Shown here: positions 1 to 64,000 of the stretch, one piece after another | How the letters are laid out: every line of letters starts with the position of its first letter | Position numbering within the stretch: the stretch's first letter is position 1 | From: an uncultured Chloroflexia bacterium | Lineage (GTDB): Bacteria > Chloroflexota > Dehalococcoidia > DSTF01 > JALHUB01 | Reading direction: 5' to 3' | NCBI GenBank assembly: GCA_963726245.1 | Contig: CAVSBT010000019.1 | Coordinates: 43,709-107,708 of the forward strand | Length of the DNA: 64,000 nt | Notes under the pieces: generated by a model | What the model saw: the letters and a program-made list of their open reading frames with translations, nothing else | Told to the model about the DNA's origin: nothing | Database searches by the model: none | Made by a program: the position numbers and the translations under genes

Positions 1-150
1 GACGGGATCCTATGCCTGAGCGCCGATCTCAGTCGAAGGTGACTCGCGACAGCAAAGAAGCCGTGCGTGCTCTGATCCAGTCGCTCAACGAGTTCGCTGG
101 CGAGGAGATGGAGCTCCGGAACCACCCCGGAGCCGGTCCTACGATCTTCT

Positions 151-360
151 TTGTGGGAGATCCTGGAGACCGCCAAGGACCGTGAGCGCAACAGGCAGCG
201 CGCTGAGCACGAAGCCCTCCTGAAGGAATGGAGCGTGAAGGTTCGCACCTTGCTGGAATCTAACGCCGTGGAGTTTATCGCTGATTGGGACGCAGCCAGC
301 CTCTACGATCGTGCTGACCTGCTGCGGCGCTTCATTCAGGAGCTCCGGCAACGCCTGTAG
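151..360 (+). CDS. hypothetical protein, C-terminal part (frame probably continues from ATG at 12; apparent 1-nt shift near 148-152)
   Basis: ORF track 151..360. An open frame 12..~150 (MPERRSQSKVTRDSKEAVRALIQSLNEF...PTIFF) abuts it in another frame. No recognisable family. Confidence 0.3.
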   Translation: MWEILETAKDRERNRQRAEHEALLKEWSVKVRTLLESNAVEFIADWDAASLYDRADLLRRFIQELRQRL

Positions 361-418
361 ACTGAGCAGCTAAGAGCACTCTTTCGACACCCAGTGTGGG
401 GCCCCTAAGAGGTGTGCT

Positions 419-1676
419 ATGTCTGGTGCGGCCCTCCCCCTGACCGGCGTCAAGGTAGCCGACTTCTCCTGGTTCGGCGCTGGGCCCATTTGCGCCGCCG
501 TCATGGCTTACTACGGCGCCGACGTGGTTCGCGTGGAGTCGGAGACGCACGTCGACGGCCTGCGCACGCTCCTGCCGGTTGCGGAAGGGAAGGAAGGCTA
601 CAATGTCAGCGGCTGGTTCAACAACTACAACGCCGGCAAGTGGTCCCTCACCCTCAACCTCAACACGGACCGGGGACGTGAGCTGGCCCATGAGCTGGTG
701 CGCTGGTCCGACGTCTTCCTGACCAACTTCACGCCGAGCGTCATCGAACGCTGGTCCCTCACCTACGAGGACCTGGTGAAGGTGAAGCCTGACATCATCG
801 CCGTCTACCAGCCGATGCAGGGCTTCCAGGGCCCCCACCGCGACTTCCTCGGCTTTGGCGCCGTCCTCACCCCTACTGCCGGCTTCAGCCATCTAACCGG
901 GTTCCCGGGCACGCCGCCCGTCGGCACCGGCACGAACTACCCGGACTACGTCGTCAACCCCATCCACACCCTCACCGGCATTCTCGCCGCCTTGCACTAC
1001 CGTCGAAAGACGGGCAAGGGGCAGCGCGTCGAGCTGGCTCAGGTGGAATCGGCCGTGTGCGCCCTGGGCGCCTGCCCTCATGGACTACACCGTCAACGGC
1101 CGCGTACAGGAGCGGGCCGGCAATCGCGTGCCCCACGCCGCGCCGCACGGCGCCTTCCCCTGCCAGCCCCTCAAGGGCGCCGGCTTCCTCGGCACCGACG
1201 AAGAGCGCTGGTGCGTCATCGCCGTGTACACCGACGAGGAGTGGGACGCCCTCTGCCGCGTCATGGGCGGCCCGGAGTGGACGCGCGACGAGCGCTTCGC
1301 CACCTTCCGGGCGCGCAAGGAGAACGAGGACGAGCTGGAGCGGCTGATCGGGGCGTGGACGAGCACGAAGACGCCCGAGGAGGTGATGGAGAGCCTCCAG
1401 GCCGCCGGCGTGCCGGCCGGCGTCATCCAGAACGCCCGCGACGTGCTGGATAGCGATCCGCACCTGAAGGAGCGCGGGTACTACGTCTACCTGGACCACC
1501 CGGAGGCCGGCCGCACCGCCTACGACACCCCGGGCTTCCGCCTGACGAAGACGCCGGGCGCCTACCGCTCGCCGGCCCCCTGCCTGGGCGAGCACACGGA
1601 GTACGTCTGCAAGGAGATCCTCAAGCTCTCCGACGAAGAGATCGCCCAGCTAGTGATCGACGAGGTGCTGCGGTAG
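419..1676 (+). CDS. family III CoA-transferase (CaiB/BaiF/Frc-like), reading frame broken near 1070-1078
   Basis: ORF 419..1453 supplies the N-terminal half (LTGVKVADFSWFGAGPICAAVMAYYGADVVRVE). ORF 1080..1676 supplies the C-terminal half (MDYTVNGR...APCLGEHTEYV). The halves are contiguous in homology but lie in different frames. Confidence 0.85.
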
Positions 1677-1769
1677 GGACCCTCGCCGCGTCTCCTCCGG
1701 CAGAGAAGTTCCGCCTGCGCTCTGCTGTGCTATCCTGAGATCGCTACCCCTCTAGAGAGGAGACCCCCA

Positions 1770-3420
1770 ATGGCCCAGATCGACGGCGGTGAGCTGGTGG
1801 CCCGCACCCTCAAGCAGGAGGGCATCGACTGCATCTTCACCCTCTGCGGCGGCCACGTGATGAACATCTATAACGGCTGCCTGGACCACGGCATCCGCGT
1901 CGTCGACGTGCGCCACGAGCAGGCCGCCGGCCACGCCGCCGAGGGCTGGTCGCGCGTCACCCGCCGGCCCGGCGTGGCCGTCGTCACCGCCGGCCCCGGC
2001 GTCACCGACACCGTAACGGCCGTCGCCAACGCCTACCAGAACCGCAGCCCCATGCTCCTCATCGGCGGCGCGGCGCCGCTATCCCAAGCGCAGATGGGCG
2101 GCCTCCAGGAGATGGAGCAGGTGGACCTGCTGAAGCCCATCACCAAGTGGTCGGGCACCGCCTACCAGACCCGTCGCATCCCCGAGTACCTCCAGATGTG
2201 CTTCCGCATCGCCATGAGCGGCCGCTACGGGCCGTGCTTCCTGGAGATGCCCGCGGATGTCCTCTTCGGCCGCGTCGAGGAGGGTGAAGTCGCCATCCCC
2301 CAGAGCTACCGGACCGAGGGCCGCGTCCAGGGCGACCGGCGCCTGGTCGCTGAGGCCGCCGCCCTGCTCGACAAGGCGGAGCGACCGGTGGTGATGGCCG
2401 GCAGCCAGGTCTACTGGTCGGACGCGGCCGACGCCCTGCGCCGGCTCAGTCGAGCGCCTGGGGGCGCCGGTGTACCTGAACGCCATGGCACGGGGCTCCA
2501 TCCGCCAGGACCACCCGCTGTTCTTCTCGCGCACGCGCAGCGCCGCCCTCAGCGAGGCCGACGTCGTGCTGGTGATCGGCACGCCCATGGACTTCCGCCT
2601 GCGCTTCGGTCGCGCCTTCAGCGACGCCTCGAAGATCATCCAGGTGGACGTGGACCCCACGGAGATCGGCCGCAACCGCCCCTTCGACATCGGCATCGAG
2701 GGCGACGCCGGGGCTGTCCTCGCGCAGATGCTGGCGGAGCTGGGCGATCCGCCGCCGGCGGACGACGGCGGCGCCTGGGTCAAGGGCCTGCGCGAAAAGG
2801 AGGACCAGGTGTGGGAGCTGCGCCAGCAATGGCTGCGCTCCGACGCCGTCCCCATCCACCCGCTGCGCCTCTGCCACGAGATGGCCCAGTTCGTTGACGA
2901 CGACACCCTGGTCGTGGGCGACGGCGGCGACATCGTCAACCTGGCGGCCCAGGTGCTGCCCATTAACCACCCCGGCCAGTGGTTCGACCCCGGGCCCATG
3001 GGCACGCTGGGCGTCGGCACCGGATTCTCGATGGCGGCCAAGATCGCCCAACCCGAGAAGAGGATCCTGATGGTGAACGGCGACGGCGCCTTCGGGCTCA
3101 ACGGCTTCGAGTTCGACACCTTGGTGCGCCACAATTTGCCCGTGGTGTCGGTGATCGGGAACGACCGCCGGTGGGGGCAGATCGCGGTTGGCCAGGTGAA
3201 GATGTACGGTCGCGAGCGCGCGGTCGCCTCCACCCTGGCCGACAACGCCCGCTACGACCGCGTGGTGGAGGCACTCGGCGGCCACGGCGAGTTCGTGACG
3301 GAGCCGGGCGAGATACGGCCCGCCATCGAGAGGGCGTTCGCCTCCGGCAAGCCGGCCTGCGTCAACGTCATCACCGACCCGGAGCCGCCCGGCGTCGAGG
3401 GCGGCTACGAGTTCATGTGA
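1770..3420 (+). CDS. thiamine-diphosphate enzyme of the oxalyl-CoA decarboxylase / 2-hydroxyacyl-CoA lyase / acetolactate synthase superfamily, frame broken by an extra base at ~2448
   Basis: ORF 1770..2897 gives the N-terminal domain ([19 protein letters not shown]). ORF 2470..3420 gives the central and ThDP-binding domains (GDGGD...GTLGVG...NGDGAFG). Skipping base 2448 reads ...[21 protein letters not shown]. Confidence 0.85.
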
Positions 3421-3485
3421 GGTTGTTGTTGTTTGTCGTGAAGGCGGCGCTTCGGGGCTTGTTGAGTAAGGTCTTTGTCGGCCTT

Positions 3486-3550
3486 GTCATTCTGAGCGAA
3501 GCGAAGAATCTGGGCTGGCGAGACCCTTCGCTTCGCTCAGGGTGACAGGG
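3486..3550. repeat. REP-like inverted repeat (arms ctgagcgaagcgaag 3492-3506 / cttcgcttcgctcag 3526-3540)
   Basis: Perfect 15-nt inverted arms read directly. Intergenic, downstream of the ThDP enzyme stop. Confidence 0.7.
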
Positions 3551-3570
3551 TGTGAGGCGGGCGAGCAGCC

Positions 3571-3798
3571 GTGGAACGAGAAAACTGGCAAGACCAGCCT
3601 GAGGAGGGCTGGGACGAGGACGAGGAGGAGTGGGACCCCAACAGTCCCGAGGACCCCGACTATGACCTGTCGGAGTCGGCGGGCTACGCCGGCTACGACT
3701 CCAACCGCGAGTTCCCTTCGCGTACGCTGATCATCATCGTCTCCCTGATACTGGTGGCCGCTCTCCTGGCCCCCTTCCTCCTCCGCGTACTGCCGTAG
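3571..3798 (+). CDS. small acidic protein with C-terminal transmembrane helix (hypothetical)
   Basis: ORF track 75 aa. D/E-rich N-terminus followed by IIIVSLILVAALLAPFLL. GTG start. No family recognised. Confidence 0.4.
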   Translation: MERENWQDQPEEGWDEDEEEWDPNSPEDPDYDLSESAGYAGYDSNREFPSRTLIIIVSLILVAALLAPFLLRVLP

Positions 3799-3809
3799 GC
3801 GGGCCGCCC

Positions 3810-3870
3810 GTAGCGGAGGGCTTTAGCCCTCCACGTACCTCGGTCGTGGAAGGCTCAAGCCTTCCGCTAC
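3810..3870. repeat. REPIN-like pair of inverted GTAG-REP hairpins
   Basis: gtagcggagggctttagccctccac (3810-3834) and its near reverse complement gtggaaggctcaagccttccgctac (3846-3870). Same element family at 5380 and 13837. Confidence 0.8.
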
Positions 3871-3963
3871 ATGCTGCGCATGGCGCTACCCGGCGTTCGA
3901 CGCTGTGGAGGATATTCTCGCGTCGGTGCTACAATGGCCCACAGAGCTTGCAGGGGAGGGTGA

Positions 3964-4278
3964 GTGCCCAAGATCACCATTCAGCCACTGAATGTTGTCG
4001 TCGAGACGGCGCCGCAGGAGACGATCATGGCGGCCGCCCAGGCCCAGGGCTACTACTGGCCCAGCACCTGCGGCGGCGAGGGGCGCTGCACCACCTGCGC
4101 CCTTACCGTCGTCGGGGGACATGAGAACCTCTCGGAGATGGGGCGCTGGGAGCGCAAGGCCATTGAAGCCGAGCTGGGCCCAGCGGCCCTGTCGCGGGGC
4201 GTGCGCCTCGCCTGCCAGGCCCGCGTCCTGGGGGACGCCGAGGTGCGTCAAGCCCGGCGTCCGCCGCGACTGGCATAG
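3964..4278 (+). CDS. plant-type [2Fe-2S] ferredoxin
   Basis: ORF 104 aa with a C-x4-C-x2-C...C pattern (STCGGEGRCTTC ... RLAC). GTG start. Confidence 0.8.
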   Translation: MPKITIQPLNVVVETAPQETIMAAAQAQGYYWPSTCGGEGRCTTCALTVVGGHENLSEMGRWERKAIEAELGPAALSRGVRLACQARVLGDAEVRQARRPPRLA

Positions 4279-4388
4279 CAAGGGCTGAAACCTCGCGCCC
4301 GCAGGCGAGAACGGCCGCCGCCGTGGTACAATCGCTTCGCAACCGCAGAGTGAGGACCATTACCGGCGTCGATGGCCGGAGGTGACGT

Positions 4389-5321
4389 GTGGACCTGGGT
4401 CAGCTAGAGGCCTTCGTCGAGGTGGCGCGTCACCGCAGCTTCAGCAAGGCGGCAGAAGCGCTTTTCCTGACGCAGCCCTCAGTGACGGCGCGCATCCAGG
4501 CCCTGGAGCGCGAGCTGGGCGAGCCGCTCTTCGAGCGCAACGGCCGGGGCGTCCGCCTCACCGATGTCGGCAGCTCTTTTCTACCCCACGCCCAGCGGGT
4601 GCTGAAGGCCCTTCAAGAGGGTCGCGACGCCCTGGAAGGGCTACGTAGCCTCCAGATCGGCGCCCTGCGCCTGGGCACCGCCTTCACGGTGGGTACCTAC
4701 GTCCTGCCCGGGATACTCAGGACCTACCACGAGCGCTTCCCCGCCGTGGAGTTCTCGGTCAAGACGGGCCGCTCCGAGGAAGTGCTGCATCTGGTGCTCG
4801 GCGACGAGGTGCAGGCAGGCCTGGTCCGCGCCGTCGTCCACGCCGATGTCGAGACGGTCCAGCTCTACCAGGACGAGGTGGTGCTGGTCACCAACTCCAA
4901 GCACCCCTTCGCTGCCAGCGGCGAGGCATCTGTGGAGGACGTGGGCCGGCAGCCCTTTATCCTGTTCAACAAGGGGTCGAGCTATTACGACCTGGTGCAG
5001 GGCCTCTTCCGTCAGGCCGGCGTCGTGCCCTGGACAGCCATGGAGCTGGACAGCATGGAGGCGATGAAGAAGATGGTGGAGGAGGGGCTGGGCATCGCCA
5101 TGCTGCCGCGGGTGTCGGTAGAGCGTGAAATCAATCTGGGAGTGCTGGCCGAGATAAAGCTCCGGGACGTGGAGAACGCTCGAAGGCGCATCGCGCTCAT
5201 CTATCGACGTAACCGCCGCCCTTCGCGGACGATGGTCACCTTCCTCAACATACTCCACGAGGTCTATGACTTCGAATGGCCGGCCAGCATGGGCCAGCCG
5301 GCCCCCGCCGTCCCGTACTAG
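4389..5321 (+). CDS. LysR-family transcriptional regulator
   Basis: N-terminal HTH LEAFVEVARHRSFSKAAEALFLTQPSVTARIQALERELG plus a LysR substrate-binding domain, 310 aa. Confidence 0.9.
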   Translation: MDLGQLEAFVEVARHRSFSKAAEALFLTQPSVTARIQALERELGEPLFERNGRGVRLTDVGSSFLPHAQRVLKALQEGRDALEGLRSLQIGALRLGTAFTVGTYVLPGILRTYHERFPAVEFSVKTGRSEEVLHLVLGDEVQAGLVRAVVHADVETVQLYQDEVVLVTNSKHPFAASGEASVEDVGRQPFILFNKGSSYYDLVQGLFRQAGVVPWTAMELDSMEAMKKMVEEGLGIAMLPRVSVEREINLGVLAEIKLRDVENARRRIALIYRRNRRPSRTMVTFLNILHEVYDFEWPASMGQPAPAVPY

Positions 5322-5379
5322 GGCCGCCAGCAACGTTCCCGAAGGCCAGCTTTCAGGCTGGCACGGCTGGGGCTGTACC

Positions 5380-5440
5380 GTAGCGGAAGGCTTCAGCCTT
5401 CCAACGCGGAGCTGTGTGGGGGGCTAAAGCCCTCCGCTAC
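5380..5440. repeat. REPIN-like pair of inverted GTAG-REP hairpins
   Basis: gtagcggaaggcttcagccttccaac (5380-5405) and gtggggggctaaagccctccgctac (5416-5440). Overlaps the last ~16 codons and the stop of nfo. Confidence 0.8.
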
Positions 5441-6301
5441 GCCTCTGGCGTGAGCCCCAACTCCTCCCGGATTCTGGCGCAGGATGTCCACGTTCTCCTT
5501 GTCGGGACCCTTCTTCTCGAAGCCGGGCACCTCCAGGAGGAAGGGGACGTCTCGAAAGGCCGGATGCCCCATGATCACCTTGAAGCCCTCGCGGCCGATG
5601 AGCCCCTCGCCGATGTTCTCGTGCCGGTCGACGCCGCCCCCGAGGCGTATCTTGGAGTCGTTGGCGTGGATGGCTACCAGGTTCGCCAGCCCCACCTCCT
5701 TCTCGAATTCGGCCAGAGCCGCCTCCAGCCCCTTGGGGGTCGCCACGTCATGGCCGGCGGCGAAGGCGTGCTGCGTATCCAAGCAGACCTTGACCCGCGG
5801 GCTACCGACCTCTCGCGTGATGATCCCCAGTTCCGGGAAGCGCGACCCGACGCTTCCTCCCATGCCGGCGCTGTTCTCCAGGATGAGCCAGGTATCGCCG
5901 GGAGAGCCCTCCAGGGCGCGATGCACGGCGGAGGCGACCTGCGAGCGCACGGCCTCGAAGCCGGCGCCACGGTGACTGCCCAGGTGGAATATGGTGCCCG
6001 CGGCCCCAATCTGACGGCAGACGTCCAGCGACCAGGTGAGGGCATCCACAGAGCGCTCCAGGCCGACAGGGTCGCTGGTGGCCAGGTTGATCAGATAGGG
6101 CCCGTGGATGAAGACAGGCCGCACGCCGGCCTCGGCGGCCTTCTTCTGGAAGGCCTCTGTTCTTTCCGCTGAGTATTCGGTCTTGCGCCAGGACTGGGGC
6201 GCTGCTGCGAAGATCTGGATGGTCTCGGCGCCCATGGCCAGCGCCCGCTCGACGCCCTTGTCCAGCCCGCCGCTGGTGGAGACGTGCGCTCCGATTCTCA
6301 T
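5393..6301 (-). CDS. nfo: endonuclease IV (AP endonuclease, xylose isomerase-like TIM barrel)
   Basis: MRIGAHVSTSGGL...IHGPYLINLA...FHLGSH...LILENSAG...CLDTQHAFAAG...IHANDSK...DRHENIG, typical Nfo motifs. The C-terminal tail is REP-encoded. Confidence 0.9.
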   Translation of the reverse strand: MRIGAHVSTSGGLDKGVERALAMGAETIQIFAAAPQSWRKTEYSAERTEAFQKKAAEAGVRPVFIHGPYLINLATSDPVGLERSVDALTWSLDVCRQIGAAGTIFHLGSHRGAGFEAVRSQVASAVHRALEGSPGDTWLILENSAGMGGSVGSRFPELGIITREVGSPRVKVCLDTQHAFAAGHDVATPKGLEAALAEFEKEVGLANLVAIHANDSKIRLGGGVDRHENIGEGLIGREGFKVIMGHPAFRDVPFLLEVPGFEKKGPDKENVDILRQNPGGVGAHARGVAEGFSPPHSSALEG

Positions 6302-6420
6302 GATCGTTCTCCCAACGCGCCGCTAGTTCGCATCTGTACCGTGTCCATTATACCGGCCGGACGCCCCCGGCAGCAGGCTCCTTGCTTGCTGACAGCGTGC
6401 GGGTCGTCTTGAGTCTGCCC

Positions 6421-6475
6421 GGTGACAGGCAGGCCTGACGCACCGCTCATGGTGAGCTTGTCGAACCACGAGGGG
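6421..6475. repeat. REP-like element sharing an identical 29-mer with 44015-44043
   Basis: cgctcatggtgagcttgtcgaaccacgag occurs at 6444-6472 and again at 44015-44043 in the same orientation. Confidence 0.7.
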
Positions 6476-6559
6476 CCGGCTCGGGTTGGCGGCACGCTGC
6501 TGGGGCTTTAGACCGGAGGTTGGGGCAGGAGACAGGGCGAGCTCGGGGGCCGTCTGCCG

Positions 6560-9500
6560 CTAGGCTGCGAGGTCGATGAGCGCCTCGCGGTGCAGGCGGA
6601 CCAGCTTCTTCTGCTTGTGGAGCCGCGCTAGGGACTGCACGACCTTGGGGCTGAACTGCGCGCCTGAGCACGATACGATCTCCCGCACAGCAGCGGCGAC
6701 GGAGCGGGCCGACCTGTAGGGACGGTCATTGACCATGGCGTCGAAGGCGTCGGCCACAGAGACGATAGTGGCGGCTGTGGGGATGCTCTTGCCCACCAGA
6801 CCGTCCGGGTATCCGGTGCCGTCCCAGCGCTCGTGGTGAGAGCGGGCGATGGTGGCCGCCAGTTCGAAGCCAGGACGTTCCATCAGAAAGTCCTCGCCCC
6901 AAACCGTGTGCTGTTTCATCAGGTCCCATTCCTTGTCGGTGAGCTGGCCAGCGGTCGAAAGCACGACATCGGGCACGCGAATCTTGCCGATGTCGTGGAG
7001 GACAGCGGCCAAACCTAGCTCCTCAGCGTAGTCTTCGCCATAGCCCAACTCGCGCGCCAGAGCTTCGGTTATGCTGCGTATGCTCCGGAGGTGGAGACCC
7101 GTGGCCTGGTCGTGGGCCTCGGCGGCGGCCGCCAGCAGCACCACTGTCTCGGTGTGACCTTGCACGAGACGGGTTGAAGTCGACTGGAGGTCCTCGACCA
7201 GCGTCGCCAGCCGCACGATGGCCGTCACCTGGGTGGCGACGGCTACCAGGAACTCGGCGTCACGCGGTCCGAACGCCGCTTCCCGCTTGCTGCCCACCGA
7301 GAGGTGGCCGATAAGCTCGTCCCGCCAGATCATGGGCGCGATCAGGACCGACCGCATTCCCGCGGTCCGCAGCAGTTTCCGCTGATCCGCGGTGAACCGC
7401 TCGTCGTTCTGGGGGTCGTCCATGATGATCGCGCGACGCGTGCGCTCCTGGATGCGGCGGATGGGGGACTGGGGGGCCCCGCGCTGCGCATTACTCCAGG
7501 CGTCGACCAGATCTTCGGGCATCCGGGCAAAAGTGCTCAACCCCCCCTGTGGATTGCCCTCTGACCCGAAGAGCACAAAGTTGACGGCGTCGTAATCGCC
7601 TCCCACGGACAGCCGGTGAGCAACCAGGCGTAGCTTGTCGTTTAGGTCGTCCAGGGACGTCAGGAGGGGTACTATCTGGCCAACCATCTTGGCGGCGCGG
7701 TCGCCACCCTGAGCTCGCGAGAGCGTGCTCCCGGCCGACAGCACCGGCCGCTGTCGCCGCCAGGCGTACATGGCGCTATCGGCGAGCTTGATCAGCTCCT
7801 CGATCCTCCCGGCCTCCGTCGGGTAGATGGCGAGCCCGACACTGGCGATGATTTGAACCCTGGTGCCGGTCTCCGAATCGCGCAAGTCCACCTCTGCCAG
7901 CGTGTCAAGCACTCGTTGGCGATAGGTTTCGGCGGCTTCGCGGTCAGTGTTGGGCAAGAGGGCGACGAACTCATCGCCTCCGTACCGGCCGACGAGGGCG
8001 CCATCCCTTGCGAGCCCGCCGGCGACCGCCACGAGCACGGCATCGCCGACCTGGTGGCCGTAGGTGTCGTTTATCGCCTTCAGGCCGTCAACGTCGATCA
8101 TCGCCACGGCGTGGGATGAGCCGTTGGCATCGCCGGAAACCAGGTTCCTTAGTTCCTGGACGATCGCTCCGTGGTTGAGCACGCTGGTCAGCGCGTCGCG
8201 CCGGGCCTGCTCCCGCAGCGCCGTCTCCATCCGCTTGCGCTCGGTGATGTCTCTGAGAGCGCCTTCGACCCCGATAAAAGCGCCATCGGGGCCGCGAAGA
8301 AGACGAGCGCTAACAGAGGTATCGATGACGAGGCCGTCTCCCGTCTTCAGGTGGATTTCGTAGTCAGTGACCGCTTCCCGTTCCATGAGCGCCTGCAGAA
8401 GCGCTGAGCGCTCTTCTGGGTTGGGGTAGACGTCCAGTACCTGCGTGCCGATTAGCCCCTCACGGGTGTATCCGAACCGCTCCACCGATGGGTTGATTTC
8501 GGTGATGATCCCCTTGTCATCCGTCCGGTAATAGATGTCCTGCACGTTTTCGAAGATTCCGCGGTACTTCGCCTCGCTCTCTCTTAGCGCCTCTTCCATC
8601 CGCTTGCGCTCGCTGATGTCTCTGAGCGAGCCTTCAACCCCGAGGAATTGGCCGTCGGGGCCGCGAAGAAGATGAGCGCTAACAGAGGTATCGATGACGC
8701 GGCCGTCTGCCGTCTTCAGGTGGATTTCGTAGTCAGTGACCGCTTCCCCTTCCAAAAGCGCCTGCAGAAGCGCGGAGGGCTCTTCCGCGCTCGCGTAGAT
8801 ATCCGTCACCGGCGTGCCGATCAGCGCCTCACGGGAGTATCCGTAGCGTTCAATCGACGGGCTGATCTCAGTGATGACGCGCTTGTCATCAGTCTGGTAG
8901 AAGACGTCCTGCACGCTTTCGAAGATCTGGCGGTACTTCGCCTCGCTCTCTCTTAGCGCCTTCTCCATCCGCTTGCGCTCGGTGACATCTCTGAGGGAGC
9001 CTTCGACCCCGGCGAATTCGCCATTGGGGCCGTGAAGAAGATGAGTGCTGACAGAGGTGGTTCTGTCGAGCCCGTCTCCCGACTTCAGGTGGACTTCGAA
9101 GTCAATGACCACTCCCTGTTCGAAGAGCGCTTTCATGAGCGCTGAGCGCTCGTCTGGGTCTTTGTACATGTCCAGCACGGGCGTGCCGATTAGCTCGTCG
9201 GGGTCGTTTCCGAAGCGTCGCACCGATGGGCTGATCTCGGTGATGATGCCCTTGTCATCCGTCCGGTAGTAGATGTCCTGCACGTTGTCGAAGATGCGGC
9301 GGAACTTCTCTTCCGTCTCCCGCAGCGCCTCGTTCGAGCGTTCCAGCTCGGTCGCCGTCTGCTTCAGCGCCTCTTCCATCCGCTTGCGCTCGCTGACGTC
9401 GGTGGCCACGCCGATGACGCCGGAAACCTGGCCGCTTCGATCACGCAGCGGCGCGCAATAGGTCTCGAAGGTGAAGTCGGCCAGTTCCACCTCGACCGTA

Positions 9501-11965
9501 AGCGTTTCGCCGTCGAGCGCACGGCGGACGTAGTCCGCCATCGTCTCCAGGCCAGGGAACTTCTTGAAGACGGGCATACCCACCAGTTCCCCAGGCTTGA
9601 GCCCGAGGGCCTCCAGGCCCTTGCCCTCGGAGAGCGTGAACACGCCGTCGCGGTCCAGCGCGAACAGCATGACCGGGACGCTGGCTATCACGGTGCGCAG
9701 GCGCTCCTCGCTCTTCTTGAGCGCCTCTTCCGCTCGCTTGCGCCCGCTGATGTCTCTGATGGAACCTTCGAACCCGACGGGAGCGCCGTCGGGGCCACGG
9801 AGCAGGTGGGCGTTTAGAGACCCGTCGATCACACGTCCGTCGGCAGCCTTCACCCGAATCTCGTAGTCGGTGACCTCTCCCCGCTTCAGGATCACTTTTA
9901 GAAGTGCAGACCGCTCCCCCGGCGTCTCATAGATTGCTGTCACCGGCGTGCCGATTAGCTCCTCGCGGGTGTATCCGAACCGCTCCGCCGATGGGCTGAT
10001 ATCGGTGATGATGCCCTGGATGCTGGTCTGGTAGTAGATGTCCTGCACGTTCTCGAAGATCTGGCGGTACTTCGCCTCGCTCTCCCTCAGCGCCTCTTCC
10101 ATCCGCTTGCGCTCGCTGACGTCCCTGAGAGTGCCTTCGACCCCGGCAAATTCGCCGTTGGGCCCGCGGAGAACATAAGTGCAGACAGAGGTATCGATGA
10201 GGCGGCCGTCTGCCGCCGTCAGGTGGATTTCGTGGTCAGCGACCTCTCCCGATTCAAAGAGCGCTTGCAGAAGCACTGAGCGCTCTTCTGGCGTGCCGTA
10301 GAAGTCTAGTACCTGCTTGCCAATTATCTCCTCGCAGGGGAACCCGTAGCGTTCGATCGATGGGCTAACGTCGGTGACGATGCCCTGGGCATCCGTCCGG
10401 TAGTAGGACTCCGGCACGTTCTTGAAGACGCGGTGGAACTTCTGTTCGCTGTCCCGCAGCGCCTCTTCCATCCGCTTGCGCTCGCTGATGTCGGTGGCCA
10501 CGCCAATAAGGCCGTTGATCTGGCCGCCGAGATCGCGTAGCGGAGCACAGTGGGCCTCGAAAGTTGAACCGGCCAGCTCCACCTCCGCCGTGAACGCTTC
10601 GCCGTCGAGCGCCCGGCGGATGTACTCGGCCATCCCCTGCACACCGGGAAACGCGTCGAAGACGGAGCGCCCTACTACTTCGCCCGGCTTTAGCCCGAGA
10701 ACCTCCAGCCCCTTGCCTTCGGAAAGTGTGAACACGCCGTCGCGGTCCACTGCGAACAGCATCACCGGCACGTTCGTCATGACGGCGCTCAGCCGTTCCT
10801 CGCTCTCTCTCAGCGCCTCTTCCGCCTGCTTGCGCCTGCTGATGTCTCTGATGGAACCTTCGAACCCGGCGGGAGCGCCGTCGGGCCCACGGAGCAGGTG
10901 GGCGTTTAGAGACCCGTCGATCACGCGTCCGTCGGCAGTCTTCACCCGAATCTCGTAGTCGGTGACCTCTCCCCGCTTCAGGATCATTCTCAGAAGCGCT
11001 GACCGCTCCCCCGGCGTCTCGTAGATCGCGGTCACCGGCGTGCCGATTAGCTCCTCGCGGTTGTATCCGAACCGCTCCACCGACGGGCTGATCTCGGTGA
11101 TGAGGCCCTGGATGCTCGTCCGGTAGTAGATGTCCTGCACGTTCTCGAAGATCTGGCGGTACTTCGCCTCGCTCTCTCTCAGCGCCTCTTCCATCCGCTT
11201 GCGCTCAGTGATGTCGGTACCCACGCCGATGATGCCGGAGACATCCCCGTCGCCATCGCGTAGCGGAGCGCAGTGAATCTCGAAAGTGACACCGGCCAGC
11301 TCGACCTCCGTGGTGAACGCTTCGCCGGCAAGCGCACGGTCGATCTGCTCCGCTATTCCCTCCGTATCGGGGAACAGGTCGATGACAGAGCGACCCACGG
11401 CTTCGCCGGGCTTCAGCCCAAGCCTCTCCAGCACCTTGCCCTCGGAGAGCGTGCACACGCCGTTGCGGTCCACCACGAACAGCTTCACCGGCGCGTTCGT
11501 CATGACGGCGCGCAGGCGCTCGTCGCTCTTGTGGAGCGCCTCTTCCGCCCGCTTGCGTTCGGTGACATCGAATGCGGCGCCGATGATGCCGGAGATCTCG
11601 CCGTCCTGACGACGGGCCGGGGCGCAGTGAGCCTCGAACGCCAGCCCGCCCACCTCGGCCGTGAAGGTGAAGGCTTCGCCCGCGAGCACACGGTCGAGGT
11701 TCTGCCTGGCGTCTGGGAGGTCGGGGAACGCGTCGAAGATCGACCGCCCCACCAGTTCCCCAGGCTTCAGCCCGAGGGCCTCAAGCCCCTTGCCTTCGGA
11801 GAGCGTGAACACGCCATCGCGGTCAATGGCGAAGAGGACGATGGGGGCGTTGTTGGCGAGTAGGCGCAGGCGCTCCTCGCTCTCGTGGAGCACCGCTTCC
11901 GCCCGCTTGCCCTTGACGTTCTTGCGTTGCGGCCTAGGTTTTGCCTTCGCCAACGCCTCTGTCAC
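6560..11965 (-). CDS. cytoplasmic c-di-GMP signalling protein: 10 PAS domains - GGDEF - GAF - HD-GYP
   Basis: Single 1801-aa ORF. Ten ~120-aa PAS units of two alternating types are each bounded by (D/E)(I/V)(T/S)ERKR(M/A)EEAL. RYGGDEF motif at ~7967-7987. GAF follows. HD-GYP (HDIGK ... HHERWDGTGYP) at ~6838. Confidence 0.9.
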   Translation of the reverse strand: MTEALAKAKPRPQRKNVKGKRAEAVLHESEERLRLLANNAPIVLFAIDRDGVFTLSEGKGLEALGLKPGELVGRSIFDAFPDLPDARQNLDRVLAGEAFTFTAEVGGLAFEAHCAPARRQDGEISGIIGAAFDVTERKRAEEALHKSDERLRAVMTNAPVKLFVVDRNGVCTLSEGKVLERLGLKPGEAVGRSVIDLFPDTEGIAEQIDRALAGEAFTTEVELAGVTFEIHCAPLRDGDGDVSGIIGVGTDITERKRMEEALRESEAKYRQIFENVQDIYYRTSIQGLITEISPSVERFGYNREELIGTPVTAIYETPGERSALLRMILKRGEVTDYEIRVKTADGRVIDGSLNAHLLRGPDGAPAGFEGSIRDISRRKQAEEALRESEERLSAVMTNVPVMLFAVDRDGVFTLSEGKGLEVLGLKPGEVVGRSVFDAFPGVQGMAEYIRRALDGEAFTAEVELAGSTFEAHCAPLRDLGGQINGLIGVATDISERKRMEEALRDSEQKFHRVFKNVPESYYRTDAQGIVTDVSPSIERYGFPCEEIIGKQVLDFYGTPEERSVLLQALFESGEVADHEIHLTAADGRLIDTSVCTYVLRGPNGEFAGVEGTLRDVSERKRMEEALRESEAKYRQIFENVQDIYYQTSIQGIITDISPSAERFGYTREELIGTPVTAIYETPGERSALLKVILKRGEVTDYEIRVKAADGRVIDGSLNAHLLRGPDGAPVGFEGSIRDISGRKRAEEALKKSEERLRTVIASVPVMLFALDRDGVFTLSEGKGLEALGLKPGELVGMPVFKKFPGLETMADYVRRALDGETLTVEVELADFTFETYCAPLRDRSGQVSGVIGVATDVSERKRMEEALKQTATELERSNEALRETEEKFRRIFDNVQDIYYRTDDKGIITEISPSVRRFGNDPDELIGTPVLDMYKDPDERSALMKALFEQGVVIDFEVHLKSGDGLDRTTSVSTHLLHGPNGEFAGVEGSLRDVTERKRMEKALRESEAKYRQIFESVQDVFYQTDDKRVITEISPSIERYGYSREALIGTPVTDIYASAEEPSALLQALLEGEAVTDYEIHLKTADGRVIDTSVSAHLLRGPDGQFLGVEGSLRDISERKRMEEALRESEAKYRGIFENVQDIYYRTDDKGIITEINPSVERFGYTREGLIGTQVLDVYPNPEERSALLQALMEREAVTDYEIHLKTGDGLVIDTSVSARLLRGPDGAFIGVEGALRDITERKRMETALREQARRDALTSVLNHGAIVQELRNLVSGDANGSSHAVAMIDVDGLKAINDTYGHQVGDAVLVAVAGGLARDGALVGRYGGDEFVALLPNTDREAAETYRQRVLDTLAEVDLRDSETGTRVQIIASVGLAIYPTEAGRIEELIKLADSAMYAWRRQRPVLSAGSTLSRAQGGDRAAKMVGQIVPLLTSLDDLNDKLRLVAHRLSVGGDYDAVNFVLFGSEGNPQGGLSTFARMPEDLVDAWSNAQRGAPQSPIRRIQERTRRAIIMDDPQNDERFTADQRKLLRTAGMRSVLIAPMIWRDELIGHLSVGSKREAAFGPRDAEFLVAVATQVTAIVRLATLVEDLQSTSTRLVQGHTETVVLLAAAAEAHDQATGLHLRSIRSITEALARELGYGEDYAEELGLAAVLHDIGKIRVPDVVLSTAGQLTDKEWDLMKQHTVWGEDFLMERPGFELAATIARSHHERWDGTGYPDGLVGKSIPTAATIVSVADAFDAMVNDRPYRSARSVAAAVREIVSCSGAQFSPKVVQSLARLHKQKKLVRLHREALIDLAA

Positions 11966-12108
11966 ACCTCTCCCGCTGTCGAAAGAGGTGATCCTCTGGA
12001 ATCACGGCTGTTTACAAGGGAGTATCGGCTTCCGGCAAGCGTGAGAATAGCGGCGGCTGGGTGTGGAACCCTGGGACCTTCGAGCCTATGGAGAAGCGGG
12101 GTGGGAGC

Positions 12109-12588
12109 TCAGACCAGGCCTTCGAGGGCCTCCCGGTCGGGGCGGGAGTAGGCACACACGACGACTTCGAGGTCGTCCGCCTCGCGGAGGGGGCGCAGCA
12201 TGGCCTCCGCCACCTGCCGCCGGGGCAGGCCGACGATGCCCGCCCCCAGCAGAGGGAAGGCGATGCTGCCCGCGCCAAGCTCCCGCGCCAGGGCGAGGGC
12301 GGCGCGGGTGCCGGCCTCGATGTCTGCCAAGGAGGCCCGGCGGCCCGAGCGGTAGTCGATGGTGGGTACGTGGATGACGTGTCGCGCCTTCAGCGATCCG
12401 GCGCCGGTGGCCGCCGCCTTCCCCAGGTCGCACCAGCCGATGCGGTTGCTCTCCTTCTGGATGACGCGGCCCCCGGCGCGTACGATGGCGGCGGCGACGC
12501 CTCCGCCGTGCTGGAGCTGCGTGTTGGCGGCGTTGACGATGGCATCAACGTCCAGATCGGTGATGTTGCCTTCGTGCAGTCGGATCAT
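12109..12588 (-). CDS. macro domain protein (ADP-ribose binding / O-acetyl-ADP-ribose deacetylase-like)
   Basis: MIRLHEGNITDLDVDAIVNAANTQLQHGGGVAAAI...HVIHVP...SIAFPLLGAGIVG. Start set at the internal ATG 12588, which has an AGGTAGGA upstream. Confidence 0.8.
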   Translation of the reverse strand: MIRLHEGNITDLDVDAIVNAANTQLQHGGGVAAAIVRAGGRVIQKESNRIGWCDLGKAAATGAGSLKARHVIHVPTIDYRSGRRASLADIEAGTRAALALARELGAGSIAFPLLGAGIVGLPRRQVAEAMLRPLREADDLEVVVCAYSRPDREALEGLV

Positions 12589-12753
12589 CGCTGATCCTAC
12601 CTGCCGCGCCCGGCGGGCCACGGCAGCTATTATGCGCAGAGCGGCGCGTCCTGCCAAGGGGGACGCCTGGCGTGCTGGTGCCTGGTTGTTGACACGGCCC
12701 CAGCGCCATCCGATGATGAAGACGTCCTATCGCCTGCCGAAAGGAGGCACAAC

Positions 12754-13119
12754 GTGAAGGTCCGAAACTTCCGTGAGGTCGAGCCCGACAGGGAGTTGCC
12801 GGGCGTGGCCCTGCGCACGGTCATCTCCGCGCAGGACGGGGCGCCCCGCTTCGCCATGCGCGTCTTCGAGGTCGAGCCCGGCGCGTCGACACCCTTCCAC
12901 GCCCACGCTTGGGAGCACGAGGTCTTCATTCTGGAGGGCGAGGCCAAGGTGAGAGGCGCCGAGGGCGAGCGCGCCCTCCAGCCCAACGATGCCGTCCTTG
13001 TGGCCGGGCAGGAGCAGCACTGCTTCGTCAACACGGGACCTCAGGTGCTGCGCTTCATCTGCTGCATCCCCCACCCGGAGACGCTGCCGTCGGAGCAGGC
13101 GCCTGCCTGCGAGGGCTGA
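12754..13119 (+). CDS. cupin domain protein
   Basis: Cupin motifs PFHAHAWEHEVFILEGE and NDAVLVAGQEQHCFVN. GTG start preceded by AAAGGAGG. Confidence 0.8.
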   Translation: MKVRNFREVEPDRELPGVALRTVISAQDGAPRFAMRVFEVEPGASTPFHAHAWEHEVFILEGEAKVRGAEGERALQPNDAVLVAGQEQHCFVNTGPQVLRFICCIPHPETLPSEQAPACEG

Positions 13120-13147
13120 GGCCCCAGCCGCCGACAGAGGCTAGTCA

Positions 13148-13840
13148 GTGCAGGGCAGAGAACGGCGTGCGCCTCGGCAGGCGACCCGGCGTCAGGCCGG
13201 CGGCCGCCCGCTGAACCTCCAGACGGAGCGTGGCGACGTCCCTTGCCTTTACCATGCGGGCCATCCCGCTGCCGGCGCCGTCATCTGGATCGGCGGCTTC
13301 GACGGCGGCTTCGACGGCCCTGCCGACGGCATCTACGCCACTCTGGCCATGGACCTCCTGGAGGACGGCGTCGGCTCACTCCGGCTCAGCTATCGCGTGC
13401 TGGGGAGCCCCGGCAACGTGGAGGAAGCCGTTCACGACGTGCTGGCCGGCGTCTCTTTCCTGACCGGGGAGGGGGCCGGGCGCATCGGGCTGGTAGGGCA
13501 CTCCTTCGGCGGCGCCGTCGTCATCAGCGCCGCCGCCCTCTCGCCGGAGGTGAGCGCGGTCGTGACCCTGAGCACGCAGACGGCGGGCACCGCTCTAGCG
13601 CCGCGAGTGACGCCGCGGCCCCTGCTGCTCATCCACGGCGAACAGGACCGCCGCCTGTCGCCCGACTGCTCGCGCTACGTCTATCGCCTGGCCGGCGAGC
13701 CGAAGGAGCTGATCATCCTGCCCGGCGCCCGCCACAGCCTGCGTCAGCGTCGAGAGGAGCTGCGGCGGCTCCTGCGTCGCTGGCTCGTCGAGAAGCTGGC
13801 CCCCCGATCCGGCGACGAAGCCCCGGGGTCATGTGCGTAG
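13148..13840 (+). CDS. alpha/beta hydrolase (dienelactone hydrolase-like)
   Basis: Nucleophile elbow GHSFGG, later IHGEQD and ARH. Start uncertain. The TAG stop lies inside the GTAG of the REP at 13837. Confidence 0.7.
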   Translation: MQGRERRAPRQATRRQAGGRPLNLQTERGDVPCLYHAGHPAAGAVIWIGGFDGGFDGPADGIYATLAMDLLEDGVGSLRLSYRVLGSPGNVEEAVHDVLAGVSFLTGEGAGRIGLVGHSFGGAVVISAAALSPEVSAVVTLSTQTAGTALAPRVTPRPLLLIHGEQDRRLSPDCSRYVYRLAGEPKELIILPGARHSLRQRREELRRLLRRWLVEKLAPRSGDEAPGSCA

Positions 13841-13901
13841 CGGAAGGCTTTAGCCTTCCACTCTAAACGGGAGGTTGTGGAGGGCTAAAGCCCTCCGCTA
13901 C
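13837..13901. repeat. REPIN-like pair of inverted GTAG-REP hairpins
   Basis: gtagcggaaggctttagccttccac (13837-13861) and gtggagggctaaagccctccgctac (13877-13901). Confidence 0.8.
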
Positions 13902-13994
13902 TTTGACCGCGCCGGGCTCGCCACCCTAGACTGGAACTTGGAGGCGAACTTGATTGGGTGAGGCTGGTGTCTCTGGCGTCAGCGGAGGGAAGGC

Positions 13995-14477
13995 GTGGCC
14001 CGGAAGCGCCCTCGCAACCTAACCCTTCTCAGCGAAGAAGAGGTCCTGGAGCGAGTGCCCGTCCTGGCTCAGGGCATCGATGAGTTCAACGCCGGCCTCT
14101 TCTTCCAGTCGCATGAGACCCTTGAGGACTTGTGGATTGTCTCGCCGTGGCCGGTGCGTGACTTCCTCCAGGGGATCATCCAGATAGCCGCCGCCTTCGT
14201 GCACCTCAAACGCGGCGAGTACGCCGGCACCCACCGCCTCTTGACCGAGGCCATCCTCAAGCTGGAGGGCTTCACGCCTCGCTGCCTGGGCGTCGACGTG
14301 TCGCGCCTCCTGGCCGGCGTCCGCCGCTGCCGCGAGGAGGTGCTGACTCTTGGCAAGGCCCGCCTACATCTCTTCGATCGTCAGCTCATCCCTCGCATCG
14401 AGTTCAGCGAGCTGACGGCTCGAGACGAGATGCCTGCGCCCCCTACTGCCGGGGCTGAATCGGCTCCTGCTGGATGA
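13995..14477 (+). CDS. DUF309-like protein
   Basis: FNAGLFFQSHETLEDLW...QGIIQIAAAFVHLKRGEYAG matches the DUF309 pattern as I recall it. Confidence 0.6.
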   Translation: MARKRPRNLTLLSEEEVLERVPVLAQGIDEFNAGLFFQSHETLEDLWIVSPWPVRDFLQGIIQIAAAFVHLKRGEYAGTHRLLTEAILKLEGFTPRCLGVDVSRLLAGVRRCREEVLTLGKARLHLFDRQLIPRIEFSELTARDEMPAPPTAGAESAPAG

Positions 14478-15267
14478 TCTGGAAGTCGGCGTCATCGAGG
14501 GGCGCCAGCTCGCCGCGCCGGTAGGAGTCGAAGAGCTGGAAGAGGTCGCGCTTGTGGGGCCGCTTCCGGCCGATGGGGCATTTCTGCCAGTCCTCATGGG
14601 TCTCGTCGCAGTAGCCCAGGCGGTGCTCGCCGCACTTGGGTTGTAGGTAGCGGGCCAGCTCAGGAAACTTCCGGTTCAGCTCGGCCCGCATCAGCGACAC
14701 CACCTTGCGGAACTCCCACTGAGCGCGCGTGCAGAGGCGCAGGTCTGAGACGTGCAGCAGCTCCAGGAAGTTGATGGTGATCTTGAAGTTGGTTTGAGCG
14801 GCGTTGGGTATGAGGAAGCGGGCGTCCTCGGCGGGAATGCCGGCATCCAGCATCTCCTGGTAGAGCTCGCCCAGGTTCTGGAACGTGCGCGCCAGCTTCT
14901 CCTCGAAGCCGGCCTTGCGCACCGTCTCCGGCACCGTGTACGGGAACTTGCCCTTCTTGAAGGCGACATAACGCTGGCTCTGCTGCTCGAAGCTGATGCC
15001 GATGCGATGGCGCACGAACTGGTGGCTGAAGGCGCGGCTAACGCCGGCGATGCCGAACTCGAACCAGCACTGCTCCAGCGGCGAGTTGTGGCCGGTCTCC
15101 AGCCGCTTCTCGATGAACTCCTGCATTTGCTGCCGCGTGATGCGCTCGCTCTCGATACGCTCCACGATCTGCATCGGCGTTAGGGAAGAGTAGGCGGTCC
15201 GATAGGCCACGTAGAGGGAGCGGATGGGGTCGTGCGTGTGGTCGAGCAGCTTAACCTGGATTGCCAA
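14443..15267 (-). CDS. thyX: FAD-dependent thymidylate synthase
   Basis: ThyX signature RHRIGISFEQQSQRY (RHRxxSxxxxSxR), 274 aa. Confidence 0.9.
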   Translation of the reverse strand: MAIQVKLLDHTHDPIRSLYVAYRTAYSSLTPMQIVERIESERITRQQMQEFIEKRLETGHNSPLEQCWFEFGIAGVSRAFSHQFVRHRIGISFEQQSQRYVAFKKGKFPYTVPETVRKAGFEEKLARTFQNLGELYQEMLDAGIPAEDARFLIPNAAQTNFKITINFLELLHVSDLRLCTRAQWEFRKVVSLMRAELNRKFPELARYLQPKCGEHRLGYCDETHEDWQKCPIGRKRPHKRDLFQLFDSYRRGELAPLDDADFQIIQQEPIQPRQ

Positions 15268-15279
15268 AGGGCCCTCTTT

Positions 15280-15669
15280 CTAGTGACTAACCGGCACGCC
15301 GAGCTTCGCCAGCGCCTCCAGGAAGGCCTCCGGGTCCTCGAGTGAGACGGCCAGACGTTTGAAGGACACAGGCAGTATCATCCAGATCCAGCGCCTCCGC
15401 TTGAAACGCAGCTCAACCACGTTCTGGTAAGAGCCGATAAGGCCGACGACGCTGGTGATGTTGCCCTTCCAGCCAACACCGTAGAGCCAAGGCCACGATC
15501 TCCTCCCGCCTCCCTCAATGTCGGTCAGGTTGAAGCTGCGGTGGAAGAACCACCCGAAACGCGCCACCAACCTGTCGCTGGCCAGCTCGACGTAGGAGCG
15601 ATCGGGCGTGGCTCCAAACAGGGCCAGCAGCGGCGCCCACAAAGGATCCCGCCGGATGGGGAATCGCAT
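15280..15669 (-). CDS. hypothetical protein
   Basis: 129-aa ORF on the same strand, 13 nt downstream of thyX. No family recognised. Confidence 0.45.
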   Translation of the reverse strand: MRFPIRRDPLWAPLLALFGATPDRSYVELASDRLVARFGWFFHRSFNLTDIEGGGRRSWPWLYGVGWKGNITSVVGLIGSYQNVVELRFKRRRWIWMILPVSFKRLAVSLEDPEAFLEALAKLGVPVSH

Positions 15670-15802
15670 TGCCCCGGGCGTCTCAGCTACCGTACCCCTC
15701 CTTCGTCGCGGTCTGCCACGTGGAGCGCGCCCCTGGGAGCTGCCCCTGAGCCATGATACCGCAATCTCTGTTGAGGGTAGAATCCCGGCGACGGCTCGCT
15801 TG

Positions 15803-17989
15803 CTAGACAGGCCAGCGGTTCCTGCGCAGAACGCGGATGCCGCCGGTCACGTGCTGGACCTCCACCGCCGTCTTCGTAGCATGGCGCCGGAACAAGAGGT
15901 CGACGCTCCCCCGCCCGACACGAAGGCCGCGTAGCTGCACGTTCTCCAACCAGTGGGGGAGCTGCGGCCGGACCAGCAGGAGTTCGCGGCCTGACTTGCC
16001 TGGGCAGAGGCCGAGGATGGCGTGGAGGATCATGGGCAGAGCGCCGGCGGCCCAGGCCTGGGGCCTACAGGCCACGGGATAGGGCACCGGAGCGTGGTGG
16101 GCGGACCGCCCTTCGCCGCCGAAGAGCTCCGGCAGCCGGAAGTATGGGAAGGCCATAGCGGCGTCGAGGAGGGCCGTGGCGACTTCGTTAAGCTCTTCCT
16201 CAAGGCCGTACTTCTTCAGTCCCATGGTGGCAATGGCGTTGTCGTGGGGCCATACAGTCCCCAGGTGGTAGCCGATGGGGTTGAATCGCGGCGAAGCCGC
16301 GCTGAGGGTACGAATACCCCAGCCGCTGAACAAGTCATTGCTCAGGAGGCGTTCCGCCACTGCCGCCGCCCGTTCGCGGGCGATGATGCCGCTCCAGAGG
16401 GCGTGGCCGGGGCCGGACGAGATGGAGGCGCAGGGACGCTTGGCGCCGTCCAGGGCCAGGGCATAGAAGCCCTGGTGAGGCAGCCAGAAATCGCGGTTGA
16501 AGCGGCGGCGGAGGTTGGTCGCCTGTCGACGGAGCTGCGCCGCCCTTTCGCCTTCTCCCAGGGCGTCGAACACCGTGGCCAGCCCCTTCTGAGCCGCAAA
16601 GACATACCCCTGCACCTCCACGAGAGCAATGGGAGGACGGGCAAGGGTGCCTTCGGCGTGGATGATGCTGTCGGCTGAGTCCTTCCAGCCCTGGTTGACG
16701 AGGCCCTTCGCGGACTGCTTCTCGTACTCCACGTAGCCGTCGCCGTCCGCGTCGCCGTAGGTGTCCAGCCAGTCGATGGCGGCCAGGAGCGGGCCCCGCA
16801 GCTCCTTAAGGAGACGCAGGTCTCCGGTCCAGGCGTAGTACTCGCTGGCCAGCCAGAGGAAGAGGGGCGTGGAGTCGATGCTGCCGTAGTACGGCGCGTA
16901 GGGGAGCTCCCCGGCCAGCGACATCTCGTCCCGCCGGAGCTCATGGAGGATCTTGCCGGGCTCCTCATCGCGCCAGGGGTCCAGGCGGCGTCCCTGCTTG
17001 CTGGCCAGCACCCGGAGGCACTGTTTGGCTATGTCTGGACGGAAGGCGAGGGTCTGCATGGCCACGATGGCGCTGTCGCGGCCGAAGAGCGCGTCGAACC
17101 AAGGGGTGCCGGCGGAGAGGAAACGTCCCAGGCGGCCGCCCCCGTTCCAGAGCATTCGCAGGTCCGCGAAGGACCGGTCCAGGGCCTTGTTGAAGAACTC
17201 ATTGTCGGTGAAGACCTGAGTGCACCCTTCAGCCCAGCGGCGATGCTGACGCCATACCAAAGAGAGGCGGTCTTTGGCAGGGCGCCGGTCGCGCAGCCCA
17301 TCCACCGCCACCACCAGCCGGTAGGTGGCGGTGGCGCGGCGAGGCAGCGTCACCCGCAGGACAGCGGTCTGTGGGGAGATGACCGCCGGCGGCTGTGAAA
17401 AGGAGATGTGCGTCTCCCGGGCACGCCCATCCAGCCCTTCGTAGGCGAAGGTGATGCTTCTGGCGTCGGCCTCTGGCTCAAGAAGACGTCCTCGGCGCTC
17501 CCGCTGCTGCCCCCGCACCTCGAAGATGTCGGCGAAGTCGGCGTCAAATCGATAGACGAGCTCCAGGGTGACCGGGAAGACGTTGTAGTTGGTGACGCGC
17601 AACGTCTCCTCTACGATGCCGGCCAGCACGCGCTGGCGGCGCACCTCAATGGTGCCCCGAGCCAGGGTGCGGCCCTCCGCGCTCTCCATGCGGGGGTTGA
17701 TGAGGACCTGCTCTTCGGCGAAGCCCAGCTCGGCCGTGGAGAGCAGCGCGACCGGCTCGGCGGAGCGGAACGAGAGGTCATAGACGGAGAGGTGGCGGGT
17801 ATCGGCGTGGTAGAGGCCGAAACCGTGTGGATTATCGGGGGCGACGTTGCCGTTGGGGTCGGTGAGGAGGAAGAGGTCCCCTTCTCTGATGATAAGGGCA
17901 TCGCGGATGTCCTCGATGCCCATCGGCTCGCCCTCGGGTAGGTGATGCCTCTCGAGGGTCAAGTCTTCTTTCGCCTGGGTCACGGTCAT
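15803..17989 (-). CDS. amylo-alpha-1,6-glucosidase family protein (glycogen debranching enzyme-like, (alpha/alpha)6 barrel)
   Basis: 728 aa. FGRDSAI...PGKILHELR...YYGSIDSTPLFLWL...GYVEY...GLVNQGWKDS...ALVEVQGYV, typical of the bacterial/archaeal GDE_C family. Confidence 0.8.
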   Translation of the reverse strand: MTVTQAKEDLTLERHHLPEGEPMGIEDIRDALIIREGDLFLLTDPNGNVAPDNPHGFGLYHADTRHLSVYDLSFRSAEPVALLSTAELGFAEEQVLINPRMESAEGRTLARGTIEVRRQRVLAGIVEETLRVTNYNVFPVTLELVYRFDADFADIFEVRGQQRERRGRLLEPEADARSITFAYEGLDGRARETHISFSQPPAVISPQTAVLRVTLPRRATATYRLVVAVDGLRDRRPAKDRLSLVWRQHRRWAEGCTQVFTDNEFFNKALDRSFADLRMLWNGGGRLGRFLSAGTPWFDALFGRDSAIVAMQTLAFRPDIAKQCLRVLASKQGRRLDPWRDEEPGKILHELRRDEMSLAGELPYAPYYGSIDSTPLFLWLASEYYAWTGDLRLLKELRGPLLAAIDWLDTYGDADGDGYVEYEKQSAKGLVNQGWKDSADSIIHAEGTLARPPIALVEVQGYVFAAQKGLATVFDALGEGERAAQLRRQATNLRRRFNRDFWLPHQGFYALALDGAKRPCASISSGPGHALWSGIIARERAAAVAERLLSNDLFSGWGIRTLSAASPRFNPIGYHLGTVWPHDNAIATMGLKKYGLEEELNEVATALLDAAMAFPYFRLPELFGGEGRSAHHAPVPYPVACRPQAWAAGALPMILHAILGLCPGKSGRELLLVRPQLPHWLENVQLRGLRVGRGSVDLLFRRHATKTAVEVQHVTGGIRVLRRNRWPV

Positions 17990-18137
17990 GTGGGCCGGAT
18001 CGCTCTCTGGAGTCCGCTGAGGGTAGCCCCCACGCTGAGTGGCACTATCGCCTCCGCTGATCGCAGGCGGGCTGATGTACCAACCGGACCCAGCCTCATG
18101 ATACAGCAGTCAGGGCGAAGGACGAATCCTCGCGGCG

Positions 18138-18851
18138 TCAGGATGCCTGCGCCCGCATGCGCTTCTCGGCGAGGCGCTCCGGCGCCGGCTCCACGATCCC
18201 CGCTACTGCGAGCGAGTTCACCACGTCCTGCACCAGCTCGTGGGCGCGCACCAGGTCCTCCGCCGCCAGCCGATGGTGGGGGGAAGGCACTATCCCCTCC
18301 AGATAGACGGTATCCCCCCGCATGTCCAGCCTGACAGTGGTGGGGGGCAGGCCGAGACAGGCGCAGAGGTCCGCTTCGAGCTGACGGGCCAGGTCATCCG
18401 GCGAGACATCGGTGCCCGCCACCCGAAGGCGGTTGGCCACGCCCGCCACGCCGCCCACCGACCAGGCGGCCCGCTCGGCGGCGCAGAGAGCATACAACGA
18501 GCTTACGATACCCCGAAGCTCTACGACGCCGTGGTTGACCTCCGGCTGTACGGTGGCGGCATCCACCTCCGGCGCCTCCTCGAAGGCTGTCCGGAGCCTC
18601 TGCCCGATGGCGCTGTCGCTGCGCACCTCGCGAGGTGCTACCCGCAGCCGGTTCACGACGTGGCTGGCCCCCGTCAGGGGTCCTATGAGTTCGGCCGCCG
18701 CCCTCTTGTGCCGGACGCTGGGGGCGGTGCCCTCTATGTGGGCCACGCTGCCCAGCATGAAGACGCGCAGGCCGTCGATGCCAAGGGTCCGCGCTGCCGC
18801 CTCCGCCGCCAACTCTAGGCTGGCGCCCTCGCCTGCTGGCGATGCTGCCAT
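18138..18851 (-). CDS. BON-domain protein (three BON-like repeats)
   Basis: Repeated pattern ...V.V...G.V.L.G.V.S......A......V.GV..V.N.L.V across 237 aa. Confidence 0.6.
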   Translation of the reverse strand: MAASPAGEGASLELAAEAAARTLGIDGLRVFMLGSVAHIEGTAPSVRHKRAAAELIGPLTGASHVVNRLRVAPREVRSDSAIGQRLRTAFEEAPEVDAATVQPEVNHGVVELRGIVSSLYALCAAERAAWSVGGVAGVANRLRVAGTDVSPDDLARQLEADLCACLGLPPTTVRLDMRGDTVYLEGIVPSPHHRLAAEDLVRAHELVQDVVNSLAVAGIVEPAPERLAEKRMRAQAS

Positions 18852-18878
18852 CCCGCACCTCCTTCGCCGCGGCCGGCT

Positions 18879-20051
18879 TCACGCCACGGCCAGATCTTCA
18901 TCCTTTGGCCCCTCGCCCTGCCGCGAGGCCGCTGCCTCGGCCAATTGTGAGGCCTCCGTCAGGAGGGGGTTCTCCTCCCTGCCCAGGCCGGGCGCCACGA
19001 CGGTGAGGCGCTCGCCGACGGCCGCTTCCTCCAGGATGCGCTCGTAGAGCGCCAGGTAGCCTTCCGCCATGCGCTGAGCCGAGAGGTTCTCCTCCACGTG
19101 GCGCCGGCAGCGCCGCGGATCGATTTGGCCTACCTGATGAACGGCGCCCACCATGCTGTCGACGTCGCGCACCAGGAAACCGGTCTCGCCGTCCACCAGC
19201 AGCTCCGCTGCAGCGCCGCGCGCGAAGGCTACGACGGGCGTGCCGCAGGCCATAGCCTCCACCATCACCAAGCCAAAGGGCTCCTCCCAGCAGATGGGGA
19301 CAAGGAGACAAGAGGCCCTGGCGTAGAGCTCTCGCTTCAGGGCGCCATCCACCTCCCCCACGAACTGAATTAGCTGGCCGTCGATGAAGGGTTCCACGCT
19401 CTCGTGGAAGTACTGACGGTCCACGCGGTCGACCTTGGCCGCGATGATGAGGCGCTTCCCCAGTCGCCGTGCCGCCTCGATGGCCAGGTGGGTGCCCTTT
19501 TCGGGCGCCACGCGGCCCAGGAAGAGGAGGTAGTCGCTCTTCCGCTCTTCGTAAGGAAAGCTCTCTACGTCGATGCCGTTGTAGACAACGCCGCAATAGG
19601 TTCCTCCCCACACCGGGGGCATTGCGCGCCGTTCGGCGTGGCTGATGGCGTTGTACCAGCCGTTGTAGCGGTCCCAGACGAACTGGGTGTCCGGCGTGAG
19701 GAGGCAGTGCATGGTGGAGAGCACGGGCACGTCTACCAGGCAGCTCATGGCCATAGCCAGCTCGCCGGCGTGGTTGTGCACGATGTCGAAGTCCTTCGCC
19801 GCCCTGAGGGAGAGGGCGATGTGCATCCAGTCGTAGGGCTGCCGGTCCTGAAGGTCGTTGGCGGTGCGCAGGCTCCGGGGATAGACAGATGAGAGCTCAG
19901 CGGAGGTGATGGAGTCGCCGGAGGCGCAGAGCGTGACTTCGTGTCCTAATCGCACCAGCTCCTCGCAGAGAACGCTGACGACAGCCTCCGTGCCGCCGTA
20001 GCGAGGTGGAGGCACCGCCTCCCACAGAGGAGCGAGCTGCAATATCCTCAA
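18879..20051 (-). CDS. GT4-family (GT-B fold) glycosyltransferase
   Basis: MRILQLAPLW...YGGTEAVVSVLCEELVRLGHEVTL and a C-terminal E-x7-E-like region (EPFGLVMVEAMACGTPVV). TTG start after AAAGGTGA. Confidence 0.8.
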   Translation of the reverse strand: MRILQLAPLWEAVPPPRYGGTEAVVSVLCEELVRLGHEVTLCASGDSITSAELSSVYPRSLRTANDLQDRQPYDWMHIALSLRAAKDFDIVHNHAGELAMAMSCLVDVPVLSTMHCLLTPDTQFVWDRYNGWYNAISHAERRAMPPVWGGTYCGVVYNGIDVESFPYEERKSDYLLFLGRVAPEKGTHLAIEAARRLGKRLIIAAKVDRVDRQYFHESVEPFIDGQLIQFVGEVDGALKRELYARASCLLVPICWEEPFGLVMVEAMACGTPVVAFARGAAAELLVDGETGFLVRDVDSMVGAVHQVGQIDPRRCRRHVEENLSAQRMAEGYLALYERILEEAAVGERLTVVAPGLGREENPLLTEASQLAEAAASRQGEGPKDEDLAVA

Positions 20052-20347
20052 ATACGATTCACCTTTCTAGGGGGTGAGCATCCCCCCGAGCCTCGTAACT
20101 CGTGACGTGGTCGCCATAGTGAGAGCGGTACACCTGATTGGGCTGCTGGTCGGCGGCCCGTGTGAGTTAGAGGCTCCCTCCTTGGAGCCCGCAGTTGTGG
20201 ACGGGACTATGAGGCGAAACGGCTCATCCCGTGCCTATCATTATACCCTGCCGATGCAAAGGCCTGGTAGAGGAAAGGGCGAGGAATGGAAGCCCGCGCC
20301 TGGCGGCCTTCGCCGCCTATCGCGCTTGTTCTTGCGCTTCCGTGGTT

Positions 20348-21049
20348 CTAGAGGCTGACGAAGGCGCTGCCCTGCCACAACAGCACGACGAGCGCGCCCG
20401 CTGAGATGAAGGGAGCATAGGGCATGGGGTAGCTGCGGCGCCTCACGCGCACGGCCAGGTAGGCCGCCACCACGCCGCCGGCCAAAGCGGTGATCATGAG
20501 GGCGGGAAGGATGAGAGAGCCGCCCAAGGCGAGCCCAGCGAAGCCGGCGAGCTTGACGTCGCCCAGCCCCAGGCCGCCACGCGAGACGAGAGCTATTATC
20601 AACATGAGCCCTCCGCCGATTGCCCCTCCAATCAGGGCCTCCCTGACGTCGCCGTGGGGCATGAAGGCGGCAGCCAGCAGGGCGCCGCCGGCCGCCGGGT
20701 AGGTGATGACGTTGGGGACGCGAAAAGCCATAAGGTCTGTCGCAGCGCAGGCGATGAAGACCGTGGCGTAGGCCGACACCACCGCCGCGTCCTCCGGTGT
20801 CGGGTAGCGGGCGGCGGCCACGGCGAAGAGCGCCGCGGTGACAGCGACGAGGGCCGGTCGCCGCCATAGGGGCCCCTCGCCGATCAGGGCGGCCAGCCGG
20901 GCGCGGCCGACCTCCCCAAGCGGTACTACCGCCAGGCGCTCCTCCAGTGGGGCGATCCCCTCCTCCGAGGGCACAGCAAGTCGTACCACGAGGGCTTCCA
21001 GCAGGAAACCCACAACCGCCCCCAGCAGCGCGAAAAGGACAATCTGCAT
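20348..21049 (-). CDS. A24-family prepilin (type IV leader) peptidase, peptidase domain only
   Basis: Polytopic membrane protein. TDLMAFRVPN and LGLGDVKLAGFAGLALG carry the two Asp motifs. Start set at ATG 21049 (MQIVLFALLG). Confidence 0.75.
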   Translation of the reverse strand: MQIVLFALLGAVVGFLLEALVVRLAVPSEEGIAPLEERLAVVPLGEVGRARLAALIGEGPLWRRPALVAVTAALFAVAAARYPTPEDAAVVSAYATVFIACAATDLMAFRVPNVITYPAAGGALLAAAFMPHGDVREALIGGAIGGGLMLIIALVSRGGLGLGDVKLAGFAGLALGGSLILPALMITALAGGVVAAYLAVRVRRRSYPMPYAPFISAGALVVLLWQGSAFVSL

Positions 21050-21083
21050 CGTCAAGACACCATGTACATTGTCGGTCGCATCT

Positions 21084-22661
21084 TCACACACCTGAGTCGC
21101 GCGTGAGGGATGGCGGAGGCCCGCTCCAGCTCCAGAGGACGTGTCTGTCCGTCACCTGGGGGACCAACAACCCTTCGGCCTCCAGCCGCATCACGTGTTC
21201 TTCAACCTGGTGGAGGGGCAGAGAGAGATAATCCGCCAGCCTCAGCCCCAGGTCTCTGGTCGGGCTCTCTGTGATTTCCAGGGGCCCAAGGTTCTCGATA
21301 TAGTCGTTCTTGAGCAGGCTCCAGGCAAAGCGCCGCTCCCTCCTCCGCCTTATCTCCTGAGCGTCCTCGTCACTCAACCTGCCCTCGCGTTCGAGCCTCT
21401 GCTGAAGACGGTCAAAACGTCTTACATCGTTGTAGTACTGGTGCAGGACTTGCTCCATGTCCTTGGCGCCGGCGCCCGGGGTCGTGGCCACCACACGGTT
21501 GGCATCGTATTTCGACCAATCGTCGGTCAGGATGGTCATGCCATATTCGTCAGCCTTCTCCCTTACCTCAGTCCCAGGGAAAGGCGCCAGCACGTGCAAA
21601 GAATACGGGGCATCCAGCCGCTTCGCGAGGTCATAGCTCTGTCTCATGGTCTTCTTGGTCTCTCCGGGCAGCCCAAGGATGAAGGAGGTGACAGCCCTCA
21701 TGCCCGTCTCTTTGGTCAGGGCCACCGCCTCCTTCACCTTCTTCAAGGTGATCTTCTTCTTGACCCTGTCCAGTATCTCCTGGTTTCCGCTCTCCACGCC
21801 GAAGACCAAAGCGTCGCAGCCCGCCTGCTTCATCTTCTTCACGAGTTCTCTGGTGACCGTGTCGACCCTGGAGAAGGCGTTCCATCTGATCTTCAGGCCC
21901 CTGCTCACTATCTCGTCGCAGATAGCATAGACATGCCCGTGGTTGAAAGTGAGAAGATCGTCCCCAATCTGGATCTCCTTGAACCCCATCTCCTGAACCA
22001 TCTGCATCTCATCTACCACCAACTTTGCGTTGCGCAGCCGGACCCTCCTGCCCGTCATCCGATGCCCCACGCAAAAGATGCAATTGAACGGGCACCCCCT
22101 GCCGGTGATAACGCAGCCTCCGGCGTTGAAAGCGCGGTATTTGGCTAGCGGGAACAAGTGTCGGGCCGGAACCGGGAACTCGTCTACGTTCTCGATCCAG
22201 GGCCGGTCGGCGGTCGCAGTTATGCCGTCCCCTTCCCTGAAGACGAGGCCCTCTATCTCCGCGGGCTTCTTGCCGCTCACGATGTCGAGCATCGTGTATT
22301 CCCCCTGCCCTCGCACCACGATGTCAATCCAGGGGGCCTCCCTGAGTGTTTGCTCGGCACAGAAGGTCACGTGAGGTCCGCCCATCACTGTGACAACGTT
22401 CTCGTCGGATTCCTTGCAGAGCTTGAGTATTCTCGAAGACGTGGGGTAGTTCATGGTCACTGCGGTTATCCCCACGACCTCCGGCCTGTACTCCGCCATA
22501 CAGCGGCGCACTTTTTCCTCTGAATACTGGCTTACCAGAAGGTCGAGGACTTTGACCTCAACCCCATTCTTCTCCAGTACGGCCGCAATGTAGCTCAAGC
22601 CCAGGGGCATGTTGGGCCACTCCGTAAAAGGGTAGGGAGGGTTTACTAGAAGAGTCCTCAT
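21084..22661 (-). CDS. B12-binding-domain radical SAM protein with ~90-aa C-terminal extension
   Basis: N-terminal cobalamin-binding-like domain (MRTLLVNPPYP...GITAVT). Radical SAM cluster motif GCPFNCIFC. GGE-like FGVESG. Visibly lower GC and AGA/AGG/AAG-rich codon usage. Confidence 0.85.
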   Translation of the reverse strand: MRTLLVNPPYPFTEWPNMPLGLSYIAAVLEKNGVEVKVLDLLVSQYSEEKVRRCMAEYRPEVVGITAVTMNYPTSSRILKLCKESDENVVTVMGGPHVTFCAEQTLREAPWIDIVVRGQGEYTMLDIVSGKKPAEIEGLVFREGDGITATADRPWIENVDEFPVPARHLFPLAKYRAFNAGGCVITGRGCPFNCIFCVGHRMTGRRVRLRNAKLVVDEMQMVQEMGFKEIQIGDDLLTFNHGHVYAICDEIVSRGLKIRWNAFSRVDTVTRELVKKMKQAGCDALVFGVESGNQEILDRVKKKITLKKVKEAVALTKETGMRAVTSFILGLPGETKKTMRQSYDLAKRLDAPYSLHVLAPFPGTEVREKADEYGMTILTDDWSKYDANRVVATTPGAGAKDMEQVLHQYYNDVRRFDRLQQRLEREGRLSDEDAQEIRRRRERRFAWSLLKNDYIENLGPLEITESPTRDLGLRLADYLSLPLHQVEEHVMRLEAEGLLVPQVTDRHVLWSWSGPPPSLTRDSGV

Positions 22662-22727
22662 GATGCTGTTCCCCTCAGGAAAGCTCCTATTGAGCAGCCA
22701 ACGCCGAGTTCGCTTCGAAGAGTGTCC

Positions 22728-23967
22728 CTACCCATGATACCGTCTCAGCACCAGGCAGGCGTTCTGCCCGCCCAGGCCGAAGGAATTGGAGAGGCATACG
22801 TTCACCCGGTGCGGACGGGCTTCGTTCGGCACGTAGTCCAGGTCGCAATCAGGGTCCGGGGTACGGTAGTTGATGGTGGGCGGCAGCACCTGGTCGCGGA
22901 GGGTGAGCACCGCGGTAACGGCTTCGACGCCGCCGGCGGCCGCTGCCAGGTGGCCGATCATCGACTTGTTGGAGCTGACGGGGATGCGGTAAGCCAGTTC
23001 GCCGAAGACCTTCTTGATGGCCGCCGTCTCCGTCTTGTCATTGAGCTGAGTGGACGTCCCGTGGGCGTTGACATAATCGATGTCAGCGGCGGTGACCTCG
23101 GCGTCGCGGAGGGCGCGGGCCATGGCGAGCGCCTGGCCGTCCACGTCGGGGGCCGTCTCGTCGGCGGCGTCGAAGGACCAGCCGGCGCCCGCCACCTCGG
23201 CCAGGATGGGCGCATCGCGGCGCCGGGCGTGCTCCTCCGACTCCAGCACGAGCACGCCGGCCCCCTCGCCCATGACGAAGCCGTCGCGCTCCGCGTCGAA
23301 GGGGCGGGAGGCGGCCTGCGGGTCGTCGTTGCGGCGCGAGAGGGCGCCGACGACGCCCATGGCGGCCATTATGAGGGCTGCCACCGAGGCCTCGCAGCCG
23401 CCGGCCAGCAGGATCTCGGCCTGGCCCAGCCGGATGAAGTTGAGGGCGTGGCCGATGGCGTCGGCTCCCGAGGCGCAGGCGCTGTTGATGGTGGTGTTGG
23501 GTCCGCGCACCCCCAGGGCGTGGCCCACGCGCACGCCGGCCATGTGCGCGCCGACGCGTGAAATGATCAGCGGGTCGATGCGGCTCGCGCCGCGCTCTTC
23601 GATGATGCGTTCCTGGGGAGCGAAGCCCGCCAGCGCCGCCGCTGCTGGCCATGACGACGCCGATCTCGTCGCGGGTGGACTCGTCCACGACCAGACCGGC
23701 CGACGCCAGGGCCTGACGGGCGGCCGCCGTGCCCAACTGGGCGTAGCGCCCGCTGCGACGGGCCATCTTGTAGTCCATGTAGCAGGCGGGGTCAAAGCCC
23801 TTCACCTCAGCGGCGATGCGCGAGGGGAAGCCGGTGGCGTCGAAGAGGGTGACAGGGCCCACGCCGGAGCGGCCGGCGAGGAGCCCCTGCCAGTGGGACT
23901 CGGCGTCCAGCCCCAGAGGCGTGACCGCGCCAAGGCCGGTGACCACTACACGTCGCAGAGTGCGCAA
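22728..23967 (-). CDS. fabF: beta-ketoacyl-ACP synthase II, frame broken near 23626-23630
   Basis: N-terminal part RRVVVTGLGAVTPLG... comes from ORF 23083..24003. The C-terminal part has active-site INSACASG, HGTST and GHLAAAAG, from ORF 22728..23795. Start set at TTG 23967 after GGGAGGG. Confidence 0.85.
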
Positions 23968-24086
23968 TCGGCCCTCCCGCCGGCCGGGGATGTAGGGGCG
24001 CACGGTCCGCCAGGGGCGGACGCCCCTACTGGCCTACCGATAGGCCACGAGGCCTTCCCGTTTGTAACCCAGGTCGCCGCTCACGG

Positions 24087-24740
24087 TCAACCGCGCGGCC
24101 GGCCTTCCAGCAGGGCGAGCGCGGCCGCGTCGTTTAGACTGTCCACCACCACGTCGGCGGCTGACAGGTCTTCGCGCGGGCGGGTGGTAGTCACGGCGAG
24201 GCAGCGCATGCCTGCCCGCCGTGCGGCTTCGACGCCGCCGGGCGCGTCCTCGATGACCAGGCAGCGCTCCGGCGCCACGCCCAGCCTGCGGGCGGCCAGC
24301 AGGTATCCTTCCGGGTCGGGCTTGCCCCTCGACACGTCCTCCGCTGCCACGATGGTGTCGAAGGCGTCGGCGAGGCCCACCTGCCCCAGCACGAAGTCGA
24401 TGTTGGCCCGAGGCGTGGAGGTGACCAGGGCCGCGCGCCGGCCTCCGTCTCGGGCATGACGCGCCAGCTCGGCAGCGCCCGGCAGGAGGCTCACCCGTCC
24501 GGCGGCGTGCTGCCGGAACAGCGACTCCTTGCGTTCCGAGAGGCGCTCCACCTCTTCGGCGGGCACCTCACCCAGCAAGTCGCGCAGGATGAGGTCGTTG
24601 CGCAGGCCGAACGAGCGGCGGAACTCCTCCTCGCCGAGCGTGCGCCCGAGCTCGCCGAGGAGCTGGCGCCAGGCCTGGTAGTGGAACCGGGCGGTGTCGA
24701 CGAGGACGCCGTCCAGGTCCCAGAGGACTGCTTCGATCAT
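24087..24740 (-). CDS. HAD-superfamily hydrolase (beta-phosphoglucomutase-like subfamily IA)
   Basis: DLDGVLVDT motif I, TS motif II, and K...EDAPGGVEAA motifs III/IV. Confidence 0.8.
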   Translation of the reverse strand: MIEAVLWDLDGVLVDTARFHYQAWRQLLGELGRTLGEEEFRRSFGLRNDLILRDLLGEVPAEEVERLSERKESLFRQHAAGRVSLLPGAAELARHARDGGRRAALVTSTPRANIDFVLGQVGLADAFDTIVAAEDVSRGKPDPEGYLLAARRLGVAPERCLVIEDAPGGVEAARRAGMRCLAVTTTRPREDLSAADVVVDSLNDAAALALLEGRPRG

Positions 24741-24749
24741 GCTGAGGCG

Positions 24750-25919
24750 CTAATCGGCGCTCTCGCCATCCGGCGGCGGCGAGGGGATTGCCTCCAGGGA
24801 CGACGACTCCAGGAAGGGAGCCTTCCGTCGCAGCCAGACCACGCCGTGGCTGTTCCAGAGGGAGACCGCATAGCCCAGCCTGGTGAGGATGGCCGCCACC
24901 AGGACGACCAGGGCCACGACGACGGCCAGCTCGAGGGGGAAGTAGCCCACGTAATGTAGAAGTATGGCCGCCCCCGAGAAGAGGACGGAGAGAGCATAGA
25001 GGACGGCCAGGCTCGCCCTGGGCCCCAGGCCGAGCACCTCCAGGCGGTGGTGGATGTGGTCCAGGTCGCCCAGGAAGGGATGACTGCGGTCCAGGGCGCG
25101 GCGGGTCACCGCCAGCACCGTGTCCAGGATGGGGAAGCCCAGCGCCACGATGGGCACGCCGATGAAGAAGGCGTTGGAGACGCCGGTGGAGCCCCGGATG
25201 GACAGGGCGCCGAGGACGAAGCCCATCAGCAGCGCTCCGGAGTCGCCCAGAATCGAAGAGGCTGGTGGCAGGTTGAAGGGCAGGAAGCCCAGGCCGCCTC
25301 CGGCCAGGGCCACCAGCAGCAGCGCTATCGTCGGATGCGCGGAGTGGGAGGCTACCTGCGCCAGCGTGGCCGCCGCCAGGATGGAGACGCCCACCGCCAC
25401 GCCGTCCTTGCCGTCCACCAGGTTGATGGCGTTGGTGAAGAAGACAACCCAGGCTATCGTGGCCAGTGGAGCCAGGTAGCCGAGCTCGATGGCGCCGCCC
25501 CAGGGGAAGGCCGCCTGCTCGATGCGGTAGCCGGCGGCGTAGACCGCTATCGCCGCCCCGACCTGGCCGACCAGCTTCTGCTGCCAGCTCGCCACCCGCC
25601 AGTCGTCGAAGAGGCCGGTCAGGAAGATCAGAGAGCAGGCGCCGAGGAAGCCCAGGAACGTCCTCGACTTGGGCGCGAAGAACTCAGACGCCTGCGGGGA
25701 GATGGCTGAGGCCACGAAGGGGGTGATGGCGAAGGCCAGGAATATGGCGACGCCGCCCAGCTTCGGCCTATGGGGGGCGTATCGTCCAAAGGGGCCCTGT
25801 AGCAGCCGGACGTGGGAGAGGGCCTGGAGGAGGGCCGTCGCCACCAGGGCGATGGCCGCCGCCAGGAGAAGGGTAAGCAGGTAGACGTTCACGGGCCCTC
25901 TTTCCGTGAGTAGGTCCAT
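24750..25919 (-). CDS. polyprenyl-phosphate N-acetylhexosamine-1-phosphate transferase (MraY/WecA family, GT4 membrane family)
   Basis: Polytopic. LFDDW, NAINLVDGKDG, GDSGALLMG and HIHHRL motifs. Confidence 0.8.
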   Translation of the reverse strand: MDLLTERGPVNVYLLTLLLAAAIALVATALLQALSHVRLLQGPFGRYAPHRPKLGGVAIFLAFAITPFVASAISPQASEFFAPKSRTFLGFLGACSLIFLTGLFDDWRVASWQQKLVGQVGAAIAVYAAGYRIEQAAFPWGGAIELGYLAPLATIAWVVFFTNAINLVDGKDGVAVGVSILAAATLAQVASHSAHPTIALLLVALAGGGLGFLPFNLPPASSILGDSGALLMGFVLGALSIRGSTGVSNAFFIGVPIVALGFPILDTVLAVTRRALDRSHPFLGDLDHIHHRLEVLGLGPRASLAVLYALSVLFSGAAILLHYVGYFPLELAVVVALVVLVAAILTRLGYAVSLWNSHGVVWLRRKAPFLESSSLEAIPSPPPDGESAD

Positions 25920-26038
25920 CCCTCAGCCGGTAGAGGGGTATCCGTCGGATTTTACCACGTCGCGATGAGGGGTCAAGCCGATGTCCGGGCCCTGCGCCCG
26001 CCATCCGCTTGAACGGCGCGCCGCCCGCCCGTATGATC

Positions 26039-26072
26039 CACAGCGGATTCCGGAAAAACGGATAAGCGGATG
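26039..26072. repeat. 34-nt repeat arm upstream of the GxxExxY gene
   Basis: cacagcggattccggaaaaacggataagcggatg. A direct partial copy lies at 26510-26540. An inverted near-copy lies at 26545-26577 (reverse complement ctcacaacggattcatggaaacggataatcggatg). Confidence 0.6.
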
Positions 26073-26125
26073 GGACTCACCACGACCGACACGATGACAT
26101 CACGTACCGGATTATTGGGGCTGCC

Positions 26126-26521
26126 ATGAGGGTGCACAATGTTCTGGGCCCCGGTCTGCGAGAGGGCATATACCAGCGGGCGCTGTTGGAGCAAATGGGG
26201 GCCGAGGGGCTCTCCTTTGAAGAGGAGAAGGCAGTGGAGGTGTTCCTTGACGGCGTCAGGGTCGGCCTGCTGTACCTCGATCACCTGGTTGAAGACGCTG
26301 TCGTCGTTGAGATCAAAGCGTTGCGACATCGGCTGACACAAGATGAGGTCGGACAGGTGATCACCTACCTCGCGGCAACTGGGCACAAAGTGGGCTTACT
26401 GTTCAACTTCGCGGGGCGATCGTTGGAGTACAAGCGGATTCTGCCGCCAAGGAAGCTGGATGACTGGAGGCAGAGGATCAGGCGCTATGCCTGGACAGCA
26501 AGGCCAGCTCACAACGGATAA
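26126..26521 (+). CDS. GxxExxY protein (PD-(D/E)XK nuclease-like fold family), N-terminus possibly truncated
   Basis: GPGLREGIYQRAL (GxxExxY), DHLVEDAVVVEIK, QVITYL...GLLFNF. Homology continues upstream (..ITYRIIGAA) with no start codon before ATG 26126. Confidence 0.75.
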   Translation: MRVHNVLGPGLREGIYQRALLEQMGAEGLSFEEEKAVEVFLDGVRVGLLYLDHLVEDAVVVEIKALRHRLTQDEVGQVITYLAATGHKVGLLFNFAGRSLEYKRILPPRKLDDWRQRIRRYAWTARPAHNG

Positions 26522-26577
26522 CGAACGGATAAGCGGATGGCCCTCATCCGATTATCCGTTTCCATGAATCCGTTGTG
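26510..26577. repeat. long imperfect palindrome at the 3' end of the GxxExxY gene
   Basis: Outer arms cacaacggat / atccgttgtg and inner arms cggataagcggatg / catccgattatccg, read directly. Overlaps the TAA stop at 26519-26521. Confidence 0.65.
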
Positions 26578-26616
26578 AGAAGAGACAGCCGACCCCCAGA
26601 CAGGAGGGAGGAGTCG

Positions 26617-26802
26617 ATGACGACTGAGCACGAGCCTGCGCAGGTCATGGTGGCGCTGCCCTTGGGCACGCTGCGACTGCTGGTAGGGAGCATCATCGTC
26701 GCCATCCTGGTCATGCTCCCCATACTGGCCTTCGAGATCGTCATCCTCCTCCAGGTCTTTCACATCGTCGACCTGCTGGAGCGGCTGGCGCCGGCGGGCT
26801 GA
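26617..26802 (+). CDS. small membrane protein (hypothetical)
   Basis: ATG at 26617 preceded by GGAGGGAGGAG. Hydrophobic core LRLLVGSIIVAILVMLPILAFEIVILL. Confidence 0.45.
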   Translation: MTTEHEPAQVMVALPLGTLRLLVGSIIVAILVMLPILAFEIVILLQVFHIVDLLERLAPAG

Positions 26803-26826
26803 GGCGGTGAGGCAACCGGAGACAGC

Positions 26827-27573
26827 ATGAGCGTCCGCGCCGTCCTCTTCGACCTGGGGCACACGCTCTGGGACGTCCGCTACAACGAGGCGCTGGCGCC
26901 CACCATCTACCGCCGTGTGCACCGACGCCTGAGCCGCGCCGTGGCGGGGCCTCTACCCAGCGCAGAGCGCCTGCGCGAGGCCGTAACCGGGCGCTGGGCC
27001 GAGGAGGAGGCTGATGTCACGCGGAACGGACGCCTGGACCAGCGGCCGGCAGCGGACATCATAGACGAGGGGCTGGCAGCCCTGGGCCTCGAAGTCCCTG
27101 AGCACGTCCTGGACCGCATCACCGACGACATCCTCTCGCCCGACGCCTGGGGCCGCTACCTGGAGGCCGACACTTTGGGCGCCCTCCGCACTCTCAAGGA
27201 GAGAGGCCTGAAGCTGGGGGTCGTGTCCAACACCTACCAGCGGGGCCCGGTGCTGCGGGACCAGCTAGGTCACGCCGGCGCCCTGCCCTACATCGACGTG
27301 ATGGTCTTCTCCTCCGAGATGGGCCTGCGCAAGCCTCACCCGTCCCTCTTCCAGGCGCCCCTGGCCGAGCTCGGGGTCGCCCCCCAGGACGCCGTCTTCG
27401 TGGGCGACAGCCCGGGGGTCGACATCCGGGGCGCCCAGGCGGTCGGCATGCGCGCCGTCCTCACGCGCCAGTACCGGCAGGAGCCCGTTGAGGACGTCAC
27501 GCCCGACCGCATCATCTGGCGCCTGCCGGAGGTCATCGAGTACATCGACAGCCTGAACTCCCATCGGGGGTGA
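26827..27573 (+). CDS. HAD-superfamily hydrolase
   Basis: FDLGHTLWD motif I, VVSNT motif II, VGDSPGVDIRGA motif IV. Confidence 0.75.
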   Translation: MSVRAVLFDLGHTLWDVRYNEALAPTIYRRVHRRLSRAVAGPLPSAERLREAVTGRWAEEEADVTRNGRLDQRPAADIIDEGLAALGLEVPEHVLDRITDDILSPDAWGRYLEADTLGALRTLKERGLKLGVVSNTYQRGPVLRDQLGHAGALPYIDVMVFSSEMGLRKPHPSLFQAPLAELGVAPQDAVFVGDSPGVDIRGAQAVGMRAVLTRQYRQEPVEDVTPDRIIWRLPEVIEYIDSLNSHRG

Positions 27574-27771
27574 GGGTCCCGCTCGATGAGCTGTCGACCA
27601 GGCGCCGTCACCGATGTGAGCGAGGCCGGCTTGCTCTGGTGCAAGGCAGCTTCCTTGACACCCGTGGGCGATGGTCTATCATAGCGCCTGAATCTCGCGG
27701 CGCGGGCCGGCGACGGCTTCATCGGCCGGCGGTGCCGCCCACGGCGGAGGGCCTGACCCAGGAGGACAACG

Positions 27772-28764
27772 ATGGCCACCATCCGGCCCCCAATCGAAGT
27801 CCTCGACGAAGGCGTCGGGGAGTTCCGCATGCCCGACCCTGACGCCTACCGCGAGTGGGTCCGCGACCACAAGTCGCGGGCCCTGGTCAGCAAGCTCATG
27901 ACGGCGCAAGAGGCCGTTTCCCAGTTCGTCGAGGACGGGGACTACATCGCCTACGACTGCAACTACCTCCAGCGCGGTCCCAGCGCCCTCATCCGCGAGG
28001 TGATCCGTCAGAAGAAGAAGGACCTCTGGGTGGCGGGCAAGTTCACGTGGGTGGCGGTGCACCTCCTCGTCGCCGGCGGCTGCGCCAGCAAGGTGGACTG
28101 CGGCTTCTTCCTCTTCGGGAAGGCCATCGACCGTTACGTGCAGGAGAAGCGGGTCCAGATCTTCGAGTACAGCAACGTGGTGATGACCGTTCGTCTCCAG
28201 GCCGGCGCCATGGGCGTGCCCTTCCTGCCGCTGCGCTCCTTCGGCGGCACCGACGGCTTCCACCACTCGGGCGCCAAGCTTATCCGCGACCCGTACACTG
28301 GGCAGCCGGTCACCATCGTTCCCGCCCTCAACCCGGACGTGGCTCTCATCCACGTCCAGCAGGCGGACATGTACGGCAACGCCCGCGTCTTCGGAACCGG
28401 CATCGCCCACCAGGAGACGGCCCTGGCCTCGCGGAAGGTCATCGTCTCCGCCGAGGAGATCGTCGACTCGGAGGAGATCCGCCGCGATCCGGGTCGCACC
28501 TCCATCCCGTACTACTGTGTGGACGCTGTGGTACAGGCGCCCTTCGGGGCCTACCCGGGGGAGTGCGCCGGCTACTACGCTTCGGACCCCGCCGGCGTCA
28601 TCGAAGTAGTCGCCGCGGCGCTGAGCGACACGCTCGACCCCTACCTTGAGAAGTACGTGCACAGCGTTGCGGACGACCAGGAGATGCTGGCGAAGCACGT
28701 GGGGGTCGCCAGGCTCCTTGAGATGGAGCGCCGCCTCGCCACCAAGGAGGGCTACCGGCCGTGA
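27772..28764 (+). CDS. class I CoA-transferase subunit A (glutaconate/3-oxoacid CoA-transferase family)
   Basis: 330 aa. ...AQEAVSQFVEDGDYI...VRLQAGAMGVPFLPLRSFGGTD...ALIHVQQADMYGNARV. SD AGGAGG. Overlaps the B subunit start by GTGA. Confidence 0.8.
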   Translation: MATIRPPIEVLDEGVGEFRMPDPDAYREWVRDHKSRALVSKLMTAQEAVSQFVEDGDYIAYDCNYLQRGPSALIREVIRQKKKDLWVAGKFTWVAVHLLVAGGCASKVDCGFFLFGKAIDRYVQEKRVQIFEYSNVVMTVRLQAGAMGVPFLPLRSFGGTDGFHHSGAKLIRDPYTGQPVTIVPALNPDVALIHVQQADMYGNARVFGTGIAHQETALASRKVIVSAEEIVDSEEIRRDPGRTSIPYYCVDAVVQAPFGAYPGECAGYYASDPAGVIEVVAAALSDTLDPYLEKYVHSVADDQEMLAKHVGVARLLEMERRLATKEGYRP

Positions 28765-29606
28765 CGAGAGCCACGTCTTTCAACGAACGCGAGATGCAGA
28801 CCTGCACCGTCGCCCGCATGATCGAGGACGGCAAGACTTACTGGGTCGCCGGAGCCGGCAGCCCCCTCTACGCCCTCCTCATGGGTAAGAAGCTGTACGC
28901 CCCCAATGCCCAGTACATCACGGAGGACGGCGTCATCGCGCCGGAGCCCTTGCTCCCCTTTGACCCCATCATGAGCATGGTCTCGGCGCGGGCCGGATAC
29001 CGCGCCCTGGGCTGGGCCACCATGAACGCGGCCGGCAACCACGCCCAGGTTGGCCTCATGGACTACGGCATCCTCAACGCCTTGCAGATCGACCAGTACG
29101 GGAACATCAACTCGACGGCCATCGGCGCCTACGGCAAGGATGTCCGGCGCTTTGGCGGCCCCGGCGGCGCCGACTCCATCGCCTCCCTTTGCTGGCGGAC
29201 CATCGTCATCACTGACCAGGAGAGGCGGAAGTTCGTCGAGCGGGTGGACTTCATCTCCTCGCCCGGCTACCTGGACGGCAGGCCGGGCGCGCGGGAGAAG
29301 GCCGGCCTGCCCCGGGGCACCGGGCCCTGGCGCGTCGTCACCCCCTGGGCCATGTACGACTACGACGAGGAGCGCCGCCTACGGATCATCGCCGTCGCGC
29401 CGTGGGTGACGGTGGACGACGTGCTGGCGGAGTGCGAACACAAGCCCGTGGTGGCCGAGACGGTGGAGACCCTCGAGGTCCCGTCGGACGAAGAGCTGGA
29501 CATGCTGCGCAGCCGCCTCGACGTGATTGGCCAGATGAGCGGCATCGAGCGCAGCCGTTGGATCGTCTGGGACGGCGAGAAGTACGTGCGGCAGACCGAG
29601 TCGTAG
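28761..29606 (+). CDS. class I CoA-transferase subunit B
   Basis: 281 aa. Region ALQIDQYGNINST...GGPGGADSIA is typical of B subunits. Translationally coupled to subunit A. Confidence 0.8.
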   Translation: MTRATSFNEREMQTCTVARMIEDGKTYWVAGAGSPLYALLMGKKLYAPNAQYITEDGVIAPEPLLPFDPIMSMVSARAGYRALGWATMNAAGNHAQVGLMDYGILNALQIDQYGNINSTAIGAYGKDVRRFGGPGGADSIASLCWRTIVITDQERRKFVERVDFISSPGYLDGRPGAREKAGLPRGTGPWRVVTPWAMYDYDEERRLRIIAVAPWVTVDDVLAECEHKPVVAETVETLEVPSDEELDMLRSRLDVIGQMSGIERSRWIVWDGEKYVRQTES

Positions 29607-29628
29607 GGGCGGAGCTTCAGCTCCGCCC
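29606..29628 (+). terminator. GC hairpin immediately after the stop codon (REP-like single hairpin or terminator without U-tract)
   Basis: gggcggagc ttca gctccgccc directly follows TAG 29604-29606. A similar (T)AGCGGCGG-hairpin follows the next gene at 30124-30150. Confidence 0.4.
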
Positions 29629-29664
29629 AAGGCGGGGTCGGGCCCGCTGATAGGAGGCCGAGAC

Positions 29665-30126
29665 ATGGCCATGGTCAAGAGAGTCATCTTCCTCGTCGCT
29701 GTCCTTGCGCTGGCGCTCCTGTCTGGCGCGGGCGGCGCCGCTGCTCAGCCTCAGCAGCAAAACCCGCAGATCTATCCACCTCCTACCCCCCTGCGCATCG
29801 TCGACCTCGCCGTCGGATGCGACAACGTTGCGCTCACCTACCCCGACGGCACGTCGGTGAACGTGGTCGTGGGCTCGATCAACCCGCAGGGCGCCATGTA
29901 CGCCATCTGGCGGCTCAACTCGAGCCCGCCGACGCCGGGCGTCGGCCCGACCTTCGAGGGCTTCGCGCCCGCGGCTCCCCAGGCGAGCGACCTGCAAGGG
30001 GTGAACTTCCTGGAGGCCGTCTTCCTCTGCGTAAGTGTGCCCGCCGCCATCACGATGCCCGCCGTGCAGCCCTGGCCTTACCCGATCCCCCTGCCGCAGG
30101 CCACGCCGGGTGCGGGATCGCAGTAG
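29665..30126 (+). CDS. secreted hypothetical protein (signal peptide)
   Basis: MAMVKRVIFLVAVLALALLSGAGGAAAQ signal-like N-terminus. Pro-rich ends. SD AGGAGG. Confidence 0.55.
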   Translation: MAMVKRVIFLVAVLALALLSGAGGAAAQPQQQNPQIYPPPTPLRIVDLAVGCDNVALTYPDGTSVNVVVGSINPQGAMYAIWRLNSSPPTPGVGPTFEGFAPAAPQASDLQGVNFLEAVFLCVSVPAAITMPAVQPWPYPIPLPQATPGAGSQ

Positions 30127-30240
30127 CGGCGGTTCGCGAACCGCCCCTACACAGGGACGGTTGAGGCCCGGCTATTCGCCGGGCCTCAATGCCTTCGAAG
30201 GAGGAGAACCAGCCCTGGCTCGCGGGCTGGAACGACTTCG

Positions 30241-30630
30241 CTACAGCGAGTTGGAGGTGGGCTGCACTACCTCCCTTATCTTCGCCAAGAGAGACTTGAA
30301 GTCGATCTGCTTGAAGTGGTAGTCGGCGGCGCCGGCCTCGCGGGCGTCACGCCACTCCTCTCGGCTCAGGTAGGAGGTGAGGATTACGACGGCGCAGTGG
30401 TGTCCGTTGCTTGTCAGGCGGCGGCAGAGGTCTAAGCCGCCGCCGTCATCGCGCTTGACGTCCAGCAGGATCACGTCGGGCCGGCGCTCGGCCAGCCAGA
30501 GAGCCGCCTCCTCGGCGCAGCCGGTCGCCCCTACCACCTCGACGGCCTCACAGCGTGACAGCGAGGCCACGAGCTCGCAGCGGACGCGCTCGTGGTCGTC
30601 GACAATCATCACGCGGATCTTGTCCGCCAA
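30241..30630 (-). CDS. stand-alone response-regulator receiver (CheY-like)
   Basis: VMIVDDHE...DVILLDVKRDDGGG...VVILTSY...K pattern, 129 aa, no output domain. Confidence 0.8.
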   Translation of the reverse strand: MADKIRVMIVDDHERVRCELVASLSRCEAVEVVGATGCAEEAALWLAERRPDVILLDVKRDDGGGLDLCRRLTSNGHHCAVVILTSYLSREEWRDAREAGAADYHFKQIDFKSLLAKIREVVQPTSNSL

Positions 30631-30840
30631 CCTCGGGTCCTTTCCGGCCGCCCGGCCTGGGCCTAGGCTTTAGGACAGTATCTCCGAGAAACCACAGGGG
30701 ACATAAGCGCCATAAGACTCGCCTGCGGCGTAAGACAGGCCCGAAAAGCGGGGGCCGAACGGACTGGAAGGGCTAGCCATTCGGTCGCCGCCGCTTTGCC
30801 TGCTGGCGGACGGCGACCGGGGCCACGAGGGAGGCCGAAC

Positions 30841-31515
30841 CTAGGCCTCCTTCTCCTCACCGTTTTTCCGCAGGCCCTTGCGGGCGATGAAGGCGGCGGC
30901 TTCGGCTCGACGGCGCAGGTTCAGCTTGCTGAGGATGCTGCTGACGTAGTTCTTGACCGTCTTATCGCTGAGGAAGATCTCCTCCGCGATCTCCTTGTTC
31001 GTCTTGCCTTCGGCGATGAGGAGAAGGATCTTCTGCTCCTGGTCTGAGAGGCTGGCCAGGCTGTCGTCGGGCCGGCGGCCGCCCAGGCTGCGCACCCGCT
31101 CCAGCACCTTTTGAGTGACAGCCGGGTCCAGCAGAGAGCCGCCGTCGGCCACCGCCTCGATGGCTTCCGCCAGAGCCTGCCCCCGCGTCTGCTTCAGGAG
31201 ATAGCCCGCCGCGCCGGCCAGGATCGAGGCGAAGACAGCCTCGTCATCGGCGTAGGACGTGAGCATGATGACCTTGGTATCCGGATACTCCTGCCGGATC
31301 TCGCGACAAGCCTCCACGCCGCTACCGTCGGGCAGCCGCACGTCCATGATCACCACTTCCGGGCGGAGCCGAGACGCTTCCTCGATCGCCGTGGCGACGG
31401 TGCCTGCCTCTCCTACCACGTTGATGCCCTCGCGCCGGTTCAAGAGGGAGCGCAGCCCCTCCCGCACGACTTCGTGGTCGTCCACGATGAGCACTCTCAG
31501 AGGTCTGTCAGTCAT
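30841..31515 (-). CDS. NarL/LuxR-family response regulator (DevR/DosR-like)
   Basis: REC (VLIVDDHEVV...VVIMDVRLPDGSG) plus a LuxR-type HTH (LSDQEQKILLLIAEGKTNKEIAEEIFLSDKTVKNYVSSILSKL). Start overlaps the stop of the kinase gene. Confidence 0.9.
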   Translation of the reverse strand: MTDRPLRVLIVDDHEVVREGLRSLLNRREGINVVGEAGTVATAIEEASRLRPEVVIMDVRLPDGSGVEACREIRQEYPDTKVIMLTSYADDEAVFASILAGAAGYLLKQTRGQALAEAIEAVADGGSLLDPAVTQKVLERVRSLGGRRPDDSLASLSDQEQKILLLIAEGKTNKEIAEEIFLSDKTVKNYVSSILSKLNLRRRAEAAAFIARKGLRKNGEEKEA

Positions 31516-33392
31516 TGTTGTCCCTCCATACTACCCATGGGGACCTCCACCACCACAGTTGTGCCCTTCCCGGGGGAGCTCTCCAGCGAGAGATGCCCTC
31601 CGAGACTCTGGGCCCGCTCCGCCATGTTGCCCAGGCCCCTGTGCTCTGGCTCGGCGCCGCGTCCCGGCGCAAAGCCGATCCCGTTGTCGGAGATGGCCAG
31701 CCGGAGAAGGCCGTTCCGCGTCGTCACACGCGCCTCTACCGCCGACGCGCGGGCGTGCTTCTGCACGTTGGCCAAGGCTTCCTGTGCTATGTGGAAGAGA
31801 TTGCTGACCTGGTCTCCCGTCAGTGTCGCGCTCAGATCCCGGCCGCCGTCCACCACCAGGTTGGCTTCGATGAGGCTGTTGACCCGCAGCTCCCGGACGA
31901 GGGTGGACAGGGCGTCCGTAAAGTCCGAGGACTCGAGGGCGCCGGGGCGCAGGTCAAAGATGTAGTTGCGGATGTCCTTGATAACCTGGTTGAGGTCGTT
32001 GATGGCCTTGTCCAGCCGCGCCCGCACGTCCTGGGGCTGATCGAACACCTCCTCGGTGCACTCCTCCAGGTTCAGGCCCACGGCGTAGATCGACTGAATG
32101 ACGCCGTCGTGCAGGTCCATGCCGATGCGCTGGCGCTCCTCCAGCACCGCCAGGGACTGTACCCGTTCGTAGAGGCCGGCGTTCTCGACGGCGATGGCCG
32201 CCAAATTGGCGAAGGCCTGGAGCAACTGCGCGTCGTGCTCCGAGAAGTGGGTGGGCGTCCGGTTGGCCACGTCAAGGACTCCCAGGAGTTTGCCCTTGGC
32301 AGCGAAGCGGGCCGCGATGAAGGAGATCAGCCCTTCCTCCACGATCTCGGGGATGGGCGGCGCGGTGCGCCGGTCGGTCAGGTAATCCTTGATGATGGCA
32401 GGGCCTTCCTCTTCTGTCGGCGGCTCAGGCGCGGTCTGGCTGACGGCGATCCGGAGATTGCGAACGGCCGCGGTGCGGAGGCCCACGGACGCGGCCATGA
32501 CCAGCTCGTCCCGGCTGGGTGAGAGCAGGGTGAGCATGGCGGTGTCGGTCCTGAGCAGCTCCTGGGCCTGCTGCACCACCGTCTCCAGCAGGGCGTGCAG
32601 GTCGAGGCTGGCGGCCACCTGCTCGCCCAGCTCGAAGACGCTCCTCCACTCCTGGGCGCGGCGCCGCTCCTCCTGGTAGAGGCGCGCGTTCTCGATGGCC
32701 ACTGCCGCCTGCGCGGCGAAGAGGGTGACGGCGTCCTGGTCCTGCTGGCTGAACTCGGCGCCGCCTTCCTTCTCCGTCAGGTACAGGTCGCCGATGGTGC
32801 GCCCCTTGTAGACGATGGGAAGACCCAGCAGGGTGCGCATCACGGGATGGTTCGGAGGGAAACCGGCCGATTGGGGATGGGCGCTGATGTCGGCCAGGCG
32901 CAGCGCCAGGCCCTCGCGCATGATGAGGCCTAGCACTCCTTTACCCTCGGGAGGGTGCCCGATGCGCTCTCGCTCTTCGGCGCTGATGCCGGAGGTGATG
33001 AACTCCCGGATCCGGCCCTGCTCGTCGAGAACGCCCAGGGCCCCGTAGCGCGCCTGTGCCACCTGGCGGCTGAGGTCCACCACCTTCTGCAAGACGGCTT
33101 CCAGCGACAGCTCAGAGGTGAGGCTGAAGCTGGCCTCGTTGAGGGCCGCCAGGCGCGCCTGAGCGTCCTCCACGGCCCGAAAGATGAGCCTGGAGAAGAA
33201 CACGGCGCCCAGGAGGGTTACGGCAGCCGCCATCAGAGCAGCCAGCCAGGGCGCAGTCAGGGGTTCGACGACGGTCACCGTGACCGCTTCGAGGGTCAGT
33301 AGAAAGGCCGCCGGAATGACGATAGTGGCCCAGCGCAGACGAGAGAACTTACACCTTCCTTCTTGATCGCGCGCGCAGCTTCGCGATGTCAT
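31512..33392 (-). CDS. membrane-anchored tandem-GAF histidine kinase, DevS/DosT-like (HisKA_3 + HATPase_c)
   Basis: Two N-terminal TM helices. GAF-A has IGHPPEGKGVLGLI...ISAHPQSAGFPPNHPVMRTLLGLPI...LYLTEK, very similar to mycobacterial DevS/DosT as I recall them. A second GAF follows. H-box RQRIGMDLHDGVIQ and the ATPase N and G boxes are present. Start set at ATG 33392; the longer ORF to 33626 runs through a repeat. Confidence 0.85.
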   Translation of the reverse strand: MTSRSCARDQEGRCKFSRLRWATIVIPAAFLLTLEAVTVTVVEPLTAPWLAALMAAAVTLLGAVFFSRLIFRAVEDAQARLAALNEASFSLTSELSLEAVLQKVVDLSRQVAQARYGALGVLDEQGRIREFITSGISAEERERIGHPPEGKGVLGLIMREGLALRLADISAHPQSAGFPPNHPVMRTLLGLPIVYKGRTIGDLYLTEKEGGAEFSQQDQDAVTLFAAQAAVAIENARLYQEERRRAQEWRSVFELGEQVAASLDLHALLETVVQQAQELLRTDTAMLTLLSPSRDELVMAASVGLRTAAVRNLRIAVSQTAPEPPTEEEGPAIIKDYLTDRRTAPPIPEIVEEGLISFIAARFAAKGKLLGVLDVANRTPTHFSEHDAQLLQAFANLAAIAVENAGLYERVQSLAVLEERQRIGMDLHDGVIQSIYAVGLNLEECTEEVFDQPQDVRARLDKAINDLNQVIKDIRNYIFDLRPGALESSDFTDALSTLVRELRVNSLIEANLVVDGGRDLSATLTGDQVSNLFHIAQEALANVQKHARASAVEARVTTRNGLLRLAISDNGIGFAPGRGAEPEHRGLGNMAERAQSLGGHLSLESSPGKGTTVVVEVPMGSMEGQQ

Positions 33393-33550
33393 TATACAAC
33401 AGCAGCCGTATCTGAGGCCCCTGGCGCGAGCATCGGGGCTAGGCCGAATGGCCCTCGCAGATTGGTACGGACGGCCCTTAAAGTTGGTGAGAGTTGTCAC
33501 TAAAGTGTTGGCATAGCGGTGGGCCCTCAGAAGCCCACTCGCGTAGAAGC

Positions 33551-33627
33551 GTCTCCCTCCCTCCGCGGGTCGGGGCGCCCTTACGGGTTGACGTACCGCC
33601 GCTGGCCCCGAGGACGCCCCGGCCACA
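33551..33627. repeat. ~75-nt direct repeat, copy 1
   Basis: gtctccctccctccgcgggtcgggg...ccgccgctggccccgaggacgccccggccaca. Aligns with 33757-33830. Confidence 0.7.
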
Positions 33628-33756
33628 ATAAGCGGAGGTTTGACGATACGGCGAGAACGGCTTACAAGAGTAGCAGAGGAGGCTTCGCTAGGCTGCTACT
33701 GAGTTGAACCCCTCGGCTGGATTGGCCGGTTGGCATGGGGTCCGGCTCCCAAACTA

Positions 33757-33830
33757 GTCTCCCTCCCTCCGCTGGTCGGGGTGTTTTCGCGGGCTGAGCC
33801 GCCGCTGGCTCCGAGGACGCCCCGACCACA
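33757..33830. repeat. ~75-nt direct repeat, copy 2
   Basis: gtctccctccctccgctggtcgggg...ccgccgctggctccgaggacgccccgaccaca. Confidence 0.7.
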
Positions 33831-34313
33831 CTTTTTGCCCCAGATTGCGTCAGCGACCCCAACGGCCTCGACGAGGACAACGACGGGACACCGTGTGAGA
33901 GCCTGTGTAGGTGAGCAGCAGGCGGTGTGGCATAGCACACTAAGAGTACATGGTGCCTCAAGGCTGGCCCATATACCCTTCAGAGTCAACCGCTTCCAGA
34001 TACGGATGGGGTTTTGGCACCCCACAGGCGGTCAGGGGTAGAAGCGCCCCCGAAGGTTAACGCTGCTTCGCCTATTCACCCTCTCTCTGAGGCGACAGCG
34101 GCTCACCCCCACAATCGAGAGCCCCAGGCCTTGGGGCTGGTGTTGCTGATCCCGTGGACGCCGCTTCCGACGGCACCGATTGTGCGGCCAAGGGATCGGC
34201 TGGCTGGCCTGCACCCTGTGGCAGTGCAGGAAGGAACAGGGTAGACTAAGCCGGATCCTGCGTGGAGCGGGGGATAGGTCTCTGGGCGGCGCAGGCAAGG
34301 GGGGTGTTTGACG

Positions 34314-35634
34314 ATGCTGCCAAGATTCCGACGCGGATTCCTTCTCGCAGCCGTGCTCCTCGTCGCTGGTCTCCTCCTGTTGAGCTGCGGTGGGGGAGAG
34401 AAGGAGGCCGCTGAGACGCCTGTGTCGACAACCGGCACTGAGACGCCGGGCTCTCAGAAAGTGCCGGGTGTGACGGACACGGAGATCTTGATTGGGGCCA
34501 ATTTCCCGCTAAGCCAGTCGCCGGCGTCGGCGTATGCCGTCATCGCCGACGCCATGCGGGCCTACTTCGACTACATCAACTCGCAAGGGGGCATCTACGG
34601 CCGAAAGATAAGGTTCATTGTTGGGCGATGACCACTACAACCCGGCCGATGCGGTCGAGGTGGTGCGAAAGCTCGTCGAGCAGGACCAGGTTTTCGCTAT
34701 CGTCGGTGGCCTCGGCGACCCGACCCAGCTCGCCGTCATAGACTATCTGGAAGAGAAAGGCGTGCCCGACCTCTTCCTGGGCGGCGGCATCGTGAAGTTC
34801 ACCGAGCCCGTGGTGAAGACGCGCTTTGCCATGACGTTGGACTACGGGACAGAAGTGAAAGCAATGGTGGACTACCTCAAGAAGAACTATGGCGGGAAGA
34901 GGATGGGCATCATCTATCAGAGCGATACAGCCGGCACCTCCAGCATGGAGATGATGACCGAGGCACTGAAGGACAGCGACATCGAGATCGTCTCCAGGCA
35001 GTCATACGACTTTGTCCAGTGCGACCTCACCGCGCAGATGCAGCGGCTAAAGGCCGACAATCCCGACTTTGTTGACCTCATGGCTAACCCGGGCGCGGCC
35101 GCTAGCGCGATCAAGGTAGCGCGAGAGGTTCTCAATTGGGACGTACCTTTTGTCTCCAGCGCCGTTTCCGCCGTTGAGTTCACGATAGCCCTGGCGGGCG
35201 CCAAGAACGCTGAGGGTACTGTCAGCCTGACCACCGGCAAAATGATATCGGAGACGGACGACGCCGGCGTGCAGCGCCACATCGAGATCATGAAGCAGTT
35301 CGCTCCTAACGTGGCGCCGAGCTCTCTGACCGAGTACGGCATGACTGTCGCCGAACTCTTTGTTCAGGCGCTGAAGAACGCCGGCCCGAACCTGACCCGG
35401 GAGAGCATCGTGGAGGGCGCCGAAAGCATTCGCGACTTCTGCTGCCTCACTTGCGTGGCGCCTGTGAACCTCAGCCCAACCGATCATCGAGCGTCAGAGA
35501 CTATGTGGTTCGAAAGGGTCGAGAACGGCAAGTGGGTGCGGTTTGGCGAGCCCGTGAGCTACGAATCGACGCCCGGCAAAGTCGTCGCCTGCAAGGGCGC
35601 GGGAGAGCCCGTTTACGCCGGCGGAGGGGAGTGA
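34314..35634 (+). CDS. lipoprotein ABC-transporter substrate-binding protein (Leu/Ile/Val-binding, type 1 PBP family), frame broken at 34623-34625
   Basis: Lipobox LLLLSCGGG. GVTDTEILIG...GGIYGRKIRFIVG | DDHYNPADAVEVVRKLVEQDQVFAIVG. The halves come from ORFs 34308..34631 and 34618..35634. The paralogue at 35715 reads straight through the same point. Confidence 0.85.
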
Positions 35635-35714
35635 CAGCGGTCGAGGCCGATTCGGCGAACGGTAGAGGTGAGGGAGTGACTGACCGAGCGGCGAGGGCAA
35701 AGGGGTGTGTAACA

Positions 35715-37028
35715 ATGCTACCAAGATTTCGACGTGGATTCCTTCTCGCGGCCATACTGACCGCCGGTCTCCTGGTCTTGAGCTGCGGCGGAGGGGAGGA
35801 GGCCAGCAAGACGCCTGAGGCTACCCAGCCTGCGGGCGCTCAGACGCCGGGCGCGGAGAAGGTGCCGGGCGTAACGGACACCGAGATCATACTGGGGGCC
35901 CATTTCCCCATCAGCCAGACGCCGGCGGCGGCCTACGCGCCCATCGCCGACGGCTTGCGGGCCTACTTCGAGTACGTCAACTCCCAGGGGGGCATCTACG
36001 GCCGCAAGATCAAGTTCCTGGTGGGAGATGACCACTTCAACCCGGCGGACGCAGTCGAGGTGGTGCGCAAGCTGGTGGAGCAGGACGGCATCTTCGCCAT
36101 GGTCTCCGGCCTGGGTGACGCGCCCCACGCCGCCGTCTGGAAGTATCTGGAGGACAACGGCGTCCCTGACATGTTTGTGTCCGGCGGCCTCGACAAGTGG
36201 ACGGACCCGCTGGTAAGGACCCGTTTCCAGGGCAACACAAACTACGGTACCGAGGGGAGGATGCTCGGCAAGTATCTCGTCGAGAACTACGACGGGAAGA
36301 AGCTTGCCCTGCTGCTGGAGAACGACGAGTTCGGAGATAACGGCAAGGAAGCAATCCTCGAGGGCATAAAGGGCAGCGACATCCAGGTCGTGGCGGAGGA
36401 GAGGTACGAGACCACCCAGTGGGACGTGACCGCCCAGGCGCAGCGGTTGAAGGCGGCCAACCCCGACGTTATCTTCGTCCAGGCCATCCCGCCGCCCGCC
36501 GCCAGTCTGGTCAAGGCAGCCCGCGAGACCCTGAGCTGGGATGTGCCCATCGTGGTCACGGGCGTCGTCCAGACAGACATATTCATCCAGTTGGCGGGCC
36601 CGCAGAACGCGGAGGGTGTGGTCAGCGTGGTTTTCCTTAGGCAAGTCTACCAGACGGATGACCCCGGGATCCAGCGACACATCCAGATCATGAAGGACTT
36701 CGGCCAGGGCGTGGAGGCGTCCAACTTCACCCTCTACGGCGCCGCCATGGGCGAGCTCATGGTGAAATCCCTGGAGAACGCGGGGCCGAACCTGACCCGG
36801 GATAGCCTGACAGACGGCGCCGAGGCCATCCGCGACTGGTGCTGCACATTGTGCCTGACGCCTGTGAACATGAGCCCCACCGACCACCGTCCCTTTGAGA
36901 TCGAGGTCTACAACAAGGTGGAGAACGGGAAGTGGGTGCCGTTCGGCGAGCCGGTGAATTTCGAGTCCACGCCGGGCAAGGTCATCAGCTGCAAGAACGG
37001 GGGCGAGCCCGTCTACGCCGGCGGGTGA
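35715..37028 (+). CDS. lipoprotein ABC-transporter substrate-binding protein (Leu/Ile/Val-binding family), paralogue
   Basis: MLPRFRRGFLLAAILTAGLLVLSCGGG lipobox. Colinear similarity with the preceding gene. Start set at ATG 35715 by homology. Confidence 0.85.
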   Translation: MLPRFRRGFLLAAILTAGLLVLSCGGGEEASKTPEATQPAGAQTPGAEKVPGVTDTEIILGAHFPISQTPAAAYAPIADGLRAYFEYVNSQGGIYGRKIKFLVGDDHFNPADAVEVVRKLVEQDGIFAMVSGLGDAPHAAVWKYLEDNGVPDMFVSGGLDKWTDPLVRTRFQGNTNYGTEGRMLGKYLVENYDGKKLALLLENDEFGDNGKEAILEGIKGSDIQVVAEERYETTQWDVTAQAQRLKAANPDVIFVQAIPPPAASLVKAARETLSWDVPIVVTGVVQTDIFIQLAGPQNAEGVVSVVFLRQVYQTDDPGIQRHIQIMKDFGQGVEASNFTLYGAAMGELMVKSLENAGPNLTRDSLTDGAEAIRDWCCTLCLTPVNMSPTDHRPFEIEVYNKVENGKWVPFGEPVNFESTPGKVISCKNGGEPVYAGG

Positions 37029-37254
37029 TGCCGGCTAAGGTGGCGGGCGGACTTCCCAGGGTAGCTTCAGACGAAGTGCCGCGGGGGTGCGAGGGCTGAT
37101 GCCTCTCACGATGGGATCGGGCATAAATGACGACTACTATTGCCTCCCCACAGGTCGCATCTTCGGTCCACACAACCTGGATTCAATGGACTCCCACGCG
37201 CAACAGGCGGCACAGTAGCGCCACGCCAGGTGGCGGGCTCGGGCATAGCACACT

Positions 37255-37770
37255 ATGGCGGATGCGCGCGCGGTGGCGCTCCTGGTGCGACAGGAAGCCT
37301 CTACACTCCCCCTCGTCCATGCGGAGGACGACACGGCCGTTCTCGACCTTCTGACGAGCGAGCGTGAAGGCGCCATCGCCGAGGCCAAACGCTTGCGGAA
37401 CCGAGATCCACGCCCTGCTGTTGCAGACCGACTTCGAGTACCGTGCCTACCTGCCCACGCTCAAGTCTCAGGCCGCCCTCGACACCCTCGAGACCTACAG
37501 GGCTGCCGGCAGCAACCCCCTCCAAGCGCAGCGTGCCGCGGCGATACGCAGGCTCACTCAGCGCCTGCGACTAGCGCTGTCGCAGGCCGAGGAGTTGGCT
37601 CGAGCAGATCAAAGACCTCGCCGGGAGGCGCTTTTCGCCTTGACCAACCTGTGCGGTGTCAACCTCATCACCGCCGGGACCTTGGTGGGTATTCACGGGC
37701 CCGGTGATCGGTTCGCCACTGACGCCCAGCTGGCCGCCTATGCCGGCGTGGCGCCCCTGGAGCAAATAGT
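37255..37770 (+). pseudogene. IS110-family transposase remnant (lacks N- and C-termini, extra base at ~37405)
   Basis: DARAVALLVRQ...LTSEREGAIAEAKRLRNR | IHALLLQ... and LITAGTLVGIHGPGDRFATDAQLAAYAGVAPLE resemble the IS110 linker and Transposase_20 region. Truncated where the nadE 3' end begins. Confidence 0.6.
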
Positions 37771-37795
37771 GGGGGCCGCCCTCAGCGGGCGCACA

Positions 37796-39530
37796 CTAGT
37801 AGCTCCGGTATCGGGTGGCGATGGGCAGGCGGCGGTCGCGGCCGAAGGCGCGAGGGGTGATCTTGACGCCGGGCGGCGCCTGACGGCGCTTGTACTCGTT
37901 GCGGTCCACCATGATCATCACCCGCCGCACCGTCGCCTCGTCGAAGCCCTGAGCCACGATCTCCTCCAGGCTCCTGTCCTCCTCCACGTAGGCCAGGAGG
38001 ATGGGGTCCAGGACCTCGTAGGGGGGCAGGCTGTCCAGGTCCAACTGGCCGGGACGTAGCTCGGCGGTCGGCGGCTTGTCGATGACGCTCTGGGGGATGA
38101 CCGGGCCGCCATCGCAGCGGTTGCGGTAGTGGGCCAGCTCGTAGACCAGGGTCTTGGGCACGTCCTTGAGGACGGCGAAGCCGCCCGCCATGTCGCCGTA
38201 GAGGGTGGAGTAGCCGGTGGCCATCTCGCTCTTGTTGCCGGTGGTCAGCACCAGCCAGCCGAACTTGTTCGAGATGGCCATCAGAATGTTGCCCCGGATG
38301 CGGGCCTGCAGGTTCTCCTCGGCTATGCCCTCCTCAGTGCCTGCGAAGGGCTCCGCCAGCATTTGGAGCGAGGCGGCGAAAGCCCCCTCGATGGGAACCG
38401 ATAGCAGGCGCAGTGCCGAGGTTGCCGGCCAGGGCGGCGGCGTCGGTGCGGCTCCCCTCCGACGAGTAGCGCGAGGACATGGAGACGCCGACCACGTTCT
38501 CGGCGCCGAGGGCATCCGCCGCGATCACCGCCACCAGGGTGGAGTCGATCCCGCCGGAGAGTCCCACCAGCACCTTCTCGAAGCCGTTCTTGCGCACGTA
38601 GTCCCGCGTCCCCAGCACCAGGGCGGCGTACACCTCCGCCGCCGGCTCCAGCGGCGTGCACTCGGCAGGCGGCAAGGGGGGCCTCTTGCCGGTCGCGCGC
38701 TTTGGGGACACATCGATAGTGGGCGACAGGCCCGATGCCGCCGCCGACAGCTTGTCCTTGCGTCGCCGGGGGTCATGGAGGCGGACCTGCCGCACCTCCT
38801 CCAGGTTCAGGTCGCAGACCAGAAGCTGCTCCTCGAACTGGCGGCAGCGGGCCAGCAGGTCGCCGCGGGGGTTGAACACCATGCTTCCGCCGTCGAACAC
38901 CAGCTCGTCCTGGCCGCCGACCGGGTTGAGGTAGCAGAGGAAGACCGCGTTGTCGCTGGCGCGAGTGGAGAGCATGCGCTCCCGGAAGTCGCGCTTGCCG
39001 GCGTGGAAGGGCGAGGCGGTGATGGTGACGATGACCTCGGCGCCGCCGAAGGCCTCGCTGCGGGCGGGGTCGCCCGGGTACCAGATGTCTTCGCTGATAG
39101 TGAGGCCGACGCCCGCGCCGGCCACCCGGAACACCGGCGACTCTCTGCCGACCTGGAAGTAGCGATTCTCGTCGAAGACGCCGTAGTTGGGGAGGTACTG
39201 CTTACGGTAGACGCCCGCCAGTCGACCGTCATGTATCACGGCGGCGGCGTTGTAGATGTCATCATCCTGGTCCACGAAGCCCACCACCAGAGTGAGGCCG
39301 CTGGTGGCTGCCGCGACCTTCTCCAGGGCCTGCAGGTTGTCGTCGATGAACCGCTGTCGTAGGAGAAGGTCCTCCGGGGGATAGCCCGTGATGGCCAGCT
39401 CGGGGAAGCAGAGCAGGTCCACCCCCAAGTCGCGGCCGCGCGCCGTGTACTCGAAGATCTTGGCCAAGTTCCCTTCGAGGTCGCCCACGGTAGGGTTGAT
39501 CTGAGCCAGACCGACCCGCAGGACTCGCAC
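37796..39530 (-). CDS. nadE: glutamine-dependent NAD+ synthetase (nitrilase-like domain + NAD synthetase domain), frame broken near 38411-38417
   Basis: CN-hydrolase part ([12 protein letters not shown]...[15 protein letters not shown]...ISEDIW) and ATP-PPase SGGIDS come from ORF 38334..39695. The C-terminal part ([22 protein letters not shown]...) comes from ORF 37796..38515. Start set at GTG 39530 after GGGAGAG. Confidence 0.85.
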
Positions 39531-40026
39531 CGGCTTCTCTCCCTTGCCTGCACTCTTTTCGTCATTATCGGTTCCCCTCGAAGGGCGGGTCAAGCTAGCG
39601 AGCCGGGCGGACGTCGTGGCTAGCCTGCCTGTAGGGCTGCCGTGGCTCTCTTCAGGCCGACCCCGCACGCTTGAGTTGCCGCCTCGACGCACCACGGGTC
39701 ATCTTGCCAAGGATGACCCCCTGCTCAACCTCTGCTGGTACCTGGGGCCGACGTTCTCTCCCCTTACGCTTGCGGTTTCGGGCCCAGCCACAGGGTTTGT
39801 GGCGGGCGGCTTCTTCATGGGGCAGCCCTCAGGGGACTGAGTACTGCCACAACCGATGATCTAGACACAGGCCCCGGATACCGGGGCCTGCGACTTTCCG
39901 CTCTGGGTTGGCGCCCGCCTTTTCTTGTGCAGCCCAGCAATCCACGTCCCACCGGCGATCGTAAAATATAGTGAGGAGGAGAGAAAGCAAGGTCGCACTC
40001 ACCGCCTCCTTGGTTAGCCCCCGTCC

Positions 40027-40085
40027 CCAAGCACCCTTGGGCGCGTTCCCCGCCACCAGCGCGCGTCCAAGGGTGCTTGGTTTTG
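40027..40085 (+). terminator. strong stem-loop followed by TTTT on the plus strand (orphan intrinsic terminator-like structure)
   Basis: ccaagcacccttgg ... ccaagggtgcttgg is a 14-bp perfect stem, extendable via gcgcg/cgcgc. It is followed by ttttg. No annotated plus-strand gene lies upstream. Confidence 0.5.
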
Positions 40086-40098
40086 TGCTCGAATCTGT

Positions 40099-40196
40099 TG
40101 GCGGGAGTGGGAGGGAGTCGAACCCACCCAGGACGGCGCTGACCGCCCCGCAACGGTTTTGAAGACCGCGAGGCCCACCGGAACCCATCCACTCCC
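40099..40196 (-). tRNA. selC: tRNA-Sec (anticodon UCA)
   Basis: Reverse complement reads GGGAGTGG-AT-GGGTTC CGGT GGGCCT-C-GCGGT CTTCAAA ACCGT-(long variable arm GGCG GTCAG CGCC)-GTGGG TTCGACT CCCTC-CCACTCCC-G-CCA. Features: 8-bp acceptor stem, 6-bp D-stem with 4-nt loop, anticodon loop C-T-TCA-A-A, long extra arm, G73, encoded CCA. One mismatch in the T-stem. Confidence 0.8.
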
Positions 40197-40298
40197 GCGC
40201 CCCACACGGAACCTGGGAACAATGGAACCTTGGGACCGCAGCGCACCGAGAACTGGTTCCAAGGTTCCAAGGCTCCACGGTTCCAGCCAACGGCTATT

Positions 40299-41228
40299 CT
40301 ACGCCGTGAAGCGGTCGGTGATGTAGTGGTCAGCCTTGATGGCGGCCGTGGCGCCGTCGCCGGCGGCGCTCACCACCTGGCGAGAGGAGTTCACCCGGAT
40401 GTCGCCGGCGGCGAAGATGCCGGGCGCCTCCGTCTCCATCCAGTCGTTGACATAAATGTGGCCAGCCTCATCCATGCGCAGCAGCCCCTTGAGGTAGTCG
40501 CTGTTGGGGTGAAGGCCGATGAAGATGAAGATGGCGGCCACCGGCAGGGCGGACTCTTCGCCGGTGACGACGTTGCGCAGCCTCAGGCCGGTCACCGCCT
40601 CCTCGCCCACGACCTCCGTCACCACCGTGTTCCAGACGAACTGCATCTTGGGGTTGGCGAAGGCCCTCTCCTGGAGGATCTTGCTGGCCCGCAACTGGTC
40701 GCGGCGGTGGATGACGTGGACCTTCGAGGCGTAGCGCGTCACGAAGAGCCCCTCGTCCATGGCGGCGTCGCCGCCGCCGACCACGGCCACCTCCTGGTCC
40801 TTGAAGAAGGCGGCGTCGCAGGTCGCGCAGTAGGAGACGCCCCGGCCCGTCAGGCGCTCCTCGCCGGGCACGTTGAGGCGGTTGTAGTCGGCGCCGCCGG
40901 TGATGATGACGGCCTTCGCCAGGTAGTCGCCCTCCGTCGTCTTCACCAGGTGCCGGCCGTTCTTCGACTCGATGCCCTCGACCGCTCCGTAGCCCATCTC
41001 CATGCCGTACTTCTCGGCCTGCTGCTGCATGGACTGGGCGAGGTCGAAGCCGTTGACGCCGTCCGGGAATCCCGGGTAGTTCTCGACGACGGAGGTGAGG
41101 GCGATCTGGCCGCCCGTCACGTTCCTCTCGAGGACGATGGTCTTGCGACGGGCGCGGGCGGCGTACAGCCCCGCTGTCAGGCCCGCCGGGCCCGCCCCGA
41201 TGATGAGGATGTCGTATTCCTGGGTCAC
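40299..41228 (-). CDS. trxB: thioredoxin reductase (low-Mr, NADPH)
   Basis: IIGAGPAGLTAGLYAAR, redox-active CATC, GGGDAAMDEG, FAAGD; 309 aa. Confidence 0.9.
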   Translation of the reverse strand: MTQEYDILIIGAGPAGLTAGLYAARARRKTIVLERNVTGGQIALTSVVENYPGFPDGVNGFDLAQSMQQQAEKYGMEMGYGAVEGIESKNGRHLVKTTEGDYLAKAVIITGGADYNRLNVPGEERLTGRGVSYCATCDAAFFKDQEVAVVGGGDAAMDEGLFVTRYASKVHVIHRRDQLRASKILQERAFANPKMQFVWNTVVTEVVGEEAVTGLRLRNVVTGEESALPVAAIFIFIGLHPNSDYLKGLLRMDEAGHIYVNDWMETEAPGIFAAGDIRVNSSRQVVSAAGDGATAAIKADHYITDRFTA

Positions 41229-41321
41229 TGGCTACTCCATTACAGCAAGCAACAGGCTACAGGCAACTAGGACCCGCCCCAACCCCTCCATGTTGCTGGT
41301 TGCTTGTTGCCCTGCCCTCGC

Positions 41322-41648
41322 TTAGGTCAGGACGGCGTCCAGGCGCCGCCGCAGGTCCGACTTTGGACGGAAGCCGATGATCTGTCCCACAGGCTGGCCT
41401 TCCCTGAAGACCAGGAGCGTTGGGATGCTGCGGATGCTGTAGTTGGAGGCGGTGACCGGGTTATCGTCGGTGTTCATCTTGACGAAGTTGACCTTGCCTT
41501 CGTACTCCTGCGCCAGCTCCTCGACGATGGGGGAGACCATGCGACAGGGGCCGCACCAGGGCGCCCAGAAGTCCACCAGCACCGGGCGTGTGGCCTTGAG
41601 CACCTCCGTGTCGAAAGTGGCATCGGTTACTTCCTTGGGCTTCGCCAC
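41322..41648 (-). CDS. trxA: thioredoxin
   Basis: WAPWCGPC active site, 108 aa. Confidence 0.9.
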
Positions 41649-41687
41649 ACCTCTCTCCTTTCCAGGTTCTTTTGTGAGAAGGCCGCC

Positions 41688-41716
41688 TTGACACAGAAGC
41701 CCTCTTCGCCTACCAT
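41688..41716 (+). promoter_or_regulatory. candidate sigma-70-type promoter for csoR (TTGACA-17-TACCAT)
   Basis: TTGACA at 41688-41693 and TACCAT at 41711-41716, read directly. The operator palindrome follows immediately. Confidence 0.4.
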
Positions 41717-41722
41717 GCTAGT

Positions 41723-41739
41723 ATACCCCCATGGGGTAT
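41723..41739 (+). promoter_or_regulatory. CsoR-type operator: ATACCCC-CAT-GGGGTAT inverted repeat
   Basis: 7-3-7 perfect inverted repeat located 25 nt upstream of the csoR ATG. GC-rich TACCCC/GGGGTA pseudopalindromes are the known CsoR operator type. Confidence 0.6.
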
Positions 41740-41763
41740 GTCAAGCCTCCCAGGAGGGCTTTC

Positions 41764-42072
41764 ATGGACGAACGCAGTGACGCCGAGACCGAGACTCTCC
41801 TCACCCGGCTGCGCCGCGTCGAGGGCCAGGTCCGCGGCATCCAGCGCATGCTGGAGGAGGGCCGCGGTTGTGAGGACGTCCTCACGCAGCTCGCGGCCGC
41901 CCGCAGCGCCCTCGACCAGGTGGGGCTGCTGTTGATGGACTGGCACTTGGAGCGCTGCGTCCTCGGCGACCTGCCGCACGACGAGCCCCACGTGCAAGCG
42001 CTGCGAGAAGCCCTCAAGACCTGGAACCGCTTTGGGCTGCTGCCCGGCGCCGCCGAGGACCTTCCCGACTGA
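41764..42072 (+). CDS. csoR: CsoR/RcnR-family metal-sensing repressor (C-H-C, Cu(I)-type ligand set)
   Basis: LLTRLRRVEGQVRGIQRMLEEGRGCEDVLTQLAAARSALDQVG...DWHLERC. Cys, then His 25 residues later, then Cys 4 after that. Start set at ATG 41764 after AGGAGGG; the ATG at 41731 sits inside the operator. Confidence 0.8.
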   Translation: MDERSDAETETLLTRLRRVEGQVRGIQRMLEEGRGCEDVLTQLAAARSALDQVGLLLMDWHLERCVLGDLPHDEPHVQALREALKTWNRFGLLPGAAEDLPD

Positions 42073-42080
42073 CCCCGCCG

Positions 42081-43064
42081 CTATTTGAGTTCGGACTGCA
42101 TGGCCCGCAGCATGCCGGAGGCCGACGCCTCCTTCGCTGTGCGAATGGCGTTCTTGATCGCCTGCGCGCGGCTACGCCCGTGGCAGATGATGACCACGCC
42201 GTTCACCCCCAACAGCGGCACGCCCCCATACTCGGCGTAGTCCAAGCGCCGGCGCATGTCGCGCAGGGCGTCCAGCATGAGGAGGGCGCCCAGGCGGTAG
42301 CGGAGGCGGCTCTCGACCACTTGGCGCAGTTCGCGAAAGACGAACTCCGCTATCCCCTCGCCCATCTTGACAGCCACGTTGCCCGTGAAGCCGTCTGAGA
42401 CCACCACCTCCACGGCGCCGTTCATGATGTCCTTCCCCTCCACGTTGCCCACGAAGTTGAGGGACGAGCCGTTGAGCCGGCCGTACACCTCCCGCGTCAG
42501 GGCGTTGCCTTTGCTCTTCTCCTCGCCGATGCTGAGAAGTCCCACCCGCGGTCGCTCCGCCCCGTAGACGCGCTCCATGTAGATGGAGCCCATGTGGGCG
42601 AACTGGACAAGGTACGAGGCCTTGCAGTCGGCATTGGCGCCCACGTCCAGCGCCAGCACTCCGTACTTGCCCGTGGGGAAGTAGGCGCTCAGGGCCGGCC
42701 TCTTGATGCCGCCCAGTCTTCCCAGCACCAGTAGGGCCGAGGCCACCACAGCCCCGGTGTTCCCGGCCGAGACCACGGCGCCCGCCTGGCCCTCTTTGAC
42801 AAGGCGCAGGGCTTCATTGATGGAGGAGTGGCGCTTCTGCCGCACGGCCTGGGCCGGCGGCTCCTGCATGCCCACCACCTCGCTGGCGGGCACCACCCGC
42901 ACCAGGGGGTCGCGGCGACCCTGACGGGCCAGCTCCGCCTCCAGAACGTCGGGGAGGCCGACCAGCGCCACCTCCACGTCCGTCTCACGCACGGCCATCA
43001 GGGCGCCCTTCACCGTCTCCGTGGGGGCATAGTCGCCCCCCATGGCGTCCAGCGCGATGAGCAT
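42081..43064 (-). CDS. plsX: phosphate:acyl-ACP acyltransferase
   Basis: IALDAMGGD...AVVSAGNTGA...DVGAN...SIGEE...NVEG...DGFTGNV...GGVPLLGVNG...CHG, colinear with PlsX. Confidence 0.9.
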   Translation of the reverse strand: MLIALDAMGGDYAPTETVKGALMAVRETDVEVALVGLPDVLEAELARQGRRDPLVRVVPASEVVGMQEPPAQAVRQKRHSSINEALRLVKEGQAGAVVSAGNTGAVVASALLVLGRLGGIKRPALSAYFPTGKYGVLALDVGANADCKASYLVQFAHMGSIYMERVYGAERPRVGLLSIGEEKSKGNALTREVYGRLNGSSLNFVGNVEGKDIMNGAVEVVVSDGFTGNVAVKMGEGIAEFVFRELRQVVESRLRYRLGALLMLDALRDMRRRLDYAEYGGVPLLGVNGVVIICHGRSRAQAIKNAIRTAKEASASGMLRAMQSELK

Positions 43065-43080
43065 GCGGCCTTTGTTCTCG

Positions 43081-43902
43081 TCAGCCAGAGGGTTTCTCCT
43101 GACGTGGGGACAGAGTCTTCCGCGAGGGGGCGAGGCCCGCTACGAAGATCATTCTAGGGGCATGGAGGTCGTAAGGGGAGAGGTCATAGGCGCCGTAGAG
43201 GTCCCTTGTCTGCAGGCCGGCCTGGCTGAGCAGGAGCTCCATCTCGTGCCGGAGGACAAAGCGCAGCTCGAAGGTGACCAGGCGGCGGCGTAGCGACCCC
43301 TGTGGCCCCCACTCCTCGTAGATGTGGGTGACATGCTGGACCTGACGGGCCGGGTCGGCCTGGCAGCTCTGGAACTTGCTCACCAGCACGTCCCGCACGG
43401 CGTCCTTGCGAGTCCACACCAGGCTCAGGGGTTGCACACCCGGCTCCCACTCCTGGGGCTCGAAGGCGGGCAGGTCGATGACCAGGAGCCCGTCGGAGGC
43501 CAGGTGACGGCGGGCGCATTCCAGGGCGCGCACCTGGGCCTCCTGGCTGCCCAGGTGCATGAAGCCGCCCAGCGCGCAGCAGACCAGTCCGAAGCTCTCC
43601 CCGAGGTCGAAGTCCGTCATGTCCTCTTTCAAGAGGCGCAGGTTCGCGGCCAGCCGCTGGGGGCGCAGGGCTTCCAGCTTGCGTCGGGCCACGGCCAGCA
43701 TGGCTTCCGAGCGGTCGATGCCCACCACCTTGAAGCCGGCCCGCAGCAAAGGGATGGCGACGCGCCCGGTGCCGACGCCCAGATCCAGGACCGGCAGGTC
43801 GTGACGGCGGCCGAGGTTCTCGTAGATGCCGACGTCTTCCTCGTAGCCTGCCAGGTCGAGGTCATAGTAGTCAGCGATGACGTTGAAAGGGTCTTCGGTC
43901 AT
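43081..43902 (-). CDS. class I SAM-dependent methyltransferase
   Basis: VLDLGVGTGRVAIPL motif I and a downstream acidic residue (VGIDRSEAML), 273 aa. Confidence 0.75.
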   Translation of the reverse strand: MTEDPFNVIADYYDLDLAGYEEDVGIYENLGRRHDLPVLDLGVGTGRVAIPLLRAGFKVVGIDRSEAMLAVARRKLEALRPQRLAANLRLLKEDMTDFDLGESFGLVCCALGGFMHLGSQEAQVRALECARRHLASDGLLVIDLPAFEPQEWEPGVQPLSLVWTRKDAVRDVLVSKFQSCQADPARQVQHVTHIYEEWGPQGSLRRRLVTFELRFVLRHEMELLLSQAGLQTRDLYGAYDLSPYDLHAPRMIFVAGLAPSRKTLSPRQEKPSG

Positions 43903-43974
43903 GGCGATAGCTCTGTTACCCTTGTGTTCATTGATGTTCTAATTCGCCAAGGCTGGTCCTTCGACCCTTCGGCT

Positions 43975-44047
43975 GTGCTCAGGGCAGGCAGACTCAGGAC
44001 GAGCGGAACTTGCCCGCTCATGGTGAGCTTGTCGAACCACGAGCGGG
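43975..44047. repeat. REP-like element (shares an identical 29-mer with 6444-6472); further hairpins up to 44305
   Basis: The 29-mer cgctcatggtgagcttgtcgaaccacgag lies at 44015-44043. Additional hairpins: ctggggg/ccccag (~44170), cagagggg/cccctctg (~44190-44220), ctgaggg/ccctcag (~44283-44302). Confidence 0.65.
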
Positions 44048-44327
44048 CCACCAGCCTTTTTCAGGACCTTGCCCGGGCGCCTCCTGCGGACTGATGGGCA
44101 TGATATGTTTGGTCCGAGACGCCCTGGGGGTAGGTGGTTCTGCCCGCCCGCCCACCCTGGGGAGAAGTGGAATCTGGGGGACACCCCCAGACCCCCGGCA
44201 GAGGGGACATGCCCCCTCTGCACTCCCCCAGGGCTGTGTCGCGTTGTTCTGTCCATCACACAATCCGCGGCTTCCTCGAAGCTGAGGGTTTGAACCCTCA
44301 GAGATGAATCTCAGTGGTCGATGGCCT

Positions 44328-45505
44328 TCACGGCTGGGCCAGGAACTCCTCCTGGATGCGCCGGCGCAGCTCCGGGTCCGTGAGAACGTCGATAGCGGTC
44401 ATGGCCATGGCTTTGGCGGCGTCCAGGAGGCCTCGCTGTCCGTCTTCGGAGGCGGCGCAGGCGGCGAACTCGCGGCTGTGGATGCCTACCTCGGGCGGCG
44501 CCACGGCGATCGTGGGATGGATGGCGGGCACCAGGGCGCTGACGTTGCCCATGTCCGTGCTGCCCATGTGCCGGCTGGGCTGATCGTGCGTCTGGCGGCC
44601 GACGGCCGCCAGGTTCGCCTTGTGGGCTTCGGCCAGGGCGCTGTTGCTACGCATGGCGGCGAACTGGTTCTCCGACCAGCGGTACTCCAGGCGGGCGCCG
44701 CTTGCCCGTCGCGCCGGCCTCGAAGCAGGCGATGACCTTCGACTTCAACTCGTCCAGGTAGGCGTCGTCCTCCGCCCGAACCAGGAAGCTGGCCGCCGAG
44801 TGGTTCGGCACGACGTTCGCCGCCTGGCCGCCGTCGGTGATCACGCCGTGGATGCGGGCGCTGTCGCGGATGTGCTGGCGCAGGGCGCCGATGGCGTTGT
44901 AGGCGAGGATGAGGGCGTCAAGGGCGTTGACGCCGGTCTCCGGCCGGGCGGCGGCGTGGGCCTCCCTCCCGAAGTACTCGACCTCCAGGGAGACGCAGGC
45001 CAGTGCCCGCGAGTGGACGGCGTTACGGGAGCCGGGATGGGTGAGCATAGCGACATCCAGGCCGTCGAAGGCGCCCTGGCGGGCCATGATGACCTTGCCG
45101 CCCACGATCTCCTCGGCCGGCGTGCCGATGACAACGAGGGAGCCGCCCGTCGAGTCGAGGGCTGTTCGCGCCGCCAAGGCGGCGGCCGCGGCGCTGACGC
45201 CGATGAGGTTGTGGCCGCAGGCGTGGCCAACGCCGGGCAGGGCGTCGTACTCGGCCAGGAAGGCGACGCGGGGCCCGCCCTGGCCCGCGGTGGCCCGGAA
45301 GGCGGTGGGCAGGCCGCAGATCCCCCTCTCGACCTGGAATCCGGCCTTTCTCCAGGAGTTCGCAGAGCCAGGCGCTGGCCTTGTGCTCCTGGAGGCCCGC
45401 CTCTGGGTTGTCGTGGATGCGGCGGCTCAGGTCGATGAGCTCTTGCCGGTGGACCTCGACCTCGGCGACGGCGCGGGCTTTGAGACGTTCCTTGTCAATG
45501 GCCAT
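44328..45505 (-). CDS. M20-family amidohydrolase (M20D, aminoacylase/hippurate hydrolase-like), two frame breaks (~45346 and ~44706)
   Basis: Three colinear pieces. MAIDKE...IHDNPEAGLQEHKASAWLCELLEK comes from ORF 45023..45586. AGFQVERGICGLPTAF...LPGVGHACGHNLIG...EVEYFGREAHAAARPE...GGQAANVVP is in frame 44647..45177. ...STDMGNVSALVPAIHPTIAV... comes from ORF 44328..44654. Confidence 0.8.
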
Positions 45506-45702
45506 AGAGTGGCCCCCCGCGCGAGCCGGACGGCGGCCGCGGCATCGAGGCACCGCATTGTAGGGATGCCCCCGCCCGTCCGTCAAGCGGACTATGTGGC
45601 TAATCTGGCATCCGGCCTGCCAACGTCGGGGCGCAGCAGGCTGCGCCCCTAGAAGGTCAGACGAATAGGGAGCCGACGGGGTTCGACGGGCTCAGCGCCC
45701 TG

Positions 45703-47559
45703 CTACCCGTGGATGACGTCCGCCACGTCCTTGAGGCCCAGCTCCTCCAGCTTCCGGCGGCTGGGCTTGCTGGTCTCGGGGTCCCAGTCGCAGGTCTCCA
45801 AGAACTCCTTCTCCTGCGTCTTCCAGTCCAGGGTGAAGTCCTTCAAGGGCCCTTCGTGCAAGGAAGGAGAGCCCACCAGCCGGCCTGGGACCTCGCGCTT
45901 GGCCGGGTTGCCGCCCTCGCGCACCTCGAAGGCCATGCGCAGGTTGGCGATGCGCTCGCCGGCCTTCAGGAGCTCCTCGTTGGTGGTGTCCCAGCCCGTG
46001 GCGGCGTTGATCCACTCCGGGAGGCGGTCGTTGGGCGCCGCCATCATGATGAACAAGCACATGCCGGTAGCGTTGACGACGTGGACGTACTCGGCGCCTC
46101 CCTTGTGGTGGGCGGCGCGGCCGGTGCCGACGCCCTTCTCCTGCTGGGTGGCAGGTATGCCCCACTGGGCGCGGGGGCTGCCTTCGTACTGGGTGTGGCG
46201 GGCCGGCGTGGCGTCCAGCTTATAGGTCGTGTAGAACTCGGGCTGGTGCTTCGGGTCGTGCATGGGAAGCTCTTCGCCGCCGACGTGCATGGCGAACGGC
46301 TGCGCCCGCGGCCCGAGGCGCTCCGCCGCCTTCTGGATGCCGTCGGCCAGGACATCGCCGAAGCCCTCGCGCTTCCCGATCTTGTGCAGCATCTCGATGC
46401 TGGCATCGGGGTTGCTCCAGCGGAGGTCGATGCCGTCGGTGTCCTCCTTGGTGATGACGCCGTTCTCAAAGCACTCGGTGGCGAAGGCGATGACGGCCCC
46501 GGCGGAGATGGTGTCCATGCCGTAGAGGTTGCAGATGTGGTTGGCGTGCTGGATGAAGTCGACGTCGGCGTTGAGGGTCAACGCCCCGAAGGAGGCGGCC
46601 GTCTCGTACTCGGCGCGGTGCGTCTTGGCCGGGTAGGGGTACTTCGGGTTCTCCGACTCCTTGCTCTCGGCGCCGCAGGCCAGCGGACAGTGCCAGCAGG
46701 CGTAGTGCTTCTGCATCCTCTTGTTGAAGTTGTCGCCGAGCAGCTCCATGGCCTGTGGAAAGTCCGACGCGCCCGCGCCGCCCCAGTTCTTCACCGGCGA
46801 GTCGCCGGAGAAGGCGGAGCCCACCGTGATGCCGGTGGTGCCGTAGGTGCGGAAGAACTTGGCCACGGGCTGTACGAACTCGTCCAGCGCGGCGCGTACC
46901 AGGGCGCGGACCTCCTTGTCGGCGCCGAGGATGATGGCCCGGGAGGAGTTGATGACCACGGCCTTGAGCCGTTTGGAGCCCATCACGGCGCCCAGGCCGC
47001 TGCGGGCGGCCAGGCGGCCCCTCTCGTTGGAGATGCCCGCCATGTAGGAGAGCTTCTCCCCCGCCTCGCCGATGCAGGCGACGCTGGCCTTCTTGCCGTG
47101 GCGCTCCTTCAGCTTCTCCTCCACCGCGATGGCGTCCATTCCCCAGAGGTCGCGGGCGTCCTCCAGGGTCGCCCTCTCGTCCTCTATGTGGAGGTAGACG
47201 GGCCGGTCTGCGATGCCGCTGAAGAGGACGGCGTCCCAGCCCGCGTTCTTGAGGTAAGGACCCACGTCGCCGCCGGAGTTGGCGTCGCCCCAGCCTCCCG
47301 TCTTCGGCGACTTGCCCACCGCCTGGTAGCGGATGCCGAAGAGGGGAGTGCCGGTCAGGAGGCCTGGGAACAGGCCGAGGACGTTGTCGCGCCCGAGGGG
47401 ATCGGCTCCCCGGGGTATGCGGTCGAACAGCAGACGTGCCCCCAGCCCGTAGCCGCCGAGGTAGGTGCGATACATCTGCTCGGGCAGGTGCTCTGCCTCA
47501 ATGACATCGGTGCCGAGGTGGACATTCAGGATCTTGCCGTTGAAGGCTCGTTCTTCCAT
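45703..47559 (-). CDS. aor: aldehyde:ferredoxin oxidoreductase family (tungstopterin enzyme)
   Basis: 618 aa. N-terminal GKILNVHLGT...LGGYGLGARLL, SGLGAVMGSKRLKAV, and a C-terminal AOR domain with a Cys-containing region (YACWHCPLACG). Confidence 0.85.
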   Translation of the reverse strand: MEERAFNGKILNVHLGTDVIEAEHLPEQMYRTYLGGYGLGARLLFDRIPRGADPLGRDNVLGLFPGLLTGTPLFGIRYQAVGKSPKTGGWGDANSGGDVGPYLKNAGWDAVLFSGIADRPVYLHIEDERATLEDARDLWGMDAIAVEEKLKERHGKKASVACIGEAGEKLSYMAGISNERGRLAARSGLGAVMGSKRLKAVVINSSRAIILGADKEVRALVRAALDEFVQPVAKFFRTYGTTGITVGSAFSGDSPVKNWGGAGASDFPQAMELLGDNFNKRMQKHYACWHCPLACGAESKESENPKYPYPAKTHRAEYETAASFGALTLNADVDFIQHANHICNLYGMDTISAGAVIAFATECFENGVITKEDTDGIDLRWSNPDASIEMLHKIGKREGFGDVLADGIQKAAERLGPRAQPFAMHVGGEELPMHDPKHQPEFYTTYKLDATPARHTQYEGSPRAQWGIPATQQEKGVGTGRAAHHKGGAEYVHVVNATGMCLFIMMAAPNDRLPEWINAATGWDTTNEELLKAGERIANLRMAFEVREGGNPAKREVPGRLVGSPSLHEGPLKDFTLDWKTQEKEFLETCDWDPETSKPSRRKLEELGLKDVADVIHG

Positions 47560-47615
47560 GGCGGGGATCTCCTCCAGAGCGTGGGGACAGCGGCCAGGCA
47601 GAGCCTGCGAGACCG

Positions 47616-47645
47616 ATTATAGGCTCGCGTGGAGCGATTGGTCAA
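47616..47645 (-). promoter_or_regulatory. candidate sigma-70-type promoter for aor (TTGACC-18-TATAAT) with A/T-rich upstream tract
   Basis: On the minus strand: aagtaaaataagcac TTGACC aatcgctccacgcgagcc TATAAT. Located 56 nt upstream of the aor ATG. Confidence 0.5.
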
Positions 47646-47703
47646 TCAAGTGCTTATTTTACTTTCCCTATGCCCTCACGTTTGGAGGGCCGGCGGAGGC
47701 GCC

Positions 47704-48952
47704 CTACTCGACGCGGATGCCCGGCGCCGGGAAGGACCGGCAGAGCTCGCGCACCTCGCCGCTGATGCGCTCCAGGACCGCCTCGTCCTCCACGTTGGAC
47801 ACCGCCTCCTCCATCCAGGCGGCGACCTGTCGCATCTCCGCCTCACCCATGCCGCGTGAGGTGACGGACGGTGTGCCGATGCGCACGCCGCTGGGGCTGA
47901 AGGGCCGGCGCGGGTCGTAGGGGATGGTGTTGTAGTTGGTGACGATGCCGGCGCGGTCCAGCGCCTTCGCCGCCTTCTTGGCGATCACCTCCTTGTTCGT
48001 CAGGTCGATGAGGATGAGGTGATTGTCGGTGCCGCCGGAGATGAGGGAGAAGCCGCGCTCCCGGAGCTCCGCCGCCAGCACCTTGGCGTTGCGGACTATC
48101 TGCTGTCCGTACTCCCTGAACTCGGGCGTGGCCGCCTCCTTCAGCGCCACGCCGATGGCCGGCCGTAGTGTGGTTGTGAGGCCCTCCCTGGAGCGCCGGG
48201 AAGACGGCCCTATCGATCTTGGCCGCCAGGTCGGCGCGACAGAGGATCATGGCGCCTCGAGGGCCCCGGAGCGTCTTGTGCGTGGTGGTGGTGATCACAT
48301 CGGCGTACGGCGCGGGGTCCGGATGCGCCCCTGCCACCACGAGGCCTGCTATGTGGGCGATGTCCGCCAGGAAGTAGGCGTCCACCTCGTGGGCGATCTC
48401 GCCGAAGGCCTTGAAGTCGAACAGCCGGGGATACGCGGTGGCGCCGGCGACGATGATGCGGGGCCTCTCGCGTCGCGCCATGTCGCGCACGGCGTCGTAG
48501 TCGATGAGGTGGGTCTTGGGGTCCACCGTGTACTGAACGGAGCGGTAGAAGCGGGCGGAGAAGCTCACCTCCCAGCCGTGGGTGAGGTGCCCGCCGTGCG
48601 GCAGGCTGAGCCCCATGATCGTCTCGCCGGGCTCCAACAGGCCGTAGTAGACCGCCATGTTGGCCGGCGAGCCCGAGTAGGGCTGGACGTTGGCGTGATC
48701 CATGTGGAAGAGGGCCTGGGCCCGCTCCTTCACCAGCTCTTCCAGCCGGTCGATGTTGCGCTGCCCTTCGTAGTAGCGCTTTCCCGGGTAGCCCTCCGAG
48801 TACTTGTTGGTGAGGACGGAGCCCACAGCCTCCATTACCGCCGCCGAGGCGTAGTTCTCGGACGGGATGAGGCGCAGGGTCTCGAACTGGTACCTCTCCT
48901 CCTCCCGGATCAGGGAGTAAATCTCAGGATCGGTCTGCTGTAGCTCTAGCAT
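47704..48952 (-). CDS. glyA: serine hydroxymethyltransferase, frame broken near 48158-48163
   Basis: LIPSENY...[10 protein letters not shown]...GGHLTHG...[13 protein letters not shown]...GGPHNHTTA | AIGVALKEA... The halves come from ORFs 47843..49033 and 47704..48150. Start set at ATG 48952 ([12 protein letters not shown]). Confidence 0.9.
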
Positions 48953-49080
48953 GTTCGCCCTCCTCCGGATGCCGTTTTGCCCGGACGAATCCGCCCCGTC
49001 TGTGGGATGCCCGTTTGCCCGTCTGTCCGGCAAACACGCAAACAGGCAAACGGGCAGGTACGCCTGCCTGCCGCAGGCAG

Positions 49081-49110
49081 AAAAACAGCCACGTCACGGG
49101 CCGACGTGGC
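49081..49110 (-). terminator. intrinsic terminator-like hairpin + T-run (minus strand)
   Basis: Minus strand reads gccacgtc ggcccgt gacgtggc tgttttt. About 150 nt downstream of the CoA-transferase stop and upstream of the glyA leader. Confidence 0.5.
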
Positions 49111-49262
49111 TCAACGCAGGGCAAGACCGGCCGCCAGCCCTAGTCGTGACGCGGCCCGCGTCCGTCTCCCCTCGAAACTACAGTCCTGGAAGGCATCTTC
49201 TCCTTACGTGGGCAGTGTAGCGGAGCCCTCTCGCGGGTGTCAACGACTGTGGGAATAGCTCG

Positions 49263-50655
49263 TTAGTCGCTGGCTGTTTCGTCCAGGCCCAACTGCTGGC
49301 GGTAGTCGGGCTCCACGGCCTGGACGGCGCCCATCTCCTGCATCTTCTCGAAGGGGAGCCGGAAGATCTCCCGCACCATGTCCTGAACCATCGCGAACGT
49401 CAGGCCCTCCGGCAGCTCCAGGATCGGCTCGCTGCCGGTGACGCCCTCCGCCTCGAGGGAGGCCAGCTCCTCGTCGGAAAGGCCGAGCATGCCCTGGAGC
49501 ACCTCGCGGTTGTGCTGGCCCAGCACGGGCGCCGCCGAGCCCACGCGCGTCTCGAAGCGGTCGAACCTGGCGACGAGATGGCGGGGCACCGGCCGCCGGC
49601 CCAGGACGGGGTGATCCACCAGGTGGAAGTGCTGGCGCTCGCGGAAGTGCGGGTCCACGAGCAGGTCCTTGCCGGTTGAGCACCGGCGCCGCCTTGACGC
49701 CGGCGCGCTGGAGGAGGTGGAAGGCCTCGTAGTGGTCCTGTTCGCGGGTCCAGCCCTCGATGAGCGCGTCGAGGGTATCGTGGTTCTCGTGGCGCGCGAG
49801 GACATCGGCGAAGCGCTCGTCCTCGGTCCACTCAGGGTGGCCGGTGGCGCGGCAGAAGGCGGCCCACTCGTCGTCGTTCTCGATGGAGATGACGAGCCAG
49901 TCGTCGTCGCCGCGGCAGTGGTAGCAGCCCTGCGGCGCCGCCCACGAGCTGCGATTGCCCATGCGCTCGGGCAGCCGGCCGTTCATCTGGTAGTCCATGA
50001 GCGCGGCGCCCATGACGGCCATCGCCCCCTCCTGCTGTGAGAGGTCGATGAACTGCCCCCGACCCGTGCGCTGCCGGTAATGAAGGGCGGCTAGCACCGC
50101 TCCAGCGGCGAGGACGCCCGTCAGCGGGTCGGTTAAGGAGATGCCGCTGCGGATGGACGGCCCGCCCGGGTAGCCCGTGGCCGACGATATGCCGGAGGCG
50201 GACTCCAGCCCCATGCCGTAGGCGCTCCAGTCGCTGTAGGGCCCAGTTTGGCCGTAGCCGGACATGGAGAGCATGATGATGTCCGGCTTCAACTGCCGGA
50301 CCGTCTCATACTCCAACTCGAAGGCCTTCATGACACGCGGCGTGAAGCTCTCCACCAGGACGTCGCTATCGGCGATGAGGCGGTGGAGGAGGCCGCGGCC
50401 CGGCTCGCTGGTCAGGTCCAGGGTGATGCTCCGCTTGCCGGCGTTGTGAACGGCGAAGTAGCAGGTCCGGTTCCAGGGCTGATCGGCGGAGTCGTTGTCG
50501 GTCATTATGAGGCCGCGGGCGATGTCGAGCCGCTGCCGCGCCTCTATCTTGATGACATCGGCTCCGAGCTCGGAGAGGATGCGGGTGCACGTCGGCCCGG
50601 CGAAGACGTGGGAGAGGTCCAGCACCCGGACGCCGTCGAGGGGTAGCGCCGCCAT
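49263..50655 (-). CDS. family III CoA-transferase, frame broken near 49676
   Basis: LDGVRVLDLSHVFAGPTCTRILSELGADVIKIE... comes from ORF 49240..50655. ...APVL | TGKDLLVDPHFRERQHF...PVLGQHNREVL comes from ORF 49263..49805. Confidence 0.85.
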
Positions 50656-50657
50656 GC

Positions 50658-51890
50658 CTAGATCACCCCCCGGTCTCGCAGGATGCCCAGGTCCTGCCGG
50701 TCATAGCCCACCTCGCCGAGAACAGCCTCGTTGTCCTGCCCCAGGGTCGGGGCCGGCCCGCTGCGAAGCGGCGTCTCGCTCATCCGGAGGGGCGCTCCCG
50801 GATGGCGGAGGCTGACGCCACCGGGGTGCTCGATCTCCACGAAGAAGGCCCGCTCCGCCAGGTGCTCGTCCTCCAGCAGGTCGGCCGCCGTCGGCACCAG
50901 AGCGAAGGGCATGCGCAGCTCCTGCGCCGTCTCCACGATCTGGCGGCTGGAGTGCGTCGTCAGCCAGGGGAGGAGCAGCTCATCCAGCTCGCGCCAGCGG
51001 ATGAAGCGCGCCTGCATGTCCTGGAAGAGGGGGTTCTGGTCCAGCTCCAAGTCCTCCAGGAGGAGCGACATGGGCGAGGCGCCCTGGTCCAGCAGCGGCC
51101 TGGGGAAGCCCTGGGCGCCGGGGATCACCACCACGTATCCGTCCTGGCTGGGCAGGATGTCCATGGGATAGCCGAAGACGTGTCGCGAGTAGAAGCGCCG
51201 GCGGATGGCCCCCAGGTAGGCATACATGGCGGCGTTGTACTCGTCGGCGGCGGCGACCGATTCGACCAGCGAGACGTCGACGTGCTGGCCGCCGCCGTTT
51301 CGCTCGCGGTAGGCGAGGGCGGCCAGGATGCCCACGAACGCCTGGAGCCCGGCGAAGTAGCCGGCCGGCTCGCAGCCTGTCGACAGCGGCTCGCGGTCCG
51401 GCTCGCCGGTGGTGTACATTATGCTGCTCATCGCCATGGCGACCAGGCTGTTGGCGTCGTAGTCGCGGTAAGGCCCCGTCTGCCCGAAGGGGCTGATCGA
51501 GGAGTAGATCAGCTCCGGGAAGTCTGCCCGAAGCTGCTCGTAGCCGATGCCCCAGTCGTCCACGCGGCCCGGCGGGTAGCTCTCGACCAGCACGTCGGCC
51601 CGGGCGAGCAGCTTCTTGAGGACGACCACCCCGGAGGCGGTGGCCACGTCCAGCGTCACGCTCTTCTTGTTCGTGTTCAGGTGGAGGAAGAGGCCGCTCC
51701 TCTCTGGGTGAGGGAGGTCGCTGGGGAAGGGCCCCAGACGGCGGGACACGTCGCCGCCGGGCGGCTCGATCTTGATGACCTCCGCCCCGCAGTCGGCGAG
51801 CAGCTTGGTGCAGTAGGGGCCGGCCACGCCCTGAGTCAGGTCGACCACACGCAGGTCGGAGAGGGCGGCGTCGGTCAAGGGGTCCTCCAA
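50658..51890 (-). CDS. family III CoA-transferase (intact)
   Basis: LSDLRVVDLTQGVAGPYCTKLLADCGAEVIKIEPP..., 410 aa. Its stop lies 2 nt before the start of the next CoA-transferase gene. Confidence 0.85.
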   Translation of the reverse strand: MEDPLTDAALSDLRVVDLTQGVAGPYCTKLLADCGAEVIKIEPPGGDVSRRLGPFPSDLPHPERSGLFLHLNTNKKSVTLDVATASGVVVLKKLLARADVLVESYPPGRVDDWGIGYEQLRADFPELIYSSISPFGQTGPYRDYDANSLVAMAMSSIMYTTGEPDREPLSTGCEPAGYFAGLQAFVGILAALAYRERNGGGQHVDVSLVESVAAADEYNAAMYAYLGAIRRRFYSRHVFGYPMDILPSQDGYVVVIPGAQGFPRPLLDQGASPMSLLLEDLELDQNPLFQDMQARFIRWRELDELLLPWLTTHSSRQIVETAQELRMPFALVPTAADLLEDEHLAERAFFVEIEHPGGVSLRHPGAPLRMSETPLRSGPAPTLGQDNEAVLGEVGYDRQDLGILRDRGVI

Positions 51891-52222
51891 TTCGCCGGCA
51901 GCGAGGCCTGAAGAGGGAGACGGGGGCGTGAGTCACGCCCCCGTGAATATACATACAACGGCCGGCGGGTAGGCGCAACGGCGGCCTTACTGCGCAACGC
52001 GGGGGTCGAGTAGGGGCGCACGGCCGTGCGCCCCTACCACAGCGGCGTCCGTTCGCGCAGCATCTTCTCGATGAGGGGCAGGGCCTCTCGCGCCGCCTCC
52101 TCGCCGCGACGGAGGCTGAGCGGCATGTGGAAGGGTGAGTTGGCGTTGGTCATGCCGCCGCTGATGGCGTCGAAGGCATGTTTGCCCTAGTGGTGGGCGT
52201 GTTGTCGTTAAGAGGCCCGCGG

Positions 52223-53080
52223 TCAGCGGCGCGCGGGCGCTCCGCCTGTCGCCGGGCTTGGGTAGCCAACCGCCTCGGCCGTCCGGCGGCCGGGGGGCTG
52301 TCGCAGACAGTAGGCGAACCCCAGGATGGAGATAGCGATGACGCCCAGCGCTATCACCTGCGCCATCTTGAACTCCCAGAGAACCTGGTTGTCGAGGCGC
52401 AGGGCGCTGGTCCCGACCCGCATGAGCGAGTAGAGGAAGGCGTAGCTGAAGAAGACCAGACCATCCCGCTTGTAGAAGCGCCAGAGAAGGAAGAGCAGCC
52501 CGAATATGAGGAGGTCGCCCAGGAACTCGTAGGCCACGGCCGGGTGCTGTGGGGCCCGTCCGAAGCTGGGGCTGTTAGCGTGCGTGTAGATGACGGCCCA
52601 CGGCAGGTCCGTCGTCTTCGCGAAGTGCTCGCCGTTGATCATGTCGCCGATACGCCCGATGGCCTGGCCGAGGACCATGCCGAAGGCGGCGGCGTCGAGG
52701 CCGGCCCGGATCGGCAGGCGTTGCCAGATGCCGTAGGCCAGGCCACCCAGGACGCCGCCGATCAGCGCTCCGTAGATGGAGATGCCGCCTTCATTTATGC
52801 GGAAGATGTCCAGCAGCCTGCCTGCGAAGAGGCTATGGTTCTCCATGACAAAGAGGGCGCGGGCGCCGATTATGCCCGCCGGCACGCCGACCAGGGCCAC
52901 GGTGTAGGAGACATCCTCGATGAAACCCACCCGGGCCGCCATCTTCACAGCTACCCACACGCCCAGGGCGATGCCGATCGCTGTGAAGACGCCGTGCCAG
53001 GTCAGCAGCAGCCCACCGAAGTGCGCTATTTCAGGATCGATGCCGATCTTGATCGGGTCCCAGCCCCCAATGAGGCCCAT
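52223..53080 (-). CDS. lgt: prolipoprotein diacylglyceryl transferase
   Basis: Polytopic. WHGVFTAIG, GGISIYGALIGG, GRIGDMINGEHFAK and Y-rich C-terminal motifs typical of Lgt. Confidence 0.85.
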   Translation of the reverse strand: MGLIGGWDPIKIGIDPEIAHFGGLLLTWHGVFTAIGIALGVWVAVKMAARVGFIEDVSYTVALVGVPAGIIGARALFVMENHSLFAGRLLDIFRINEGGISIYGALIGGVLGGLAYGIWQRLPIRAGLDAAAFGMVLGQAIGRIGDMINGEHFAKTTDLPWAVIYTHANSPSFGRAPQHPAVAYEFLGDLLIFGLLFLLWRFYKRDGLVFFSYAFLYSLMRVGTSALRLDNQVLWEFKMAQVIALGVIAISILGFAYCLRQPPGRRTAEAVGYPSPATGGAPARR

Positions 53081-53217
53081 CTTAGAGCTCTCCTTCCCGC
53101 GCCCCGGCGTTGAGCTGCGCTCGCATCTCCGCTATCAACCAAGACGCCTTCTTCTCACGTTCTTGCGGCGCGTCCGCCCTTGCTTCGTCCCAGTTCCAGT
53201 TCCCAGGTCCAGGTTCC

Positions 53218-54039
53218 TCACGGGCCGGCGGAGAAGGCCTTCTCGTAGAGGGCCCTCACCTCAGCCGGTGGCAGGTCCTGACCCAGATAGTGGCTGCCCA
53301 GCCAGATCTCGAAGTGAAGGTGGTTCTCGGTGTCGGGAGCGGTGACCGACTCCGGGGTGCCGGAGTCGCCGACGTAGCCCAGCTCCTGGCCTACCTCCAC
53401 CGTCACACCCACGTCGATTCCGGTCGCGATGCCCTCCAGGTGGGCGTAGCGCGTTACCAGCCCTCCGCCGTGGTCCACCCAGATCTGACGGCCGCGAAAG
53501 GTGTCCAGGATGTCGGGGGCATTCGCCTCGCCCTGAGCAAGCCGCTCATTCAGCGACTGTAGCTCGTCCGCGGTCAGGTCGTGGTAGTTCCAGGTGGCGC
53601 GAACCACGCGCCCCGCCTTCACCGCCCGCACCGGCGTTCCCCGCACAATGGACACGCAGTTGTCGATGCCGTAGAAGTCGACTCCCTGGTGGATGCCGTT
53701 GCGGTACTGGCGAGGGGCGTTCGGCATCATGTCGTCACTGGTTGGCAGACAGGCGCCCTCGATAGGAAAGATGAGGCCCTGCACCTCGGTCACCGGCGCT
53801 ACCGTCGCCGTCGGTTCCGCGACCGGCGAAGGCGTCGGCGCTAGGGGCGTAATCTGTACCTTCGACGAGCCCTCGCCGCTGTTGCAGGCGGAGACCAGCA
53901 CAGCTAGGCATGCCAGCAGGGCCGGCACAAAGGCGGTGCGCAGGTCGGCTGCCTCCTTTCCCCGACGAGGGGAGATCGATTCAGGATAACCAGAGCCCGC
54001 GAGTCGGGCAAGTGTGTGGGTGTCAGGCAATCTGTCCAC
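53218..54039 (-). CDS. M23-family metallopeptidase, probable lipoprotein
   Basis: Lipobox LVSACNSG. HQGVDF ... HGGGLVTRYAHL ... GYVGDSG ... HLHFEI (HxxxD / HxH motifs). Confidence 0.8.
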   Translation of the reverse strand: MDRLPDTHTLARLAGSGYPESISPRRGKEAADLRTAFVPALLACLAVLVSACNSGEGSSKVQITPLAPTPSPVAEPTATVAPVTEVQGLIFPIEGACLPTSDDMMPNAPRQYRNGIHQGVDFYGIDNCVSIVRGTPVRAVKAGRVVRATWNYHDLTADELQSLNERLAQGEANAPDILDTFRGRQIWVDHGGGLVTRYAHLEGIATGIDVGVTVEVGQELGYVGDSGTPESVTAPDTENHLHFEIWLGSHYLGQDLPPAEVRALYEKAFSAGP

Positions 54040-55577
54040 TCTGCCAGGCTATCTCGCCTCCCACCACCGTCATCTCCACTGTCAAGGCGCCCGTCGGCTT
54101 CTCCGACAGCACATAGCCTGCCCTCTCGACCCGCAGGCCGGACAGCAGCACCAGGTCGGCGCGCTTGCCGGCACACAGGCTGCCACGCTCGGGCTCGTCG
54201 AAGGCGGCGTAGGCGGCGGCGCGGGTGTGCATGGCCAGCGCCTCCTCGACCGATACCGCCTGGCCAGGCGCCACGGCTGCGCCTCCCGACGAGAGGCGCC
54301 GGACGGCTCCCACCAGGCCAGCGAGGGGGCCGGGCGGCGCAACAGGGGCATCGGAACCGGCCGCCACCAGCACGCCGGCCTCCAGCAAGGTGCGCAACGG
54401 GTAGAGGTGGGGCAGTTCCTTCTCCGGTACCTGCCTGAGATAGCGGTCGCCGTTGTGGTAGACGAAGGAGGGCTGGGTGACTACCAGCACACCCAGGGCG
54501 GCCAGGCGGCGGGCCAGGGCCGGCGGGCAGACCCCGCAGTGCTCGATGCGATGCCGGTGGTCGCGGCGGGGTTTGCGCCTCAACGCGGCGGCCAGCGCGT
54601 CGGCGGCGGCTGCCACGGCGGCCTCGCCCACGGCGTGGATGGCCGCCTGCCGGCCGGCCTGGTGGACGCGCCACACCGTCTCCGCCAGCTCCTCCGGGCC
54701 GGGATGCAGCTCCTCGCCCAGCTCGGCGATGACAAGTTTGACGGGGCCGCGGCGCAAGGGCAGGGAGCCGTCAGCCTCCGGCATCTCACCCAGATGACGA
54801 TAGCCCTCCATGAGAGTGACGGAAAGGGGCAGGCAGCCTTCGGCCATGAGACGGCGGAAGAGCGCCCATTCCTCCGGGCCATTCGTCACCGTGGCGTCCT
54901 GAATGGCTGTCACGCCCTCGGAGAGCAAGGCCTGCGCCGCTCGACGCACCCCGGCCGAGAGCTCGTCGTAGGGCAGCGGCGGCACGAAGCCGTCTACGAT
55001 GTCGTTCATCTCCAGGAGGAGCCCGCTGGGCTCGCCGGTAGAGACGTCTCGCTCCATGTAGCCGCCGGGCGGCTCCTCGCTGCCGGCGTCGAGCCCGACC
55101 AGGGACAGAGCGCGGCTGTTGAGGACGCAGGCCCGGCCGGTGCGGTGCACGAGGCGCACCGGATGGCGCGGCGCGGCCGCGTCCAGGTCCCAGCGCGTGG
55201 GATGGCGGCCCTCGGCCAGGTCCGTCTCGTCGTAGCCGGTGGCGCGCAGCCAGCGGCCCTCGGGCGTGCGGGCGGCCGCCGCGGACAGGGCGGCCTGGAT
55301 GTCGGCTATCGAGCGGGCGGCCCGCGGGCTGCAGTCGATCGGAGAGGAGGGAGGCGGCGTAGGAGAGCAGGTGGCAATGGGCGTCGATGAAGCCGGGCAG
55401 TAGCGTCAGGCCGCGGCCGTCGACGAGTCGCGTCTCGGGCCGGCGGTGACGCGCCACCCACGCCTCGGAGCCCACGGCCAGGAGCCGGTCGCCGGCGACA
55501 GCGACCGCCTCCGCCAGCGGCCGGGACAGCTCCATGGTGAGGGCGCGCACGTTATGGAAGATGAGGCTGGCTGGCAA
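54023..55577 (-). CDS. amidohydrolase-family metal-dependent hydrolase (Amidohydro_3 / YtcJ-like), frame broken at ~55340
   Basis: N-terminal part ...LLPGFIDAHCHLLSYAASLLS comes from ORF 54786..55577. The remainder, IDCSPRAARSIADIQ...HAVGEAAV...IEHCGV...GSDAPV..., is in the frame of ORF 54023..55159. Confidence 0.8.
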
Positions 55578-55685
55578 GCCGTCCTCCTCTGGGCGAGGCC
55601 GTCGAGCACGGCCCGCTTCTGGGGACGAGTAAGGCCGCCCGGAGGCTACCCGCGCGGCCCAGAGATCGATCGAGTGGGCGGGAGG

Positions 55686-55829
55686 TCAGTCGGCGGAAGG
55701 GAGGACCTTGGGCTGCATCAGCTTCATGGGAGCGCCGCAGCACTCAACCCCGCCTTCTCCCGGCTTGATGCAGAGCACCTCGGTGCCACAGCTTTCGCAC
55801 TGAAATCGCTTTCCCAGTTGGTTGGGCAT
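55686..55829 (-). CDS. desulforedoxin-like mini-protein
   Basis: MPNQLGKRFQCESCGTEVLCIKPGEGGVECCGAPMKL aligns with D. gigas desulforedoxin (..[30 protein letters not shown]) including the CxxC...CC ligands. ATG follows AGGAGGTGG. Confidence 0.7.
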   Translation of the reverse strand: MPNQLGKRFQCESCGTEVLCIKPGEGGVECCGAPMKLMQPKVLPSAD

Positions 55830-55869
55830 TTGCGCCACCTCCTGGCCCCGGGGCGGTCCCTTCCAGCCC

Positions 55870-55989
55870 TCAGCTCTTGAGTTGCATAGGCTGGCCGCAG
55901 CAAACCAGCTCGCCGCTGCCCGCCCTGGTGACAATCATCTCGGTGCCGCACTTGGCACAGAAGTAGCGCTTTCCGACCTGGTTCGCCAA
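55870..55989 (-). CDS. desulforedoxin-like mini-protein (paralogue)
   Basis: (L)ANQVGKRYFCAKCGTEMIVTRAGSGELVCCGQPMQLKS. TTG start at 55989 preceded by GGAGGTGG, at the same spacing as its neighbour. Confidence 0.6.
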   Translation of the reverse strand: MANQVGKRYFCAKCGTEMIVTRAGSGELVCCGQPMQLKS

Positions 55990-56097
55990 GGCGCTGCCAC
56001 CTCCACGAGTCGAGAAGACAAGCTCCCCATCCGGCTTCGGGAAGCCGCTCACAGTCTAGCCAGCGGACTCAAGGCAGTCAAGCGCTGGAGTTCTGGC

Positions 56098-57173
56098 CTA
56101 CGTCTGGACCCCTGCGATGATGCCGCCCCCCAAGACCTCTTCGCCGCGGTAGAAGACGACAGCCTGCCCCGGCGTGATCGCCCGCTGTGGCCGCCGGAAG
56201 ACCACGCGCGTGCCGCCGCCCTCCGGGTACACCTCGGCCGGGGCGGCCGGCGTTCGATAGCGGATCTTGGCGTCGACAGCGCTGCCGGCCGGGGGCGGCT
56301 CGCCGGCCACCCAGCGCACGTCCTCGGCCCAGAGTTCGTCCGCCATCAGCTCTTCCTCGGAGCCGACGGTCACCAGGTTGTGGGCGGGGTCGATGGCGGT
56401 GACGAAGCGCTTCTCCCCCAGGGCCACGCCCAGGCCGCGGCGCTGCCCCACCGTGAACGCGGCCACGCCCTGGTGCCGCCCGATGATGCGTCCGCCGGCG
56501 TCGCGGATGTCGCCCGCAGACTGGGCCAGGCGCTCGCTGATGAACGAGCGGTAGTCGTTGTCAGGTATGAAGCAGATGTCGGTACTATCGGGCTTGCCGG
56601 CCACCGGCAGCCCCATCTCGCGGCCAGACCGCGCACCTGCTCCTTGCGGTAATCTCCGATGGGGAGGAGAAGACGGGAGAGCTGGGTCTGGTCCAGCGTG
56701 AAGAGCACGTAGGACTGATCCTTCTCGCCGTCCACGGCACGGAGGAGGCGGTAGCGGCGGTTGGAGCGCTCGATGCGCGCGTAGTGGCCGGTGGCCAGGA
56801 AGTCGGCCTCCAGGGCCACGGCGCGGGAGAGCAGCGAGGAGAACTTGACGTGCTCGTTGCAGGCGAGGCAAGGGTTGGGCGTACGGCCCCGCTGGTACTC
56901 CCGCAGGAAGTAGTCCACCACTGACTTCTGGAACTCGCGCTCCAGGTTGAGGACATAGTGCGGTATGCCCAGGGCCTGAGCGGCCTGCCGGGCGTCGTCG
57001 ATGTCTTCAACTGAGCAGCAGCGGCGGCGATGGCGGGGCGCTTGCGGGTCGTCCAGGGTCCAGAGGCGCATGGTGACGCCGATGACTTCGTAGCCCCGGC
57101 GGGCCAGGAGGCCGGCCGCGACAGCGGAATCGACGCCGCCGCTCATGGCGACGACGACGCGGGGTAGCTTCAT
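56098..57173 (-). CDS. mnmA: tRNA 2-thiouridine(34) synthase, frame broken near 56619-56624 (apparent 1-nt deletion)
   Basis: VVAMSGGVDSAVAA PP-loop, NPCLACN and ATGHYAR come from ORF 56370..57173. ...LAREMGLPVAGKPDSTDICF... comes from the frame of ORF 56098..56871. Confidence 0.9.
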
Positions 57174-57463
57174 GACAATTCATGGTATAACATCGAGGTT
57201 TGCAGGGGAATCGGTTTAACGAGGCCAGGGCATCAGGCTAGCATGTCGCTATCTGGCCTCACACGTTCGATTGGTGCCAACCACCACAACCCTGAGAACC
57301 AGGCCATCTTCGAGAACGTAAGAGATATGGGGGAGTCGGCGACTTTCGCGCCAGGGCATTCGTGTATCGTGGACACGTGGGAGACGCCGTCCGTCGGTCG
57401 CGATCGCATGCATAGGGGTCTCGCATACGTATACTGGGCGCCGGCAACGAAGTTGGGATCGAC

Positions 57464-60400
57464 ATGGATGAATTGAGGCAGTCCGGGATCGAGGTCGAAC
57501 TACTGTACGACACGGCGTTGTTCGCGAACCTGAACGACGCCATCATAGCCACCGACACGAACTGGGTGCTCACGGCCTGGAACCGCGCTGCGGAGGAGAT
57601 GTTCGGCTGGAAGGCCGAGGAGGTGCTGGGGAGGCCCTCGCAGGAGGTACTCCCCACCATCGAGCTCGCTGGGCGGCCCCCGCCGAGAGACGATGCGCGC
57701 CGCGCTCTGGCCGAGGCAGGTCGGTTCCGTGGTGAGTTAGCCTATCTGCGTAGGGACGGACGGCCGGTCGACGTCGAGACCAACGCCATCACCCTCCGAG
57801 ACCACGAAGGCGCGGTCACCGGCTACGCCACGGTCATGCGTGACATCACCGAGCGCAAGCGGTGGGAGGAAGAGATTCAAGAGCCTCGCCAGGTTCCCCT
57901 CCGAGAACCCCAACCCGGTGTTGCGAGTGAGCGAGGATGGCAGGCTCCTCTATGCCAACGAGGCGAGCAACCCCTTGCTGCCTGAGTCAGGCGCCGCGAT
58001 CGGCGGGCCTGCCCCTGCATTCCTCCAGGCCCTGGCCAGGGAAGCACTCAACAAGCAGTCAGCCACGACTACCGATGTCGAGGCGTCCGGCCGCACGTGG
58101 TCTCTCTCGGTCTCACCCGTTGTTGAATCTGGCGACGTCAACATTTATGGGCGTGACGTCACCGAGCGCAGCCGGGCCGAAGAGATGGTCCGCAAGAGTG
58201 AAGAAGAGCTTAGCAGACTAAACAGAACGCTGAAGGCGTTAAGCGATTCTAATCAGGCGATGATGCGCGCACGCAATGAGGCGGATTATCTGGACGAGGT
58301 CTGCAAGATCATTGTCGAGGACTGCGGTCATTCTATGGCGTGGATAGGATTCGCCGAAGAGGATGAAGCAAAGACCGTACGTCCGGTGGCGCAGGCAGGG
58401 TTTGAAGAAGGGTACCTTGAAACTGCGGATATCACATGGGCGGACACCGAACGCGGCCGGGGGCCAACAGGCACGGCTATACGCACCGGAGAACCCGCTA
58501 TTTGCAGGAACATGCTGACTGATCCCAGTTTTGCACCCTGGCGCAAAGAAGCTGTGAAGAGAGGATATGCCTCATCGATAGTTCTCCCGTTGACCATAGA
58601 GGGTAAGGCATTCGGCGCGATAAACATATATTCAAGAGACCCTGATCCTTTCTCCGAGAAGGAAGTGCGGTTGCTTTCCGAATTGGCCGATGACCTTGCT
58701 TATGGAATAGCGGCCATACGATTACGTGAGGAGCACGCAGAGGCCGAGGAGGCGCTGCGCGACGCCAAGCAGTCGTGGGAGCGAACCTTCGATGCCGTAC
58801 CAGACCTGATTGCAATCATAGACGAGCACCATCGCATCGTGCGAGCCAACCGCGCCATGGCCCAGCGGCTGGGGGTGACCCCCGACGAGTGCGTCGGCAA
58901 GGTGTGCCATGACGCGGTGCACGGACTGGGCTGCCCGCCGGGGTTTTGCCCGCACGTGCGCACCCTGGCTGACGGCCGGGAACACGTTGCCGAAGTGCAC
59001 GAGCCGCGCCTCGGCGGGGACTTCCTGGTCACGACCACGCCGCTTGCGGACGAGCAGGGGCGGCTCATCGGTTCGGTGCACGTCGCCCGGGACATCACGG
59101 AGCGCAAGCAGGCCGAGGAGGCGCTGCGGGAGACGCGGGACTACCTGGAGAAGCTGGTCGACTACGCCAATGCGCCGATCATCGTCTGGGACCCAAGCTT
59201 CACCATCACGCGCTTCAACCACGCGTTCGAACGGCTGACAGGGCGTCCGGCGGGCGAGGTGGTTGGCCAGCGGCTGGAGGTGCTCTTCCCCGAGGCCGAG
59301 CGCGCCGCTTCGATGGAGCAGATCGAGCGGACGCTGCGGGGCGAGTTCTGGGAGCTGATCGAGATTCCCATCCTGCACCAGAGCGGCGAGGTGCGGCGGG
59401 TGCTGTGGAACTCGGCCAACATCACCGCAGCCTGACGGCCGGACGGTCGTCGCCACCATCGCCCAAGGCACGGACATCACCGAGCGCAAGCAGGCGGAGC
59501 GGGAGATTGAACTGGAGCGCCAGCGACTCCAAACGCTGGTAGACGCGTCTCCCGTCGGCATCGTCCTCGCTGACGCCGCCGGACGTCTGCTGCTGGTGAA
59601 CCGCGAGGCGCAACGCATATTTGGCTATTCCCATGTCGAGGGCGACTCCGGATGGCACGATCGGGCGGTTCGTCGCCGCCCGGACGGTAGCGTCTATAGT
59701 CGCGACGAGCTGCCGCTCGAGCGGGCCCTCCGTCAAGGCGAGACGGTGCAGGCTGAAGAAGTCTGGTTCCACTTCCCCGACGGTCGGACCGTTCCGACGC
59801 TGACAAATGCCACACCGTTGTACGGCGCCAGCGGGGAGATAACGGGTGCCATTGCCATCATCCAGGACATCACTCCGCTGGAGGAGATAGAGAAGCTACG
59901 CAGCGAGTTCCTGGGCATGGTGACCCACGAGCTGAAGACGCCACTGACCGCCATCAAGGGCTCGGCGGCCACGGCGCTCGGAAGCTCCAGGCCGCTGGAC
60001 GCCGCTCAGGTGCGGGAGCTGTTCCAGATCATCGATGGGCAGGCGGACCGGTTGCGCGAGTTGGTGGACGACCTCCTGGACATGACCCGGGTCGAGGCGG
60101 GCTCCCTTTCCATCAACCCTGAACCCCTGGATCTGCGGGCAGTCGTCGAAGAAGTTCTGCCAACCTTTGCCAGGAGCGCCGGCCTGCGAGAGGTCCGGCT
60201 GGAGTTGCCGGACGATCTGCTGCCGGTCAAGGCGGACCGGGGCCGGATCGGGCAGGTGATGGCGAACCTTCTCACAAATGCTGCCAAGTTCTCACCGGCC
60301 GAGACGCCGATCACCATTTCGGCGGAGCAGGACCCCCTCAACGTCACGGTCCACGTCCGAGATGAGGGCCGCGGGATCGCCAGGGAGAAGCTGCCCCTGC

Positions 60401-61341
60401 TGTTCAAGAAGTTCGCGCGTTTGCACGAAGACAGCGGGCACGGATTATCGAGCACCGGCCTGGGCCTTGCCATCTGTAAGGGGCTCATCGAGGCGCATGG
60501 CGGGCGCATCTGGGCAGATAGCGCCGGAGAGGGCCATGGGACCACCTTCAGCTTCACGCTGCCGGTCGCCGCCCGGGACGTAAGCGTCGCGCCTGCCAGC
60601 GTCGAGCGGGGACCCGTCCAAACGCAGAGGGTCACCCGGCCCAGTGAGCGGACGCGCGTCCTCGCCGTAGACGATGAGCCGCATATCCTGCGCTATCTCC
60701 AGCGTTCCCTCAGTGAGGCAGGGTACCAGGCGATAGTGACCGGCGATCCTTCGGATGTCGTGGGACTCGTGGAGCTGGAGGAGCCGGACCTGGTCGTGCT
60801 AGACCTCAGGCTTCCGGGCACGAGCGGGTTCGAGCTGCTCCAGCGCATCCGGGAGCTTTCGCAGGTGCCGGTCATCTTCCTCACCGCCAGTGGCCGCGAG
60901 GAGGATGCGGTGCAGGCCCTCAAGTCGGGCGCGGATGACTACATCACCAAGCCTTTCTCGCCCTCTGAGCTGCTCGCCCGAATCGAGGCCGTTCTCAGGC
61001 GCAGGGCAGCGGCCGGCGAGACCGAGGCGCGGCACCCCCTGGCGTTCGGCGACCTGACCATCAACTTCGCAGAGCGTGAGGTGACGCTGGCGGGCCAGCC
61101 GGTCTCCCTCTCCGCTACCGAGTACAAGCTGCTCTACGAGCTGGCAACCCACGCGGGGAGGGTGCTCACCTACGACCAGATCCTCCAGCGCGTGTGGGGG
61201 CCCGAGTACTCGGGTGAGACCGAGCTGGTGCGCTCCTTCATCCGCAACCTTCGTCGCAAGCTGGGCGAAGACGCCCGCAATCCCCGGTTCGTATTGACGG
61301 AGCGCCAGGTCGGCTACAGGATGCCCAAGCCCCAGGGTTAG
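57464..61341 (+). CDS. fused two-component protein: PAS - PAS-like - GAF - PAS(Cys-rich) - PAS - PAS - HisKA - HATPase_c - REC - OmpR-type winged helix; frame breaks at ~57878 and ~59430
   Basis: Three colinear ORFs (57464.., 57840..59435, 59596..61341). The last ORF alone contains the H-box MVTHELKTPLTAI, N/G boxes (ANLLTNAAKF, GLGLAICKG), REC (VLAVDDEP...VVLDLRLPGTSG...KPF) and Trans_reg_C (LSATEYKLLYELA...RNLRRKL...GYRM) with no stop. Confidence 0.8.
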
Positions 61342-61595
61342 GCCGACTCCCTCTCTCCAACCTTCACGCCGTTTTCATGAACCAGGCCCACGTCTTCATA
61401 CTCGCTACACAGGCCGGGGCGAAAATGCTTCTTGGCCTCGCGGTGAGGGCGACGCTCTGATGTCGGCTCACACCAGGCCGGTGAAAGCGCGGTGGTTCGC
61501 GAGAGGACAGGCGGCTTCTCCTCGCGGACAAGAGTTCGCCGGCAAGCAGGGCCAGGGGGGATGTTATTAGCGGGCCCCGACCTGCGGAGGGAGGG

Positions 61596-62081
61596 TTGGA
61601 CCCACGGCTTGCGGAAGCCACGGGTCGAGACATGATGGCGACAGCAGCTCTCCGGGAGGTCCGGGTGGAGATCAGGCCCGACAAAGGCCGGCGGCGGGTT
61701 CTGGTGGTAGAGGATGACGACGGCGTGGCGGGTATGCTCGCCATATGCCTGGCGGCAGGCGGGTTCCAGGCCTCCAGAGTCGCCTTCGGCGGCGAGGCGC
61801 TCGCCATCCTGGAGCGCGAGCCGATCGATGCCGTCGTCCTCGACCTCTCCCTCCCGGATGGTCTTGGGAAAGCGGTACTGGACCGGCTGCGTGAGCCCGG
61901 CAGTTGCTCCCCGGCCTACCTGGTCATCTCCGCCCTCGAGCGTGGAGAGGTGATGAGTAAGTTCGGGCCCCCGCGGGAGAGATTCGTGCCCAAGCCCTTT
62001 GACCCTTGGGTTCTCATCGGGAAGCTGGAGGAGCTGTTGAAAGGGTCGGAACAATTGCCGACAGAAGGAGAGTCAGGATGA
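61596..62081 (+). CDS. stand-alone response-regulator receiver
   Basis: VLVVEDDDGVAGML...AVVLDLSLPDGLG...VPKPF. TTG start uncertain (alternative ATG at 61632). Confidence 0.7.
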   Translation: MDPRLAEATGRDMMATAALREVRVEIRPDKGRRRVLVVEDDDGVAGMLAICLAAGGFQASRVAFGGEALAILEREPIDAVVLDLSLPDGLGKAVLDRLREPGSCSPAYLVISALERGEVMSKFGPPRERFVPKPFDPWVLIGKLEELLKGSEQLPTEGESG

Positions 62082-62224
62082 CCCTGGCAGTTCGAGAGCC
62101 GGTCAGCGCAGTCAGTGACGACGACCTCCTTCACTTCGCCATCAAGTGGGTCAAAGAGAACCGAGAGGATGGGTCCGGACTTCGTGTCGGAGGTGGCGGT
62201 GGTCCTCGAAATACTAAGGTCTGA
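62078..62224 (+). CDS. small hypothetical protein (ATGA-coupled to the preceding gene)
   Basis: ATG 62078 overlaps the TGA of the receiver gene. 48 aa, no family. Confidence 0.3.
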   Translation: MTLAVREPVSAVSDDDLLHFAIKWVKENREDGSGLRVGGGGGPRNTKV

Positions 62225-62314
62225 GATGCGAGAGCCGCCCTCCCTGGTCGAGAGCTACGGATAGCTCGTGCGCATGTTTACAGCGATGGACGCCATGCCC
62301 ATAGGAGAACGGCG

Positions 62315-62554
62315 ATGCTCACGTGGAGCCGCACCCGCGAAAGGAGAATGATGATGGTCTGGCCAAAGGCGTGCCCCCATTGCCACGGAGATCTCATTCG
62401 CGACCTGGACCTGGACGGACCCTACGTGGGCTGTATCCAGTGCGGCCGCGCCCTGAACGAATCGCAGGAGCGCACGCTGCTGGGACTGTCCACCACCCGC
62501 TCCAACGGGAAGATTACGACCTCCTGGTCACGAGCGGGAAACCGAGCCGCGTAG
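62315..62554 (+). CDS. zinc-ribbon hypothetical protein
   Basis: CPHC...(17)...CIQC pattern. Start uncertain (MMMVW at ~62348). Confidence 0.4.
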   Translation: MLTWSRTRERRMMMVWPKACPHCHGDLIRDLDLDGPYVGCIQCGRALNESQERTLLGLSTTRSNGKITTSWSRAGNRAA

Positions 62555-62602
62555 TCTGTGGAGTACCGTAGCCCGCAAACGCTTGCAGTCGGCCGTGCTA
62601 TA

Positions 62603-62977
62603 ATGCTCCCAACTACAGCCGGGAGGGAGCTTCTGGGCGGAGCCGACCTCGCGCGACACATGGTTGACCTGCTGGCCGAGAAGCAGGCGGAGGACGTCCT
62701 GCTTCTCGACATAAGCAAGGTCACGACCTTCGCCGACTACTTCGTCATCGCCTCGGTACCGAACGTTCGCCAGATGCAGGCCCTGCGGGACGCCCTGGAC
62801 GAGGCCCTGGACCGCGACGGCCACGGCCCCGTCCGCAGCGAGGGCGACATCGACTCCGGCTGGGTGCTGGTCGACGCGGGCGACGTCATCATCCACCTCT
62901 TCTCGCCGGAGCAGCGCGCCTACTATGACATCGAGCGGCTGTGGAGCAGCGGCACGCCGGTGGTGCGCATCCAGTAG
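62603..62977 (+). CDS. rsfS: ribosomal silencing factor RsfS (Iojap)
   Basis: AEDVLLLDISKVTTFADYFVIASVPNVRQMQAL...GWVLVDAGDVIIHLFSPEQRAYYDIERLW. Start uncertain: ATG 62603 overlaps an extended -10-like TGcTATAAT (62596-62604); alternative ATG at 62660. Confidence 0.8.
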   Translation: MLPTTAGRELLGGADLARHMVDLLAEKQAEDVLLLDISKVTTFADYFVIASVPNVRQMQALRDALDEALDRDGHGPVRSEGDIDSGWVLVDAGDVIIHLFSPEQRAYYDIERLWSSGTPVVRIQ

Positions 62978-62996
62978 CCCTTCCTCTACCCCTCGC

Positions 62997-63446
62997 CTAT
63001 TCCACCAGCCAGCGGTCAATGGCTCGCTCGTAGCTAAGGATATCGGCTTCTCCGAAGAAGATGGGGATCTCCTTGGCTGCGCTCTCCGGCGAGTCTGAGC
63101 CGTGTACCATGTTGCGGCTGATCTCCAGTCCCAGGTCGCCGCGGATGCTGCCGGGCGCGGCCGCCGAGGGCGCCGTCTCGCCCATCGTGCGACGGACGGC
63201 CTCGATGGCGTGGGGCCCCTCGAGGACGGCGGCTATGATTGGGCAGGAGGTGATGTAGGAGACCAGCCCTTTGAAGAACGGCTTCCCTTCGTGCACCGAG
63301 TAGAGCCGGCGGGCCTGGGCCTCGTCCACCTGGAGCAGGCGCAGGGCGGCGATGCGCAGCCCGCGGCCTTCCAGGCGCCTCAGCACCTCCATGGCCAGGC
63401 CTCTCTGAATGGCATCCGGTTTGACCAGGACCAGGGTTCTCTCCAT
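62997..63446 (-). CDS. ndk: nucleoside diphosphate kinase
   Basis: ERTLVLVKPDA...GPHAIEAVRRTMG...NMVHGSDS with the active-site His; 149 aa. Confidence 0.9.
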   Translation of the reverse strand: MERTLVLVKPDAIQRGLAMEVLRRLEGRGLRIAALRLLQVDEAQARRLYSVHEGKPFFKGLVSYITSCPIIAAVLEGPHAIEAVRRTMGETAPSAAAPGSIRGDLGLEISRNMVHGSDSPESAAKEIPIFFGEADILSYERAIDRWLVE

Positions 63447-63467
63447 TTAGCTCTTCTCCTCTTGTGC

Positions 63468-64000
63468 TCAGTCGCCGCTCTTCTGGGGCCCGATGGCGGG
63501 CTCTCGTAGGTAGAGGGGAACCAGGCTGCGCGGGTCGTCGCTGAGGCCGGCGGCCAGGCGGCGCCAGCCCAGGCTGGCCAGGTGGCTCGGTCGACGCAGG
63601 GCGGCCGCCATCCTTGCCGGCTCGACGCCTCGCTGGGCGAGCTCCGGCGCCAGCCGTTCGATGTCCTCGCCGCAGAAGAGGGCGTCCGCAGGCGCCAGCC
63701 GCGGCAGGTCGTCGATGGGGCTGAGTCGCGGCGGCGACAGCTCCTGCCACTCGGAGGCAGGGCCCGCTGTAGAGCGCCCAGGCGACCTCCCGCCGCCCGG
63801 CCAGGTGCAGCGGGCAGATGGGGCCGGAATGCGGGTGCGAGCTGTGGGCGTAGGCCTCCACCTCCAGCCGTCCGACGCCTACCAGCGGGATGTCCAGCGC
63901 GAACGCGAGGCCCTTGGCGGTGCTGACGCCCACCCTCAGGCTGGCGTAGCCGCCGGGGCCGGTGCAGACGAAGACGGCCGTCAGTTGCTCTTTCGAAACC
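63468..64000 (-). CDS. tsaB: tRNA t6A biosynthesis protein TsaB (partial, runs off the window; frame broken near 63760-63775)
   Basis: ...FVCTGPGGYASLRVGVSTAKGLAFALDIPLVGV... at the window edge. The C-terminal part is in another frame and ends ...LYLREPAIGPQKSGD. Confidence 0.75.

Follow-up and report, generated by a model that had tools for sequence, protein, structure and literature searches.

The DNA analysed here (the window, a stretch of 64,000 nucleotides) raises the question of whether a complete two-component system, from sensor to DNA-binding output, is encoded as a single soluble polypeptide, or whether an ordinary kinase and its regulator only appear to be joined. A preliminary description had claimed that a 581 aa ORF at 59596..61341 (+) runs from a PAS domain through HisKA, HATPase_c, a linker and a receiver (REC) to a Trans_reg_C domain without a stop. 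We found this to be the case: no stop interrupts the ORF and all of the domains, including the HisKA and Trans_reg_C domains on which the proposed HMM check was centred, were matched by Pfam, every match lying above the curated cut-off by a wide margin. Kinase, receiver and OmpR-type winged helix are genuinely one reading frame, laid out as follows.

ORF residues 1-92, + strand: PAS domain (Pfam E 1.5e-8)
59899..60102 (ORF residues 102-169), + strand: HisKA, the DHp domain (Pfam E 3.5e-17)
59926..59949, + strand: H-box HELKTPLT, within HisKA
60235..60570 (ORF residues 214-325), + strand: HATPase_c (Pfam E 6.6e-28)
60265..60291, 60361..60378 and 60457..60474, + strand: N box, G1 box (DEGRGI) and G2 box (GLGLAI) of HATPase_c
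60562..60654, + strand: kinase-receiver linker PVAARDVSVAPASVERGPVQTQRVTRPSERT, about 30 residues, sequence read directly
60658..60987 (ORF residues 355-464), + strand: receiver (Response_reg; Pfam E 2.1e-30)
61093..61323 (ORF residues 500-576), + strand: Trans_reg_C winged helix of the OmpR/PhoB type (Pfam E 8e-23)

Both halves retain their catalytic residues. The predicted phospho-acceptor histidine is residue 111 of the ORF, numbered H821 in the repaired protein described below, and in an alignment of 29 sequences H111, E112 and T115 are invariant, as are N228, D256, G258, G260, F270 and G288-L291 of HATPase_c. H-E-x-x-T is the phosphatase motif of HisKA kinases, and the DHp H-box and this motif are accompanied by all of the N, G1, F and G2 boxes of a HisKA kinase. 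In the receiver, the acidic pair is D359/D360, the phospho-acceptor is D403 (D1113 of the repaired protein, codon 60802..60804), and T430 (read from the sequence) and K452 complete the set; in the same 29 sequences D359 and K452 never vary, and conservation of D403 is at least 90 %. The Trans_reg_C match spans positions 1-77 of the 77 in the profile, and neither HTH_AraC nor HTH_18 was matched by Pfam anywhere in the protein. A receiver with all catalytic residues followed by a C-terminal Trans_reg_C is what defines the OmpR/PhoB family, and the protein departs from that family in one respect: in place of a free-standing regulator of approximately 220-250 aa there is a fusion, which is conserved. 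No NCBIfam model reached its cut-off, hence the protein has no named family; the PhoB, MtrA and OmpR models all scored below, and the TorS, HrmK and LvrA models gave partial matches, none at cut-off. Nor does the protein qualify as a one-component regulator, since its sensor and its output are separated by a kinase and a receiver, both complete and conserved.

Comparison with solved structures led to the same assignments. The kinase half is closest to HK853 (33-34 % identity) and its model superposes on that structure with a TM of 0.81-0.83, while the best PDB relatives of the regulator half are the full-length OmpR-family proteins MtrA, KdpE, PhoP and RegX3, aligned end to end (for MtrA, 2gwr, E 2.6e-44; the fold alignment has 40 % identity). 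An AlphaFold2 monomer model consists of folded domains and a disordered linker (pLDDT <50 for residues 327-350), though at a pTM of 0.45 the inter-domain geometry is not confident and docking of the receiver on the DHp domain in cis is therefore not established by it. The modelled REC-DBD pair fits closed PrrA (TM 0.71, rmsd 4.9) better than the DNA-bound forms of KdpE or PhoP (TM about 0.5, rmsd 10-17), and the modelling thus favours a compact, PrrA-like arrangement of receiver and DNA-binding domain.

As given in the window, the gene lies in three frames. Before repair, the ORFs at 57464..57985 and 57840..59435 are colinear with 59596..61341, and removing a single base at each of positions 57884 and 59430 yields a protein of 1291 aa. 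Its parts, preceded by a relic that lies upstream of its start, are as follows.

57270..57449, + strand: relic of a further N-terminal PAS, in another frame than the ATG at 57464 and missing its N-terminal third
57464..57883, + strand: piece 1, repaired residues 1-140
57515..57853, + strand: PAS domain 1 (Pfam PAS_4 E 5.6e-21, PAS E 1.1e-17)
within 57464..57883, + strand: start of a linker helix, ITERKRWEEEIQE, in piece 1
57884, + strand: frame break 1, where skipping one base joins ...EEEIQE to LARFPSENPNPV...
57885..59429, + strand: piece 2, repaired residues 141-655
57885..58184, + strand: PAS-like 'FPSENPNPV' module
58272..58706, + strand: GAF domain (Pfam GAF_2 E 1.1e-22)
58788..59111, + strand: Cys/His PAS (PAS 4)
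58890..58955, + strand: Cys/His cluster CVGKVCHDAVHGLGCPPGFCPH, inside PAS 4
from 59145, + strand: first part of PAS 5 in piece 2, completed only in piece 3
59430, + strand: frame break 2, where skipping one base joins ...NSANITA to PDGRTVVATIAQGTDITERK...
59431..61341, + strand: piece 3, repaired residues 656-1291 plus stop, from the end of PAS 5 onward
59521..59874, + strand: PAS 6, in piece 3

The extra base at the first break can be placed only to within a few nucleotides. There, a homologue (P0003) aligns to piece 1 with 52 % identity up to 57892; at the second, frame 3 is open from 59359 and homologues align in frame 3 from about 59400-59440 on. Piece 2 also contains PAS_4 matches (Pfam E 1e-37, three stretches), and piece 3 corresponds to a conserved family core of approximately 640 aa. 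The preliminary description had foreseen colinear PAS and GAF modules, adding up to a protein of about 1290 aa without a transmembrane segment, and had advised running Pfam on the repaired protein. A PAS, a PAS-like module, a GAF and two further PAS domains were matched in the pieces, and Pfam recovered the full series from the repaired protein in the order PAS, PAS-like, GAF, Cys/His PAS, PAS, PAS, kinase, REC, winged helix. No membrane segment was predicted in it, the maximum 19-residue Kyte-Doolittle hydropathy being 1.3 with no window above 1.6, and the protein is accordingly predicted to be soluble and cytoplasmic.

One of the PAS modules had been singled out for a Cys/His cluster, and this was borne out in part. 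In an alignment of 20 homologous PAS modules, a Cys-His-Cys-His tetrad (C481, H486, C495 and H497; consensus C-[YH]-x3-H-G-x7-C-P-H) is conserved, but two of the cysteines in the window copy are not: in the numbering of the query module, C45, H50, C59, P60 and H61 are at least 90 % conserved and C40 and C54 fall outside. None of the solved structures has a PAS with this Cys/His motif. On the evidence of the alignment, the Cys-His-Cys-His residues appear to be conserved PAS ligands of the metal type, newly recognised here.

Whether the window copy still makes the full protein depends on how the two frame breaks are read. They could be real, together with the truncated PAS relic, in which case the gene would be a decaying pseudogene. 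Two breaks do occur within 3.9 kb, and the relic lies out of frame upstream of the ATG at 57464, its N-terminal part gone; it was picked up when the N-terminal PAS domains of P0004 and P0108 were used as tblastn queries (identity 38-40 % across 60-66 columns, E about 1e-8 for a small target). Many genomes have several copies of the family, so that loss of one paralogue would be tolerable, an uninterrupted ORF of 1801 aa (6560..11965, 5.4 kb) in the same window indicates that indels are not uniformly dense, and the window's own protein is absent from the protein collection searched. Against this, Pfam split-domain checks and, for tsaB, a comparison with related contigs revealed that nadE, mnmA, tsaB and an amidohydrolase gene are also frameshifted in the window. 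The housekeeping genes nadE, mnmA and tsaB share the same single-base type of frameshift, and the extra base in tsaB is absent from two metagenome contigs 92-94 % identical. Three contigs of 92-98 % identity were found via the neighbouring ndk protein and none extends to the sensor gene. Moreover, all 1291 codons read through once two bases are removed, every catalytic residue is intact, and the nearest homologues share 85 % identity with the core. Because other genes in the window are similarly frameshifted, both breaks most likely reflect single bases inserted by error in the assembly rather than gene decay, and we regard a pseudogene as unlikely. A practical corollary is that single-base indels are frequent in the assembly of this window.

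If the gene is intact apart from assembly errors, the next question is which receiver the kinase serves, as two further genes follow it.

61632..62081, + strand: receiver-only protein (ORF opens with TTG at 61596, likely start ATG 61632; Response_reg E 2e-10)
62354..62554, + strand: small four-Cys zinc-ribbon protein, CPHC...CIQCG (ORF opens at 62315, likely start the M of MVWPKAC)

The solo receiver retains the acidic pocket and the D, S and K residues, with the signature WVVISAL...KPFDPW. It had been put forward as a possible partner, and this suggestion was strengthened: an orthologue (44-56 % identity, pairwise BLAST) adjoins the fused gene in all eight contexts of homologues with at least 64 % identity. 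It stands beside fused genes at loci L084, L086/87, L088, L168, L169, L170 and L171; at L089 and L091 its neighbour is the 5' end of a fused-type gene. A metagenome scan with the solo-receiver alignment, in which one of the two patterns was too generic, recovered orthologues at 5 of 79 loci, two of which show, on the other strand, the 5' end of a gene of the fused type. In family members with no more than 61 % identity, the fusion is kept and the solo receiver is not nearby. The zinc-ribbon protein has no Pfam or NCBIfam match; its gene follows that of the solo receiver in four of the eight contexts, and homologues (38-47 % identity, E 1e-12 to 1e-15) come directly after the solo receiver at L084, L169 and L170. 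Judged by gene order, the receiver-only gene seems to be a conserved partner of the fused gene and the zinc-ribbon gene often appears to be next in line, both of which are new observations. Inspection of intergenic DNA in the window and at L084-L091 revealed no regulator binding site, target gene or shared repeat, promoter and terminator scans stayed at chance level, and Rfam had no match in the locus.

It is conceivable that the kinase signals chiefly to this solo receiver, with or without the zinc ribbon, and that the fused REC-winged-helix either anchors the protein to DNA, constitutively or under some other control, or serves in a phosphorelay or in feedback. The constancy of the solo receiver (eight of eight contexts, all phospho-acceptor residues kept) and the presence of the zinc ribbon in half of them are in line with this, and the fused receiver of ordinary hybrid kinases is, in the account given in PMC9981736, an intermediate and not an output. 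However, Pfam detected no HPt domain in the fused protein, nor was one found in the neighbouring genes at eight homologous loci, the fused receiver is fully catalytic, typical of the OmpR family and aligns end to end with MtrA or KdpE, and the distant members that lack a nearby solo receiver are still fused. We consider such a division of labour distinctly unlikely, and the protein does not qualify as a phosphorelay hybrid kinase, given that no HPt was matched in it or in those neighbours and that an output domain is present.

The remaining doubt concerns the fusion itself, for which reads showing a stop or indel at 60560-60660 had been named as decisive. The linker at 60562..60654 has no stop and no in-frame ATG, GTG or TTG, and in the absence of a start codon there is no separate regulator. 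Its distal half (R-V-T-R-P-S-E-R-T-R) matches a family motif, R-x-G-E-R-T-R-[IV]-L-A-V-D-D-E, and the in-frame linker is kept in all of the 120 best homologues, which come from JGI, ENA, NCBI and Logan assemblies. A search for orthologues with the same domain order, recommended earlier, showed that these 120 all carry HisKA, HATPase_c, Response_reg and Trans_reg_C in a single protein (59-85 % identity, 82-100 % coverage). Among the 80 best species-representative genome loci, 51 have a single stop-free ORF from kinase through receiver to winged helix. These 51 loci contain 59 fused ORFs, of which 58 have a linker of 17-31 residues and one a linker of 50; at L050-L080, with the exception of L058 and L060, the three modules are never united in one uninterrupted ORF. 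That an indel or lost stop in the linker merged an ordinary kinase gene with a regulator gene is hardly credible, since, even though indel errors are demonstrable elsewhere in the window and an out-of-frame GTGA (60644..60647) looks like an overlapping stop/start (its use would need two further indels), a reading of all three frames, the conserved in-frame linker motif in every homologue, the 51 independent stop-free loci and the clearly distinguishable distant loci with separate genes (L050-L080) all speak against it. Judging from these homologues, the fusion is genuine and shared by hundreds of relatives, mostly Chloroflexota.

The fused family is large in Chloroflexota and also has members in Acidimicrobiia, Latescibacterota and Gemmatimonadota. 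Sporomusa, Brocadia and Lachnospiraceae were rejected as carriers, their apparent fusions being joined matches to separate kinase and regulator genes, and the ORF check of L050-L080 therefore narrowed the taxon range. The architecture had been called unusual, which is fair in comparison with textbook systems but, given the large family in Chloroflexota, not in comparison with the databases. C-terminal output domains on hybrid kinases were on record by 2010: the P2CS catalogue counts 249 hybrid kinases with a C-terminal output domain, 73 % of them from Bacteroidetes and 72 % with AraC outputs, which leaves a minority with other outputs (PMC3013651). These 'unusual hybrid kinases' have, as here, the order transmitter, receiver, C-terminal output; the catalogue is a listing, without function or partner genes (PMC3013651), and may include Trans_reg_C or Chloroflexota members. 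In the literature, we found no characterised HK-REC-OmpR fusion, soluble OmpR-type ones included, and no member with biochemical data. Hence, the design is uncharacterised but not unique.

The closest studied analogues are the HTCS of Bacteroides, e.g. B. thetaiotaomicron, in which kinase, receiver and DNA-binding output likewise form one polypeptide, and which share the design problem of a DNA-binding domain tethered to a dimeric kinase; an inhibitory REC-DBD contact has been reported for them (PMC11253607, PMC3404733) and resembles the compact PrrA-like arrangement of our model. HTCS are membrane proteins of polysaccharide utilisation loci with periplasmic glycan-binding sensors and an AraC-type HTH, whereas the present protein has neither transmembrane periplasmic sensor nor AraC-type HTH but is predicted to be soluble, with PAS/GAF sensing and an OmpR/PhoB winged helix, and its family is found mainly in Chloroflexota with a solo receiver adjoining. 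Compared with the classical pairs of a cytoplasmic or PAS-linked HisKA kinase and an OmpR-family regulator (HK853-RR468, WalK-WalR, MtrB-MtrA and KdpD-KdpE), each half is canonical and has the same catalytic residues, but those are two proteins with the regulator usually in excess, while the fusion dictates a 1:1 ratio and keeps the regulator from diffusing away from its kinase. The hybrid kinases ArcB, TorS, BarA and LvrA also have a receiver after HATPase_c in one chain but, unlike the present protein, lack a DNA-binding domain and either contain an HPt step or rely on one.

Our preferred reading, to which we assign a probability of roughly 0.7, is that the locus is a genuine, self-contained cytoplasmic two-component system in one polypeptide of approximately 1291 aa once repaired, the breaks most likely being assembly errors. 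The sensor would be the N-terminal array, in which five PAS or PAS-like modules (one PAS with a Cys-His-Cys-His site) accompany a single GAF; it would control a canonical HisKA/HATPase_c kinase, probably dimeric and autophosphorylating on H821. From there the phosphoryl group would pass to D1113 of the receiver tethered some 30 residues downstream, within the chain or across the dimer, and phosphorylation would free or re-orient the winged helix for DNA binding and regulation of transcription. The kinase may also dephosphorylate its own receiver, as the H-E-x-x-T motif implies. The solo receiver is probably phosphorylated by the same kinase and would then be a sink, a competitor or a second branch; the zinc-ribbon protein may belong to that branch. 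More tentatively, the whole may be an uncharacterised, horizontally spread cassette of a soluble plug-in sensor array, the PAS-kinase-REC-winged-helix core of about 640 aa, a dedicated solo receiver and a zinc-ribbon protein. In such a cassette the kinase dimer might be a scaffold pre-pairing two OmpR-type DBDs held inactive by the closed REC-DBD, the solo receiver might set the threshold by draining or competing for phosphate, and the Cys-His-Cys-His PAS might be a new, metal-dependent module for sensing redox or metals that also occurs in Deltaproteobacteria and methanogens; this extended picture is possible but doubtful.

The family bears on two questions of design. One is what is gained and what is lost when a system trades amplification and a diffusing regulator for insulation from cross-talk and a 1:1 stoichiometry; the other is how silencing is achieved for a DNA-binding domain that is attached to a dimer. 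To our knowledge, such fused-regulator designs have so far been studied only in the membrane-bound AraC-type HTCS of Bacteroides. The present family is large, soluble and OmpR-type, with exchangeable sensor modules and a conserved receiver-only partner; being membrane-free, it would give an easier biochemical model, and it is a natural scaffold for single-protein biosensors. In the mostly uncultured Chloroflexota and Dehalococcoidia, it suggests a major route of cytoplasmic sensing, one that may be tied to redox or metal status.

The gene at 59596..61341 (+) is a 581-aa ORF, as had been stated previously, and Pfam places five domains in it with scores well over the curated cut-offs (residues of the ORF).

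Residues 1-92 (+), PAS, above the curated cut-off
Residues 102-169 (+), HisKA, E 3.5e-17
Residues 214-325 (+), HATPase_c, E 6.6e-28
Residues 355-464 (+), Response_reg, E 2.1e-30
Residues 500-576 (+), Trans_reg_C, E 8e-23

The claim of the preliminary description that one stop-free ORF runs from PAS through HisKA, HATPase_c and receiver (REC) to Trans_reg_C was borne out by both the ORF reading and Pfam, and the two profiles it had singled out, HisKA and Trans_reg_C, were both detected. It had also considered that a stop or indel between 60560 and 60660 would split the protein into a kinase and a regulator. When the linker (60562..60654) was read codon by codon, it contained no stop codon and no in-frame ATG, GTG or TTG as the start of a separate regulator, and the in-frame linker is kept in homologues. 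An out-of-frame GTGA at 60644..60647, which resembles an overlapping stop/start, is usable only if two further indels are assumed.

The kinase-regulator fusion is real. In a collection of 5.8 billion proteins (matches derived from JGI, ENA, NCBI and Logan assemblies), all 120 of the homologues listed (59–85 % identity, 82–100 % coverage) carry all four of HisKA, HATPase_c, Response_reg and Trans_reg_C on one polypeptide. An alignment of 29 sequences shows no variation at H111 (the phospho-acceptor His), in the N, G1 and G2 boxes, at D359 and K452 of the receiver or at many positions of the winged helix, and the phospho-acceptor D403 is conserved at 90 % or more; aligned homologues share the motif R-x-G-E-R-T-R-[IV]-L-A-V-D-D-E in the distal linker. 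Genomes were also scanned, using one genome per species, and stop-to-stop ORFs were extracted at each of the best 80 loci. A single stop-free ORF in the order kinase, receiver, winged helix was present at 51 of these (L001-L049, L058 and L060), with 17–31 residues between kinase and receiver in all but one ORF, and no single stop-free ORF with all three modules was found at the remaining 29. Orthologues with the same domain order, which it had been suggested should be sought, were thus recovered by both routes. The fused loci are chiefly from Dehalococcoidia and other Chloroflexota (Caldilineaceae, Tepidiformaceae), and also from Acidimicrobiia (Ca. Spongiisociaceae, Ca. Aldehydirespirator), Latescibacterota and Gemmatimonadota, and several genomes hold at least two fused copies, at times side by side. 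Apparent fusions in Sporomusa, Brocadia, Lachnospiraceae and other distant taxa were rejected, the scan having merged separate adjoining kinase and regulator genes. One 61 %-identical homologue (P0092; L001 7956..10580) has an apparent extra N-terminal receiver before the PAS array (REC ... HK-REC-winged helix).

The alignment of homologues in the third frame, which is open from 59359, starts at about 59400-59440, well 5' of GTG 59596, and a PAS begun at the 3' end of the second piece is finished in the third. Further upstream, Pfam finds a PAS, a PAS-like module, a GAF and two more PAS domains in the ORFs 57464..57985 and 57840..59435. Skipping one base at 57884 (junction ...ITERKRWEEEIQE|LARFPSENPNPV...) and one at 59430 (junction ...NSANITA|PDGRTVVATIAQGTDITERK...) yields a 1291-aa protein, in which Pfam detects the full domain series (repaired residues).

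Residues 18-130 (+), PAS 1, Pfam
Residues ~141-240 (+), PAS-like, from the scan of the repaired protein
Residues 270-414 (+), GAF, Pfam
Residues 442-549 (+), PAS 4 (Cys/His), Pfam
Residues ~561-670 (+), PAS 5, Pfam
Residues 686-803 (+), PAS 6, Pfam
Residues 812-879 (+), HisKA, Pfam
Residues 924-1035 (+), HATPase_c, Pfam
Residues 1065-1174 (+), REC, Pfam
Residues 1210-1286 (+), Trans_reg_C, Pfam

This agrees with the earlier estimate of about 1290 aa with no transmembrane segment, and the repaired protein is predicted to be soluble because the Kyte-Doolittle mean does not exceed 1.3 in any 19-residue window. It is longer than all 120 homologues listed (maximum 1011 aa). As the N-terminal sensor array is unlike even that of the 84 %-identical homologue P0003, the family looks like a conserved core of ~640 aa with exchangeable sensor modules.

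Four further genes in the window are split by single-base frameshifts.

37796..39695 (-), nadE
54023..55577 (-), amidohydrolase gene
56098..57173 (-), mnmA
~63766, tsaB

In nadE, the NAD_synthase profile is divided between two successive ORFs (positions 2-74 and 77-242; Pfam), the amidohydrolase gene is likewise split, mnmA has its HUP domain in one frame and its M and C domains in the other, and tsaB has an extra C near 63766 relative to two metagenome contigs (92–94 % identity) that both include an intact TsaB. The assembly behind the window seems to be indel-prone and, because essential genes are hit as well, the two breaks in the sensor gene are most economically explained by assembly indels. 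Two observations speak for a pseudogene instead, an unbroken 5.4-kb ORF elsewhere in the window and a degenerate extra PAS fragment 5' of ATG 57464, but this is unlikely, since nadE, the amidohydrolase gene, mnmA and tsaB are split in the same manner. This PAS relic (57270..57449, +) shares homology with the first PAS of the homologues P0004 and P0108, is out of frame with ATG 57464 and is missing its own N-terminal third. The sensor gene probably once extended further upstream, since the residues around ATG 57464 (GIDMDELRQ) resemble the D-I-T-E-R-K motif found at the C-terminus of PAS domains.

Elsewhere in the window, an intact 1801-aa ORF (6560..11965, -) with 8-10 PAS, GGDEF, GAF and an HD-GYP-type HD_5 is, by its predicted domains, a giant cytoplasmic c-di-GMP signalling protein. 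There is also a tRNA-Sec gene (40099..40196, -; anticodon TCA; Rfam 71 bits), and the organism therefore uses selenocysteine. Two small tandem ORFs just upstream of mnmA (55686..55934, - and 55870..56052, -) each encode a desulforedoxin-type domain (PF06397; CxxC...CC).

One PAS of the sensor array includes a Cys/His cluster.

58890..58955 (+), Cys/His cluster, within a PAS subtype at 58788..59111

Homologous PAS modules (43–70 % identical) were found, as short proteins or fragments, in assemblies that bear the labels Deltaproteobacteria, Geobacteraceae and Methanosarcina. An alignment of 20 of these PAS sequences gave the consensus C-[YH]-x3-H-G-x7-C-P-H, with C481, H486, C495, P496 and H497 (repaired numbering) conserved and C476 and C490 of the window's PAS not conserved. 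Of the 120 homologues listed, 10 have a related Cys-rich PAS immediately before HisKA. No solved structure with this motif was found. It can reasonably be supposed that this PAS senses zinc, iron or redox state through a putative Cys2His2 metal site.

Two small genes follow the fused gene, and both recur at other loci.

61596..62081 (+), solo receiver, likely start ATG 61632, a conserved neighbour of the fused gene
L084, L168, L169, L170: solo receiver downstream of the fused gene
L086/87, L088, L171: solo receiver divergently upstream of the fused gene
62354..62554 (+), four-Cys zinc-ribbon gene (CPxC...CxQCG), directly after the solo receiver
L084 9683..9880, L169 8326..8538, L170 5760..6002: zinc-ribbon gene, directly after the solo receiver

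The solo receivers are 44–56 % identical (pairwise BLAST), share the signature WVVISAL...KPFDPW and retain all phospho-acceptor residues. For homologues with at least 64 % identity, the solo receiver adjoins the fused gene in 8/8 contexts examined, the window included; at two more metagenome loci (L089 and L091) it faces the 5' end of a fused-type gene, and none was found within 8 kb of more distant fused genes (≤61 % identity). The suggestion that this gene is a partner is thereby strengthened. No HPt domain was seen in the fused protein or the gene neighbourhoods examined. Most simply, the solo receiver would take phosphate from the same kinase as a second acceptor, in the role of sink, competitor or branch. 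The zinc-ribbon protein (65-80 aa in the window, L084, L169 and L170) matched no Pfam or NCBIfam family. A related strain (L081 1983..3084 versus window ~62560..62594) has ~1.1 kb extra between rsfS and the zinc-ribbon gene, holding a 245-aa gene with no Pfam match. Universal stress protein genes recur near fused genes in L086, L168, L169 and L171, and acetyl-CoA synthetase and acetate-transporter family genes in L086 and L171, which may hint at the regulon; none of these adjoins the window's fused gene.

Both the kinase half and the regulator half are canonical. Thermotoga HK853 is the best match of the kinase half (E 3.5e-37; fold TM 0.81-0.83), which has H-E-x-x-T, the motif of bifunctional HisKA kinases, and the alignment of the regulator half with the full-length OmpR-family regulators MtrA, KdpE, PhoP and RegX3 (E 1e-41 to 1e-44) runs from end to end. 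In an AlphaFold2 model (mean pLDDT 77.5), the domains are folded, the linker is disordered (residues 327-350, pLDDT <50) and the inter-domain confidence is low (pTM 0.45). At that confidence, the REC-DBD pair fits closed PrrA (TM 0.71, rmsd 4.9 Å) better than DNA-bound KdpE or PhoP (TM ~0.5, rmsd 10-17 Å), which hints weakly at a closed, autoinhibited state. Such a state is reported to be how the Bacteroides hybrid two-component systems (HTCS) solve the problem of a DNA-binding domain that is tethered to a kinase dimer (PMC11253607). From these features we infer a mechanism in which H821 would autophosphorylate under control of the sensor array, the phosphate would pass to D1113 in cis or across the dimer, and the winged helix would then be activated to bind DNA.

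The P2CS paper counts 249 'unusual hybrid kinases' that carry an output domain at the C-terminus, of which 72 % have AraC-type outputs and 73 % are from Bacteroidetes (PMC3013651), and earlier work, as cited in PMC3018481, tied fusion of kinase and regulator to an absent transmembrane sensor or an absent DNA-binding output. The characterised fused examples are the HTCS, which are membrane-bound, periplasm-sensing and AraC-type (PMC11253607, PMC3404733), whereas the fused protein in the window is predicted to be soluble and has an OmpR-type output. No characterised soluble HK-REC-OmpR protein was found in full-text literature searches, no NCBIfam model matched the fused protein at cut-off, and homologues bear only generic names ('PAS domain S-box protein', 'response regulator', 'ATP-binding protein') in their sources. 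The observation and interpretation of the preliminary description are upheld, but its description of the architecture as unusual stands only in part: the architecture is real and apparently lacks a characterised soluble OmpR-type example, but the class is known, and the soluble HK-REC-OmpR form is widespread in Chloroflexota and apparently unstudied. To the earlier picture are added an assembly that seems error-prone, a sensor array that looks exchangeable, a Cys-His-Cys-His PAS, and conserved solo-receiver and zinc-ribbon neighbours. The fused protein is best classed as an uncharacterised soluble OmpR-type version of the known fused kinase-regulator class and not as a new class.
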